A DNA stretch of 45,953 nucleotides from an uncultured bacterium (GCA_964575675.1 CAZNRY010000005.1:1-45953), one strand, 5' to 3'. Positions 1 to 45,953 are shown, numbered from the stretch's first letter. Translations and numbers: made by a program. Notes: generated by a model not told the origin, from the sequence alone.

Positions 1-125
1 GCATGGCGAACGAGTCGCGGGCGGGTGCATGTGGCGGGATGCGCCAGGCGAGCGCGGCAACCGTTTCGGGATTCGATCAAACTGGTCTACACTAGGACGT
101 TCTGCACCGACGGCCAGGAGAGAAG

Positions 126-545
126 ATGAGCGCAAATGTTCTCACCATCGAGCAAGCCAACAAGATCCTCCCGATCGTCGAGAGGGGCGTCCGGTTCATC
201 CGCCGGAAGGCGGTCGAAATCATCCGCACGCAGGACCGTCTCTCCGTCCTCTCCCTCGTGGGAGGCGATGATCCGCGGAGCCCAGAGCACAAGGAGTTCG
301 ATCGACAGCGCCACTTGATCGAGGAGCTCGTCCAGGCATACAACGCCCGCCTCGAGGAACTCGACCAGCTCGGCTGCATGATCAAGGATCTCAACCTCGG
401 CCTGGTCGACTTCTACGGAAAAGTGAACGGTCGCATGGTCTTCCTCTGTTGGAAGCTGGGCGAGAAGAAGATCTCCTTCTGGCACGACCTCGAGAGCGGT
501 TTTGCGGGAAGACGGCCGATCAGCGAGCTGGAGCGCGAAAAGTAG
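126..545 (+). CDS. DUF2203 family protein
   Basis: 139 aa; N-terminal LTIEQANKILP and C-terminal IKDLNLGLVDFY...VFLCWKLGEKKISFWHDLESGFAGRRPI match the DUF2203 pattern; AGGAG RBS upstream. Confidence 0.85.
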   Translation: MSANVLTIEQANKILPIVERGVRFIRRKAVEIIRTQDRLSVLSLVGGDDPRSPEHKEFDRQRHLIEELVQAYNARLEELDQLGCMIKDLNLGLVDFYGKVNGRMVFLCWKLGEKKISFWHDLESGFAGRRPISELEREK

Positions 546-557
546 GCGGAGGGTTCG

Positions 558-1781
558 ATGGCGCAAACGAAGATCCCGGCGATACGCCCGAGCGTGATGG
601 CACTCCAGGATGAGATGGTCCGGTCCCGGCGCGAGCTTCACGAGCATCCCGAGCTCGGCTTCAAGGAGGAGGAAACGGCGAAGAGGATCGCGGAGGCGTT
701 GCGGACGGATTTCCCCCAGATCAAGACGGGAATCGCAAAGACCGGACTCTCCGCGCTGTTGGAGCCGAAGGGAATATCGGGACGCGCGATCCTCTTCCGG
801 GCCGACATGGACGCGCTGCCGATTCAGGAAGAAACGGGCGCGGCGTATGCGTCACGGAACCCCGGGGTGATGCACGCGTGCGGTCACGACTGCCACATGG
901 CGGTGCTCCTCCACACGGCGCGGCACGCCGCGCGGGCTCCGGATGCGATCGCGGGCGCGGTGCGCTTCATCTTCCAACCGGCCGAGGAAGGTCCCGGCGG
1001 GGCGGAGGCGATGATCCGCGAGGGGATCCTGAATGATCCAGCAATCGAGGCCGCGTTCGGTCTTCACATCTGGAGCGGGCTGACGGTCGGAAAGATCGCG
1101 GTAAGATCCGGCCATGTCATGGCGGCGGCCGACGAGTTCAAGATCACCGTCCACGGGCGGGGCGGGCACGCCGCCTATCCGCACGAGACGGTCGACTCGA
1201 TCATGGTCGCAAGCCAGATCGTCGTCGCCCTTCAGACCCTCGTGTCGCGCAACACCGATCCGTTCGAGACCGCCGTCGTGACGATCGGCACGTTCAACTC
1301 GGGCCAGGCGTTCAACATCATCGCCGAGAGGGCGGAACTCGGCGGGACGCTCCGGACCTTCGATTCCGATCTGCGCGATCGCTTGATCCGCCGCATCAGG
1401 GAGGTCGCCGAGGGGATCGCCCACTCCTTCGGGGCGACCTGCTCGGTCGAGTTCCTCACCGGCTACCCGGCGACGATCAACGATCGGCGCATGGCCGATT
1501 TCGCCGCCGCCATCGCGGGCGAGATCGTCGGACCCGAAAATGTTGTCCGCGACCTTGTTTCGATGGGCGGAGAGGACATGAGCTACTACCTGAACGAGGT
1601 GCCCGGGGTTTTCATTTTCCTGGGTGGCGGGAACGCCGAGCAGGGAATCGTCCATCCGCACCACAATCCGCGGTTCGACTTCGATGAAAAGGCGATGCCG
1701 ATCGGGGTCGAGCTCTTTCTGCGAATCATGGAGAAGTACTGGGACGCGTTCCCACATCCGCCTGGGAAACCGATTCGGTGA
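558..1781 (+). CDS. M20 family amidohydrolase (M20D, Acy1/YhaA-like)
   Basis: Motifs RRELHEHPELGF, RADMDALP, MHACGHD, FQPAEEG, GGHAA, MGGED, HHNPRFDFDE. Confidence 0.93.
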   Translation: MAQTKIPAIRPSVMALQDEMVRSRRELHEHPELGFKEEETAKRIAEALRTDFPQIKTGIAKTGLSALLEPKGISGRAILFRADMDALPIQEETGAAYASRNPGVMHACGHDCHMAVLLHTARHAARAPDAIAGAVRFIFQPAEEGPGGAEAMIREGILNDPAIEAAFGLHIWSGLTVGKIAVRSGHVMAAADEFKITVHGRGGHAAYPHETVDSIMVASQIVVALQTLVSRNTDPFETAVVTIGTFNSGQAFNIIAERAELGGTLRTFDSDLRDRLIRRIREVAEGIAHSFGATCSVEFLTGYPATINDRRMADFAAAIAGEIVGPENVVRDLVSMGGEDMSYYLNEVPGVFIFLGGGNAEQGIVHPHHNPRFDFDEKAMPIGVELFLRIMEKYWDAFPHPPGKPIR

Positions 1782-1814
1782 GGGGAAGTAGGTGAAGAGA
1801 GGGCGACGGCTCCC

Positions 1815-2330
1815 ATGAACCTGATCCTCGTCCGGCACGCCGAGGCCGCAGCGCAAACTCTCTCGATCGCGGACGGAGAGCGTCCCCTCACGGCAGCCGG
1901 GGAGAAGGCATCGGCAAGGGCAGGCCGGTTGATCGCCGGCTTGAACCTGTCCGAACCCCGCATCGTCTGCAGCCCGAAGCTGCGGGCCCGGCAGACGGCG
2001 GCGATTCTCGCATCGACCATCGGAGTCGGCGCGCCGCAAGAACTGGCGTGCCTTCTCGGGGGACTCGACCCGGACTTGATTCTGAGCGGCCTCGAGCGGC
2101 CCGCCGACTCCGGGACACTGATCGCCGTCGGCCACGAGCCGGACATGGGGCGTCTGCTCGCGCGTTTGATCGATCCGGCTTGGGGCGGGACGATTCCCTT
2201 CCCCACCACCGGTCTCGCCTGGATAGAGATCGGAGCCTTTCCGCCGCCACGGGCGGGAAGGCTCCGATTATTCGCGGATCCGAGGTGCCTCGCTACTTCC
2301 CGAGCGTCTTCATCCCCGGCTTCCAGTTGA
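1815..2330 (+). CDS. sixA: Phosphohistidine phosphatase SixA-like (histidine phosphatase superfamily)
   Basis: LILVRHAEA, RPLT, SPKLRARQTA, VGHEP motifs; 3' end overlaps the convergent ahpC by 38 nt. Confidence 0.8.
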   Translation: MNLILVRHAEAAAQTLSIADGERPLTAAGEKASARAGRLIAGLNLSEPRIVCSPKLRARQTAAILASTIGVGAPQELACLLGGLDPDLILSGLERPADSGTLIAVGHEPDMGRLLARLIDPAWGGTIPFPTTGLAWIEIGAFPPPRAGRLRLFADPRCLATSRASSSPASS

Positions 2331-2811
2331 GCCCGCAGTTCTCGCCCGTTTGGAGCGCCTGAAGGACGCGAAGGACCTCGTCGATGTTCCGGCCCACGCC
2401 GAGATCGTTCACGAGCGCCCAGCGGAGCTTCCCGTCCGGATCGATGATGAAGGTGCCGCGCAGGGCGATCCCCTTCTCCTCCATCAGGACGCCATAACGC
2501 CGCGCCGTCTCGCGGGTGATGTCGCTGAAGAGCGGGTAGCGAAGCTCACCGATCTCCTTGACCCACGCCTTGTGCGAGAACACGCTATCCGTGCTGCCGC
2601 CGAGGACGACCGCGTTCAGGGCCGTGAACTCCTGATTTCGTTCGCTGAAACCGGTAACCTCGGTCGGACAGACGAAGGTGAAATCGAGCGGATAGAAGAA
2701 CAGGACGACCCACTTGCCGCGGTACTCGGCGAGGGTCACCTCACCGAACTCCCCACCGACAAAAGTGGGCATCTTGAAATCGGGCGCCATCTGACCTACA
2801 CGAACGCTCAT
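2293..2811 (-). CDS. ahpC: Typical 2-Cys peroxiredoxin (AhpC/Prx1)
   Basis: FFYPLDFTFVCPTE peroxidatic motif, RGTFIIDPDG, VGRNIDEVLR, C-terminal Cys (ENCGLNWKPG); start reset to ATG 2811 with AAGAGGAG RBS. Confidence 0.93.
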   Translation of the reverse strand: MSVRVGQMAPDFKMPTFVGGEFGEVTLAEYRGKWVVLFFYPLDFTFVCPTEVTGFSERNQEFTALNAVVLGGSTDSVFSHKAWVKEIGELRYPLFSDITRETARRYGVLMEEKGIALRGTFIIDPDGKLRWALVNDLGVGRNIDEVLRVLQALQTGENCGLNWKPGMKTLGK

Positions 2812-3008
2812 CGTCGCTTCTCTCCTCTTTATTGTCTGAATGGGCACGCGGGAGTGATCTCGCGGAACCCGCGGCCGGGCGGTGGAACTCACCTTCCTTG
2901 AGACTTCTTTTTAGGATAACGCACCCCCGGTCCCTCGCCAACTACCGGGATAGGTCCCGGAAGGGAGCCCCGGTCGTGGTACGCTCGTCTGCAGGAGGAA
3001 GAACGAAG

Positions 3009-3575
3009 ATGCTCCATAAGAACCAGTCGATTCTGGTGGTAGTGGATGTGCAGTCGAAACTTCTACCCTCGATCCACCAAACGGACGAGACCGTCGAGCA
3101 GATCTGCCGCCTGGTCCGCGGGTTTCGGATCATCGGAGCTCCGGTCCTCGTGACCGAGCAATACAGGAAGGGTCTCGGCGAGACCGATCCGAGGATCCAG
3201 GCTACCGTCGCCGACAAGGATCCTTCGGGCCGGGAGCACGGGTTCGCACCGCTGGAAAAGATGTACTTCTCCTGCGTCCTGGACGACCCGTTCCGCGCCG
3301 CGCTCGAGGCGGCCGGGCGCCGGCAGGTTGTCCTGTGCGGGATCGAGGCGCACGTCTGCATCTACCAGACGGCGGTCCATCTGATCGAGCGAGGGTATCA
3401 CGTCGAAATCGCAGCCGACGCTGTCTCGTCGCGCTCGCCGTACAATAAGAAGATCGCACTCAAGCGTCTCGCGGCCGAAGGGGCGAAGATCTCGTGCGTC
3501 GAGATGGCCGTCTTCGAGATGTTGGAGATGTGCGGGACCGATCCGTTCAAGCAGTGGGTGAAGGCGATCCGCTGA
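3009..3575 (+). CDS. Isochorismatase-like cysteine hydrolase (YcaC-related)
   Basis: VVVDVQSKL, TEQYRKGLG, EKMYFSC, CGIEAHVCIYQT; ATG 3009 preceded by AGGAGGA. Confidence 0.9.
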   Translation: MLHKNQSILVVVDVQSKLLPSIHQTDETVEQICRLVRGFRIIGAPVLVTEQYRKGLGETDPRIQATVADKDPSGREHGFAPLEKMYFSCVLDDPFRAALEAAGRRQVVLCGIEAHVCIYQTAVHLIERGYHVEIAADAVSSRSPYNKKIALKRLAAEGAKISCVEMAVFEMLEMCGTDPFKQWVKAIR

Positions 3576-3641
3576 GAGTCGCGTGACGCGGGAGCGACGC
3601 GAGCCGCAGAACGCAACAAGGCCGAGACGGGGGAAGCGCAA

Positions 3642-5252
3642 ATGCGAATCGGACATCTCGCGGCGGCCGCGGCGCTCCTAGCCTCGCCGCTCGTAGCAAG
3701 TTCATCCGCCGCCGCTCCGTGGAACCCGTCCGGAGCCGAGAGCCTGAACGTCAGGATCCTCGGCTCCTACGCGGTCAACTCCCCCGTGAACAATTGGGAT
3801 TGCTGCGCCTACATCGATTCCTCGACGGGACACGAATACGGCATTCTCGGCGCAGATTCCGTCTACGTGATCGACCTCGCCGATCCCTCCCGCCCGAGGC
3901 GGGCGTCCGCGATCCCTCCGTATTCCCCGTCGCCGAACAAGTACGTGGACGTCGCCGTTCGCGGAGTCTATCTCTACGCCGCGGTACGCAAGGGCCCGAT
4001 ACGAATCGTAGATCTGACCGATCCGTACCTCCCGGTGATCCGGGGAGAGATCCCGCAGAACGAGTTCTGCGCCTGTTCGTGCGGACATCCATGCACCGAC
4101 CCGCAGCAGGCTGAGATCGAAACGATCTTCATCGACGAGCGCGGGATCCTCTACGTCACTGGGATCAACTGCGGAGAAGGGGTCCAGACCTACGACATCG
4201 CAACCGATCCGATCAATCCGAGATGGCTCTGCCAGATCAACACGCGCCCCGTCGGATCGAGCTCCTACACCCATGACATCTACGCGCGCGGTGGAATCCT
4301 CTATCTGTCGCGCTCCAGGCAGACCGCCTCGGTTCCGCCTCGTTGGGACATCCTGGACGGAGAACCCCTGTGTCCCGCGGTTCCCGGTCCCTGCGGCGAC
4401 GGATTGACGCCCGCCCTCATCTCGACGTTCACGCACGACGGGCCGGAGCTTCACGCGCATTCAGCCTGGCAGATGGACGATCCGCGCTATCTGCTGACGT
4501 GCGACGAGAAGACGAACGGCCACGTCCGCGTGTGGGACATCCAGGACCTCGCGCATCCCTTCCAGATCGCCGAGTACCAGACCGACGGGACCTGTCATAG
4601 CGTGCACAACGCCTACCCCTTCGGAACGACCGTCTACACCGCTTGGTTCAACAAGGGACTCCAGGTCTACGACCTCTCCTCTCCAGAAACCCCGGTCCGG
4701 GTCGGCTACTACCAGCACCCCTCTCGATGGCTCGATCGCCCCGGAGATCCATGCTGCGATCCGACCCTCGGGGCGCAGGCGGGCTGCCGCGGCATCTGGT
4801 TCATCGACCCGTTCTTCCCTTCGGGGATCTTCATCGCTTCCGAGATGAACAATGGACTTCTCGTAGGGCGATTCCAGAGGGAGGCCGTGGACGCCGGCCC
4901 GCCCGCGGAAGAGACGGGAGGGGCAGTGATGGACGTTTCCGTGCTCCGCGCGGAGCGGATCGCGGGCAAACGCGGGCTTCGGATCGTTTGGCGGGGACCG
5001 GATGGAGACCGAGCCGGGCGGCCCGGTCCACTCGAGATCTTCACCGCATCGGGCCGGCTCGTCGCGCGTCTTCGGGACGGCATCTCGGACCCACCCGGGC
5101 GACTCATCTATCTGTGGGACGGCGCCGACGAATCGGGGCGCCCGCTTCCCTCAGGCATATACTTCGCGCGGCCGCCCGGCGGCCTGGCGACGGGCGCGAT
5201 GGGAAAGCTGTTCCTGCTGAACGAGCAGATCGGCTCGAGTAGATCTGAGTAG
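3642..5252 (+). CDS. Secreted LVIVD/choice-of-anchor-B-type beta-propeller protein with C-terminal FlgD-Ig-like domain
   Basis: Signal peptide; repeated (V/I)(I/Y/W)DL(A/T/S)DPxxP blades; YTHD, HAHS, HSVHN motifs; C-terminal EIFTASGRLVARL...WDGADESGRPLPSGIYFAR. Confidence 0.75.
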   Translation: MRIGHLAAAAALLASPLVASSSAAAPWNPSGAESLNVRILGSYAVNSPVNNWDCCAYIDSSTGHEYGILGADSVYVIDLADPSRPRRASAIPPYSPSPNKYVDVAVRGVYLYAAVRKGPIRIVDLTDPYLPVIRGEIPQNEFCACSCGHPCTDPQQAEIETIFIDERGILYVTGINCGEGVQTYDIATDPINPRWLCQINTRPVGSSSYTHDIYARGGILYLSRSRQTASVPPRWDILDGEPLCPAVPGPCGDGLTPALISTFTHDGPELHAHSAWQMDDPRYLLTCDEKTNGHVRVWDIQDLAHPFQIAEYQTDGTCHSVHNAYPFGTTVYTAWFNKGLQVYDLSSPETPVRVGYYQHPSRWLDRPGDPCCDPTLGAQAGCRGIWFIDPFFPSGIFIASEMNNGLLVGRFQREAVDAGPPAEETGGAVMDVSVLRAERIAGKRGLRIVWRGPDGDRAGRPGPLEIFTASGRLVARLRDGISDPPGRLIYLWDGADESGRPLPSGIYFARPPGGLATGAMGKLFLLNEQIGSSRSE

Positions 5253-5345
5253 CTCGCCCCGCGCATCCACTCGGTCCGGCTATTGTCCCGGGGGCGCCGG
5301 ACCTCGCGGCGCGCGGTCTCGCTCCTCGGCCGAAGTCAAACTTGT

Positions 5346-6929
5346 TTAGCCTCCGAAGACGATCCGCCGCACCTCGTCGAACCGGTCCTTCCCGCACGCG
5401 AGGAGCATGAGCCCCGGCACCCGCTCGCGCGCGAGATCGACCATCCTTTGCGAGACGCGCCGGATGTCCCACTGCGCGTGGGCATCGCAGCGCAAGCGGG
5501 CGACATGATAGAGCTCGCGGACATTGAGCCCCAGAATCACGCGGCGGCGGTGCGCGTTGAGCAGGACGTAACCCGCTGCCTCGGGCCCAGCGCGATCGAG
5601 CAGCTGGCCGTGCAGCAACTCCGCCTCGCGGCGCAGTTCGTCGAGCGGTTCGATCAATGCGGTTTCCACAAACGACGGCGGGACGGTGATGCCGAGCCGG
5701 GGATCGTAGTCTTGCGTCGTGAGGGTCGCCATCCGGTGCCGCTTCAGTTGGGCGAAGCACGTCGCCGAGACGACGAGCTCGAAGCGCAGGTGCGCGTGCT
5801 CGAACTCGCGAAGTACAGGATCGTGGGGCGCGAGATCGCGCAGCGCGGTCGCGAGGATTTCGCGCCGGCCCGTCGCGCCGATCGCCTCCGCCCTCCGCCG
5901 GCAGGTCTCCGCAGAGGCATGTCCGTAGCTGTGGAGCAAGGCCGCCACGACCCTGGCCTCCGCGTCCTCCGGAACGTCGAGCAGAATGGCATCGATCCCG
6001 TCCGGTCCGCCGAGTCCGGCGGCGGCATCCTCGCCGCCCTTGCCACCGGCCTCCTCTGCCCCTTCGGAAAAAGCCTCCAGGACCGCGGTTATCGTCCGTA
6101 AGGCGGGGCCGGTCTTGAGACGGAACTCGCCCGGGTCGGTGTGCTTGACGACCGACGGCGCGATCCCCGCGATCGCCGCGCCCAGAGCAATCGAGAACTC
6201 TCGCAGCTCGGACAGCGGATGCGCCGCCGTCCGCCCGATCAGAGCTTCTAGGTTTCGAGCATTGAGCGTCTCGCCGAGCTGCACCGTCGTCGCCAGGGAG
6301 AGCCCGTAACGGGCATCCTCTTTGGCGAACCCCTCGAGTGTTCGATGGTTCTTCTTCGATGCGGCGAGATCCGGATTCCTCTCGAAGACCCACGGATGCA
6401 GCTTCTGATAGGCGGCTTGATAGAACGCGTTCTCGCGCGCGAGCAGAGCGCGGAACGGCTCGCCGAGCCCCGCCAACCGGATCTCCTCCGGAACGATGAA
6501 ATCCTCGCCGAGAAGGATATAGCGTTGCGACTTCTCGGTGTACGAGCAGAGTCGCATCTTCTGGATCTCTTCCACGGCGAGGCGGGACACGCCGGTGATA
6601 TCGAGGTTGAATACGGCGTGCTCCGCAACCGAGGAATGGCCGAGGCCGAAGATGATCGCTTCGTTCGAGCGGCGTGCCGCGTCGACCTCGTTCCTTGCGA
6701 TCGCCCGGAGCTCGTCGATCGGGCGCGGGTCGCGGCTGATCCTCGCGTAGGCGGCCGAAAGGGTCTCGGGGGTCCAGTTGTCGCGTGCGAGGATGCTCTC
6801 GGCTGCCTCGCGCGCAGCGTCCGCCGCAGCGGACAGCCCTGCCGGAATCGCCGCCGCCGAGGCGATCGCGCGGCGGATCTCGAGGAGGAGATCCCGGTCG
6901 ATGTTGTGTCCCGCCAAACGGACTTCCAT
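5346..6929 (-). CDS. thyX: FAD-dependent thymidylate synthase ThyX, double-domain type
   Basis: AYARISR, GHSSVAEHAVF, SYTEKSQRY, EDARY, NARNL; second half has REFEH, QLKRHR, NVRELYH, HAQWDIR. Confidence 0.85.
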   Translation of the reverse strand: MEVRLAGHNIDRDLLLEIRRAIASAAAIPAGLSAAADAAREAAESILARDNWTPETLSAAYARISRDPRPIDELRAIARNEVDAARRSNEAIIFGLGHSSVAEHAVFNLDITGVSRLAVEEIQKMRLCSYTEKSQRYILLGEDFIVPEEIRLAGLGEPFRALLARENAFYQAAYQKLHPWVFERNPDLAASKKNHRTLEGFAKEDARYGLSLATTVQLGETLNARNLEALIGRTAAHPLSELREFSIALGAAIAGIAPSVVKHTDPGEFRLKTGPALRTITAVLEAFSEGAEEAGGKGGEDAAAGLGGPDGIDAILLDVPEDAEARVVAALLHSYGHASAETCRRRAEAIGATGRREILATALRDLAPHDPVLREFEHAHLRFELVVSATCFAQLKRHRMATLTTQDYDPRLGITVPPSFVETALIEPLDELRREAELLHGQLLDRAGPEAAGYVLLNAHRRRVILGLNVRELYHVARLRCDAHAQWDIRRVSQRMVDLARERVPGLMLLACGKDRFDEVRRIVFGG

Positions 6930-6965
6930 GGCGGCAGATCCTTCTTGGGCGATCGTGCTTGAAGG

Positions 6966-8171
6966 CTAGGGTTGGAGGGCCTTGCGCAGCCAATCGACGC
7001 CGCCGGCGCGGCGGACCGTCCGCCCGGCCAGGGCGGCGCACTCCGCGGCCACGCTGTCCCCCACCAAAACCTGCACCCGCCCGAGCGTCCATCCTTCGGC
7101 GACGGGCGCCCGCGTGCTCGAGGGGGCCGCGACCGCCACGCGGATGTCCGCTGCCCGGCGCGTCGGAACGAGAACGCTCAGATCATCCCCGGCGACGAGA
7201 GGAACGGAGTTGCCCTTGCCGGAGCTGACGGTGAGATCCTGACCGAGGTCTTGTCCCTTGGCCAGCACGGGAACCCGTTGCCATTCTCTGAAGGCCTTGT
7301 CCAACAGCTCAGCCGATTCCGAGAAACGGCGCCGATTGCTCGCCGCCCCGAGGAGGACGCTGACGACTCGCATCCCTCCCCGCTCGGCCGTCGAGACGAG
7401 GCAGTAGCCCGCCCGAGCCGTGTACCCGGTCTTCAATCCGTCACAACCCGGGTAGCGGGACAGCAGGCGATTCGTCGTGTGGATCTGCTGTCGCGACCGG
7501 ATCACCGTTTGCACGGTGCTCGATATCTCGAGCGCCTCGGGCATCGCGATCAACTCCCGCGCCAGAATCGCCAGGTCCCAAGCGTTCGTTACGTTCCCCG
7601 GTTCGCCGCTCCGATCGAGCCCGTGAACGTTTTCATAACGCGTCGAGACCATGCCGAGATCCCGCGCCCGCCGGTTCATCCTGTCCACGCACGCACGGAT
7701 CGACCCGGCCACGTGAGCCGCGAGCGCCGTCGCCGCATCGTTCGCGGAGGCGATCGCCGTCGCATGGAGCAGATCGCGGACCGTCACGGCCTCGCCCACG
7801 CGCAGGCGCACGCGCGTTCCGCGGACTTTCTTGACGTCGGGCGGGACGATAACCACGTCGTCGAGGGTGATCTCCCCCGCGCGGATCGCTTCCAGCGCGA
7901 CCAGCTCGAGCATCATCTTCGCAAGGCTCGCGGGAGCACGGGGCGTATAGGCTTCCTTCTGGTAGAGGACCGTGCCCGTCTCGACCTCGATCACGAGCGC
8001 CGCGTCATAGGTGGGCGCTTTGGAGACGGCGGCCGCGCGGCGTTTGACCCGGCGGACCGGCTTGCGCCGGGAGCGCGCCAGCGAGTCCTCGACCGACAGG
8101 AAGAGGAAGAGGACTGCCAGCATCAACATCAGCACCCGGCCGGAAGCGACTCGCGTCCACCCCCGCATCAT
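6966..8171 (-). CDS. D-alanyl-D-alanine carboxypeptidase (peptidase S11, PBP5/6-like)
   Basis: SxxK (ASLAK), SxN (SAND), KTG (GLKTGYT) motifs; PBP5 C-terminal domain; N-terminal signal/anchor. Confidence 0.92.
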   Translation of the reverse strand: MMRGWTRVASGRVLMLMLAVLFLFLSVEDSLARSRRKPVRRVKRRAAAVSKAPTYDAALVIEVETGTVLYQKEAYTPRAPASLAKMMLELVALEAIRAGEITLDDVVIVPPDVKKVRGTRVRLRVGEAVTVRDLLHATAIASANDAATALAAHVAGSIRACVDRMNRRARDLGMVSTRYENVHGLDRSGEPGNVTNAWDLAILARELIAMPEALEISSTVQTVIRSRQQIHTTNRLLSRYPGCDGLKTGYTARAGYCLVSTAERGGMRVVSVLLGAASNRRRFSESAELLDKAFREWQRVPVLAKGQDLGQDLTVSSGKGNSVPLVAGDDLSVLVPTRRAADIRVAVAAPSSTRAPVAEGWTLGRVQVLVGDSVAAECAALAGRTVRRAGGVDWLRKALQP

Positions 8172-9373
8172 GAGCCGCCTCCGAAGAAGCGCCCGATCAC
8201 CTGGAAGACCGTCGCCTTCTTGAGGCTCGCCGATGCCACGACGGGCGTTCGTATGACGACCCCCTCATCGAGACGCAGCTCGACCACCCCGACGGTGTCG
8301 CCCTTGGCGACCGGCGCGAGCAGCCCCTTCTTGGGAACGAGAATCGGATCCGGCGGTTTGGCGCCGCTTGGGAGAATAGCGGCGAGGGGACCCGCCGCAA
8401 CCGCGTCGACGACCGGTTTCCTTCCCCCCTTGACCGGCACGCCGCCCGGGATGGGCGATCCCGCCGCGAGCACGATGTTTTGACGAAGCTGGGCGAAACC
8501 GGCGCCCAGGAGATGGGCGGTCTCCTGGAAACGCATCCTGTTCGACTCGGCGCCCATCACGACCGAGATGAACCGCATCCCCTTCCGCTCCGCCGTCGCG
8601 CAGAGACAGAATCCCGCCTTCCGCGTGTACCCGGTCTTGAGGCCATCCAGCCCGGGAAAGTCGCCGAGGAGCTTGTTCGTGTTCTGAAGAAGGAACTTCC
8701 CGTCGCGGAACGGAGCCTCTTGCGTGCTCGACCAGGCCAGGACGTGCGGCATCGCGACCAGGCGCCGCGCGATCTTCGAAATGTCCCGGGCGCTGGTGAC
8801 GTTCCCCACGCCCGGCTCGTCGTCCAGCCCGTGCACGTTGATGTAGCGCGTGCCCGTCAGGCCGAGTTCCCTCGCGCGGACGTTCATCAGGTCGACGAAA
8901 CCGTCGGCCGTCCCTGCGATGTGCTCCGCGACCGCCACGCAGGCATCGTTCGCCGAGGCGATCACGATCGCCCGCAGGAGATCCTCGAGAGGGAACACCT
9001 CGCCTTCGGCCAGATAGACCTGCGATCCCCCGATCTTGCTCGCCCAGGCAGACACCTGCACCAGCTCGTCGAGACGGAGCTCGCCTCGCTCGACCCGCTC
9101 GAGGACGAGCAGCTCCAGCATCAGCTTGGCGACACTCGCGGGCGCGCGCGGCAGATCGGCCGACTGTTCATAGAGGACTTCGCCGGTCGTCGGCTCGATC
9201 AGAATGGCGGAGATGGCCCGTATCGATGAGATCTCGATCTGCCAGGCATACGCCGGATTCGATTGACCGATGAGGAAGCACGCGGCGAGCGCCAGAAGGG
9301 CTTTGACGAAGGCGCGCCGGCCGATCGCGACCCGGGAGAATCCGTTCCCTGACGACCCTCGCACTCCCTGCAA
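8168..9373 (-). CDS. D-alanyl-D-alanine carboxypeptidase (peptidase S11, PBP5/6-like)
   Basis: ASVAK, SAND, GLKTGYT motifs; amphipathic C-terminal tail; TTG start with GGGAGG RBS. Confidence 0.92.
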   Translation of the reverse strand: MQGVRGSSGNGFSRVAIGRRAFVKALLALAACFLIGQSNPAYAWQIEISSIRAISAILIEPTTGEVLYEQSADLPRAPASVAKLMLELLVLERVERGELRLDELVQVSAWASKIGGSQVYLAEGEVFPLEDLLRAIVIASANDACVAVAEHIAGTADGFVDLMNVRARELGLTGTRYINVHGLDDEPGVGNVTSARDISKIARRLVAMPHVLAWSSTQEAPFRDGKFLLQNTNKLLGDFPGLDGLKTGYTRKAGFCLCATAERKGMRFISVVMGAESNRMRFQETAHLLGAGFAQLRQNIVLAAGSPIPGGVPVKGGRKPVVDAVAAGPLAAILPSGAKPPDPILVPKKGLLAPVAKGDTVGVVELRLDEGVVIRTPVVASASLKKATVFQVIGRFFGGGS

Positions 9374-9722
9374 CCTACCTCCCAGCCTTGGTAGTGGTCT
9401 GACTGTCGAAAATCCCCTGAAATGTTGGAATATAACGACTTAGCAGAACATTGGCGGCATCCTAACATCCTCCCCCGCCCCCGTCAACCCAACGGTCTCC
9501 CTGGGACGGCAACCCTGACGGCACCCCCAGGATGGCCTTGCAACACCTTTCCTCCTAGGGCATTGCAAGTATGGCTCTTTTCAGCCAGTCGCCTCGGATC
9601 GGACTCGAACCGGCTGGGAAGGAACCAGGCGACCCGGAAAATCGCGCATGGCGGGAGCGATCCCCGTGAGTGAGACTCGCTTCACCCTTGTGGTCGCCGT
9701 CAGGCATGAAGGAAGCAGCGTC

Positions 9723-10871
9723 ATGAAGGTCGTCATCGTGACAGCGTTCCCCGACGATCCGAGCCGCATCTCGAGCGGACCGGCTGGCGTCGGTGTCACA
9801 TTGTCGGGGGCTCTAGCATCGATCCCGGGCCTCGATCTCGAGCTTGTCGTGCCCGGCTCGTCGCTTCCTGAAGAGACAATCCGCGAGGTCGCCGGCCTGA
9901 GAGTGCACTATTTGCCGCGGAAGGGCCCCATCCACCCTGCGGTGGGCTACCTTTGGACCTCGCCCCGCCAGATCGCGCGCAAGCTTGCGGAGATCGATCA
10001 CGATCTCGTGCATGTTCAGAACTGGGCGAGCTTCCTTCCGCGCTCTCGCGAACCGGCACTCCTCACGATTCACGGGATCCTCGAGCGGGACATTCTCTAC
10101 CGCGGCCGCTTCCGGTGGCTGCGCTCGCAAGTCATGAGGCAGGTTGAGATGCGGGCCCGCGGGCGCGCCGCCTATGTGATCGTCGTGAGCCCGTACGTCC
10201 GCCGTTGTCTGGGGAGTCAGATCCACGGACGCGCGTGGGACATCGACAATCCGGTCGGGGACCGATTCTTCGAGGTGGAACGCCGGCCGGTGCGCAGCCG
10301 CATTCTGTTTGCGGGCCGGATGACGCCGCTCAAGAACGTGCTGGGTCTGATCGATGCCTTCGCCCTGCACGCGGCAGACGACCCGCAGGCCGAACTCCGT
10401 CTGGCCGGAGGGGACGGCGGGACCGGATACTCGGCGGAATGCGCCCGCCTCGCGGCAACCCTCGGGGTCACTGGCCGCGTCAAGTTCCTGGGCCTGACCG
10501 GCGCCGAGCAGATGACGCACGAGTACTCGCGGGCATCGTGCCTCGCCCTCTGCTCCTTCCAGGAGAACGCCCCGGTCGTGATCGGCGAGGCGATGGCTGC
10601 CGGGGTCCCGGTCGTGGCCTCGATGGTCGGCGGCATCCCGTCGATGGTGGAGGATGGACAGACGGGACGGCTCGTCGATCCGCGCGATCACCTGGGGATC
10701 GCCCGCGCCATCGCTGACGTGTTGGCGCCAGGCCGGGGCGAGATGATGTCGTCCCGGGCGCGGGAGATCGCGGGCGAGCGGTTCCGCCCCGCGGTCGTCG
10801 CGCGCAGGACCTTCGATGTCTATCGGGAGATCCTCGAAGAGTCGGGCGCCCGCGGAACCGGAGCGCGCTGA
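9723..10871 (+). CDS. Glycosyltransferase family 4 (GT-B)
   Basis: ILFAGRMTPLKN, ENAPVVIGEAMAAGVPVVAS (Ex7E motif); start reset to ATG 9723. Confidence 0.9.
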   Translation: MKVVIVTAFPDDPSRISSGPAGVGVTLSGALASIPGLDLELVVPGSSLPEETIREVAGLRVHYLPRKGPIHPAVGYLWTSPRQIARKLAEIDHDLVHVQNWASFLPRSREPALLTIHGILERDILYRGRFRWLRSQVMRQVEMRARGRAAYVIVVSPYVRRCLGSQIHGRAWDIDNPVGDRFFEVERRPVRSRILFAGRMTPLKNVLGLIDAFALHAADDPQAELRLAGGDGGTGYSAECARLAATLGVTGRVKFLGLTGAEQMTHEYSRASCLALCSFQENAPVVIGEAMAAGVPVVASMVGGIPSMVEDGQTGRLVDPRDHLGIARAIADVLAPGRGEMMSSRAREIAGERFRPAVVARRTFDVYREILEESGARGTGAR

Positions 10872-10893
10872 CCATGAAGGCAGCGGACGGCAG

Positions 10894-11979
10894 ATGATGC
10901 AGCAGGCGCGCAACACGAGCCGTTGGATGGCCGCGGGAATCGCGGGCAGCCTCGGTTTCACCGCGCGGCACGCGCGTCGGCGAAGACTCGCAGGCCGATG
11001 GGGGATCATCCTGGGCTATCACCGGGTGATCCCGCCAGATGAGACCGGCTCCCTTTACCGGATGGGAATGAGCGCGGGTCTGTTCGAGGCACAGATCCGC
11101 TGGCTCGCGGCCAGCCACCGCATCGTCTCGATGGAGGAGTTCCTCACGTGGCGCGCCTCGGACCGCACGCCTCCCGAGGACATCGTCGTTCTCACCTTCG
11201 ACGACGGTTATCGCGATAACCTGACCCACGCCGCCCCCATTCTGAAGGGACTGGGGATTCCCGCCCTCTTCTACGTCACATCCTCGGGCCTGACCGAGAG
11301 GATGCCGTACTGGCCAGAGGTGCTGGGACAGATGATCCTGTTGACCCAAGCTCGATCGGTCAGTTTCGGGATCGACCCGGAAGCCCCGGGGATCGGAGCG
11401 ATCGAGTACCCGCTCGCCACGCCGGCGCAGCGATCTTGCTCCTGCCTCCGCATGATCGCGGACCTGCGCAAGCTTCCAACGGCAGGCATCGCGAAAGCGA
11501 TCGGAACCATCGCCGCGCGGCTCGGCGTCGACCCCGCGGTCGCGCGGAAGAGGACGCCCCGCCTTCTCGATGCCGATGACGTCCGCTCCCTCGCCTCCGA
11601 TGGGTTCACGATCGGTTCACACTCCGTGACCCACCCCTTTCTCCCCTCGGAAGAGATCGAGACCCAGCGCCGCGAGATCGTGGAATCGAAGCGGGCCATC
11701 GAGAGTGCGACTCAATCGCCCGTCGTCGATTTCTGCTATCCCGGCGGAGGCCACGACGAGCGGACGCGATCCCTGGTTCGCGAGGCGGGGTACCGATCGG
11801 CCGTGACGTGGGAGCCCGGCGTGGCCGGTCCCGCGGACGACCCCTACGCGTTGCCCCGCAAGGGAATCGGCCCGGCCCTGGCTTCCGGACCCGCCGGGGG
11901 CTTCTCGCCGTCGATGATGGAAGGGGAGATCACAGGGTTGATCTCGCACCTGATGCGCGGGAAGCGCCGGCGGCGTTGA
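10894..11979 (+). CDS. Polysaccharide deacetylase (CE4/NodB domain)
   Basis: ILGYHRV, LTFDDGYRDN, IGSHSVTHP, FCYPGG motifs. Confidence 0.9.
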   Translation: MMQQARNTSRWMAAGIAGSLGFTARHARRRRLAGRWGIILGYHRVIPPDETGSLYRMGMSAGLFEAQIRWLAASHRIVSMEEFLTWRASDRTPPEDIVVLTFDDGYRDNLTHAAPILKGLGIPALFYVTSSGLTERMPYWPEVLGQMILLTQARSVSFGIDPEAPGIGAIEYPLATPAQRSCSCLRMIADLRKLPTAGIAKAIGTIAARLGVDPAVARKRTPRLLDADDVRSLASDGFTIGSHSVTHPFLPSEEIETQRREIVESKRAIESATQSPVVDFCYPGGGHDERTRSLVREAGYRSAVTWEPGVAGPADDPYALPRKGIGPALASGPAGGFSPSMMEGEITGLISHLMRGKRRRR

Positions 11980-12155
11980 GATCTCGAGATCTCAGGAACC
12001 CTCTGCAGCTTTGGCCCCCTGATGACGATACGATAGTGGGTTCCTTTTCACCCGTTCGCCGTCGAGAGACGGAAACGGACCGAACCGATGGGGGCCCTTG
12101 GGGTAAGCAGGAAACGGCGGCGCGGAACCAAAGACCGAAGAATCGGGGGACGCAC

Positions 12156-14624
12156 ATGACCATCGCCCGGAAGGATCCGGCATCCCACGGCCCAGCCAAG
12201 CATTCCATTCGCGCGGGATTCCGCGGGTTGCTCCCGCCCGGCATCCTGCCGGGTATCGTGCCGATCCTTCTCCCGCTCCTCCTTCTCATGCCGGGTACGG
12301 CGGATGCGACGGGCGCGGTTGATCTATCGAGCCTGCCCGCTCATCCCAGGTACTTCCTGACCGAGGCCATCCTGCCGACGATTCGCGCCGAGATCGCTTC
12401 GGGCCACAAGGCGACGATGTACAACGAGGTCAAGAGCCGTGCGAACGGTTACCTGGCCGCATCTCCATCCGTCAACATCTACGCGGTCATGACCCTGGCC
12501 CTCGTCGGAAAGGTCGAGTCGAACGCGACTTACACGCAGAAGGCGATAGACTTCTTCATGTACGCGGTCAACGGCGGTTCCTGGGACAAGAAGATCATCG
12601 AATGGCCGCTGGCCTACGACTGGCTGTATCAGAACCTCACCCCGACCCAGAGGACCGCCGCCCGGGCCCTCGCGCTCCCCCTCTACACGCTGGGCGAACA
12701 GAGGACGGTCTACTACAACCTCGAGGCGCTGTATGCCACGACGCACGGTTTGGCCGGCTTGGCATTCTTCGGAGAAGGATCCGCCTCCGAGAACCAGAAG
12801 TGCCAGGACCTCGTGGACGAGTGGGACGGACGGATGCGCGGCGTGCGGCAGTACTCCTATCCTGCCGGCGCCGCGGCGTCGAAGGGCGGAGTTTTGCCGA
12901 CGAGGCAGCTCTACTTCCCCGACGGCGGGTACTACAAGGGGATGGAGTACACGCAGATCGACATGGAGGGGATCGCATTCTACCTGGCGCTCTTCGAGGA
13001 CCTGGGTCTCGGCGACCACTGGGACGTGGCGGGCTCGTACATCGACAACTGGCCCCCGTACCTTCTCTACATCACGCGGCCTGACGGGTTCAGTCAGCGT
13101 CTCATGACCGGTACGACGTTCGGCATCATCGCCCGCGGCTACCAGTCGCTCGCGCTCATCGCCTCCCATCGCGGAAACGGCTACGCCGCGTGGCTCGTCG
13201 ACAACGCCTTCTGGGCCAGCTCGCAGGGAGGTTACGAGTGGGCGATCATGTGCGCGGTCTGGCGGACCAGCGTCCCCCAGACCGCCCCGACGACGCTCCC
13301 GCTCGCCAAGCTCTACGGCGCGGACGGCAAGGACAACGTCGCTGGCACGAGCTGGAGCGAGAAGGTAATCCTCCGCTCCGGCTGGAACATGAACGGGGCG
13401 AATGACGACTCGTACTTCACCCTGCACGCGGGGGGATACTTCGGCGATTACTGGAACTTCTACCAGCTCGCCTTCGAGATCTACTACAGGGGCGCCCTCG
13501 CCATTCGCTCCGGCTACTACAAGAGCGGCGACGCATTCCTGAAGAACTACAACTCGCGCGCGATGGCGGCGAACTGCGTGGTCGTCCTCGACGAGCAACA
13601 GGCGAACTTGAGCGACCGGTGGGGGCAGGATTACCTCTACTCCTCCCCGGGTCCAGGAGCGCCGCAGCACATCTACGACGTCGGCGACGACAATGTGTAC
13701 GACACGGCCGACATCCTCTTCTTCGAGGAGAGAGTCCTCGAGGACGGAAGCAGAAGCTACTACGTGAAGGCCGCGTCGAACTCGGCGGGCGCCTACGATT
13801 ACACGAACGCGACCCGCCGCGTCTCGCTCCAAACACGGGAGGTCGCCGCGCTCGGCCGCTACTATGTCATTCGCGACAAGGTGATCCAGGACGGCGACAA
13901 CAACAGCGTCCGTTTCCTCCTCCACACGATCAACAAGCCGGTAGTCGAGGCATCCGCGACGAGCACGCCGGTCGCCAACCACATCGTCCTCTACCCGCGC
14001 GCGCGCTATTCCGCGGTACGCAGCGAGCTGCTGGCCAGGGAGGGCGGTCTTCCGTCGATTCAGTACGCTGGCAAGATCTGGTGCGTCCCGGTTCTGCCGC
14101 AGAACGCGACGCTCCGGATGGTCGGAGGGACGGGCTACGAGTTCTGGGTCGATGACGGCTCCGGCGCGGGCGTCAACACGCCGATCGAGGGGTCCTACTT
14201 CCAGAACCCGGCCGACTTCACGAACGCGAACGAAGCAGGACAGTGGCGCATGGAGACGATCGCCCCTCCCGCCGGGACCGTCGATTTCGTCCACGCGATC
14301 TACGCCGGCCCGACATCCGGGACCATGCCCGAAGTCCGTCCGATCGACGAACCGGCCGCGGTGGGGTGCGAGATCGCCGGGCAGGGTGTCTTCATCTTCG
14401 GGCGCAGCGAGCAGGGCGAAACGGGAATTGACTACCAGATCACGGGCGAGATGTTGAACGCCCCGCAGATGATCGAGGGACTCAAGCCGGAGGTCGAGTA
14501 CGCCGTCCGAATCGGCCCGAACGAACCGTTTGCCGCAAGGTCGAGCGCGTCCGGAGGGATCTCATTCCGCGCGAGCGGCCCGGCGAGCGTGGAGATCAGC
14601 CCGGCGGGCATGGCGGCGCGGTAG
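12156..14624 (+). CDS. Secreted heparinase II/III-like (alpha/alpha + beta-sandwich) polysaccharide lyase homolog
   Basis: Signal peptide; HPRYFLT, LAYDWLYQNLT, GGYYKGMEY, LRSGW, AFEIYYRGALAI, FLLHTINKP, GGTGYEFWVD, EAGQWRME resemble heparinase II-type proteins; ATG 12156 after GGGGA. Confidence 0.65.
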   Translation: MTIARKDPASHGPAKHSIRAGFRGLLPPGILPGIVPILLPLLLLMPGTADATGAVDLSSLPAHPRYFLTEAILPTIRAEIASGHKATMYNEVKSRANGYLAASPSVNIYAVMTLALVGKVESNATYTQKAIDFFMYAVNGGSWDKKIIEWPLAYDWLYQNLTPTQRTAARALALPLYTLGEQRTVYYNLEALYATTHGLAGLAFFGEGSASENQKCQDLVDEWDGRMRGVRQYSYPAGAAASKGGVLPTRQLYFPDGGYYKGMEYTQIDMEGIAFYLALFEDLGLGDHWDVAGSYIDNWPPYLLYITRPDGFSQRLMTGTTFGIIARGYQSLALIASHRGNGYAAWLVDNAFWASSQGGYEWAIMCAVWRTSVPQTAPTTLPLAKLYGADGKDNVAGTSWSEKVILRSGWNMNGANDDSYFTLHAGGYFGDYWNFYQLAFEIYYRGALAIRSGYYKSGDAFLKNYNSRAMAANCVVVLDEQQANLSDRWGQDYLYSSPGPGAPQHIYDVGDDNVYDTADILFFEERVLEDGSRSYYVKAASNSAGAYDYTNATRRVSLQTREVAALGRYYVIRDKVIQDGDNNSVRFLLHTINKPVVEASATSTPVANHIVLYPRARYSAVRSELLAREGGLPSIQYAGKIWCVPVLPQNATLRMVGGTGYEFWVDDGSGAGVNTPIEGSYFQNPADFTNANEAGQWRMETIAPPAGTVDFVHAIYAGPTSGTMPEVRPIDEPAAVGCEIAGQGVFIFGRSEQGETGIDYQITGEMLNAPQMIEGLKPEVEYAVRIGPNEPFAARSSASGGISFRASGPASVEISPAGMAAR

Positions 14625-14649
14625 ACCCCGGGCCGGGTCGCGCAACGGT

Positions 14650-14825
14650 TCGTGCGGCGGGATGACGGGATCGGACCTGCAGGGGCTGCTCGCCGCGCGG
14701 ATCAGACGTTCCACCCAGTCAGGCGGTAGACGCGCGAAGCGAGCCGCAGGCGCGAGCCAGATTCGTCGAGCATCTCCATGCGAGCGCCGGTCCGAAAGGT
14801 CCGATCCCGTCATCCCGCCGCACGA
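14650..14825. repeat. 176-bp element with perfect 29-bp terminal inverted repeats (MITE/REP-like or long hairpin)
   Basis: TCGTGCGGCGGGATGACGGGATCGGACCT (14650-14678) and its exact reverse complement (14797-14825), between convergent genes. Confidence 0.85.
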
Positions 14826-14831
14826 CCCAGC

Positions 14832-16049
14832 CTACTTCACCAGCGCCGCCTCGATGCATCCCCGCATCGCCTCATACTGCTTGTCGCGGTCGAACTCTAC
14901 CTCGGCCATCCGCCGCGCGTTCGCTCCCATGTCCCGCAGCCGATCGCGATCTCCGGCCATGCGGGCGATCTGGGCCGCGAATTCCGCGGGATCATCCGTC
15001 TCGGCCGCGACGCCCGCGTCGTAGCGGCGCAGGAGATCGGCCTTCCAACCGCCGTAGTTCATCAGGCACGGCAGGCCCGCGGCGGCGTAGTCGAAGAACT
15101 TGTTCGCCGAGTTCATCTCGAGGATTGGAAGCCGCTTGATCAACATCAATCCCAAGTCCGCCGCTGCGAGCCACTCCGGCATCTCCGTCTTCGGCACGGG
15201 CCCCAGGAAGCGGAGATTGCCGATCTTCTCGTCGCGCGCCCGCTCCTCCAGCCGCCGCCTCTGTCCTCCCTCGCCAACGAGGTAGACCACGGCGTTCGGC
15301 AGAAGCTCTGCGAGCCGCTCGCAAACCGGAAGAACGAAGTCGAGGCCGTTGACGATCCCCATGGCGCCGGTGTGCACGATGAGGAAGCCGGCGTCGATTC
15401 CAAGCCTACGGCGAAGCCCGCTTCCGTCGACGCCGGGATGAAAGAGATCGAGGTCGGAACCGTTGGGTATCACGACGACGCGCTCGGGCGCGATCCCGTA
15501 GCGGAGGATCCCCTCCCTCATCCCAGGTGAGAGAGCGATGATGCGCGCACTTTTCCTGTAGGCCGCGCGAGCGAGCCCCTTTGCGGCGGCAAGCAGCGCC
15601 GGATTGCGCAAGATGCCCATCCCCTCCGGGACCTCGGGCCAGAGATCGCGCACCTCGAACACGAGCGGGATCCTCCGGAAGATCCGCCCGGCGAGCGCGG
15701 GCAGCGCCACGGTGAGGGGCGTGCTGCTCGCGTAGATCAGGTCCGGCCGGGGCGCAGCAAGGATCCCGATCGTTGATCGCGTCGCGAAGCGGAGGAACTC
15801 GACAACCCGCCGCGCGAATCCCATTCGATTGCTGTAGGACGAAGGGACAGCCCAAACCCTGATTCCATCGATCTCCGCCTCGATCAGTCCCTTCCGCCGC
15901 GGCCCGCTGAGGCCGGGCAACCGCGCCGTCGAGGTGATGACCAAGACGTCGTGACCGTCTTCGCGCAGGCGGCGGGCGAACTCGTACGACCGGGTGCTCC
16001 CGGATCCATCGCGCGTCTTGAAATACTGGTAGAGATAGACGATCCGCAT
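14832..16049 (-). CDS. Glycosyltransferase family 4 (WbuB-like)
   Basis: MRIVYLYQYF, TRSYEFARRL, FEVRDLWPE, IPNGSD, SANKFFDYAAAGLP; start reset to ATG 16049. Confidence 0.9.
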   Translation of the reverse strand: MRIVYLYQYFKTRDGSGSTRSYEFARRLREDGHDVLVITSTARLPGLSGPRRKGLIEAEIDGIRVWAVPSSYSNRMGFARRVVEFLRFATRSTIGILAAPRPDLIYASSTPLTVALPALAGRIFRRIPLVFEVRDLWPEVPEGMGILRNPALLAAAKGLARAAYRKSARIIALSPGMREGILRYGIAPERVVVIPNGSDLDLFHPGVDGSGLRRRLGIDAGFLIVHTGAMGIVNGLDFVLPVCERLAELLPNAVVYLVGEGGQRRRLEERARDEKIGNLRFLGPVPKTEMPEWLAAADLGLMLIKRLPILEMNSANKFFDYAAAGLPCLMNYGGWKADLLRRYDAGVAAETDDPAEFAAQIARMAGDRDRLRDMGANARRMAEVEFDRDKQYEAMRGCIEAALVK

Positions 16050-16342
16050 TGGGCTCCCGTCTTCCAGAGACACGGCCAGGGAACCATCCGCCGGGCGCGC
16101 ACGTCGATCGAGCGCACGCTGCCCCGACTGCTCCACGCTTCGCTAACTGATCTTGCGATCAACTTTTCCAAATGCTCGAACTGCATTCTGCGCTCCCGAT
16201 CTCTCGATTCGCAATGACCGTCCGCCGTAGCGGGTGAAGCAGGCCTTCCCGGGGGGTGCCGGGCAGCACCCGAAGGACCCACAACACATTATAAATACGC
16301 TAGTTAGAAAGATCTCGTCGAACCCTCATTTGCCGCATCCGT

Positions 16343-16357
16343 TGGCTTCCGGCTTGC
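16343..16357 (+). promoter_or_regulatory. Candidate sigma-54 (-24/-12) promoter for the Fn3-repeat gene
   Basis: TGGC-TTCCGGC-TTGC (GG-N10-GC), about 75 nt upstream of the putative translation start, with an AT-rich tract at 16281-16310 upstream. Confidence 0.35.
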
Positions 16358-16443
16358 CTTGGTTTCCACACGGCGAATTGGCCGGCTGGCACCACGCGCC
16401 ACACCGCCTCGGCTGCAAACCGACGGCTTCATGAGGAGGATCT

Positions 16444-19400
16444 ACGGCGAACCGGTTCGCTCTCATCGTTGCTCTTGCAGCCTCCGGGATCCTGTCCGGC
16501 TCATCATCCGCCGCAGTGAATCACCTGGTCTACGGCCTGACGCCGCCGGGGGGATTCGACGTTCGACGGGACGGGCAGGCGATCGAGCAGGGACTTCAGT
16601 CGAGCGCGATCGGATCGCTCGCTTTCGCGGTCGACGGCGGCGGTTCGTTCGAGATCCTGTCTACTGATCCGTCCAATCCACCTCCCGCCCCCGCAACCGA
16701 TCTCTCGGCCGGATCGGCGACGCTGACCGGCATCACGCTGACCTGGACCGCCCTCGGCGCGGACGGAAGCGTGGGACAGGCGTCGGTCTATGACATCCGC
16801 TACGCGACGGCGGCAATCACGACGTTGAACTGGAACGCGGCCGTGCAGGTCCAGGGGGAGAGCGCGCCGAAACCTGCCGGGCAGGCCGAGAGCTTCACGG
16901 TGGGCAACCTCACAGCCGGGACGGTCTACTACTTCGCGCTGAAGATCGGCGATGAGATTCCATACTGGAGCGGGCTCTCGAACGTCGCCTCGGCGACCAC
17001 GCTTCCCCCGCCCGACGCCACTCCTCCGGCCGCGGTGACGAATCTCGCCGGCGGCTCGCCGAGCCAGACATCGATTCTGCTGACCTGGACCGCGGTCGGG
17101 GACGACGGCGCATCGGGTCGAGCGGCCCTCTACGACATTCGCTATGCAGCGGCGCCGATCACGGGCGCGAGCTGGGGTTCGGCGGCGCAGGTTCAGGGCG
17201 AACCGCCGCCGAAAACCGCGGGGCAACTCGAGAGCCTCGCGATCTCGGGCCTGACGGCGGGTACGACCTACTACTTCGCACTGAAGACGGCTGATGAGAT
17301 CCCCAACTGGAGCGCGATGTCCAACGTCCCCTCGGCCACGACACTTCCTCCTCCGGATACGACCGCCCCGGCCGCGGTGACGAATCTCGCCGCGGGCTCT
17401 CCGACCACGGACGGCATCAGGCTGACGTGGACGGCGGTCGGAGACGACGGCTTGACCGGACGAGCGGCGGCTTACGACATCCGGTATGCAGCTTCGGCGA
17501 TCACGGACGCAACGTGGGGATCGGCGGCCCAGGTCGCGAACGAGCCCGCGCCCGCAATGACGGGACAAGCGCAGGTCTACACGGTGGCCGGTCTCGCGCC
17601 GGGGGTGGTCTACCACTTCGCGATGAAGGTGGGGGACGAAGTTCCCAACTGGGGCGCGATCTCGAACAGCGCCTCGGCGGCGACGCTGCCTCCGGATGCG
17701 ATCCCCCCGGGATCGGTCACGACCCTCGAGACGGAGAGTTCCACTCCGAGCGCAATCACGCTCGCATGGATCGCGGTCGGAGACGACGGCTCGTCGGGTC
17801 AAGCCTCGGTCTACGATCTCCGCCATTCGACCTCGCCGATCACCGCCGAGAACTGGGGTTCCGCCACGCAGGTCGCAGGGGAGCCGAGCCCTAAACCGCC
17901 GGGGCAGGCCGAGAGCTTCAGCCTGGGCGACCTCCTCCCCGACGAACGGTACTTCTTCGCACTCAAGGTCCGGGACGAGGCGATGAACTGGAGCGAGCTG
18001 TCCAACATCGCCACGGTGAAGACCCTTCCGGCGCCGGACACCGCGCCCCCGCAACCGATCGTCGATCACAGGGCCGGCGGCTTGGGACACCGCAGCATCG
18101 AGGTCATCTGGACGGCGCCGAGCGACGACAGTCTCTCCGAGCGGGTTACGTCCTATGAAGGGCGATACACGACGGGCCCGCTCACGGCCTCCTCGTGGTC
18201 AACCGCAACGCCCATCTCGGGCCTCCCCGATCCCGCCCTGCCCGGAGAGACGGATAGGATCCTCCTCGGCGGACTGGCGCCTGCGACCGCCTACACGATC
18301 GGAATTCGCGCCCGAGACGAGATCGGCCATCTCGCCGATCTGGGGACCGTCCTGGGGGTTGGGACGACGTCCGCGCCGGATACGATTCCGCCGGACCGCG
18401 TCGTCGATTTGAGTGTCGTCGGCCGGACGATCTCATCGATCACGATCAGCTGGCACGCCCCCTCGGACAACGTCCCCGATGATTGCGTCGATACCCCGGA
18501 GGTCAGCCGCTACGAGATCCGGTTCGCCACGACGTCTCTGGCGGATGGCGGGTGGGATGCTGGGACGCCGATCGCGGGACCGCCCCCCGAATCGCCCGGC
18601 ATGCCGCAGGAGCTCACGATCTCGGGACTCGCGCCCGCGACCCGGTACTTCATCGCGCTCCGTTCCTGTGATCCCCGCGACCAGTGCTCGGAAACCTCGA
18701 ACCAGGTCGAGCATGCGACGGCGGATCCCGAACCCCTCCCCGATACAGACCCGCCCGGTCCCCCCGCCAACCTCGTCGCTGCCGCGCAGGATACACAATC
18801 GATCCGCCTCGCGTGGATCGCTCCCGGCGGCGACGGCGGACAGGGGAAGGCCGATCACTACGACATCCGCCGTTTTGCACAGCCGTTGACCCTCGAGACG
18901 TGGGATGAAGCGATCCTCGTCACGGTCGACAAACCGTGCGGAGATGCAGGGTCCGCCGAGAGTCATCTGGTCGACCACCTGTCGCCGGCCACGGTCTATC
19001 ACTTCGCGCTGCGCGCGATCGACGCGGCCGGAAATCTAGGACAGATCTCCGCCTCGGTTTCGGACACGACCAGCGCGCCACCGGACCCGATCGACAGAAC
19101 GCCCCCGGGCGCCGTCGCGGACCTCCGCGCCGCCGATGCAGACACCGGCTCGGTTCTCCTCGAGTGGACGACCCCCGGTGATGATCGGGGCCCGTGCGCT
19201 TCCTACGAGCTGCGCTTCTCGAAGACGCCGATCGATTCAGCCGTGTGGGAGGGCGCCACCGTGGCCGGCGACACGCCGTCCCCGGGCTCGCCCGGATCTT
19301 CCGTTTCGCACCGCGTCTCGGGGCTGTCCTCCGCGACGACGTACTACTTCGCCCTCCGCGCGTTCGATGACGCCGGAAACCCGTCGCCGATTTCGAATGT

Positions 19401-20667
19401 CGTCTCGGCCGAGACGGACACGATCCACGCGCCGCCCGACACGACCCCACCGCCGGCTGTGACCGACCTCGAGGCCACCCCGCTCGGCTCCACGCAGATC
19501 CTGCTCACCTGGACCGCGGTCGAGGACCTCGGCCCATCCGGCGCTGCCGCATCCTATGAAGTGCGTCTCTCGCCGGCGCCGATCGACTCTGCGAATTGGT
19601 CCCAGGCCGCGGTGGTTCCGGTCCCGTTCGATCCCGGCGCGCCGCGCTCGATCGAGTCCCTCACGGTGAGCGGCCTCCTCCCCGCGACGGCGTACCACTT
19701 CGCCGTACGCGTACGCGATCTCGCGGGCAATCTCTCTGCCTGTTCGCCCGACGCGTCGTCCGTGACGTCGCCCATTCTCGACACGAACCCGCCGGCCGCC
19801 CCGATGGGACTGGAGGCGGCATCGGGCGAAGACCATGTGCACCTGACGTGGTATCCGTCCCCGGAGCCGGACGTCGTTTCGTACACGATTTTCCGCCGCG
19901 CGGCGGAAGGGAGCGGGATCGAACCGCTTAGCGTCCCCGGACTGGCCGCCCCCGCGTTCGAGGACACGACCGCGGCGCCGGAGATCGATTTCTACTACTC
20001 GATCGCCGCCCTTGACGGTTCGGGCAATCTCTCGTCACCGAGCGCCGAAATCCACGTGCGCCTATCGCTCGCGGGGTTTCTACCGCAAGTGAGCGACTTC
20101 AGCGCTCAGGCCACGGTCTCGGCGATCGGCCCGGGCCGACGCTCGCTCGTCCGCTTGAGTTGGCAGGCAACGATCGGCGGCCGCTTCCGGGAGTTCGCGG
20201 TCGACAGATCAACCGACAACGGCGACACCTGGATCCGGCGGGCAGCCGGCTGGTTCGGGGCGAAGACCGGCTACGAGTTCGAGGAGGAAGTCGCGCGCGG
20301 GACGTATCTCTATCGGATCGCCGCCATCTCGCCCTTGAACTACGAGCTTCTCTTCGAACCGCTGACCGTACGCGCGAACGGCAAACCGGTGAAGCACCAG
20401 ATCAGCGGACCATTCCCCAACCCTTCGAGTGGGCCGCTGCAGTTCACCATCACCCTCGCGGATGACGTGCGGGTCCGCATCCTCGCCTACGATCTCCAAG
20501 GGAGACTCTGCGGCATCCTTCACGACGCGACGGAGTCCGTCGGCGAGCATCCGTGGAGCTATGACCCACAGATGCTCCGGGAAGGCCCCCTCGCCTCGGG
20601 CGTCTACTTCCTGCGGATCACCGTGGATGAGGAGCAGCTGGTCCGGAAGTTCGTCCTGGAGAAGTGA
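16444..20667 (+). CDS. Large secreted fibronectin type III repeat protein with C-terminal T9SS-CTD/FlgD-like domain
   Basis: Nine ~114-aa Fn3-like repeats (DxTPPxAVTxL...LTWTAVGDDG...YDIRY...YYFALK...SN) plus one further Fn3; C-terminal PFPNPSSG...GVYFLRI. The ORF track starts at GTG 16516, but an in-frame signal peptide begins at about 16444; start uncertain. Confidence 0.85.
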   Translation, partial: TANRFALIVALAASGILSGSSSAAVNHLVYGLTPPGGFDVRRDGQAIEQGLQSSAIGSLAFAVDGGGSFEILSTDPSNPPPAPATDLSAGSATLTGITLTWTALGADGSVGQASVYDIRYATAAITTLNWNAAVQVQGESAPKPAGQAESFTVGNLTAGTVYYFALKIGDEIPYWSGLSNVASATTLPPPDATPPAAVTNLAGGSPSQTSILLTWTAVGDDGASGRAALYDIRYAAAPITGASWGSAAQVQGEPPPKTAGQLESLAISGLTAGTTYYFALKTADEIPNWSAMSNVPSATTLPPPDTTAPAAVTNLAAGSPTTDGIRLTWTAVGDDGLTGRAAAYDIRYAASAITDATWGSAAQVANEPAPAMTGQAQVYTVAGLAPGVVYHFAMKVGDEVPNWGAISNSASAATLPPDAIPPGSVTTLETESSTPSAITLAWIAVGDDGSSGQASVYDLRHSTSPITAENWGSATQVAGEPSPKPPGQAESFSLGDLLPDERYFFALKVRDEAMNWSELSNIATVKTLPAPDTAPPQPIVDHRAGGLGHRSIEVIWTAPSDDSLSERVTSYEGRYTTGPLTASSWSTATPISGLPDPALPGETDRILLGGLAPATAYTIGIRARDEIGHLADLGTVLGVGTTSAPDTIPPDRVVDLSVVGRTISSITISWHAPSDNVPDDCVDTPEVSRYEIRFATTSLADGGWDAGTPIAGPPPESPGMPQELTISGLAPATRYFIALRSCDPRDQCSETSNQVEHATADPEPLPDTDPPGPPANLVAAAQDTQSIRLAWIAPGGDGGQGKADHYDIRRFAQPLTLETWDEAILVTVDKPCGDAGSAESHLVDHLSPATVYHFALRAIDAAGNLGQISASVSDTTSAPPDPIDRTPPGAVADLRAADADTGSVLLEWTTPGDDRGPCASYELRFSKTPIDSAVWEGATVAGDTPSPGSPGSSVSHRVSGLSSATTYYFALRAFDDAGNPSPISNVVSAETDTIHAPPDTTPPPAVTDLEATPLGSTQILLTWTAVEDLGPSGAAASYEVRLSPAPIDSANWSQAAVVPVPFDPGAPRSIESLTVSGLLPATAYHFAVRVRDLAGNLSACSPDASSVTSPILDTNPPAAPMGLEAASGEDHVHLTWYPSPEPDVVSYTIFRRAAEGSGIEPLSVPGLAAPAFEDTTAAPEIDFYYSIAALDGSGNLSSPSAEIHVRLSLAGFLPQVSDFSAQATVSAIGPGRRSLVRLSWQATIGGRFREFAVDRSTDNGDTWIRRAAGWFGAKTGYEFEEEVARGTYLYRIAAISPLNYELLFEPLTVRANGKPVKHQISGPFPNPSSGPLQFTITLADDVRVRILAYDLQGRLCGILHDATESVGEHPWSYDPQMLREGPLASGVYFLRITVDEEQLVRKFVLEK

Positions 20668-20748
20668 GCGGACGGAGTGCGAGCAGTCGCGGGTGGTGGT
20701 TTCTGCGAGGGGTGGTCGCGGGTCAGTATCGACATCTCGCGGGTGGAG

Positions 20749-22077
20749 TCATCGGAACAGCGCTTTGATCTGTCCCCACGTCGCAGCTCGGACTGCCGTC
20801 TCATTGCATCCAATCCGGCCCGCCCCAATCCAGCCGCACCCTTCCGGTGAATTTCCTGCCGCACAGACGCTGGCGGCGGACACATCGAAGGACCATTGAT
20901 CGAGATGACAGAACAGTGGGTCTTGGGCAACATTGCGATCGAACACGAAGTTCCCGCCAGTGTCAGTGATTGAATCCGGCCACGCGTCGTTGCACCGGAT
21001 GTTCCCCCCGTTCCATGCCGACGCGACTCGCGTGGGGCTGTGGAAGAGCAGGTTGTTCGACAGATCCACCGTGTCCGAGTAGGCGCCCAGGACGGCCGTC
21101 GTACAGTTCACAAGCGTGTTTCCGGTCACATTCGCAATGCCCTCGCCGAACTGGATGTGTAGTGAACCATCTGGTGAATCACCCTCGGCAAGGATGCGGT
21201 TTCCAATAACTTCAACCGTCGTGTAGTCATCGCCCTGACTGTACATTGAATACAAGACTAGCCGCGCCGCTAGGGATCCACTTCGGGCAACGAATGTATT
21301 GTCAATCAGGTGAACGTCACCGATGAGGCCGTAAACACACCAGTCTTCCGCGGAGAGTCCTTCGCTTGTGAAGCTGCATCGTTCGATACGTACGGGAGCC
21401 AGTGCGGATATATACATCGCCGCACCTCGCCCGAAGATTCGGTCGACCGCGAAGTTACAGTCTTCAACTGTGAGTTGACTATGGATCAAGCAGAGCGCGC
21501 CCCCGGATCCTTGCATCGCTTGGTTACCGCTGAAGGAACACCCGGAAACCACCGCCGTGAGGAGATTATCCAGATAGATGCCGCCGCCCCGTGGAGAGGC
21601 CCCGGACGCAGGAACTGAGTTGTCCGTGACAACGCAGTTCGTGATCTCAGCATGGCCGCCTTGAGCCCAGGTATGGTTCCAGAAGCAAACAGCGCCGCCG
21701 CTTGCAAACCCAATCTCGTTCAACCCTCCCGTGCCGTGCTCGAGCGTGAAGCCCGACAGAACAACCGTCCCCGCCCCGAACGGCCCCGAGTAGACGATGC
21801 TTCCGGAGCCGCCCGGCGAGGGTGGGGTTGCTCCATCGAGTACGGTCACTGACGGACCATCCGTACTCCTCAGCGTTATCGCCTTCCCTTGGAGGTTGAC
21901 ATGCTCGCTGTATACGCCGGGACCAACAAGGATCGTATCTCCGTCGGCGGCCTGGGCCACTACACCGCCGATGACGTCGGGCACTGGAGGATCTGGGGCA
22001 AGAACCTGCCACGTCGCACCTTCGGACACGAGCGGAAAGACCAGGAGGCATGAAGCCAACATCAGACCTGATCGCAT
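20749..22077 (-). CDS. Secreted right-handed parallel beta-helix protein with C-terminal TWGxIK motif
   Basis: Signal peptide; DGDTILVGPGVYSE, GGAV/GGGIY/GGAL repeats, DPLFC, ends AATWGQIKALFR; visibly more AT-rich codons than neighbours. Confidence 0.8.
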   Translation of the reverse strand: MRSGLMLASCLLVFPLVSEGATWQVLAPDPPVPDVIGGVVAQAADGDTILVGPGVYSEHVNLQGKAITLRSTDGPSVTVLDGATPPSPGGSGSIVYSGPFGAGTVVLSGFTLEHGTGGLNEIGFASGGAVCFWNHTWAQGGHAEITNCVVTDNSVPASGASPRGGGIYLDNLLTAVVSGCSFSGNQAMQGSGGALCLIHSQLTVEDCNFAVDRIFGRGAAMYISALAPVRIERCSFTSEGLSAEDWCVYGLIGDVHLIDNTFVARSGSLAARLVLYSMYSQGDDYTTVEVIGNRILAEGDSPDGSLHIQFGEGIANVTGNTLVNCTTAVLGAYSDTVDLSNNLLFHSPTRVASAWNGGNIRCNDAWPDSITDTGGNFVFDRNVAQDPLFCHLDQWSFDVSAASVCAAGNSPEGCGWIGAGRIGCNETAVRAATWGQIKALFR

Positions 22078-22094
22078 CCATCAACCCCTTTCCG

Positions 22095-23315
22095 TCACGA
22101 ATCTGTCGCCGCCCGCCCGGCGAGCGACTCATACAGTCCGGCGTAGGAATCGACCAGCCGCGAAACCGAGAAGTCACGGGCGATCTTCTCGCGGGCCGCC
22201 CTGCCCAAACGATCACGAAGACCCGGATCGCGGGCGAGGCGGGCGATCTGCTCTGCCGCCGCTCCGACGTCACCCCGCCGCACGAGCAAACCTTCCCGTC
22301 CGTCCTCGATCAACTCCGGTGTCCCACCGACGTCCGTCGCGACGACCGGAAGCCCGAGGGCCATTCCCTCCATCAGGGTGTTGCTCATGCCCTCCATGTC
22401 GGAGAGATTGAGCGTCGCGTCAGCGGCGGCGAGGAGGGGACGGATCGCGGGTAGGAGCCCGAGACAGCGGATGCCACCCTCGAGCCCACCTTCATCGATC
22501 GCAGCGAAGAGCGCCGCGGAGTTTCGGCGGCACTCCGCATCTCCCGTCGTGTCCCCCGCAACGAGGAGCCTGGCCCCGGGCGCCGATGCCGCGAGCAGGC
22601 GGACGAGTTCGGGCAGATGGCGATGCCCCTTTCCGTCGCGGAAGTGCGCCGGGTAGACGATGACGAAGTCTCCCTCGCCGATCCCGAGGCGGCTGCGGGC
22701 CTCCGCCCGTTCGCCGCGATCGACGGGCGGCCAAGGCGGAAGCGCATTCGGGATCACTAGGAGGCGCGCGCCGACATCCCCCTCCAACCTGCTGACGCTT
22801 TCGGCCACGGCAGTCGAGTTCGCGACGATCGCATGGGCGAACTTGCCGGTGCGCTGGAGCAGTCGCAGATGCCTCGGCCGCAGGTACTCATCCAGGCAGC
22901 GACGGCTCGTGGCGACACGCAGGCGAGGGTGCCGGAACCGCAGGAAGGGCGCCATGATGTCGAGCGTGGGCAGGAAGGCCTGCACGACCTCGATCCGATG
23001 CTTGCGAACGATCTCGCCTGCCTTCGCCACGACGGAGAGGGGCCAGATGCGCCGCGAAGGGCGCGGAAGGAGATCGACCTCGACCCCGGCGGCCGCGAGA
23101 TCCGTGAAGTCCTCGGCCCGTCCGTCGAAACAGGCCAGCCGCATCACGATGCGCTCGCGGGGCATGTTCGCTAGGAGCAGGAACGCCTGGTTCTCGGCAC
23201 CGCCGCGCTCCCGGTTCAAGTGGTCGATGAGAAAGAGGACGCGAGGCGGCGACGCTGTCGCCCCGGACCGGTTGCCTGCACCTGACCCTCGCATGTCCCG
23301 ATCATGCCCCGACAT
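22095..23315 (-). CDS. Glycosyltransferase family 4
   Basis: RVLFLIDHL..GGAENQ, VANSTAV, EGMSNTLMEGMALGLPVVATDVGG; exact start uncertain. Confidence 0.9.
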   Translation of the reverse strand: MSGHDRDMRGSGAGNRSGATASPPRVLFLIDHLNRERGGAENQAFLLLANMPRERIVMRLACFDGRAEDFTDLAAAGVEVDLLPRPSRRIWPLSVVAKAGEIVRKHRIEVVQAFLPTLDIMAPFLRFRHPRLRVATSRRCLDEYLRPRHLRLLQRTGKFAHAIVANSTAVAESVSRLEGDVGARLLVIPNALPPWPPVDRGERAEARSRLGIGEGDFVIVYPAHFRDGKGHRHLPELVRLLAASAPGARLLVAGDTTGDAECRRNSAALFAAIDEGGLEGGIRCLGLLPAIRPLLAAADATLNLSDMEGMSNTLMEGMALGLPVVATDVGGTPELIEDGREGLLVRRGDVGAAAEQIARLARDPGLRDRLGRAAREKIARDFSVSRLVDSYAGLYESLAGRAATDS

Positions 23316-23510
23316 CGGCTACATGGCGAGATGCGAATTGCGGCAGCGCCCCGCGCGCCGCTACCGACATCCTGGCAACAAGTTGGAGCCTGTTTCCAGT
23401 TCAGGCGTGATCATCGGGAGTCGATGGATTAGTGTCCCTGTTGCGAAAGCAACGCGGGTCGCGAGCGCCCCCGTCCATGGACGGCGGGGCGCGCCATTGG
23501 CAAGCCAGGG

Positions 23511-25088
23511 ATGGAGCTGAATTTGACCGAACCGGTCCTCGTGCACGAGGTCTTAAGCGGGAGCGCGAATCGCGCCCCCGACCGGGCCATGCTGCGCGGG
23601 CCGGGCTCCATCGTCACATACGGCGAGGCGGAAGCCGCCGCCAATCGACTCGCGCGCCTCCTCCTCCGCCTGCGGATCGGTCGAGGCCAGCGCGTCGCCA
23701 TCTTCGCGGAGAACTCGCTCGACTACGTCGCCGCATATTACGCCGCCCTGAAAGCCGGAGCCGCCGCCGTTCCCGTCAACACATCGATCGACGCCCGCGG
23801 GTTGAACTACATCCTAGAGGACTGCGGCGTGCGGGTTCTGATCGCGCAATCCCGGTTCGCCCAGGTCGTGCGCGGCGCGCTCGAGGGGACGCCCGATCTC
23901 GAGTTCTTGCTCGTCGACGACCCCGCCGCCTTCGATCCGACCCCGGCCCACATCCACGTGCTGGGCCTTGCCGAGGCCGCGGCATCGGAGGAGGGCGGCT
24001 CCCCTCCTCCTTGCTCCGCAGTCGACGTCGATCTGGCATCGATCATCTACACTTCCGGCTCCACAGGCCGCCCCCGCGGGGCGATGTTGACCCACCTGAA
24101 CATTGTCTCGAACACGCGTTCGATCGTCCGCTACCTCGACCTCACGCAGGACGACCGGATCATGACGGTCCTGCCGTTCTACTATGTCTATGGGAAGTCT
24201 CTCCTCAACACGCACGCCTGGGTCGGCGGGTCGTTGATTATCGGAACCGATCTCCTCTTCCCGAATGACGTCGTCGAGCGGATGCGAACGGATGAGGCGA
24301 CCGGCATAGCGGGAGTTCCCTCGACCTTCGCAATCCTGCTGAACCGCTCGCATCTCGCCGCTTCTCCCCCGCCCTCGCTTCGTTACGCGACGCAGGCTGG
24401 GGGCGCTATGGCGCCCGAGTTGACGCGTCGTTTGATCCAAGCGCTTCCACGCACGCGGATCTTCATCATGTACGGCGCGACCGAGGCCGGCGCCCGCCTG
24501 ACCTACCTGCCGCCGGAAGATCTCCCGCGCAAGATTGGCTCGATCGGCAAGGGTATTTTCAACGTCGAGGTCCGCGTCCTGCGCGATGACGGGGCGGAGA
24601 CCGGCGTCGAGGAGACGGGCGAGATCGTCGCGCGCGGATCGAACATCATGAGCGGTTACTGGGGAGATCGGGACGAAACGGACAGGGTCCTTGGGCCCGG
24701 AGGGTTCCACACCGGAGATCTCGGCTACCGCGACGGGGAGGGATTCCTCTACGTCGTCGGCCGCAAGCGCGAGATGATCAAGTGCGGCGCACATCGGATA
24801 AGCCCCAAGGAGATCGAGGAGACCTTGATGGAGCATCCCGAGGTCCACGAGGTCGCCGTGATCGGGGTGCCGGATGAGTTCCTGGGGGAGGCGATCCATG
24901 CCTTCGTCGTCCTGCGCGAGGGGCGAGCGGTCGCGCCATCGGACATCATGGCCTTCGCGGCCGCGCGGTTACCCGAATACAAGGTCCCGGCAACAATTCG
25001 GATTCGGTCCGACCTTCCGAAGAACCCGTCGGGTAAGATACAGAAGCAGGCCCTGCGTGAAGAATGGGAGCGGCTCCGCAAGATCTAG
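23511..25088 (+). CDS. Class I adenylate-forming enzyme (acyl-CoA/acyl-ACP ligase)
   Basis: YTSGSTGRPRG, MYGATE, TGDLG, GRKREMIK, LPKNPSGKIQK. Confidence 0.92.
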   Translation: MELNLTEPVLVHEVLSGSANRAPDRAMLRGPGSIVTYGEAEAAANRLARLLLRLRIGRGQRVAIFAENSLDYVAAYYAALKAGAAAVPVNTSIDARGLNYILEDCGVRVLIAQSRFAQVVRGALEGTPDLEFLLVDDPAAFDPTPAHIHVLGLAEAAASEEGGSPPPCSAVDVDLASIIYTSGSTGRPRGAMLTHLNIVSNTRSIVRYLDLTQDDRIMTVLPFYYVYGKSLLNTHAWVGGSLIIGTDLLFPNDVVERMRTDEATGIAGVPSTFAILLNRSHLAASPPPSLRYATQAGGAMAPELTRRLIQALPRTRIFIMYGATEAGARLTYLPPEDLPRKIGSIGKGIFNVEVRVLRDDGAETGVEETGEIVARGSNIMSGYWGDRDETDRVLGPGGFHTGDLGYRDGEGFLYVVGRKREMIKCGAHRISPKEIEETLMEHPEVHEVAVIGVPDEFLGEAIHAFVVLREGRAVAPSDIMAFAAARLPEYKVPATIRIRSDLPKNPSGKIQKQALREEWERLRKI

Positions 25089-25118
25089 CCGCCAGCCGAG
25101 TGAATGGGAGGATCTCCT

Positions 25119-26537
25119 TTGCGTGAACTCGCGATCTTGAGTGGCAAGCCGCCCGAGATGCACTTTCCAGTCAGTCAGCCGACGCTCCCCCCCTTCGAGG
25201 AATACGCCGGTCCGCTGAAGGAGGTCTTTGCGAGCCGAATGATCACCAACGGTCGCTGGGTCCGGGAACTCGAAGCGCGCGCCGCCGCATACATCGGCTG
25301 CAGCGAGGTCGTCGCCCTCGCCAACGCGACGTCAGGACTCGTCCTCGTCCCGAAGGTCCTCGGATTGGCGGGTGAGGCATGCCTACCCACCTTCACATTC
25401 CCGGCCACACTCCACGCCCTTCTCTGGAACGGACTGAAGCCCCGGCTCGTCGACTCCGATCCCGAGACCTTCAACATCGATCCCTCCGCCCTGGAGGCGG
25501 CGCTGGCGGGCGGAGCCAAGACGGTACTTCCCGTCTACATCTTCGGCAACAGCCCCGACTGGGATCGCCTGACCCCACTCATCGAGAAGCGGGATCTCGT
25601 CTTCATCAGCGACGCGGCTCACGCGCTCGGAACCCGTTGGGGAGACGGAATGGCCGGCACGTTCGGCAAGGCGGAAATCTTCAGTCTCGCCCCGACCAAG
25701 GTGACCGTGGCGGGCGAGGGAGGACTCGTCGCGACCAACGACCCGGCCCTCGCAAGCGAGCTTCGCGTCGCCCGCAACTACGGCAACCCGGGCGACTACG
25801 ATTGCGTGATCGCGGGGTTGAATGCCCGCTTGAGCGAACTCCATGCCCTTCTCGCCCATCTCTGCCTCGGCCGGACCGAGGAGGCCATCGGCCGGCGGCA
25901 CGCGCTTGTATCGCGGTATCGCTCCGCGCTCGAAGATCTCCCAGGTTGCTCATTCCAGAAGATCGATCCGCGTTGCCGCAGCACGTACAACTACTTCGCG
26001 GTCCTGATCGACGGTGAACGGTTCGGCTTGACGAATGCCGAACTCCACGACGCCCTCGAGGCGGATGGGATTCAATCGAAGATCTACTTTGCGCCGCCAC
26101 TCCATCGGCAGACCAGATTCACGCACCTCTTCGAGGGGCAGGGGCCGTTTCCAGGGGCGGAGCACATCCTCTCGCAGGTCCTCTGCCTTCCCCTCTACCA
26201 GCACATGGAAGACGCCATCGTTGATCAGATCGCCGGTGTCGTTCGCGCATGCCACGAACACGCCGAGGAGGTTCGGGCGGCGACCCGCCAGAAGCGGATC
26301 GGCAAGGGCGTCGAGGAGGTCGTATCCACGGTCCTGGGCAAGCCCGTTGACCGTGCGAGTGTAGGCGCGCGGGAACTCCGCGACCTTGGACTTGGATCGC
26401 TCCGGATGATCCAGCTCCTCGCCGATCTCGAGGAGAGTTTCTCGATCAAGATCCGCGACGAACAGGTCACCGGGGAGAACTTCGGCACATTGGAGCGGCT
26501 CGTTCGCTTCGTCGAGACGCAGGCGGGGAAAGAGTAG
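25119..26537 (+). CDS. DegT/DnrJ/EryC1/StrS PLP sugar aminotransferase fused to a C-terminal acyl carrier protein-like domain
   Basis: DAAHALG, FSLAPTK(PLP Lys)..GEGG, GLNARLSE, LCLPLY; last ~80 aa LGLGSLRMIQLLADLEESFSIKIRDEQVTGENFGTL is ACP-like; TTG 25119 with GGGAGG RBS (ATG 25104 alternative). Confidence 0.85.
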   Translation: MRELAILSGKPPEMHFPVSQPTLPPFEEYAGPLKEVFASRMITNGRWVRELEARAAAYIGCSEVVALANATSGLVLVPKVLGLAGEACLPTFTFPATLHALLWNGLKPRLVDSDPETFNIDPSALEAALAGGAKTVLPVYIFGNSPDWDRLTPLIEKRDLVFISDAAHALGTRWGDGMAGTFGKAEIFSLAPTKVTVAGEGGLVATNDPALASELRVARNYGNPGDYDCVIAGLNARLSELHALLAHLCLGRTEEAIGRRHALVSRYRSALEDLPGCSFQKIDPRCRSTYNYFAVLIDGERFGLTNAELHDALEADGIQSKIYFAPPLHRQTRFTHLFEGQGPFPGAEHILSQVLCLPLYQHMEDAIVDQIAGVVRACHEHAEEVRAATRQKRIGKGVEEVVSTVLGKPVDRASVGARELRDLGLGSLRMIQLLADLEESFSIKIRDEQVTGENFGTLERLVRFVETQAGKE

Positions 26538-26539
26538 CC

Positions 26540-27205
26540 GTGAGCAGGCTCGAGCCCATCCTCATCGTCGGCGCAGGGGGACACGGCCGTGGAATACTGG
26601 AGATCCTCCGCGCCGTCACGGCGGCCGCGGGCGCGGCCTGCCCGGTCGCGGGCTTTCTGGATGACGATCCGAACGTCCTCGCCGCGACGCCCGGCGGCCT
26701 GCCCGTTCTCGGAAATCTGGATGAGGCTCCCCGTCTTGTTGGTAGCGGACACCGTTTCCTGATCGGCGTGGGCGAACCGCGAATCCGGAGCGCCGTGGCC
26801 GACCGCCTCGCGAAGAACGGCGCCGTCTTTGCGACGGCAGTGCATCCGAGTGTCATCCTGTACGGCGACGTGAGCGTGGCCCCCGGTTGCGTGATCGGAC
26901 CCGGCGTCATCGTGGCGGCCGGGACGCGGCTTTGTGACCATGTCCTCCTGAATCTGAATGCAACGGTGGGGCACGATTGCCTGCTCGAGCGGTTCGCCAC
27001 CGTCGGTCCGGGGGCGAACATCGGCGGGAACGTCACGTTGGGGGAGGGCGCATTCGTCGGGCTGAACGGCACGGTCGTGCCTGGTCGAAGCCTCGGATCG
27101 GCGAGCCAACTCGGCGCAGGGTCGGTCCTCCTGGAGGATCTGGAGGCCGGCTGCATCGCTTTCGGCGTTCCGGCCCGGGTCGTCGGGCGGACAGAGCAAC
27201 GGTGA
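26540..27205 (+). CDS. NeuD/PglD-family hexapeptide-repeat acyltransferase
   Basis: IVGAGGHG, GFLDDD, VHPS, LNATVGHDC, hexapeptide repeats, GVPARV. Confidence 0.9.
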   Translation: MSRLEPILIVGAGGHGRGILEILRAVTAAAGAACPVAGFLDDDPNVLAATPGGLPVLGNLDEAPRLVGSGHRFLIGVGEPRIRSAVADRLAKNGAVFATAVHPSVILYGDVSVAPGCVIGPGVIVAAGTRLCDHVLLNLNATVGHDCLLERFATVGPGANIGGNVTLGEGAFVGLNGTVVPGRSLGSASQLGAGSVLLEDLEAGCIAFGVPARVVGRTEQR

Positions 27206-28449
27206 CCGCCAACACATCATTCCGGATTCCATGGGGCGCCTGGCACGAGGAGCAGGAGCTCGAGCTTTCCCTCCCCGCCGGATGGAGCGTATTCGTCGCC
27301 GCGATCGCCGGCGCGCCGGCTGGGCCCGGCCTCGGAATGGCCCTCGACGCTCCGATCGACTCTCCGTGCATCGAGGAACTGTGCCGGGGGCGCGCCTCCG
27401 CCGCGATCGCGGTCGAGGACATCACGCGCCCCGCGCCGGCGGGGCCCGCCATCGAAGCGATGCTCGACCGCCTGTCCGCGGGCGGAGTCCCCGCGGATCG
27501 GGTGGCGGTGATCGTGGCGATCGGCGGGCACGCCCCGATGCGGCTCAGGGAGCTCAAGGCCAAGCTCGGTGATCGCGTTCTCGCCACCTGCGACGTCTCG
27601 AACCACCATCCTTATGAGAACCTCGTCGACCTGGGAACCTCGAGAAACGGGATTCCCGTTCGCATCAACCGCACCTTTCGGGAGCGCGAGGTTCGGTTGG
27701 CCGTCGGCTCCGTCGTGCCGCATCCCTATGCCGGTTTCGGCGGCGGCGGAAAAATCGTTCTGCCCGGTTTAGCCGGCATCGAGACGCTGGAGATGAACCA
27801 CCGCCCGGCCGTCACGGGTCTTTCGGGCGCCGGGCTGGCGAAGATCGAAGGGAATCAGGCGCGGGCCGAGATGGAAGAGATCGCCCTCGGCGCCGGTCTG
27901 CAGGCCGTCCTGAACATCGTCCCCGATGCCCGCCGCCAACCGCTCGGGTATTTCTTCGGCCATCCGATCGCCGCGCACCGCGCCGCAGTCGCCCTCGCAC
28001 GGCAGGCCTACCGCACCGTGGCGCCGGCCGGGGCCGATGCGGTCCTCTTGAACGCCTATCCGAAGGACGGGGAACTCCTTCAGGTGGGCAACGCCTTCAA
28101 CGCCTACCGCGCGGGCGATGTCCCCCTCGTGCGAGAGGGCGGGACGGTGATCGTCACCGCCGCTTGTCCCGAAGGGCGAGGTCACCACAGTCTTCACGGG
28201 CCGGGGATGAAGCTCTATCGGGATCCGGTCGAACGGGCATATCTCGCGGGACGCGAGTTGATCATTTTTGCGCCGACTCTCTCGACCTTCGACGTTCGGA
28301 AGTCCTTCTGGAGTGGCTACCCGCACGCGCGCGAATGGGAAGATGTGTTGCGGATTCTCGAGCGCAGGCACCCCGGCGGCGGTGCGATGACGGTATTCCC
28401 GACGGCCCCGCTCTCCCTCCCCGCGACCGGGGACCTAGCGGCGCCCTGA
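27202..28449 (+). CDS. LarA-family (nickel-pincer nucleotide-dependent) 2-hydroxy acid racemase/epimerase-like protein (DUF2088)
   Basis: EDITRP, AIGGHAPM, SNHHPY, VVPHPYAGFGGGGKIVLPGLAG, MNH, VREGGTVIVTAACPEGRG; GTG start overlaps the upstream stop (GTGA). Confidence 0.8.
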   Translation: MTANTSFRIPWGAWHEEQELELSLPAGWSVFVAAIAGAPAGPGLGMALDAPIDSPCIEELCRGRASAAIAVEDITRPAPAGPAIEAMLDRLSAGGVPADRVAVIVAIGGHAPMRLRELKAKLGDRVLATCDVSNHHPYENLVDLGTSRNGIPVRINRTFREREVRLAVGSVVPHPYAGFGGGGKIVLPGLAGIETLEMNHRPAVTGLSGAGLAKIEGNQARAEMEEIALGAGLQAVLNIVPDARRQPLGYFFGHPIAAHRAAVALARQAYRTVAPAGADAVLLNAYPKDGELLQVGNAFNAYRAGDVPLVREGGTVIVTAACPEGRGHHSLHGPGMKLYRDPVERAYLAGRELIIFAPTLSTFDVRKSFWSGYPHAREWEDVLRILERRHPGGGAMTVFPTAPLSLPATGDLAAP

Positions 28450-29138
28450 TGATCACAGAGCCCTCGAGCCCAAGCTCGTTGACGAACCTCTATGCGAGGG
28501 GGGGAAAGCGGTTCTTCGATCTCTGCGTCGGAGGTCTGGTTCTCATCATCGCGGGTCCGCTCATGGTCGCAATCGCCCTCTTGATCAAGCTCGAGGACCG
28601 CGCCACCGTCTTCTACCGGCAGGAGAGGATCGGTAGAAATGGGCGGCCGTTCTTCCTCACGAAGTTCCGCTCGATGGTTTTCGGCGCCGAGAACAAGGGC
28701 GCCGGGATCCTGGTCGAGAAGAACGATGCGCGAATCACGCGCATCGGCCGAGTCCTCCGCAAGCTAAGCCTCGATGAGCTGACGCAGGTCTTCGACGTCT
28801 TGCGCGGAGACATGAGCATCGTGGGGCCGCGGCCCGGCCTGCGTTATCAAGCGGAGCTCTACGACCGGGAGCAACGGCGGCGTCTCCTCGTGCGTCCCGG
28901 GATCACTGGATGGGCGCAGATCAAAGGCCGCAACGCGATCACATGGCCCGAGAGGATACGGCTTGACCTCGAGTACATCGATCGCATGAGCTTCCGGCGC
29001 GATCTGGCGATCATCTTCCTCACGATCCCCGCCGTTCTGAGCGGATCCGACCAGATCGCCGACGCCGACTACTGGAAGAATCGCCGGATCGAGATCGAGG
29101 AGTCGCGCAAGAGCCCCGCCTCGGATGGAGAAGCATGA
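28449..29138 (+). CDS. Bacterial sugar transferase (monotopic phosphoglycosyl transferase, PglC/WcaJ-type priming enzyme)
   Basis: KRFFDL, FYRQERIG, KFRSM, LSLDEL, GDMSIVGPRP, RPGITGWAQI; ATG overlaps the upstream TGA. Confidence 0.93.
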   Translation: MITEPSSPSSLTNLYARGGKRFFDLCVGGLVLIIAGPLMVAIALLIKLEDRATVFYRQERIGRNGRPFFLTKFRSMVFGAENKGAGILVEKNDARITRIGRVLRKLSLDELTQVFDVLRGDMSIVGPRPGLRYQAELYDREQRRRLLVRPGITGWAQIKGRNAITWPERIRLDLEYIDRMSFRRDLAIIFLTIPAVLSGSDQIADADYWKNRRIEIEESRKSPASDGEA

Positions 29139-30322
29139 CCGGCCCTGTGTACGCCGGGGGATTCGGATCGCTCTACGGTCAGGGCGCGCACGGTCGCGCC
29201 GGAGAGCGGGGACGCGATCGCGTTCTTCTGGTCGGCCCCTGCCCGCCCCCCGAGTGCGGCACGAGCATTCCCTTCCAGACTCTGATCGAGTTTCTTGAGG
29301 AGAAAAGCGCGGTCAGGCCGATCGTCATCAGCAGCACGTCGGGGAGCAAGAGGGGCGTCCCGCTCTTCTCCCGGCGGGTCCTCGGGCCTTTCCTCCGCAT
29401 CGCGGTTCAGTTCCTCAAGCATGCAGGATCGTGCGATCGATTTATCTTCTACGGCTCGCAGCGGTTCGTGGCGACCGCGGGGGCGCTCTTCACCCTCATC
29501 GCGGCGGGCATCCTCGGCAAGGAAGCCTCCATCTACATCCAAGGCGGCGGATTCGACGTCTTCTACCGATCCCGTCCACCCCTCGCGCGCGCCATCGTGA
29601 GATTCTGTTTCCGACGCGCGCGGGCCGTGGCCGTGCAGACGCTGCAGCTCAAGACTTCGCTGGAGGTCGAGTTTCCGAATCTGATCGTCCTGCCGAACTG
29701 GACGAAGCTGAAGGATGCGGCGCCGGAGGCTGCCGAGCCCCGAGCGGGGACGGCCCGCGCGGACGTCCGCTTTCTCTACCTCGGCCAGGTGAAGCGAGAG
29801 AAGGGGATCGAGGACCTGATCCGCTCGTTTCATGAGGCGCGGGGCAAGCTTCTCGTCCAGGGATGTCCGGCCACCCTCGATATCTACGGCCCCAGCGTGG
29901 ACGGAGCCATCGATGCGGTCATGTCGGTCATCAACGAGGCGGGCGGCTCGATCGTCGTTCACGGCAACGCCGCGCATGACCGCGTCGCATCGATCCTGCG
30001 CGATCACGACGTCTTGGTTATTCCGACGCAATGGCCGACCGAGGGGTATCCGGCGGTCGTGATCGAGGCGATGGCCGTTGGACGGCCCGTGATCGCGACG
30101 CGCTTCCGGGCCATCCCCGAGATCGTCGTCGACGGCTCGACCGGGCTGCTCTGCGAGCCGGGAGACTCCGACTCCCTCACACAGTGCATGGTCCGGCTCG
30201 CCCTTGATCCCGGTCTCCGGGAACGGATGGGGCTCGAGGCCCGGGCGATGGCCGCACGCTTCGACGCCGGCACCGTCTTGCCGGACCTCTGCCGCGCCTT
30301 CGGGATACCGCTCCGGCGATAG
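29135..30322 (+). CDS. Glycosyltransferase family 4
   Basis: FLYLGQVKREKGIEDL, EGYPAVVIEAMAVGRPVIAT. Confidence 0.88.
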   Translation: MTGPVYAGGFGSLYGQGAHGRAGERGRDRVLLVGPCPPPECGTSIPFQTLIEFLEEKSAVRPIVISSTSGSKRGVPLFSRRVLGPFLRIAVQFLKHAGSCDRFIFYGSQRFVATAGALFTLIAAGILGKEASIYIQGGGFDVFYRSRPPLARAIVRFCFRRARAVAVQTLQLKTSLEVEFPNLIVLPNWTKLKDAAPEAAEPRAGTARADVRFLYLGQVKREKGIEDLIRSFHEARGKLLVQGCPATLDIYGPSVDGAIDAVMSVINEAGGSIVVHGNAAHDRVASILRDHDVLVIPTQWPTEGYPAVVIEAMAVGRPVIATRFRAIPEIVVDGSTGLLCEPGDSDSLTQCMVRLALDPGLRERMGLEARAMAARFDAGTVLPDLCRAFGIPLRR

Positions 30323-30328
30323 CCTGGA

Positions 30329-31285
30329 TCATGCGGCTGCGTCCGACTTCGCCATGGCTCGCACCGCGCCGGGAGCGACCCAGAGCCCGAGCAGAAACCC
30401 ATAGGGCCGGAGCATCTGGAGGGGACGCCGCCAGAGAGGCACCGGCCTGCCCCGCGGCCACGCGAAGGCGGGCGCCGCCGCGAGGGCTTGAGCGATGAGA
30501 CGCCGGGCGGATCCGATCTCGCCTCCGTGGAAGCGGATCTTCGCCATTCGATAGCGATACTGCGCCTGACTGCGCCGCATGATCCGCCTCATCGCCCGGT
30601 CGTCCCAGTCCCCCAGCAGCTTCTCGAAGACCTGAAGATATCCGAGGACCATCATCTCGGTGTGGTTCGACAAGCTGTCCGAGTGCACGCGGTAGTTGAC
30701 CAGGATCTCGGGCAAGCAGATCACCCGGGAATGCATCGCTACGCGGAGCGCAAACTCGTAGTCCTCCATCGCCGTGAGGCTTTCATCGAAACCGCCGATG
30801 CCCTCGAAGCAGCTGCGCCGGACAATCCAAGTCGAGGGCAGGGCCGTGCCTCGCTCCAGCATCTCGAGCGTGGTTTCTCCGGGGGGGATGCTTGGCTTGG
30901 GTCCCGGGAGGGGTCTCCCGTCGACGTCGATGCGGTTCATCGACCCGCAGACCATCCCCGCGTCGGGATTCCGCTCCAGGGCGCGGACCTGGACCTCCAG
31001 CTTGTCGAGCAACCAGACATCGTCCGCATCGAGAAAAGCGAGGTACTCGCCCCGCGCGACGGCGCATCCTCTGTTTCGGGTCGTCGCGAGACCGGTGTTT
31101 TCTTGCGTCAGGTAGATCACCCGATCGCCGTAGCCCCGGACGATCTCGCCGGTGTCGTCCGTCGATCCGTCATCGATCACGATGATCTCGCGATCGGCGA
31201 GCGTCTGTCCGAGAACGCTGTCGATCGCTTCCGGGAGGTAGCGACCGTAGTTATAGGTCGGGATCACGACGCTCACGAGGGGCAT
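30329..31285 (-). CDS. Glycosyltransferase family 2
   Basis: VSVVIPTYNYG, IDDGSTD, AFLDADD, EDYEF. Confidence 0.93.
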   Translation of the reverse strand: MPLVSVVIPTYNYGRYLPEAIDSVLGQTLADREIIVIDDGSTDDTGEIVRGYGDRVIYLTQENTGLATTRNRGCAVARGEYLAFLDADDVWLLDKLEVQVRALERNPDAGMVCGSMNRIDVDGRPLPGPKPSIPPGETTLEMLERGTALPSTWIVRRSCFEGIGGFDESLTAMEDYEFALRVAMHSRVICLPEILVNYRVHSDSLSNHTEMMVLGYLQVFEKLLGDWDDRAMRRIMRRSQAQYRYRMAKIRFHGGEIGSARRLIAQALAAAPAFAWPRGRPVPLWRRPLQMLRPYGFLLGLWVAPGAVRAMAKSDAAA

Positions 31286-31370
31286 CAGGTTCGCTCCGTT
31301 CCGCCGATTGTCATTTATGCCACGGCGCTCATTCCATCGTCGATGGAAACCGGTAGTGTATCACGGTTCC

Positions 31371-32717
31371 TCACGATCCACCGTCCCTGCGGCCGAGGAC
31401 CCGATCATAGATCTCGCACAGCTTTCCCACCTGCGCTGAGAGGCTGTACGATTCGAGGACGCGCTGTCTTCCGCTCGCCGCCATCCGTGCGCGCTCCCCT
31501 GTCGACCGCACCAGCCGGAGTATGGCATCGGCCATCGCGCGGGGATTGCGCGGCTCGTAGAGGAGCCCGTCGATCCCGTCCCTGAGGATCGAGGGAATGG
31601 CCCCCTCGTCCGGACCGATCACCGGCGTTCCGGCGCCCATCGCCTCGACGACCACCATTCCGAACGCTTCGGGACCGATCGACGTGTGGACGAGAACGTC
31701 GGACGCCGCAATCAGATCGGGCAGATCGCTTCTCTCCTCGAGAATCGAGATCCTGTTCTGAAGACGAAGTTCCCGGATACGCCGCGTTACCGAGAGCAGG
31801 TAGTCCCGTTCCAGATGCGCTCCGCAGAACACCCAGTTGAAATCTAGCCCGTCGGAGACGAGAAGCGCCGCCGCCTCGACCGCGAGAAGCTGACCCTTGT
31901 AAGCCTGTACGTGCGCGGGCGTGATGAGAAGCGGCGCCGCGAGGTCGATCCCGAGCTCCCCGCGGACGGCCTCGCGCGAACGACGGGGCGCGAGCTTGTC
32001 GATCGCGACCCCATTGGGCACGAGATCGGTCGTGACCTTTTCGCCGCAGAAACGGCGGATCTGGTCGATGCGTTCCTCGGTCAGGCAGAGGACAGAGGCA
32101 GCGCGGCGGGCCACGATGCGGAATGCCCCCGGCGGGATCCTCCACGGGCCATGTTCGTGAGTGACGAAGGGGATGCCGAGCCGCTCGGCGAGATGCGCCC
32201 ACTCGAAATGCTCATCGTGCATCGGTCCGTTGAAGTGGATCAGATCGAGCTCGGAGGGGATGAACGGATCGAGCCTGCGCGACCATCGGATCCCGCGGAT
32301 CTGGAAGCGATGAAGCGAGCGGATGTCTCGCGCGATTCGCCTGGCCAGGGAGCGCTCCACCCACCCGCTGGGATCCCGGCGGACACCCGCGCGGGCGACC
32401 TTCGAACGCAATCCGGAATCGGGCGCCGCCCCGGGACCTGCCGCATCTCCTTCCGCAAGCGAAGAGGCCATTCGGCCGCCCGCCCCACCGCTCGCCGTCC
32501 CATTTTCCAGCCTCTGCCCGGGGAGCCCGATCGGCGCTCGCGCCCAGATCCCCATGGAAGAGACCTCCGCGACGTACGCCCCTTCCCGGTAGTAAAGGAC
32601 GTGGGGAGTCCAGCGACTTCTGTCGATCGCAGTGAAGATACTTGTCAGGACGCGCTTCGAGCCGCCGTAGGACGGCGTGGGGCTGACGTCGACGTAGAGG
32701 ATCCTCGCCGGCGTCAT
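31371..32717 (-). CDS. Glycosyltransferase family 4
   Basis: YGGSKRVL, VPNGV, KGQ, EAFGMVVVEAMGAGTPVIG. Confidence 0.88.
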   Translation of the reverse strand: MTPARILYVDVSPTPSYGGSKRVLTSIFTAIDRSRWTPHVLYYREGAYVAEVSSMGIWARAPIGLPGQRLENGTASGGAGGRMASSLAEGDAAGPGAAPDSGLRSKVARAGVRRDPSGWVERSLARRIARDIRSLHRFQIRGIRWSRRLDPFIPSELDLIHFNGPMHDEHFEWAHLAERLGIPFVTHEHGPWRIPPGAFRIVARRAASVLCLTEERIDQIRRFCGEKVTTDLVPNGVAIDKLAPRRSREAVRGELGIDLAAPLLITPAHVQAYKGQLLAVEAAALLVSDGLDFNWVFCGAHLERDYLLSVTRRIRELRLQNRISILEERSDLPDLIAASDVLVHTSIGPEAFGMVVVEAMGAGTPVIGPDEGAIPSILRDGIDGLLYEPRNPRAMADAILRLVRSTGERARMAASGRQRVLESYSLSAQVGKLCEIYDRVLGRRDGGS

Positions 32718-32754
32718 CTAGCGCGCGCACCCATCGGTGAGAAGGCTGACGTTC

Positions 32755-34314
32755 TCACCCCGCGATCCGCGCCCTCACCTCGCGCGAGACCGACCGCACG
32801 AGATGCCGTATCCCCTCCGGACCGACGGCGGCGAGGGAAGAGCCGGCCAGGCACAGAATCCCGCCGATCGCGCCGGCGGCAATGACCTGGGCCAGCCCGC
32901 CACCATAGACCCCGCGCATGAGGTAGAGGAGGACAAGGGCCGGCGCGCCGCCCAGAAGCGCTCGGGGAAGCGGGGCCAGATACTCGCGCGCAGAGGGGAA
33001 TCCCGGATCCTTGCTGCTCGCGAGCGGCCGGAGAAGGAGATTTTTCGCGAGGAGCGCCGCCGTGTTTCCAAGGGCGAATCCTAGCAGGCCCATGTGAAAC
33101 CCGAGGGCGAGAAGAAGACTCAAACCCACGTTGCAGATCGCGACAATGATGTCGCCGACCGCTATCCATCCGATCCTCCCGCGAGCCATGAGCGCCATCC
33201 AGACCGGCATGAGGGCCGCCTCGAGCGTCGAGGGCGCGAGCATCGCGATCAGGTAAGCGGCGGATCCCCGGTATTCGGGTCCCACCCAATGGACCAGGAA
33301 GAGATCGCCGACGATGCAGGGGACGAGACACGCGGGGACGGCGAGCGCGGTCGTGACCCGGACGACGCGCAAGAGCGCAGCGCGGCTGCGTTCCGTCTGC
33401 CCTTGGGCCTCGAGCTGGGTGAAGAGAGGGCTCAGGGCATAGACCGCCGCTAGGAGGAAGCTCAAGACCAGCGGCGACCAGCGCGTTCCCAGAGAGTAGT
33501 GGGTCACGGCGGCCGCCCCGTAGATCCTTCCGATGAAGAGGTTGTCCGTCGAAACGTACAGGAGCGCCGCGGCTTGCGAGATCAGCGCGAGTCCCCCGTA
33601 CTGGAAGAGCTCCTTGCGAACCTTGCGGTCCCCAAGCTCCAGACGCGGGATAGCGGGTCCAACGGTTCCCGCGTGTTGGGCCATCCAGATGAGGACGAGA
33701 AGCGGGATCAGCTCGATCGCTATGAGCGCCCCCCCATAGACTTTCAGATTTGGAACGAACAGCTCGAAGGCCAGCACCGTGATCCCCAGCCGGAGCCACG
33801 AGGTGAAGAAGCGCAGAACCGAGAGGCGCGCCGTGCGGCCGGTCGCGAAGACCGGGATGTCGAACATCAGTGCCGCGTCCGCCACGACCGCAGCGATCAA
33901 GATGAACGCGACCCCGAGCGCGCCGTCCCGTATGAGGTCCTCCGGCAGGCGGAGAAACCGGCAGATCGGTCCGGCGAGAAGAACACCCGTCAGGAGGATC
34001 AGACTGCGTAAAAGGCTCGCCCACCAGAACCCGGCCGAGTAGTAACGCCGCGCCTGCTCGCGATCGCCGGCGTGATACGAGACGGTGACGTAGCGGCGCA
34101 AGGCCGCGCTCATCCCCCCGCGCATGAGCGAGAGATACTCGTAGGCCGAGCCGACCGCGATGACAACGCCGAAGAGGTTCTGGCCGAGGCGGTGAAGTAC
34201 ATAGGGTGTGATGATCATGCCGACGATGAAGCCCGCGATCCGCGTGACGAGGGCGGAGCCCGCATTGCTCACCGCGATGGCGGTCATCCTGGAGTTCTGT
34301 GGCTGTTCTGTCAT
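32755..34314 (-). CDS. wzx: Wzx-like oligosaccharide flippase (MOP superfamily)
   Basis: About 12-14 hydrophobic segments, ITPYVLHRLG, TDNLFIGRIYG, YSLG, WVGPEY; located in a GT cluster; start reset to ATG 34314. Confidence 0.8.
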   Translation of the reverse strand: MTEQPQNSRMTAIAVSNAGSALVTRIAGFIVGMIITPYVLHRLGQNLFGVVIAVGSAYEYLSLMRGGMSAALRRYVTVSYHAGDREQARRYYSAGFWWASLLRSLILLTGVLLAGPICRFLRLPEDLIRDGALGVAFILIAAVVADAALMFDIPVFATGRTARLSVLRFFTSWLRLGITVLAFELFVPNLKVYGGALIAIELIPLLVLIWMAQHAGTVGPAIPRLELGDRKVRKELFQYGGLALISQAAALLYVSTDNLFIGRIYGAAAVTHYSLGTRWSPLVLSFLLAAVYALSPLFTQLEAQGQTERSRAALLRVVRVTTALAVPACLVPCIVGDLFLVHWVGPEYRGSAAYLIAMLAPSTLEAALMPVWMALMARGRIGWIAVGDIIVAICNVGLSLLLALGFHMGLLGFALGNTAALLAKNLLLRPLASSKDPGFPSAREYLAPLPRALLGGAPALVLLYLMRGVYGGGLAQVIAAGAIGGILCLAGSSLAAVGPEGIRHLVRSVSREVRARIAG

Positions 34315-34388
34315 GGCGATCAGGCGGGAGTATACTGCCTCGCCGCCCCGTCGTCGCCGATCGAATCGGTCGGGGGTCCGACCGGCGT

Positions 34389-37181
34389 TCAGTTGACGAG
34401 AACGACTCGGAGATTCTCTCGGAAGCCCGTCCCCGAAACGCGGCACAGGTAGACTCCCGCCGGAGCCCGACCGCCCGAATCAAGCGTCCCGTCCCAAACG
34501 ATCGATCCTTGCCCGGGCGGAAGAGCCCCTCGGGAATCGAGCGACCGCACCAACCGGCCGGCGGGGTCGTAGATGCGCAGAGAAATCGGGGAGGCGACCG
34601 CGATCTCGTAGGCGATCGCAGTCTCGTCGCGGAACGGATTGGGGAAGCAGCGGCCCACCCATGCGCCGCCCGGGACCTGGTCTTCTCCGGATGCCGGCAG
34701 AGACGACTCCGTGACGTCGAGCCGCTGATCCGCAACGATGCCGGGGAGGATCTGATGGATCCCGCTCGGCCAGTCGATCTCGAGGGTGTCGACGACGGCC
34801 GCGGCTCCCAACCCGAACTCGACGGTGAGCGAGTTCTGAGAAAGATATCCCGCATCGCCGCCGACAGACCGGATCTGCGAAGCTCCGGCCGACACGATGC
34901 GAACCCGCGCTCCGATGGCCGAGGCGTTCGACTCGATCCCCTTGAGACTCAGATGCAGCCAGTGGTTCGCCCCGACCAGATTGTTGCGAACCACTTTCAC
35001 ATTATTGCCGCCCGTCGCCACGACGAGGTCCAAGTCTCCGTCGCCGTCCAGATCGTCCCACGCGGCCCCGTACACATCCCCGGTGCGATCGAGCGGATAG
35101 TCCGTGGTGTCAGAGAACTGGCCGTTCCCATCATTGTGAAACAACCGGCTGGGGGCGCCCCTGTTGGAGAGGAAGATGTCCAGATGACCGTCGTTGTCAT
35201 AGTCGCCCCAGGTAGTCGAGTAGCCCGGACCCGAGTCGTCGAGCGGCTGGGTCGTCACGTCCGTGAAGAGACCCGCACCGTCGTTTCGCAGCAGCCTGTT
35301 CGGACGGTTCCGATTGGCCAGGTAGAGGTCCAGGTCGCCGTCGTTGTCGTAATCCCCCCAGGCGGCCCCCGAGCCCTGCCCGCCCGAGTTGCCCAAGGGG
35401 CCGCTCGTCGCGTCAACAAACGATCCGGCGCCGTCATTCCTGAGGAGCTTGTTGCCGAGGTTCGCCGCGACATAGAGGTCGAGGTCGCCATCCTGATCGC
35501 AGTCCCCCCAGACCGCCCCGCGACTCTCCCCCGCGTAACCGAGCGGACCCGAGGTTGCATTGACGAACCCCGCCGGGCCGTCGTTCCGCAGGAGGATGTT
35601 CGATTGCCCGTTTGTGCGCGTGATGTAAAGATCCGCGTCGCCGTCGTTGTCGTAGTCGCCCCACCCGGAATCGCCCACGTTCCCGGTGATCGCGAGCGGG
35701 CCGGCCGTGCTGTCGACGAAGACACCGCCCCCCTCGTTGTGGAACAGCTTCGCCGTACCTCCCCAGTTCAACAGGTATAGGTCCAGCCCTCCATCGTTGT
35801 CGTAGTCGCCCCACTGCGCCGACATGCTGTTGCCACCGTCGTTCAGTGGAGGCGCCGTCGCGTCTCCGAAGGCGAGCGCACCGTCGTTGCGGTGGAGCTT
35901 GTTCGCAGCGCCATAGACCGGCCAGTAGATATCCTGATCGCCGTCACCGTCGTAGTCGCCGAGCACGGCCGCGTGGGCGCTGACGCTCCGGGCGAGCGCG
36001 GTCGTCGCGTCGGACCATGGACTCATGGGCGGAACCGGCACGCAGGTCCCGTAGTCATAGAGGTAGTGCAGACCGCAGGCGGAGTTGAGCATCGCCCTTC
36101 CGTCGTGGCCGATGCCGGGAACGATCGACAGCTCGTGCAGCCCGAAGATCGACCCGCCGAAATGGTGGATCAGATGGTTCGTGTAGACCATGCCGCGCTC
36201 GAGCCGCTGGCTCCCCTGAAGCATCGCCGCACAATCCTTATCGAGGTAGTAGGAATTCGGATCCGTATCGGCCCCGCCGAGAAGATAGATAACCTCTCGA
36301 TGCGAGTACTGGTCGCGCAGGACCTCCACGCCGATGCTCATGTATGGGTTCAGGTTGTTCAGTCCGTACTTGTAGTCGTCATACGCTGGACAATCGGCTA
36401 GCGTTTCCGGAGGGGGCACCGCGTACTCATAGCCCGTCCCCTCGACCCACCGTTCCGCGTCGAAGTACATGTAAGAGGAGGGATTCGACACGACGTAGCG
36501 AATCGGAATTCCCATCTGACCGGTGAGGACCTGATGAATCGCCGTCCCCGCCGCGTACCGATTGAAAAACTGCCCGCCGGCCGAATGCCCGGCTACGACC
36601 ACTTGCTGCAGGTTCGGGAGGCGCTCGGCGAAGCCGAGCAGGATGGAATCCGTAAGCGCGAAGGAGCTGATCAATGCCGGGCGGGGATGTGCCGGGCTCG
36701 TCAGCGACTGGTCGCCCTGCCGCCATCCCATGTAGGACCAATAGAGGTAGTCCTCCGGCAGGCCGTGCTGGTCCAAATCCGGGGCGGTCAGGAACTGCGG
36801 GGCGATGATCAGGGTCGTGTTCTCGGCATGGTTCGCGCTCACGCCTGCATCGAGGACGTACTTGTAGTAGTCGTCCGCGTTCCGAAGCGTTCCATGGACG
36901 ACGACGATCGCGCGCGTGATGTCCGCATAGGTCCCCTCGATCGGTCGGTTGCCGAAGTAAGGGATCTTGAGACTGTCGGTCCCGACGTGGAAGGTGATCG
37001 TAGTTACCGCGATTGAATCGGCAATGTCGGTCGTGTCCGCGGCGACCCCCTCCGGTAGGAGCTTCGCATCGTACGGCGGATCCTCGTCGCGAGCCGCACG
37101 CGACGGCCCCGCGACCGCGAGAAGGCACAGGACGAAAAGACCGATCGACCACAGACATCGTCGGTTTGTTTCTCTCGTCAT
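34389..37181 (-). CDS. Secreted alpha/beta-hydrolase fused to FG-GAP/VCBS propeller, ASPIC/UnbV and FlgD-Ig-like domains
   Basis: Signal peptide from ATG 37181; HGTLRNA, GHSAGGQ, VPGIGHD; seven (W/L)GDYDNDGxxDL-type repeats; NHWLHL...AIGARV...EFGLG; C-terminal FPNPF...WDG...GVYLCR. Confidence 0.85.
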   Translation of the reverse strand: MTRETNRRCLWSIGLFVLCLLAVAGPSRAARDEDPPYDAKLLPEGVAADTTDIADSIAVTTITFHVGTDSLKIPYFGNRPIEGTYADITRAIVVVHGTLRNADDYYKYVLDAGVSANHAENTTLIIAPQFLTAPDLDQHGLPEDYLYWSYMGWRQGDQSLTSPAHPRPALISSFALTDSILLGFAERLPNLQQVVVAGHSAGGQFFNRYAAGTAIHQVLTGQMGIPIRYVVSNPSSYMYFDAERWVEGTGYEYAVPPPETLADCPAYDDYKYGLNNLNPYMSIGVEVLRDQYSHREVIYLLGGADTDPNSYYLDKDCAAMLQGSQRLERGMVYTNHLIHHFGGSIFGLHELSIVPGIGHDGRAMLNSACGLHYLYDYGTCVPVPPMSPWSDATTALARSVSAHAAVLGDYDGDGDQDIYWPVYGAANKLHRNDGALAFGDATAPPLNDGGNSMSAQWGDYDNDGGLDLYLLNWGGTAKLFHNEGGGVFVDSTAGPLAITGNVGDSGWGDYDNDGDADLYITRTNGQSNILLRNDGPAGFVNATSGPLGYAGESRGAVWGDCDQDGDLDLYVAANLGNKLLRNDGAGSFVDATSGPLGNSGGQGSGAAWGDYDNDGDLDLYLANRNRPNRLLRNDGAGLFTDVTTQPLDDSGPGYSTTWGDYDNDGHLDIFLSNRGAPSRLFHNDGNGQFSDTTDYPLDRTGDVYGAAWDDLDGDGDLDLVVATGGNNVKVVRNNLVGANHWLHLSLKGIESNASAIGARVRIVSAGASQIRSVGGDAGYLSQNSLTVEFGLGAAAVVDTLEIDWPSGIHQILPGIVADQRLDVTESSLPASGEDQVPGGAWVGRCFPNPFRDETAIAYEIAVASPISLRIYDPAGRLVRSLDSRGALPPGQGSIVWDGTLDSGGRAPAGVYLCRVSGTGFRENLRVVLVN

Positions 37182-37310
37182 AGCGTCCTTTGCGGGGGGG
37201 CAGTGTGAATAGCTCACCAGTCGTACGATCGAGTTTACGCCAACAGAGCGGGGATGACAAGTCGTGGCAGACTTCTTGCATCCCCTCGGGAGAGAATCAT
37301 CGGAGGTCGA

Positions 37311-38978
37311 ATGACCCACGTACCGCCGGAGTCTCCGGCCCCGCCCCAGGTGGAGTTGGTCGTCTTGCCGGGGGCGCCTGCGCTGCAATCCGGACCCGGG
37401 CGCGTCTCGCAGGTCGAATCGTTCGCCCTCGTGGGCGTCGAGGCGCGGACAGTCGTTGTCGAGGTGTCGGTCACCAATGGCTACCCGCGCACGACGATCG
37501 TCGGCATGCCCGACCTTTCCGTCCGCGAGAGTCGCGAGCGGGTCGAGTCGGCCATCAAGGCGAGCGGCCTCTCGTTTCCCGACCGCCGGATCACGATCAA
37601 CCTCTCCCCTGCCGAGCTGCCGAAGGAAGGGGCGATATTCGATCTTCCGGTCGCCATCGGCATCATCGCGGAGGAGAATGGACTTGCGCGCGACCGACTG
37701 ATGGACTGGGCCATCGCCGGCGAGCTCTCCCTCGATGGCAGCGTCCGTCCCATCCGTGGAGTTCTGGCAATGGCGATGGCGATCGCCTCGTCGTCGAATT
37801 CCCGACGCCGCCTCATGGTGCCCAGGGCAAATGCGGCCGAAGCGGAGATTGTGGACGGGGTACATGTCGTCCCTGTCACCAATCTGCGAGAGGCGGTCGA
37901 TGCCATCCGCGGGCGGCGGCATTCGAGCTCGAGCCCGCCCTCATCGGCCGACCTGGGGGGACCTGCGCCGACGGATGTGATCGGGGGGGCTTCCTCGATC
38001 ACCGCCGCAGAAGTCGATCTCGCGGATGTTCGCGGCCAGCCGGCCGCGCGCCGAGCCTTAGAGGTCGCGGTCGCGGGTGGACACAATCTTCTACTCATCG
38101 GCACGCCTGGCGGTGGGAAGACGCTCCTCGCGCAGCGGATTCCAGGGATCCTCCCTCCAATGTCGCGCCAGGAGAGCTTGGAGGCGACCCTCGTCTATAG
38201 CGCAGCGGGCCGGATTCCGGCCGGCCGGGGACTCCTCGACGTGCGTCCGTTCCGTGCGCCCCACACCTCGATCAGCGCCGTCGGCATGGTCGGGGGCGGG
38301 TCCCGCCCACAGGCCGGGGAGGTCAGCCTCGCGCACAACGGCGTCCTCTTTCTCGACGAGTTACCTGAGTTCGCGCCGAGCACCCTAAATCTCTTGCGAC
38401 AGCCGATCGAGGAAGGACGCATCACGATCGTTCGCGCCCATGGATCGGCCTGCTTTCCGGCGAGGTTCATCCTGGTCGCAGCAATGAATCCCTGTCCGTG
38501 CGGATATCTAGGCGACAGCCGGCGCGCTTGCCGCTGTCCGCCTACCCGCGTGCGGCGGTACCGCGCCCGCGTCAGTGGGCCGCTGCTCGATCGGATCGAT
38601 CTCCACATCGAGGTGCCGCGAGTCTCACTCGACGCGATCGCGGGCGACAAGGACGGAGAGTCAACGACCGACGTCCGCACTCGAGTGATCGCGGCGCGGG
38701 AGATCCAGACGAAGCGATTCGCCGAGGAACCGGGGATCCACTGCAACGCGCAGATGGGCCTACGACTGCTCAAGCAGCACGCGATGCCGGATCCGCGTGG
38801 GCGGGGACTTCTTCGGATGGCCGCGGAGAGGCTGGGGCTGTCGGGCCGCGCGTATCACCGGATCCTTCGCGTGGCGCGAACGATTGCGGATCTCGACAAC
38901 AGCATGAGTGTCGGCGAGAAGCACATCGCCGAGGCGGTCGGGTACCGGGTGCTGGATCGGACGGGACCGGATGGGTAA
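37311..38978 (+). CDS. comM: YifB/ComM Mg-chelatase-like AAA+ ATPase
   Basis: VRESRERV, ITINLSPA, GELSLDG, HNLLLIGTPGGGKT (Walker A), PFRAPH, LFLDELPEF (Walker B), [25 protein letters not shown]; GGAGG RBS before ATG 37311. Confidence 0.95.
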   Translation: MTHVPPESPAPPQVELVVLPGAPALQSGPGRVSQVESFALVGVEARTVVVEVSVTNGYPRTTIVGMPDLSVRESRERVESAIKASGLSFPDRRITINLSPAELPKEGAIFDLPVAIGIIAEENGLARDRLMDWAIAGELSLDGSVRPIRGVLAMAMAIASSSNSRRRLMVPRANAAEAEIVDGVHVVPVTNLREAVDAIRGRRHSSSSPPSSADLGGPAPTDVIGGASSITAAEVDLADVRGQPAARRALEVAVAGGHNLLLIGTPGGGKTLLAQRIPGILPPMSRQESLEATLVYSAAGRIPAGRGLLDVRPFRAPHTSISAVGMVGGGSRPQAGEVSLAHNGVLFLDELPEFAPSTLNLLRQPIEEGRITIVRAHGSACFPARFILVAAMNPCPCGYLGDSRRACRCPPTRVRRYRARVSGPLLDRIDLHIEVPRVSLDAIAGDKDGESTTDVRTRVIAAREIQTKRFAEEPGIHCNAQMGLRLLKQHAMPDPRGRGLLRMAAERLGLSGRAYHRILRVARTIADLDNSMSVGEKHIAEAVGYRVLDRTGPDG

Positions 38979-38990
38979 GGAGACACCCAG

Positions 38991-39680
38991 ATGAGCTGGA
39001 TTCGAGAACCAGTGGACGGCGACATCGACTCTCATTTCGAGATGATAATGGCCCATGTGGAACGGCACGTGGGAGCAATCGCTCACGTGGTGCACACTAT
39101 TGGGCCGACCCTTGTGCACGTTGACGTTTTGCACGTGCGTCCGACTCGGAAGCGCCCGTGGCACACTCTGGTGACCTGCGGTATGAGTCTCCGTCCGATG
39201 TGCCCGCCCGGTGAGGCGGCTGATTGCCGCTACGCCGAGCTCTCTCTCCGCTTGCCGCCTGCCTGGCCGGTGCGCATACCAGATGACGACGCAGGTCGCA
39301 TGTGGCCCTTTCGTGAACTATCCGATCTCGCGCGCCTGCCCCACCTCTCCGAATCCTGGCTCTGGTGGGGCCACACGGTGGCGGCAGATCCGCCCGCGCC
39401 GATCGCGCCGGAGGTCCCATTTTCGGCCTGGATTCTTGGTCCTCCTCTGAGCTTCAAGCCGGCCGGCCGTGAGATCCGATTCGGCCGCGAGGCGATTCGG
39501 CTGCACACCGCGCTGCCGATCTACTCCAAGGAACTCGAGGTCGCACGGATCATGGGCGCCAAAGCGCTCTTCCGACTGCTCTCCATGTGTGGAGTCACCG
39601 ATCTGATCGATGTCAGGCGACCGAACTGCGTGGGCCGGAATGCAGCACGGCCCTCGGGCAGGGCTCCAAGGACCTCTTGA
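38991..39680 (+). CDS. Suppressor-of-fused (SUFU) domain protein
   Basis: VHVDVLHVRPT, HTLVTCGMS, YAELSLRLP, LARLPH, WGHTV, LPIYSKELE; AAGGAG RBS. Confidence 0.85.
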   Translation: MSWIREPVDGDIDSHFEMIMAHVERHVGAIAHVVHTIGPTLVHVDVLHVRPTRKRPWHTLVTCGMSLRPMCPPGEAADCRYAELSLRLPPAWPVRIPDDDAGRMWPFRELSDLARLPHLSESWLWWGHTVAADPPAPIAPEVPFSAWILGPPLSFKPAGREIRFGREAIRLHTALPIYSKELEVARIMGAKALFRLLSMCGVTDLIDVRRPNCVGRNAARPSGRAPRTS

Positions 39681-39711
39681 CGAGGCGGATATAAATAGCC
39701 ATAATGGCGTC
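39677..39711 (+). promoter_or_regulatory. Sigma-70-type promoter of the TA operon, probably leaderless, with a palindromic operator
   Basis: TTGACG (39677-39682), 17-nt spacer, CATAAT (39700-39705), ATG at 39712; palindrome GCCAT-A-ATGGC (39698-39708) covers the -10. Confidence 0.6.
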
Positions 39712-40011
39712 ATGAAAAAGGCCAAGATATCAGAGCTAAGGAATCACTTGAGCCGTTACCTCGACCATGTCCGTGCGGGTGGGCGGGTTCTTGTGCTGGA
39801 TCGAGAGCGACCTGTGGCCGAGATCATTCCTGTCGCACGAGATCAAGCGGACAAGGGGATCGATGACGGCCGGCTCGCGGTTCTCCAGCGTGAGGGACTT
39901 GTGTCGCGCGGGACGGGGCGGATCCCAGCCGAACTACTCCGGCCGACTTCGCTGGCGAAGGGAGCGAAGGTTCTGCAGGCATTGCTGGAGGAGCGGGCGG
40001 GCGGGCGATGA
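39712..40011 (+). CDS. Type II antitoxin, Phd/YefM (prevent-host-death) family
   Basis: MKKAKISELRNHLSRYLDHVRAGGRVLVLDRERPVAEIIP; ATGA overlap with the PIN toxin. Confidence 0.9.
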   Translation: MKKAKISELRNHLSRYLDHVRAGGRVLVLDRERPVAEIIPVARDQADKGIDDGRLAVLQREGLVSRGTGRIPAELLRPTSLAKGAKVLQALLEERAGGR

Positions 40012-40433
40012 AGTTCTGGGATAGCTCGGCCCTCGTCCCCCTTGTCCTTGTCGAAGCGGAGTCAGCTTGGGCCCGCAAGCTCTTGCGATCCGATCCGACC
40101 GGGCTTGTCTGGTACCTTTCTCCCGTCGAGGTCCGATCGGCCCTGGCCAGAAGATGCGGGGACGGGGCTTTGACCGTCGAGGCGTATGAAGCCGCGCGCA
40201 GGCGGACGGAGCGGCTGTTTCAGGCTCTTTCTCACATCCTCCCTCTCGAAGCCGTCCGCGCGCGTGCCCTCCGCCTCCTGGACGTGCACCCACTCAGGGC
40301 TGCCGACTCCCTTCAGCTTGCTGCGGCCCTTGTAGCAACGAATGATCGACCTCAGGACCTGCCTTTTGTGACCCTCGACCGGAGGCTCGCCGATGCAGCC
40401 AGGAGAGAAGGGTTCCCGATCGAGATCGCGTGA
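40008..40433 (+). CDS. vapC: Type II toxin VapC (PIN domain ribonuclease)
   Basis: FWDSSALVPL, VEVRSAL, LRAADSLQLAAA, FVTLDRRLADAARREGF. Confidence 0.92.
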   Translation: MKFWDSSALVPLVLVEAESAWARKLLRSDPTGLVWYLSPVEVRSALARRCGDGALTVEAYEAARRRTERLFQALSHILPLEAVRARALRLLDVHPLRAADSLQLAAALVATNDRPQDLPFVTLDRRLADAARREGFPIEIA

Positions 40434-40560
40434 CAGGCAGGGCCTACCTCTCCCCGAGCGGATTCCAGCATCTCCGTTCAGATTGGCGTCGTTCAGGGCG
40501 ATGAATCCCTGCCCGTGCGGGTATCTCGGGGACAGCCGTCGCGCGTGTCGGTGTCCGCCG
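40409..40560 (+). repeat. Direct repeat copy 1: vapC tail + 64-nt spacer + comM fragment (other copy 44293-44444)
   Basis: 40409-40497 vs 44293-44381: 8 mismatches in 89 nt (manual count), followed by comM-derived AMNPC... sequence. Confidence 0.9.
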
Positions 40561-40630
40561 CAGATCTCGACGGCGCCGCTGCCGTAGGCGAGAAGCACGT
40601 CGCCGAGGCGGTTGGGTAGTGGCGCTGGAC
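40498..40630 (+). pseudogene. comM: Degenerate comM 3'-end fragment with internal deletion
   Basis: [21 protein letters not shown] (40498-40560) joined out of frame to ADLDGAAAVGEKHVAEAVG* (40560-40619), homologous to comM ADLDNSMSVGEKHIAEAVGY. Confidence 0.88.
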
Positions 40631-41244
40631 TCAACGCAACCTTGGGAATCGACGGAGGACTAGGACAACCCTTCCCCGGACGGCACCGTGATCGACCAAG
40701 TTGCGGTCCCATACGGGCCAGCGACCCCTCTTAACCGAACCGCGACCGGCTTCGAAAACTGCGCGCTTAGTGGACCGGTCTTGGGGTCAATGCCACCGGC
40801 CGAAGTCCTAACATCCGGACTGGACCGATCTCACGGGGTCAGGTCACGAGCGCCTTTGGAGGATCGTGTGGGAGCTTTCGGTCGTCGTTTGGTCTCGCCG
40901 GCCGTGGACAAGTCGTCCGCCCCCCCACGTCGGCGGACTACCGTAACCGATTGGGTGATCAATGATTCGCCTAGAAATGGGTGGGCACCATAAGCCCCGA
41001 TTCGGTTCGTCCCCGGGCGCGAAGATCCTCCCCGTGAGACGAAAAGTTCCCTTGCGCGGTCGCTGGACACAGACGATGTCCCGTGACAGGATAGCCCGGA
41101 TCGATGCTTGGGGAAGCATTCGAGGATCCGGATGCACGATCTCCGAGCTTCGGTGGCGACGCGAATGTCGCAGCTGTCGATGCGATGCGGCCGCATAGTG
41201 GTCGGCGACATGGACGGAAACTCTAGGAAGAGGGGGAGAAACGC

Positions 41245-41715
41245 ATGAGACGATTCGTTGGTCTTATTCTCGTTGGGCTCTGTGTGTTTGGTCTGACGGG
41301 CAGCGCCCTGGCGGGCCAGAGCAACACAGGATGCGGACTGGGATCGATCATCTTCAAGGGCCAGGAAGGCCTGCTGTCGCAGACTTGCGCCGCGACGTTC
41401 AACGGCATTTACGGAAACCAGACCTTCGGAATCACCACGGGAACCAGCAACTGCACAAAGGCAACAGGCTTCGCGTCCAATGAGAAGCTCAACAAGTTCG
41501 TGTCCGACAATATGGACAATCTTGCCATGGACATTTCCAAGGGCGGCGGAGAGTACCTGAGCACCCTGGCAGTGCTGTTGGATACGCCGGTCGAGCAGCG
41601 CGCTGCTCTTTACCAGACGCTGCAGGCGAATTTCTCCCAAATCTACACCTCGGAAATCGTCACGCATCTCGACGTTCTGGGGAACATCGAGAAGATCCTG
41701 CACCAGCCAAGCTGA
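41245..41715 (+). CDS. DUF3015 family secreted protein
   Basis: Signal peptide; GCGLGS, AATFNG...NQTFGITTGTSNC, NMDNLAMDISKGGGEYL. Confidence 0.88.
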   Translation: MRRFVGLILVGLCVFGLTGSALAGQSNTGCGLGSIIFKGQEGLLSQTCAATFNGIYGNQTFGITTGTSNCTKATGFASNEKLNKFVSDNMDNLAMDISKGGGEYLSTLAVLLDTPVEQRAALYQTLQANFSQIYTSEIVTHLDVLGNIEKILHQPS

Positions 41716-41738
41716 GCACTCTGCTCCGGCAGTCGAGC

Positions 41739-43700
41739 ATGGGGAGCACACGATCGTTCAGACGGTTTCGTGTGCTCCCCGTCTCATTTGCGCTGATTCT
41801 CGGTTTCTTGCTCCCGCCCCAAGCGAGCGCCGAGACCCTGCCAGTCCGCCCAAGTGCCGCCTCCGCCATCGAGGCGGAGGATAGCTACCTCACCGGCATC
41901 CTCGAGACCGCAGATACACAGAAGCTCTTCCAAGACCGGTACTGGCACATCTTGCTGCACTACAAGCGAGGGATTTTCGGCCTACGCAGTCTCATCGATG
42001 ATCCCAAGTTCTTCGCCGATCCCAACGGCAAGCACGACCCAAGGGCCGAGCTCCGCGCCACGATCCGGTCGTTCTTCCGTCCCGTTGTCGAGGGCGAGAC
42101 ACACCCCGTGTGCCGATTCGTGGCCCGGTTCGAGTGGCTGAAGGAGAAGTTGAACATCGACGAGAGTCGACTTCCGGTGTCTCGTTGCGAGGAGTCCGAG
42201 GCGCTCCTGGAGCAAATTCGGCCCGAGTCCGTGACCCTCATCTTTCCGACGTCCCACATAAACAGCCCGGCCTCGATGTACGGGCACACGCTCCTTACGA
42301 TCGAGACGGCGTCGAAGAGCAGACTCCTCGCGTATGCCGTGAACTACTCGGCCTTGATCCAGGGCGAGACGTTCGCCCCGATCTATATCGGAAAGGGACT
42401 GCTGGGCGGGTATCCCGGCTACTACTCCATCCTCCCCTACTACGCCAAACTACAGGAGTACAGCGACGTCGATGATCGGGACATCTGGGAGTATCCGCTC
42501 AACCTGGACCGGGCGGAAGTGCGCCGTCTCATCCTGCACATCGCCGAGATGGAGGACATCTACTCGCGTTACTACTTCTTCGGCGAGAACTGCTCCTACG
42601 GACTCATGTTTCTGCTGGAAGCCGCGCGCCCCTCGCTTCATCTGACGGATCAGTTCGGTTGGTGGGTCATTCCACTCGATACGATTCGGGCCATGAAGGC
42701 GAGCGGCCTCATCACGGAGGCGGTCTATCGACCTTCGAAGTCGACAAAAATCAACTACCTGTCAGCGCTCTTGACGTCCAAGCTCCGCCAGGAAGCGTGG
42801 GAGGTGACTCAAGGGAAGCGGGAACCGGCGGAGGTGCTGGCACAAGATATTCAGAAGGAAGAGAAGATACGGCTCCTCGACCTGGCGAGCGAGAATCTGC
42901 AGTACGTCTACACGAAGGGGAAACTCGAGAAGGATCTCTACCTGCCGCGATTCCTGAAGACTCTGGAGGCCCGGAGCACTCTCGGCGACACCGGCGATTG
43001 GCGTTACTCGATACCCCCTCCGGGCCGCCCGGACGAAGGTCACCGCTCCAAGCGACTGGCCGCCGGATTGGGGATGCTCGAGACGCAGCCGTTTTGGGAG
43101 ATTCGGTTGCGGCCCGCCTACCACTCGCTGCTGGATTCCGATCGCGGCTACAAGCGAGGTTCGCAGATCATCTTTCTCGATCCATCAATCCGCTACTACC
43201 CGCGTCGGAACGTTCTGGCGCTCGATGGCATCGACCTGATCGACATCGAGTCGATCGCGCCGAGGAACCGGTTTTTCAAGCACATCTCATGGAAAGTGCG
43301 AACGGGATTCTACCGACGATCTCCGGACAACCCTCGGGAGCATCTCAGCTGGAGCCTCAATCCCGGCCTCGGAAGGGCGTACAACCTCCCACTCCTCGGG
43401 CTTTCCTACGCCCTCTTGGAGGGCGATTTTCGAATCGGAGGAGCGCTGGCGCAATCGTATTCGCTGGGAGGCGGCGCATCTGCCGGTGTGATCAAGCAAC
43501 TGACCGGCCGATGGAAGGCGCACCTCTTGGCGAGATACCTTGACTACCCTCTGGGGGACAAGACCCACGACCTGCGCCTTCGCCTTGGCCAGAGCATCAT
43601 GTTGGGAACGAACCTGGGCCTGGCGGTCACGATCGAGAGGAACACGCAAGATGACGACTCTTCGTGGGAGACCAAGCTCAGTGGGAATCTCTGGTTCTAG
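41739..43700 (+). CDS. DUF4105 (Lnb-like N-terminal domain) protein with probable C-terminal outer-membrane beta-barrel
   Basis: WHILLHY, CRFVARF, SPASMYGHTLL, RDIWEYPLNL, YYFFGENCS, YRPS, RPAYH; alternating beta-strands ending in WF. Confidence 0.8.
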   Translation: MGSTRSFRRFRVLPVSFALILGFLLPPQASAETLPVRPSAASAIEAEDSYLTGILETADTQKLFQDRYWHILLHYKRGIFGLRSLIDDPKFFADPNGKHDPRAELRATIRSFFRPVVEGETHPVCRFVARFEWLKEKLNIDESRLPVSRCEESEALLEQIRPESVTLIFPTSHINSPASMYGHTLLTIETASKSRLLAYAVNYSALIQGETFAPIYIGKGLLGGYPGYYSILPYYAKLQEYSDVDDRDIWEYPLNLDRAEVRRLILHIAEMEDIYSRYYFFGENCSYGLMFLLEAARPSLHLTDQFGWWVIPLDTIRAMKASGLITEAVYRPSKSTKINYLSALLTSKLRQEAWEVTQGKREPAEVLAQDIQKEEKIRLLDLASENLQYVYTKGKLEKDLYLPRFLKTLEARSTLGDTGDWRYSIPPPGRPDEGHRSKRLAAGLGMLETQPFWEIRLRPAYHSLLDSDRGYKRGSQIIFLDPSIRYYPRRNVLALDGIDLIDIESIAPRNRFFKHISWKVRTGFYRRSPDNPREHLSWSLNPGLGRAYNLPLLGLSYALLEGDFRIGGALAQSYSLGGGASAGVIKQLTGRWKAHLLARYLDYPLGDKTHDLRLRLGQSIMLGTNLGLAVTIERNTQDDDSSWETKLSGNLWF

Positions 43701-43731
43701 CGTTGCGAGACCGGTCGCCGGACGCGGGGCC

Positions 43732-44289
43732 ATGTTCCCGCTGGTCCTGCTTCTGGCGGTGCTTCTGGGAACTGCCTGCTCCTCCGCGAGGACTGGGCAG
43801 CCCGTGGTTCCCGCCGTGCCGCCGGCGCCACGGCCGCCATCCGAACTACCAACTCATGCCCTGAGCCTTCTGACCAAGAGCAGAACGGATTCCTGTTCGA
43901 TCTGTGCCGAGAAGCTTCGCCAGGAAGCGTTCGAGGAGTTGGACCAGACCTATCGACCGGGCTCGATCCTCGCGAGCGCCGGGCGGGGGGACCTTCTGCG
44001 CGTGACCGGCGAGGAGTCCGAGCTCATGCTCGCTGCACCCCAGGATGACGAACCAAAGCTCACCTTCCGATTCCACACCGCTTCGAATCATCTCGTTGGG
44101 ATTGCAGAGGCGGACTTCACCGACGAGGCGGTCGCACGTCAGCTCCTGTCGATTCCGGAGAGCACGCGGTTGCGTGGAAAGATCGAGATCGTCGCCTACA
44201 AGTATGGCGACGGGGCTACCTTCCTATACTCCACGACCGGCAACTACCTCCAGATTCAGTGCAAACTCCTGGGGATTGCGGCGGAGTAG
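43732..44289 (+). CDS. Putative lipoprotein
   Basis: MFPLVLLLAVLLGTA-C lipobox, Pro-rich linker, CSIC; start uncertain. Confidence 0.6.
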   Translation: MFPLVLLLAVLLGTACSSARTGQPVVPAVPPAPRPPSELPTHALSLLTKSRTDSCSICAEKLRQEAFEELDQTYRPGSILASAGRGDLLRVTGEESELMLAAPQDDEPKLTFRFHTASNHLVGIAEADFTDEAVARQLLSIPESTRLRGKIEIVAYKYGDGATFLYSTTGNYLQIQCKLLGIAAE

Positions 44290-44292
44290 ACT

Positions 44293-44444
44293 AGGGCTCC
44301 CAATCGAGATCGCCTGACAGGCAGGGCCTACCTCTCCCCTAGCGAATTTCAGTATCTCCGTTCAAATTGGCGTCGTTCAGGGCGATGAATCCCTGCCCGT
44401 GTGGGTACCTTGGGGACAGTCGCCGGGCCTGCCGTTGCCCGCCA
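44293..44444 (+). repeat. Direct repeat copy 2: orphan vapC tail (GLPIEIA*) + spacer + comM fragment
   Basis: Homologous to 40409-40560. Confidence 0.9.
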
Positions 44445-44495
44445 ACGAGGATCCGGCAGTATCGCTCGCGCGTGAGCGGACGGCTGCTCGATTCG
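44382..44495 (+). pseudogene. comM: comM internal fragment
   Basis: [37 protein letters not shown] vs comM ...PTRVRRYRARVSGPLLD; ends immediately at the stop codon of the convergent ATPase. Confidence 0.9.
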
Positions 44496-45692
44496 TTAGC
44501 TTACATTGAACCACGGAAGCACGGTGTGAAGACGGTGATGATAGGCCTCGTTTCCCCCTGTGACAAGAATCCCGCCCGTGTCCCCGGATAGACGCAGGTA
44601 CCAGTCCATCCAGGTGAAAGCATCGCTTGGTATGGTCTCGCCCGCCTTGACCTCGATCGGGATTCGTCGTGTGCCGAGATCGATCAGGAAATCCACCTCC
44701 CGGCCTCGCGAATCCCTCCAGAAGAAGATCCGACCCCGCTCACCGTGGTGGAGGAATATCTTCACGAGCTCTGCGTAGATAAAGCTCTCGAAGATCCTTC
44801 CCCGAAGAGGGTGATTGCTCAGATGCTCCGCGCTGCGAATTCCGAGCAGGAAACAAAGAAGCCCCGAATCCAAAAACTGCAGCTTGGGAGATTTGATCAA
44901 ACGCTTGGAGAAGTTCTCGTGATGTGGCTGAACGAGATCGATCACGTAGCTTGCCCGAAGAATGGAGATCCATTTCTTCGCGGTGACGTGGCTCACACCG
45001 GCGTCCCCGCCAAGCGATGAGAGGTTCAAGAGCCCACCGGCTCGACCCGCGCACAGACCGATGAAGCGCGTGAACGCATCCAGGTCGCCCACGCCGGAGA
45101 TCAGACGCACGTCGCGCTCCACGTACGTCCGCACATAGGAGTCCAACCAAGGGGCGGGATCGAGGCCCCGATCGTGGATCCGCGGGAAGAAGCCCATCGA
45201 TAGCGTTTTGTTCAGGTCTGTTCTCGGCTCGTGGGCGTCCTCGACTCTCGGCGGCGCGAAGTCGGTGGGCTCTCGAGCAATCCGCAGATTCAACTCCGCC
45301 ATTGAGAACGGGAGCAGTTCGAGGACCGCCGCACGGCCGGCAAGCGACTGAGAGATTCTCTCTGAAAGAAGGAACTGCTGCGACCCGGTGAGGATCAACG
45401 GCCCGCCCGTACCCTCGTCCGCGAATCTCTGGACATAGGAGAAGAGGTCGGGGGCGTTCTGGACCTCATCGAGAATCGCTCCCGGGAGGCCGCCGAGTCG
45501 GTGAAGGAACCCGCGGGGGTCCTCCTGCGCAAACCGCCGTGTGGCGAGTTCCTCGAGGGAGAGGTACTCGAAGTCCGGAAAAGTGGAACGCGCCAGGGTC
45601 GTCTTCCCAGACTGCCGCGGTCCGGTCAGGAAGACGACCGGATAGTCCTTGGCCCGGTTTCGAAGGATCGGAGCGAGAGTCCGGGGAATCAT
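44496..45692 (-). CDS. AAA+ ATPase (AAA_14) with DUF4143 / PD-(D/E)XK-like C-terminus
   Basis: [51 protein letters not shown]...IEVKAG; ATG 45692 with GGAGGT RBS. Confidence 0.9.
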
Positions 45693-45939
45693 CCGCCTAC
45701 CTCCTGGAGGGCAATCCCTCAATCCCGACCTGCCTCTTGCCGGCGGCATGCACTGAGTACTTTATCGCGGCCCGAGAGCCCGCACAAGTTGAAAGGCTGG
45801 GTTACATTCTGCACTTGTAACCGTAACTAGCTACGACTTAATGACATATGATGATCATGATGCGCTCTCTTGGACTGCTATGAGCTGCTTAGACCGGGTT
45901 TCCGCAGGCAATGGACCCCTTTGTCGCAGGTCGATGAAG

Positions 45940-45953
45940 GCGATGAATCCCTG
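45940..45953 (+). pseudogene. comM: Start of another comM fragment (AMNP...), truncated by the window end
   Basis: GCGATGAATCCCTG is identical to the first 14 nt of the copies at 40498 and 44382. Confidence 0.7.

Follow-up and report, generated by a model that had tools for sequence, protein, structure and literature searches.

The window analysed here, a DNA stretch of 45,953 nucleotides from an uncultured bacterium, is the entire contig C5 of a metagenome bin comprising 327 contigs, with 3.76% contamination. Its distal part carries an intact comM gene and, behind it, a stack of three cassettes, each unit ending in a leftover comM tail (Table 1). The motif GCRATGAATCCCTG occurs four times in the window, always on the plus strand: at 38481 within comM, and again at 40498, 44382 and 45940. 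Only 0.06 copies are expected by chance, and none of 100 shuffled sequences reached four. The spacings between copies give unit lengths of 2017, 3884 and 1558 bp, which reproduces the repeated AMNPC codons and the unit sizes reported in a preliminary description of the locus. The contig ends on the fourth copy (45940-45953), which is interrupted there. The true start of comM is probably located further downstream than the longest-ORF start at 37254.

Table 1. Features of the comM region and of the cassette stack in the window.
Feature	Position	Strand	Basis or remark
Intact comM (longest ORF)	37254..38978	+	Pfam: ChlI, Mg_chelatase, full-length Mg_chelatase_C
In-use attachment site inside comM, codons AMNPCPCG	38481..38503	+	
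SUFU-family protein, unit 1 cargo	38991..39680	+	Pfam PF05076, E 7.6e-32
Phd/YefM antitoxin, unit 1 cargo	39712..40011	+	Pfam PF02604
PIN/VapC toxin, unit 1 cargo	40008..40433	+	Pfam PF01850
Unit 1 right-end arm, non-comM, starting inside the vapC 3' end	40401..40497	+	89% identical to 44285-44381
Displaced comM 3' fragment 1, internal deletion	40498..40618	+	BLASTN against comM
DUF3015 protein, unit 2 cargo	41245..41715	+	Pfam PF11220
Lnb_N/DUF7840/DUF7843 protein, unit 2 cargo	41739..43700	+	Pfam
Putative lipoprotein, unit 2 cargo	43732..44289	+	ORF list; start set at MFPLVLLL within ORF 43540-44289
Unit 2 right-end arm, vapC-like gene reduced to its last codons	44285..44381	+	
Displaced comM 3' fragment 2, truncated	44382..44492	+	76% identical to comM 38481-38591
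AAA_14-DUF4143 ATPase, unit 3 cargo	44496..45749	-	Pfam
Point at which the assembly branches, with the unit 3 arm and fourth core copy (45940-45953)	45899..45953	+	

About 500 bp of comM, or 30% of the gene, would be replaced. As had been described, only the proximal 3' end is intact. Fragment 1 matches two separated stretches of comM, 38481-38542 (85% identity) and 38910-38944 (91%), indicating an internal deletion, and fragment 2 is truncated after 111 nt. Contig C74 holds a fifth comM fragment, whose start lies some 28 nt upstream of the point at which the others begin. The second and third copies of the motif are both preceded by a non-comM arm of 97 nt, likewise repeated, that includes the final codons of a vapC gene; including the core, the two copies are 87% identical over 159 nt. 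Upstream of the motif, homology fell short of significance in units 1 and 2 (p 0.41 and 0.57 by shuffling) and was borderline in unit 3 (p 0.05), so that the shared comM breakpoint previously proposed to bound the units stands.

The cargo assigned to these units in the preliminary description (SUFU, Phd/VapC, DUF3015, a lipoprotein candidate and AAA-DUF4143) was recovered with Pfam and the ORF list, as was the protein labelled DUF4105, for which Pfam gives Lnb_N, DUF7840 and DUF7843 instead. The listed ORF of the Phd/YefM antitoxin spans 39610-40011, with the domain starting at residue 35. The unit 2 lipoprotein, without a Pfam family match, is a putative assignment based on a signal-peptide-like N-terminus, and the unit 3 ATPase matches the PADLOC candidate defence family PDC-S01 (E 5.7e-98). 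Pfam scans of eight ORFs from the three units detected no recombinase, relaxase or coupling protein, and the window contig as a whole had no match to PF00589 or PF00239.

Such an array might be an artefact arising from misassembly, or from a bin mixing the comM alleles of co-occurring strains. The fragmented and partly contaminated bin would be consistent with this explanation, as would a contig that breaks exactly at the repeat and branches. However, the repeat copies are just 76-87% alike and have different flanks. A contig of run X2 crosses site 1 (40224-40802) with no differences, a contig of run X5, from another study, crosses site 2 (44320-44787), and equivalent arrays occur in relatives on long contigs, such as C17 of genome G019 (143 kb) and C3 of G003 (1.33 Mb). 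Since independent contigs span sites 1 and 2, the array is not a misassembly, and an artefactual origin of either kind is extremely improbable. Contigs from three studies contain the same three units, the sole difference being a 648-bp deletion in unit 1, where the run X5 contig has lost the Phd antitoxin and most of vapC (joint 39679->40328). We saw neither circular cassettes nor cassette-free sites nor composite excision products.

Extension beyond the contig end, as proposed in the preliminary description, led in two directions past the fourth repeat, with C101 and C230 both opening on exactly the 55 bp that close C5. The former continues with the oldest, degenerate comM remnant followed by housekeeping genes. 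The latter runs directly into a 521-aa ORF encoding a large serine recombinase (LSR) with PF00239 Resolvase (6.7e-31) and PF07508 Recombinase (2.5e-21) domains and a match below cut-off to the zinc ribbon PF13408, and then into GmrSD_N and TraG-D_C genes. The LSR gene abuts the fourth repeat, one base past the window, and its reading frame crosses the core into 45898-45881 on the minus strand. Thus, the units themselves are free of recombinase genes, as had been claimed from the sequence, but "integrase-free" does not hold as a label for the array. On its reverse strand, C139 ends with a tandem-HTH XRE gene and the sequence ...GGCAACGCAGGGG-TG-AAGTTGCG; the eight bases following the TG, on which the link between C139 and C101 rests, match C101 at 8/8 positions and C230 at 6/8. 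These junctions show an LSR element predicted to occupy the fourth, most distal site (site 3), with its left end on C230 and its right end on C139, in a contig order that we infer because the genome is a 327-contig bin. The empty form of site 3, in which C5 is joined to C101, was also assembled. The coexistence of occupied and empty forms in one assembly gives a hint of the predicted activity of the C230 LSR.

Database comparisons revealed LSRs 81, 77 and 76% identical to the C230 protein at the exact same position of comM in genomes G004, G003 and G027, respectively, where the gene is split by the LSR element. In all three, the comM 5' part stops at ...GCNATGAAYCCNTG, the next base being the 3' end of an antiparallel LSR gene, and the switch from comM to element sequence occurs directly after ...CCNTG. 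Comparison of these junctions shows that the predicted cut of this LSR family lies at the TG of the Cys codon following AMNP; in the window comM, we infer a crossover at the TG at 38493-38494. The four att forms were all found or reconstructed, using intact comM genes for attB, the three relatives and C5/C230 for attL, nine genomes and C139 for attR, and six metagenome contigs for attP, and only the TG is common to all of them. In the free form of the element, attP is a near-palindrome, GGCAACGCA-GGGG-TG-GAGT-TGCGTTGCC, in which the exact reverse complements GGCAACGCA and TGCGTTGCC flank GGGG-TG-GAGT, giving an imperfect dyad symmetry. It has an XRE-type regulator gene on one side and the LSR gene on the other: among the six metagenome contigs with a predicted attP, an XRE homologue adjoined in five and an LSR homologue in four, the sixth contig being 1 kb long. 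A characteristic domain set beside an att site, a short shared core and a dyad-symmetric attP mark these as predicted LSR integrative elements. According to section 6 of PMC10083194, 12.4% of predicted site-specific LSRs target homologues of Mg-chelatase/ATP-dependent protease.

In relatives, displaced comM 3' ends are preceded by a conserved module made of an XRE gene and an arm ending in GGCAACGCAGGG-N-TG. A survey of the phylum for this right-end junction, in line with a comparison suggested at the outset, detected it at 14 places in nine of 206 genomes (one match for the reversed control pattern), with the same breakpoint region and a different unit content. Some of these nine genomes have arrays behind an intact comM and no cognate LSR. 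One example is G019 (100% complete), in which a single contig holds an intact comM together with two cassettes; neither PF00589 nor PF07508 was matched in this part of the contig, and at E<=1e-30 the genome yielded no LSR resembling that of C230. The att sites of the relatives' cassettes match those of the LSR family. Within a single genome, comM 3' copies have 57-91% amino acid identity, with a dS of 0.34-2.5 and a dN/dS of 0.12-0.31. Being deeply diverged yet under purifying selection, these copies are, on the evidence of their substitution patterns, diverged imports rather than local duplicates. One block of comM 3' end plus cargo is common to G019, G023 and G027 (72-81% nucleotide identity), and a second, at 78%, links G003 with G023, a member of another family. 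By these comparisons, the cassettes are modular and recur across different genomes and families. Their presence in different genomes and families is also an indirect sign of the co-movement with the LSR element that is predicted for them.

Unlike the junctions in relatives, the three unit ends of the window keep 12 comM bases (GCGATGAATCCC) to the left of the TG; they do not carry the relatives' right-end arm, and their own arms have no XRE gene. The window arms had no match in 34 other genomes of the order. Across the phylum's 205 other genomes, the window junction pattern gave just three chance-like matches, of which two fall in a HepT-like gene and the third has a mismatch; genome_contigs and metagenome_contigs gave none. 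The short motif TTCAGATTG is common to a window unit arm and a G027 arm (p 0.003, in one of six arm-versus-unit comparisons and nine in all, and weak once corrected). Since the window arms are unlike those of relatives and unmatched elsewhere, the window units are tied to the LSR family indirectly, through the same site, the LSR element at site 3 and TTCAGATTG, and a second recombinase may be involved at their ends.

This different recombinase, most likely a tyrosine integrase, might have built all three units of the window. Its element would carry comM from codon 410 to the stop as an identity block, the LSR element would have landed later in the oldest displaced copy, and two recombinase families would target the same highly conserved AMNPCPCG codons. 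Tyrosine integrases classically leave behind a sharp block of identity extending from a fixed base as far as the end of the gene, which counts against an LSR origin. Here, all three copies share one start point of comM identity, located 12 nt to the left of the LSR crossover, with no significant homology upstream of the block. Further indications are a GTCG-N6 immediately ahead of the block in units 1/2 as well as unit 3 (whose arms are unrelated in other respects), a short inverted repeat CAGGG...CCCTG around CGATGAAT at sites 1 and 2, and the occurrence of the window junction form in none of the 14 junctions examined in relatives. The genome has ten PF00589 matches, and a comM-targeted island of Acidithiobacillus ferrooxidans with an integrase and RitABC is listed in PMC10322971. 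Yet all ten matches are on contigs other than C5, C101, C230 and C139, which have no tyrosine recombinase; the window-type arm was found beside no integrase in the 34 genomes of the order, the 205 of the phylum, genome_contigs or metagenome_contigs; and the LSR element does use site 3. Right-end arms in relatives also vary in their 12 proximal bases, some being partly comM-like (GAACCCC-TG in G035, CCCA-TG in G016), and the window form could thus be the extreme of a range. Altogether, we regard a tyrosine integrase as a possible but rather unlikely builder of the window units.

We consider it reasonably probable that the array arose by tandem accretion at the comM attachment site of this LSR mobile-element family, each cassette restoring comM. 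A window unit would be an integrase-less cassette composed of a spare comM 3' end, its cargo and a right-end arm. At each acquisition, the resident comM 5' part would be joined to the incoming 3' end, which would restore comM and re-create a usable site, and the earlier 3' end would be shifted downstream to decay there. The likeliest delivery would be cis-mobilisation, in which the LSR element excises with downstream cassettes via a distal right junction, the composite integrates in comM of a new host, and the LSR element later exits alone via the proximal right junction, leaving the foreign comM 3' end and the cargo behind. Alternatively, cassette circles might be mobilised in trans by the LSR, or inserted by Campbell-type homologous recombination. 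Canonical LSRs are not known to recombine an attR-type site with attB, so that mobilisation in trans would be without precedent outside Ccr/SCC.

Homologous recombination with comM, by Campbell insertion or transformation, could also account for cassette entry without any site-specific step. A comM 3' segment would have been captured once through the aberrant excision of a comM-inserted element, insertion would duplicate it, and the fixed breakpoint would merely be the end of the captured segment. In its favour, each unit is homologous to comM over several hundred bases, LSR-free genomes retain arrays, and ComM promotes the recombination of heterologous DNA during transformation (passages of PMC11472951). 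What makes this route improbable is that many independent cassettes, whose 3' ends differ, have their breakpoint right at the LSR crossover (relatives) or no more than 12 nt from it (window), and that the arms beside the breakpoint are conserved across families far above comM itself. Both observations are more easily explained by a functional att half-site than by a passive scar.

Several known systems resemble an array formed by LSR-associated accretion. In staphylococci, composite SCCmec islands and pseudo-SCC elements are stacks of LSR-driven cassettes at the 3' end of rlmH (orfX) that leave the target intact; some lack recombinase genes of their own, and their movement is attributed to Ccr acting in trans. 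Stacking at one site, recombinase-less cassettes and an intact target gene are all shared with the comM array; Ccr enzymes form a distinct LSR group, and the SCC repeat, some 15-20 bp long, occupies the extreme end of rlmH. Phage 21 and e14 bring a diverged substitute 3' end to icd, producing a functional gene and a displaced pseudo-end. The comM array shares such a diverged replacement end and differs by its stacked cassettes, phage 21 and e14 being single prophages with a tyrosine integrase and no stacked integrase-less units. As for integrons, they too have ordered, promoter-poor cassettes with growth at one end and the newest unit nearest the anchor. Unlike integrons, the comM array has gene fragments as boundaries and a serine recombinase carried on a separate mobile element. 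Neither IntI nor attI was found beside it (none of the ten PF00589 matches being on C5, C101, C230 or C139), and a repeat scan found no attC, the unit ends being comM direct repeats with no palindromic element. The "integron-like" principle initially advanced is not upheld, as integron integrase and attC-type sites were not found and the same LSR family splits comM in three relatives. A Tn7-like comM island of the AbaR/Tn6022 type was likewise rejected: no transposase domain was detected in the ORFs scanned in the units and on C230, and the duplications are comM segments of at least 111 nt, not a few bases.

Closer precedents are the CIMEs, whose accretion is defined in PMC5704250. As in CIMEs, direct att-like repeats flank each unit of the window, integration and transfer genes are lacking, and an autonomous LSR element is at the site. 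CIMEs, as known for ICESt1 and ICESt3 at the fda 3' end of Streptococcus thermophilus, are also integrase-less, att-flanked units in tandem with an autonomous element; the target is again the 3' part of a conserved gene that stays intact after each integration. Composite elements can move jointly in CIMEs, and cis-mobilisation is our proposal for the comM array. The fda system involves a tyrosine integrase and a short duplicated gene end, and the comM array an LSR with about 500 bp replaced. In Dehalococcoides, passages of PMC3146451 describe serine-recombinase islands in tandem downstream of one conserved gene, ssrA, with direct repeats of its 3' end as boundaries; 15 of these islands have no integration module and were proposed to be cis-mobilizable. 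There, the target is a tmRNA gene and the repeat 20 bp, whereas here a protein-coding gene has its whole C-terminal domain re-supplied and, unlike what those passages describe, the complete LSR element alone splits its target. LSR elements that insert in Mg-chelatase-like/comM genes and split them, with comM as the preferred target (PMC10083194, section 6), are also described, as are elements with an integrase that interrupt comM in Proteobacteria (PMC4774983). The splits in G003, G004 and G027 resemble the former; the passages concerned in both papers report disruption, and arrays in which replacement 3' ends follow an intact comM do not appear in them.

The initial scheme of successive acquisitions that restore comM and push older ends downstream fits these results, although tandem integrase-less units were already described in the CIME and Dehalococcoides ssrA passages. 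With such units known from recombinase sites and an LSR element at the same site, the units partly correspond to remnants of ordinary integrase-bearing islands, the outcome named beforehand as contrary to that scheme. The comM array is probably a variant of a known island-building mode, and a new principle is not supported.

Downstream of an intact comM gene, the window carries three tandem cassettes (units 1 to 3), each made of a comM 3' end, cargo and a right-end arm. Their limits are set by the 14-mer GCRATGAATCCCTG, found four times in the whole window against a chance expectation of 0.06 (0/100 shuffles gave four copies), with core-to-core distances of 2017, 3884 and 1558 bp. These are the AMNPC-starting copies and unit sizes of the preliminary description, whose cargo assignments, recombinase-free units and decay of all but the proximal comM end were also recovered. 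The comM that holds core copy 1 is full-length, its domains being ChlI, Mg_chelatase and a complete Mg_chelatase_C; copy 2 retains two separate comM stretches, which indicates an internal deletion; copy 3 keeps 111 nt of comM at 76% identity, and copy 4 is cut off by the contig end. No recombinase domain was detected in the eight unit ORFs scanned. Sequence upstream of the core was not significantly comM-like in units 1 and 2 (p 0.41 and 0.57) and marginally so in unit 3 (p 0.05), so that the common breakpoint proposed earlier is real; the idea of a degenerate, comM-derived arm preceding the core in units 1-3 accordingly found no support in units 1 and 2. Two features had been missed. A 97-nt non-comM arm is repeated before copies two and three with 89% identity, beginning within the last vapC codons, which are all that unit 2 retains of this gene. 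A fifth comM fragment, starting ~28 nt further upstream than the core, lies near the end of C74, another contig of the same metagenome bin, and could be another decoy site or a further array piece. This fragment covers the entire attachment region, including the 28 nt left of the core, adjoins M3 and M24 peptidase genes, and has a hairpin after it; 100 nt separate it from the end of the contig.

Coordinates of the comM array and of related loci (C5, the window; G000, its genome; other G-numbers, related genomes; L-numbers, extracted loci)
Feature	Sequence	Position	Strand	Remarks
Very long ORF directly upstream of comM	C5	34389-37922	-	FG-GAP/VCBS-like repeats
Core copy 1, unit 1	C5	38481	+	SUFU, Phd, PIN/VapC
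Core copy 2 (site 1), unit 2	C5	40498	+	DUF3015, Lnb_N/DUF7840/DUF7843 protein, putative lipoprotein without family
Core copy 3 (site 2), unit 3	C5	44382	+	AAA_14-DUF4143 ATPase
Core copy 4 (site 3)	C5	45940	+	
comM stretches retained at copy 2	C5	38481-38542; 38910-38944		85%; 91%
Deletion in run X5	C5	39679-40328		648 bp
Logan contig of run X2	C5	40224-40802		spans site 1
Logan contig of run X5	C5	44320-44787		spans site 2
Limit of C230 LSR frame	C5	~45881		
comM fragment (L003)	G000 C74	~18651-18777		~125 nt, residues ~399-441, one stop
Right-end arm remnant (L019)	G000 C17	~27963-28012		solitary
Arm with in-frame ATG	L006	10196-10240		equivalents in L004, L007-L010
Ends of arms before non-comM sequence	L008 (G027:C1)	3107; 1729		locus positions
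attP form	L043	5031-6923		on 206-kb metagenome contig
Second serine recombinase	G004:C28	81887-82147		538-aa frame
Second serine recombinase	G003:C3	598249-598515		538-aa frame
comM fragment in a genome of the same family (L016)	G005:C69	1-528		contig start

The cargo is mixed: besides a toxin-antitoxin pair and a candidate defence ATPase, it includes envelope proteins and numerous proteins without a known family, so that "defence" in the "accessory/defence array" first suggested would be an overstatement. PADLOC gave no match for four of the five window cargo proteins tested, nor for the four tested from relatives. No Rfam family was detected in 37000-45953, and promoter and terminator scans performed no better than chance. 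In the translation of the long ORF preceding comM, the C-terminal end resembles a secretion-sorting tail.

The array is not an assembly artefact. Its core copies are only 76-87% alike, with different flanks, and a misassembly of comM alleles, one of the doubts raised at the outset, is contradicted by Logan contigs from two sequencing runs, one spanning site 1 with no differences (run X2) and one, from a different study, spanning site 2 (run X5). Pieces of all three units are present in runs from three studies. The sole structural difference among runs is a deletion in X5 that removes Phd and most of VapC, indicating that this pair is variable within an otherwise conserved unit 1. In the contig concerned, from a freshwater-sediment run, the end of the SUFU gene is joined to the last 100 nt of vapC with four other letters between.

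The bin comprises 327 contigs (4.06 Mb), the window being the whole of contig C5. Two other contigs, C101 and C230, both start with the last 55 bases of the window. After ...CCCTG, C101 continues into what is left of a comM copy, strongly degenerate and containing a stop (residues ~408-448 and 510-550), followed by glutamate-synthase-like, NuoF-like, ferredoxin and two-component genes; it is the chromosomal flank with the oldest comM tail. After the same ...CCCTG, C230 directly enters the 3' end of an antiparallel gene encoding a 521-aa large serine recombinase (LSR), with Resolvase and Recombinase domains and a sub-threshold zinc ribbon, whose frame extends back into the window; beyond it lie genes for a restriction-like GmrSD_N protein and for a TraG-D_C protein resembling coupling proteins. 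The description of the array as integrase-free is thus correct inside the units but fails just past the window end. The reverse strand of a further contig, C139, has a tandem-HTH XRE gene and ...GGCAACGCAGGGG-TG-AAGTTGCG at its end, and the eight bases after TG match C101 at 8/8 and C230 at 6/8 positions. With contigs ordered by the 55-base overlap (C5 to C101 and C230) and by these eight bases (C139 to C101), the simplest layout would be comM, units 1, 2 and 3, the LSR ... XRE element, the old comM remnant and the chromosome. The last site was also assembled in its empty form, and the presence of both forms points to a polymorphic population or ongoing excision. A comparison of the genes on C101 and C74 with those around comM in relatives, made to detect synteny, gave no matches, and homology between the unit 3 arm and the C139 right-end arm was rejected as not significant (p 0.12). 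Elsewhere in the bin, contig C17 carries a remnant of an LSR right-end arm (...GATCACAAAATGGCAGCGCAAGGG-TG-TCCTTGCGG), with just ~10 nt of comM-like sequence before unrelated DNA.

The same recombinase family was found at comM in related genomes. In G004, G003 and G027, representing three genera and two families, comM is split at the same place: its 5' part ends ...GCNATGAAYCCNTG and the next base starts an antiparallel LSR, with 81, 77 and 76% identity to the C230 protein, respectively. The matching comM 3' end lies 44 kb off in G004 and ~147 kb off in G003. A conserved module precedes displaced comM 3' ends in G003, G004, G008, G019, G023, G025, G027 and G037, consisting of an XRE gene pointing away from the site and an arm that terminates in GGCAACGCAGGG-N-TG, with comM continuing from the Cys codon onward. 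Since left and right junctions have nothing but TG in common, we infer that crossover occurs at this dinucleotide. The right-junction pattern was detected at 14 places in 9 of 206 genomes of the phylum, and a reversed control pattern gave one match. When both ends of the element are joined, the predicted attP contains a perfect inverted repeat of 9 nt, GGCAACGCA...TGCGTTGCC, and this exact arrangement occurs in six metagenome contigs, flanked on one side by an XRE homologue (5/6) and on the other by an LSR homologue (4/6), one of which is 77% identical and located on a 206-kb contig.

In the attP form (L043, L040, L041, L044), the LSR and XRE genes are co-directional and attP lies between them, inside the LSR 3' end; integration would therefore separate both genes and alter the LSR C-terminal tail, which could act as a switch between free and integrated states. 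In L025 (G050:C152), the sequence on the left side of TG codes for a C-terminal tail resembling that of an LSR (...IIHLSYDPS...), oriented as the comM 3' end, so that the recombinase would occupy the other end of the element in that lineage. Both large comM-inserted elements, in G004 and G003, encode a second serine recombinase, ~11-22 kb from the displaced comM 3' end and oriented as comM. In G005, a genome of the same family as that of the window, a contig begins 45 nt upstream of the core inside comM; the comM 5' part was not found in that assembly, which breaks at the same site, as expected if the site is polymorphic there too.

A search with the C-terminal 165 residues of ComM matched 55 of 61 related genomes, several of which carry additional comM 3' segments at separate places. 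Comparing comM-linked cassettes across relatives revealed the same breakpoint region with other unit content, in line with the initial proposal. In G019 (100% complete), a single 143-kb contig carries an intact comM, then two cassettes, each ending XRE-arm-TG-comM 3' end, and an asparagine-synthase gene. No tyrosine or serine recombinase domain was found in this comM-cassette stretch, and no C230-like LSR in the G019 or G023 genomes at E<=1e-30; G023 has at least two cassettes. All comM 3' copies within one genome are open reading frames, with dS values of 0.34-0.45 in G019 and 0.9-2.5 in G023 and G027, dN/dS of 0.12-0.31 throughout and amino acid identities of 57-91%. This combination of deep dS and low dN/dS indicates that the copies evolved apart as functional genes, each in another lineage, and are imports, and rules out in-situ duplication of the comM tail. 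A block composed of a comM 3' end and a 455-aa gene is common to G019, G023 and G027 (72-81% nucleotide identity), and another to G003 and G023, members of different families (78%), the comM 5' parts of these two sharing 54% protein identity. In several loci the conserved right-end arm provides an in-frame ATG (ATG GCA ACG CAG GGG TGC...), so that displaced comM 3' ends of relatives read as stand-alone ORFs, with predicted products MATQGCPCG... of ~180-230 aa and no stops. Two more XRE-arm-TG modules, 1.4 kb apart in L008, precede a shared unrelated sequence, TG-AGGGTCAGGTG..., and the array therefore goes on with junctions to something other than comM.

The junctions of the window differ from those of relatives in that all three retain 12 comM bases (GCGATGAATCCC) left of TG; before these, the arms have nothing in common but GTCG-N6, and no XRE gene. 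The 97-nt arm by itself was not found in the 34 other genomes of the order, and the arm-plus-core pattern gave only three chance-like matches in the 205 other genomes of the phylum (one with a mismatch) and none in the genome_contigs and metagenome_contigs collections. Two of the three, in G026 and G030, were discarded as chance, lying inside a HepT-like gene, and a similarity of a G035 arm to unit 1 failed in blastn. The window arms are probably element-type half-sites whose proximal part is comM-like by chance. Arms of relatives vary in their proximal bases, two being partly comM-like; unit 1 and a G027 arm have TTCAGATTG in common (p 0.003 in one of six arm-versus-unit comparisons); and, in the contig order drawn from overlaps, an LSR element demonstrably occupies site 3, which counts in favour of this reading. 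That a second recombinase, most plausibly a tyrosine integrase with an identity block from codon 410, built the units of the window seems rather improbable.

Overall, this LSR family targets the AMNP-Cys codon block of comM, a gene that complete elements split. Behind intact comM genes, integrase-less cassettes follow one another in tandem, each combining a spare comM 3' end with a right end of the element type; these 3' ends are of foreign origin, and genomes share the cassettes by horizontal transfer. For their arrival we infer a route of accretion and cis-mobilisation, for which canonical LSR chemistry alone suffices. An integrated LSR element would excise by recombination between its left junction and a right junction further down the array, carrying along the intervening cassettes, and recombination of attP x attB would insert the composite into the comM gene of a new host. 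Should the LSR element later leave by itself, using the proximal right junction, the 5' part of the resident comM would be fused to a foreign 3' end, with the cargo, the arm and the old 3' end of the host behind. Such a route accounts for orphan arrays such as that of G019. Alternatively, the LSR may work in trans on cassette circles, and trans action on recombinase-less units has been suggested for pseudo-SCC elements. The read search covered Logan contigs at a depth of ~5x, which cannot show absence, and detected no cassette circle, cassette-free joint or excision product of any cassette; loose ends and two 38359->40497/40498 joints trace to short conserved parts of comM in other organisms and are uninformative about excision. 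Campbell-type homologous insertion via the carried comM segment is another alternative to cis-mobilisation.

Insertion of LSR elements in Mg-chelatase-like/comM genes is common, accounting for 12.4% of predicted site-specific LSRs (PMC10083194). Reportedly, comM-like genes outrank every other target of site-specific serine integrases in frequency. Integrase-bearing elements disrupting comM are documented in several Proteobacteria (PMC4774983, PMC11472951). Accretion and cis-mobilisation have been described for CIMEs (PMC5704250), and the same scheme was put forward for the serine-recombinase islands without an integrase that occur at ssrA in Dehalococcoides (PMC3146451); tandem arrays that include integrase-less units are therefore on record in tyrosine as well as in serine systems (PMC5704250, PMC3146451). 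In the part of the literature covered, no description was found of replacement comM 3' ends that restore the gene and are stacked behind an LSR site. The comM array works like SCC composite islands and CIME arrays but belongs to neither, and is not of the Tn7-like comM island class. Nor is it an integron: "integron-like", as it was first called, is not supported, the array having neither IntI nor attC.

A speculative reading, which we consider unlikely, is that the cassettes form a distinct class of satellites, recombinase-less "comM-repair" units, each comprising a spare C-terminal domain of comM, cargo and a single half-site for a recombinase, that exploit LSR elements otherwise knocking out comM, the array being a self-extending, host-beneficial buffer. 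The window arms would then form a lineage in which a comM-type half-site became element-type by a 4-bp spacing change (GTCG-N2 to GTCG-N6). If so, each capture would mend comM and turn a displaced att site that can still be recognised into a landing pad where insertion does no harm, and the array would buffer the host against the commonest target choice of serine integrases. Here, in the overlap-based order, the LSR element occupies the oldest displaced site, a decoy under the satellite reading, and not the live comM.

Insertions of LSR elements in comM-like genes are usually read as mobile elements crippling transformation. The present loci illustrate the opposite side, with intact comM regained repeatedly via foreign 3' ends in one uncultured phylum. 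Past acquisitions are recorded in order by the leftover comM ends, which amounts to a natural time series of encounters between elements and hosts. The loci also yield a natural set of attB, attP, attL and attR variants for one LSR family, and the proposal made for SCC elements, that serine integrases are able to move cassettes lacking a recombinase, can be put to a concrete test on them.
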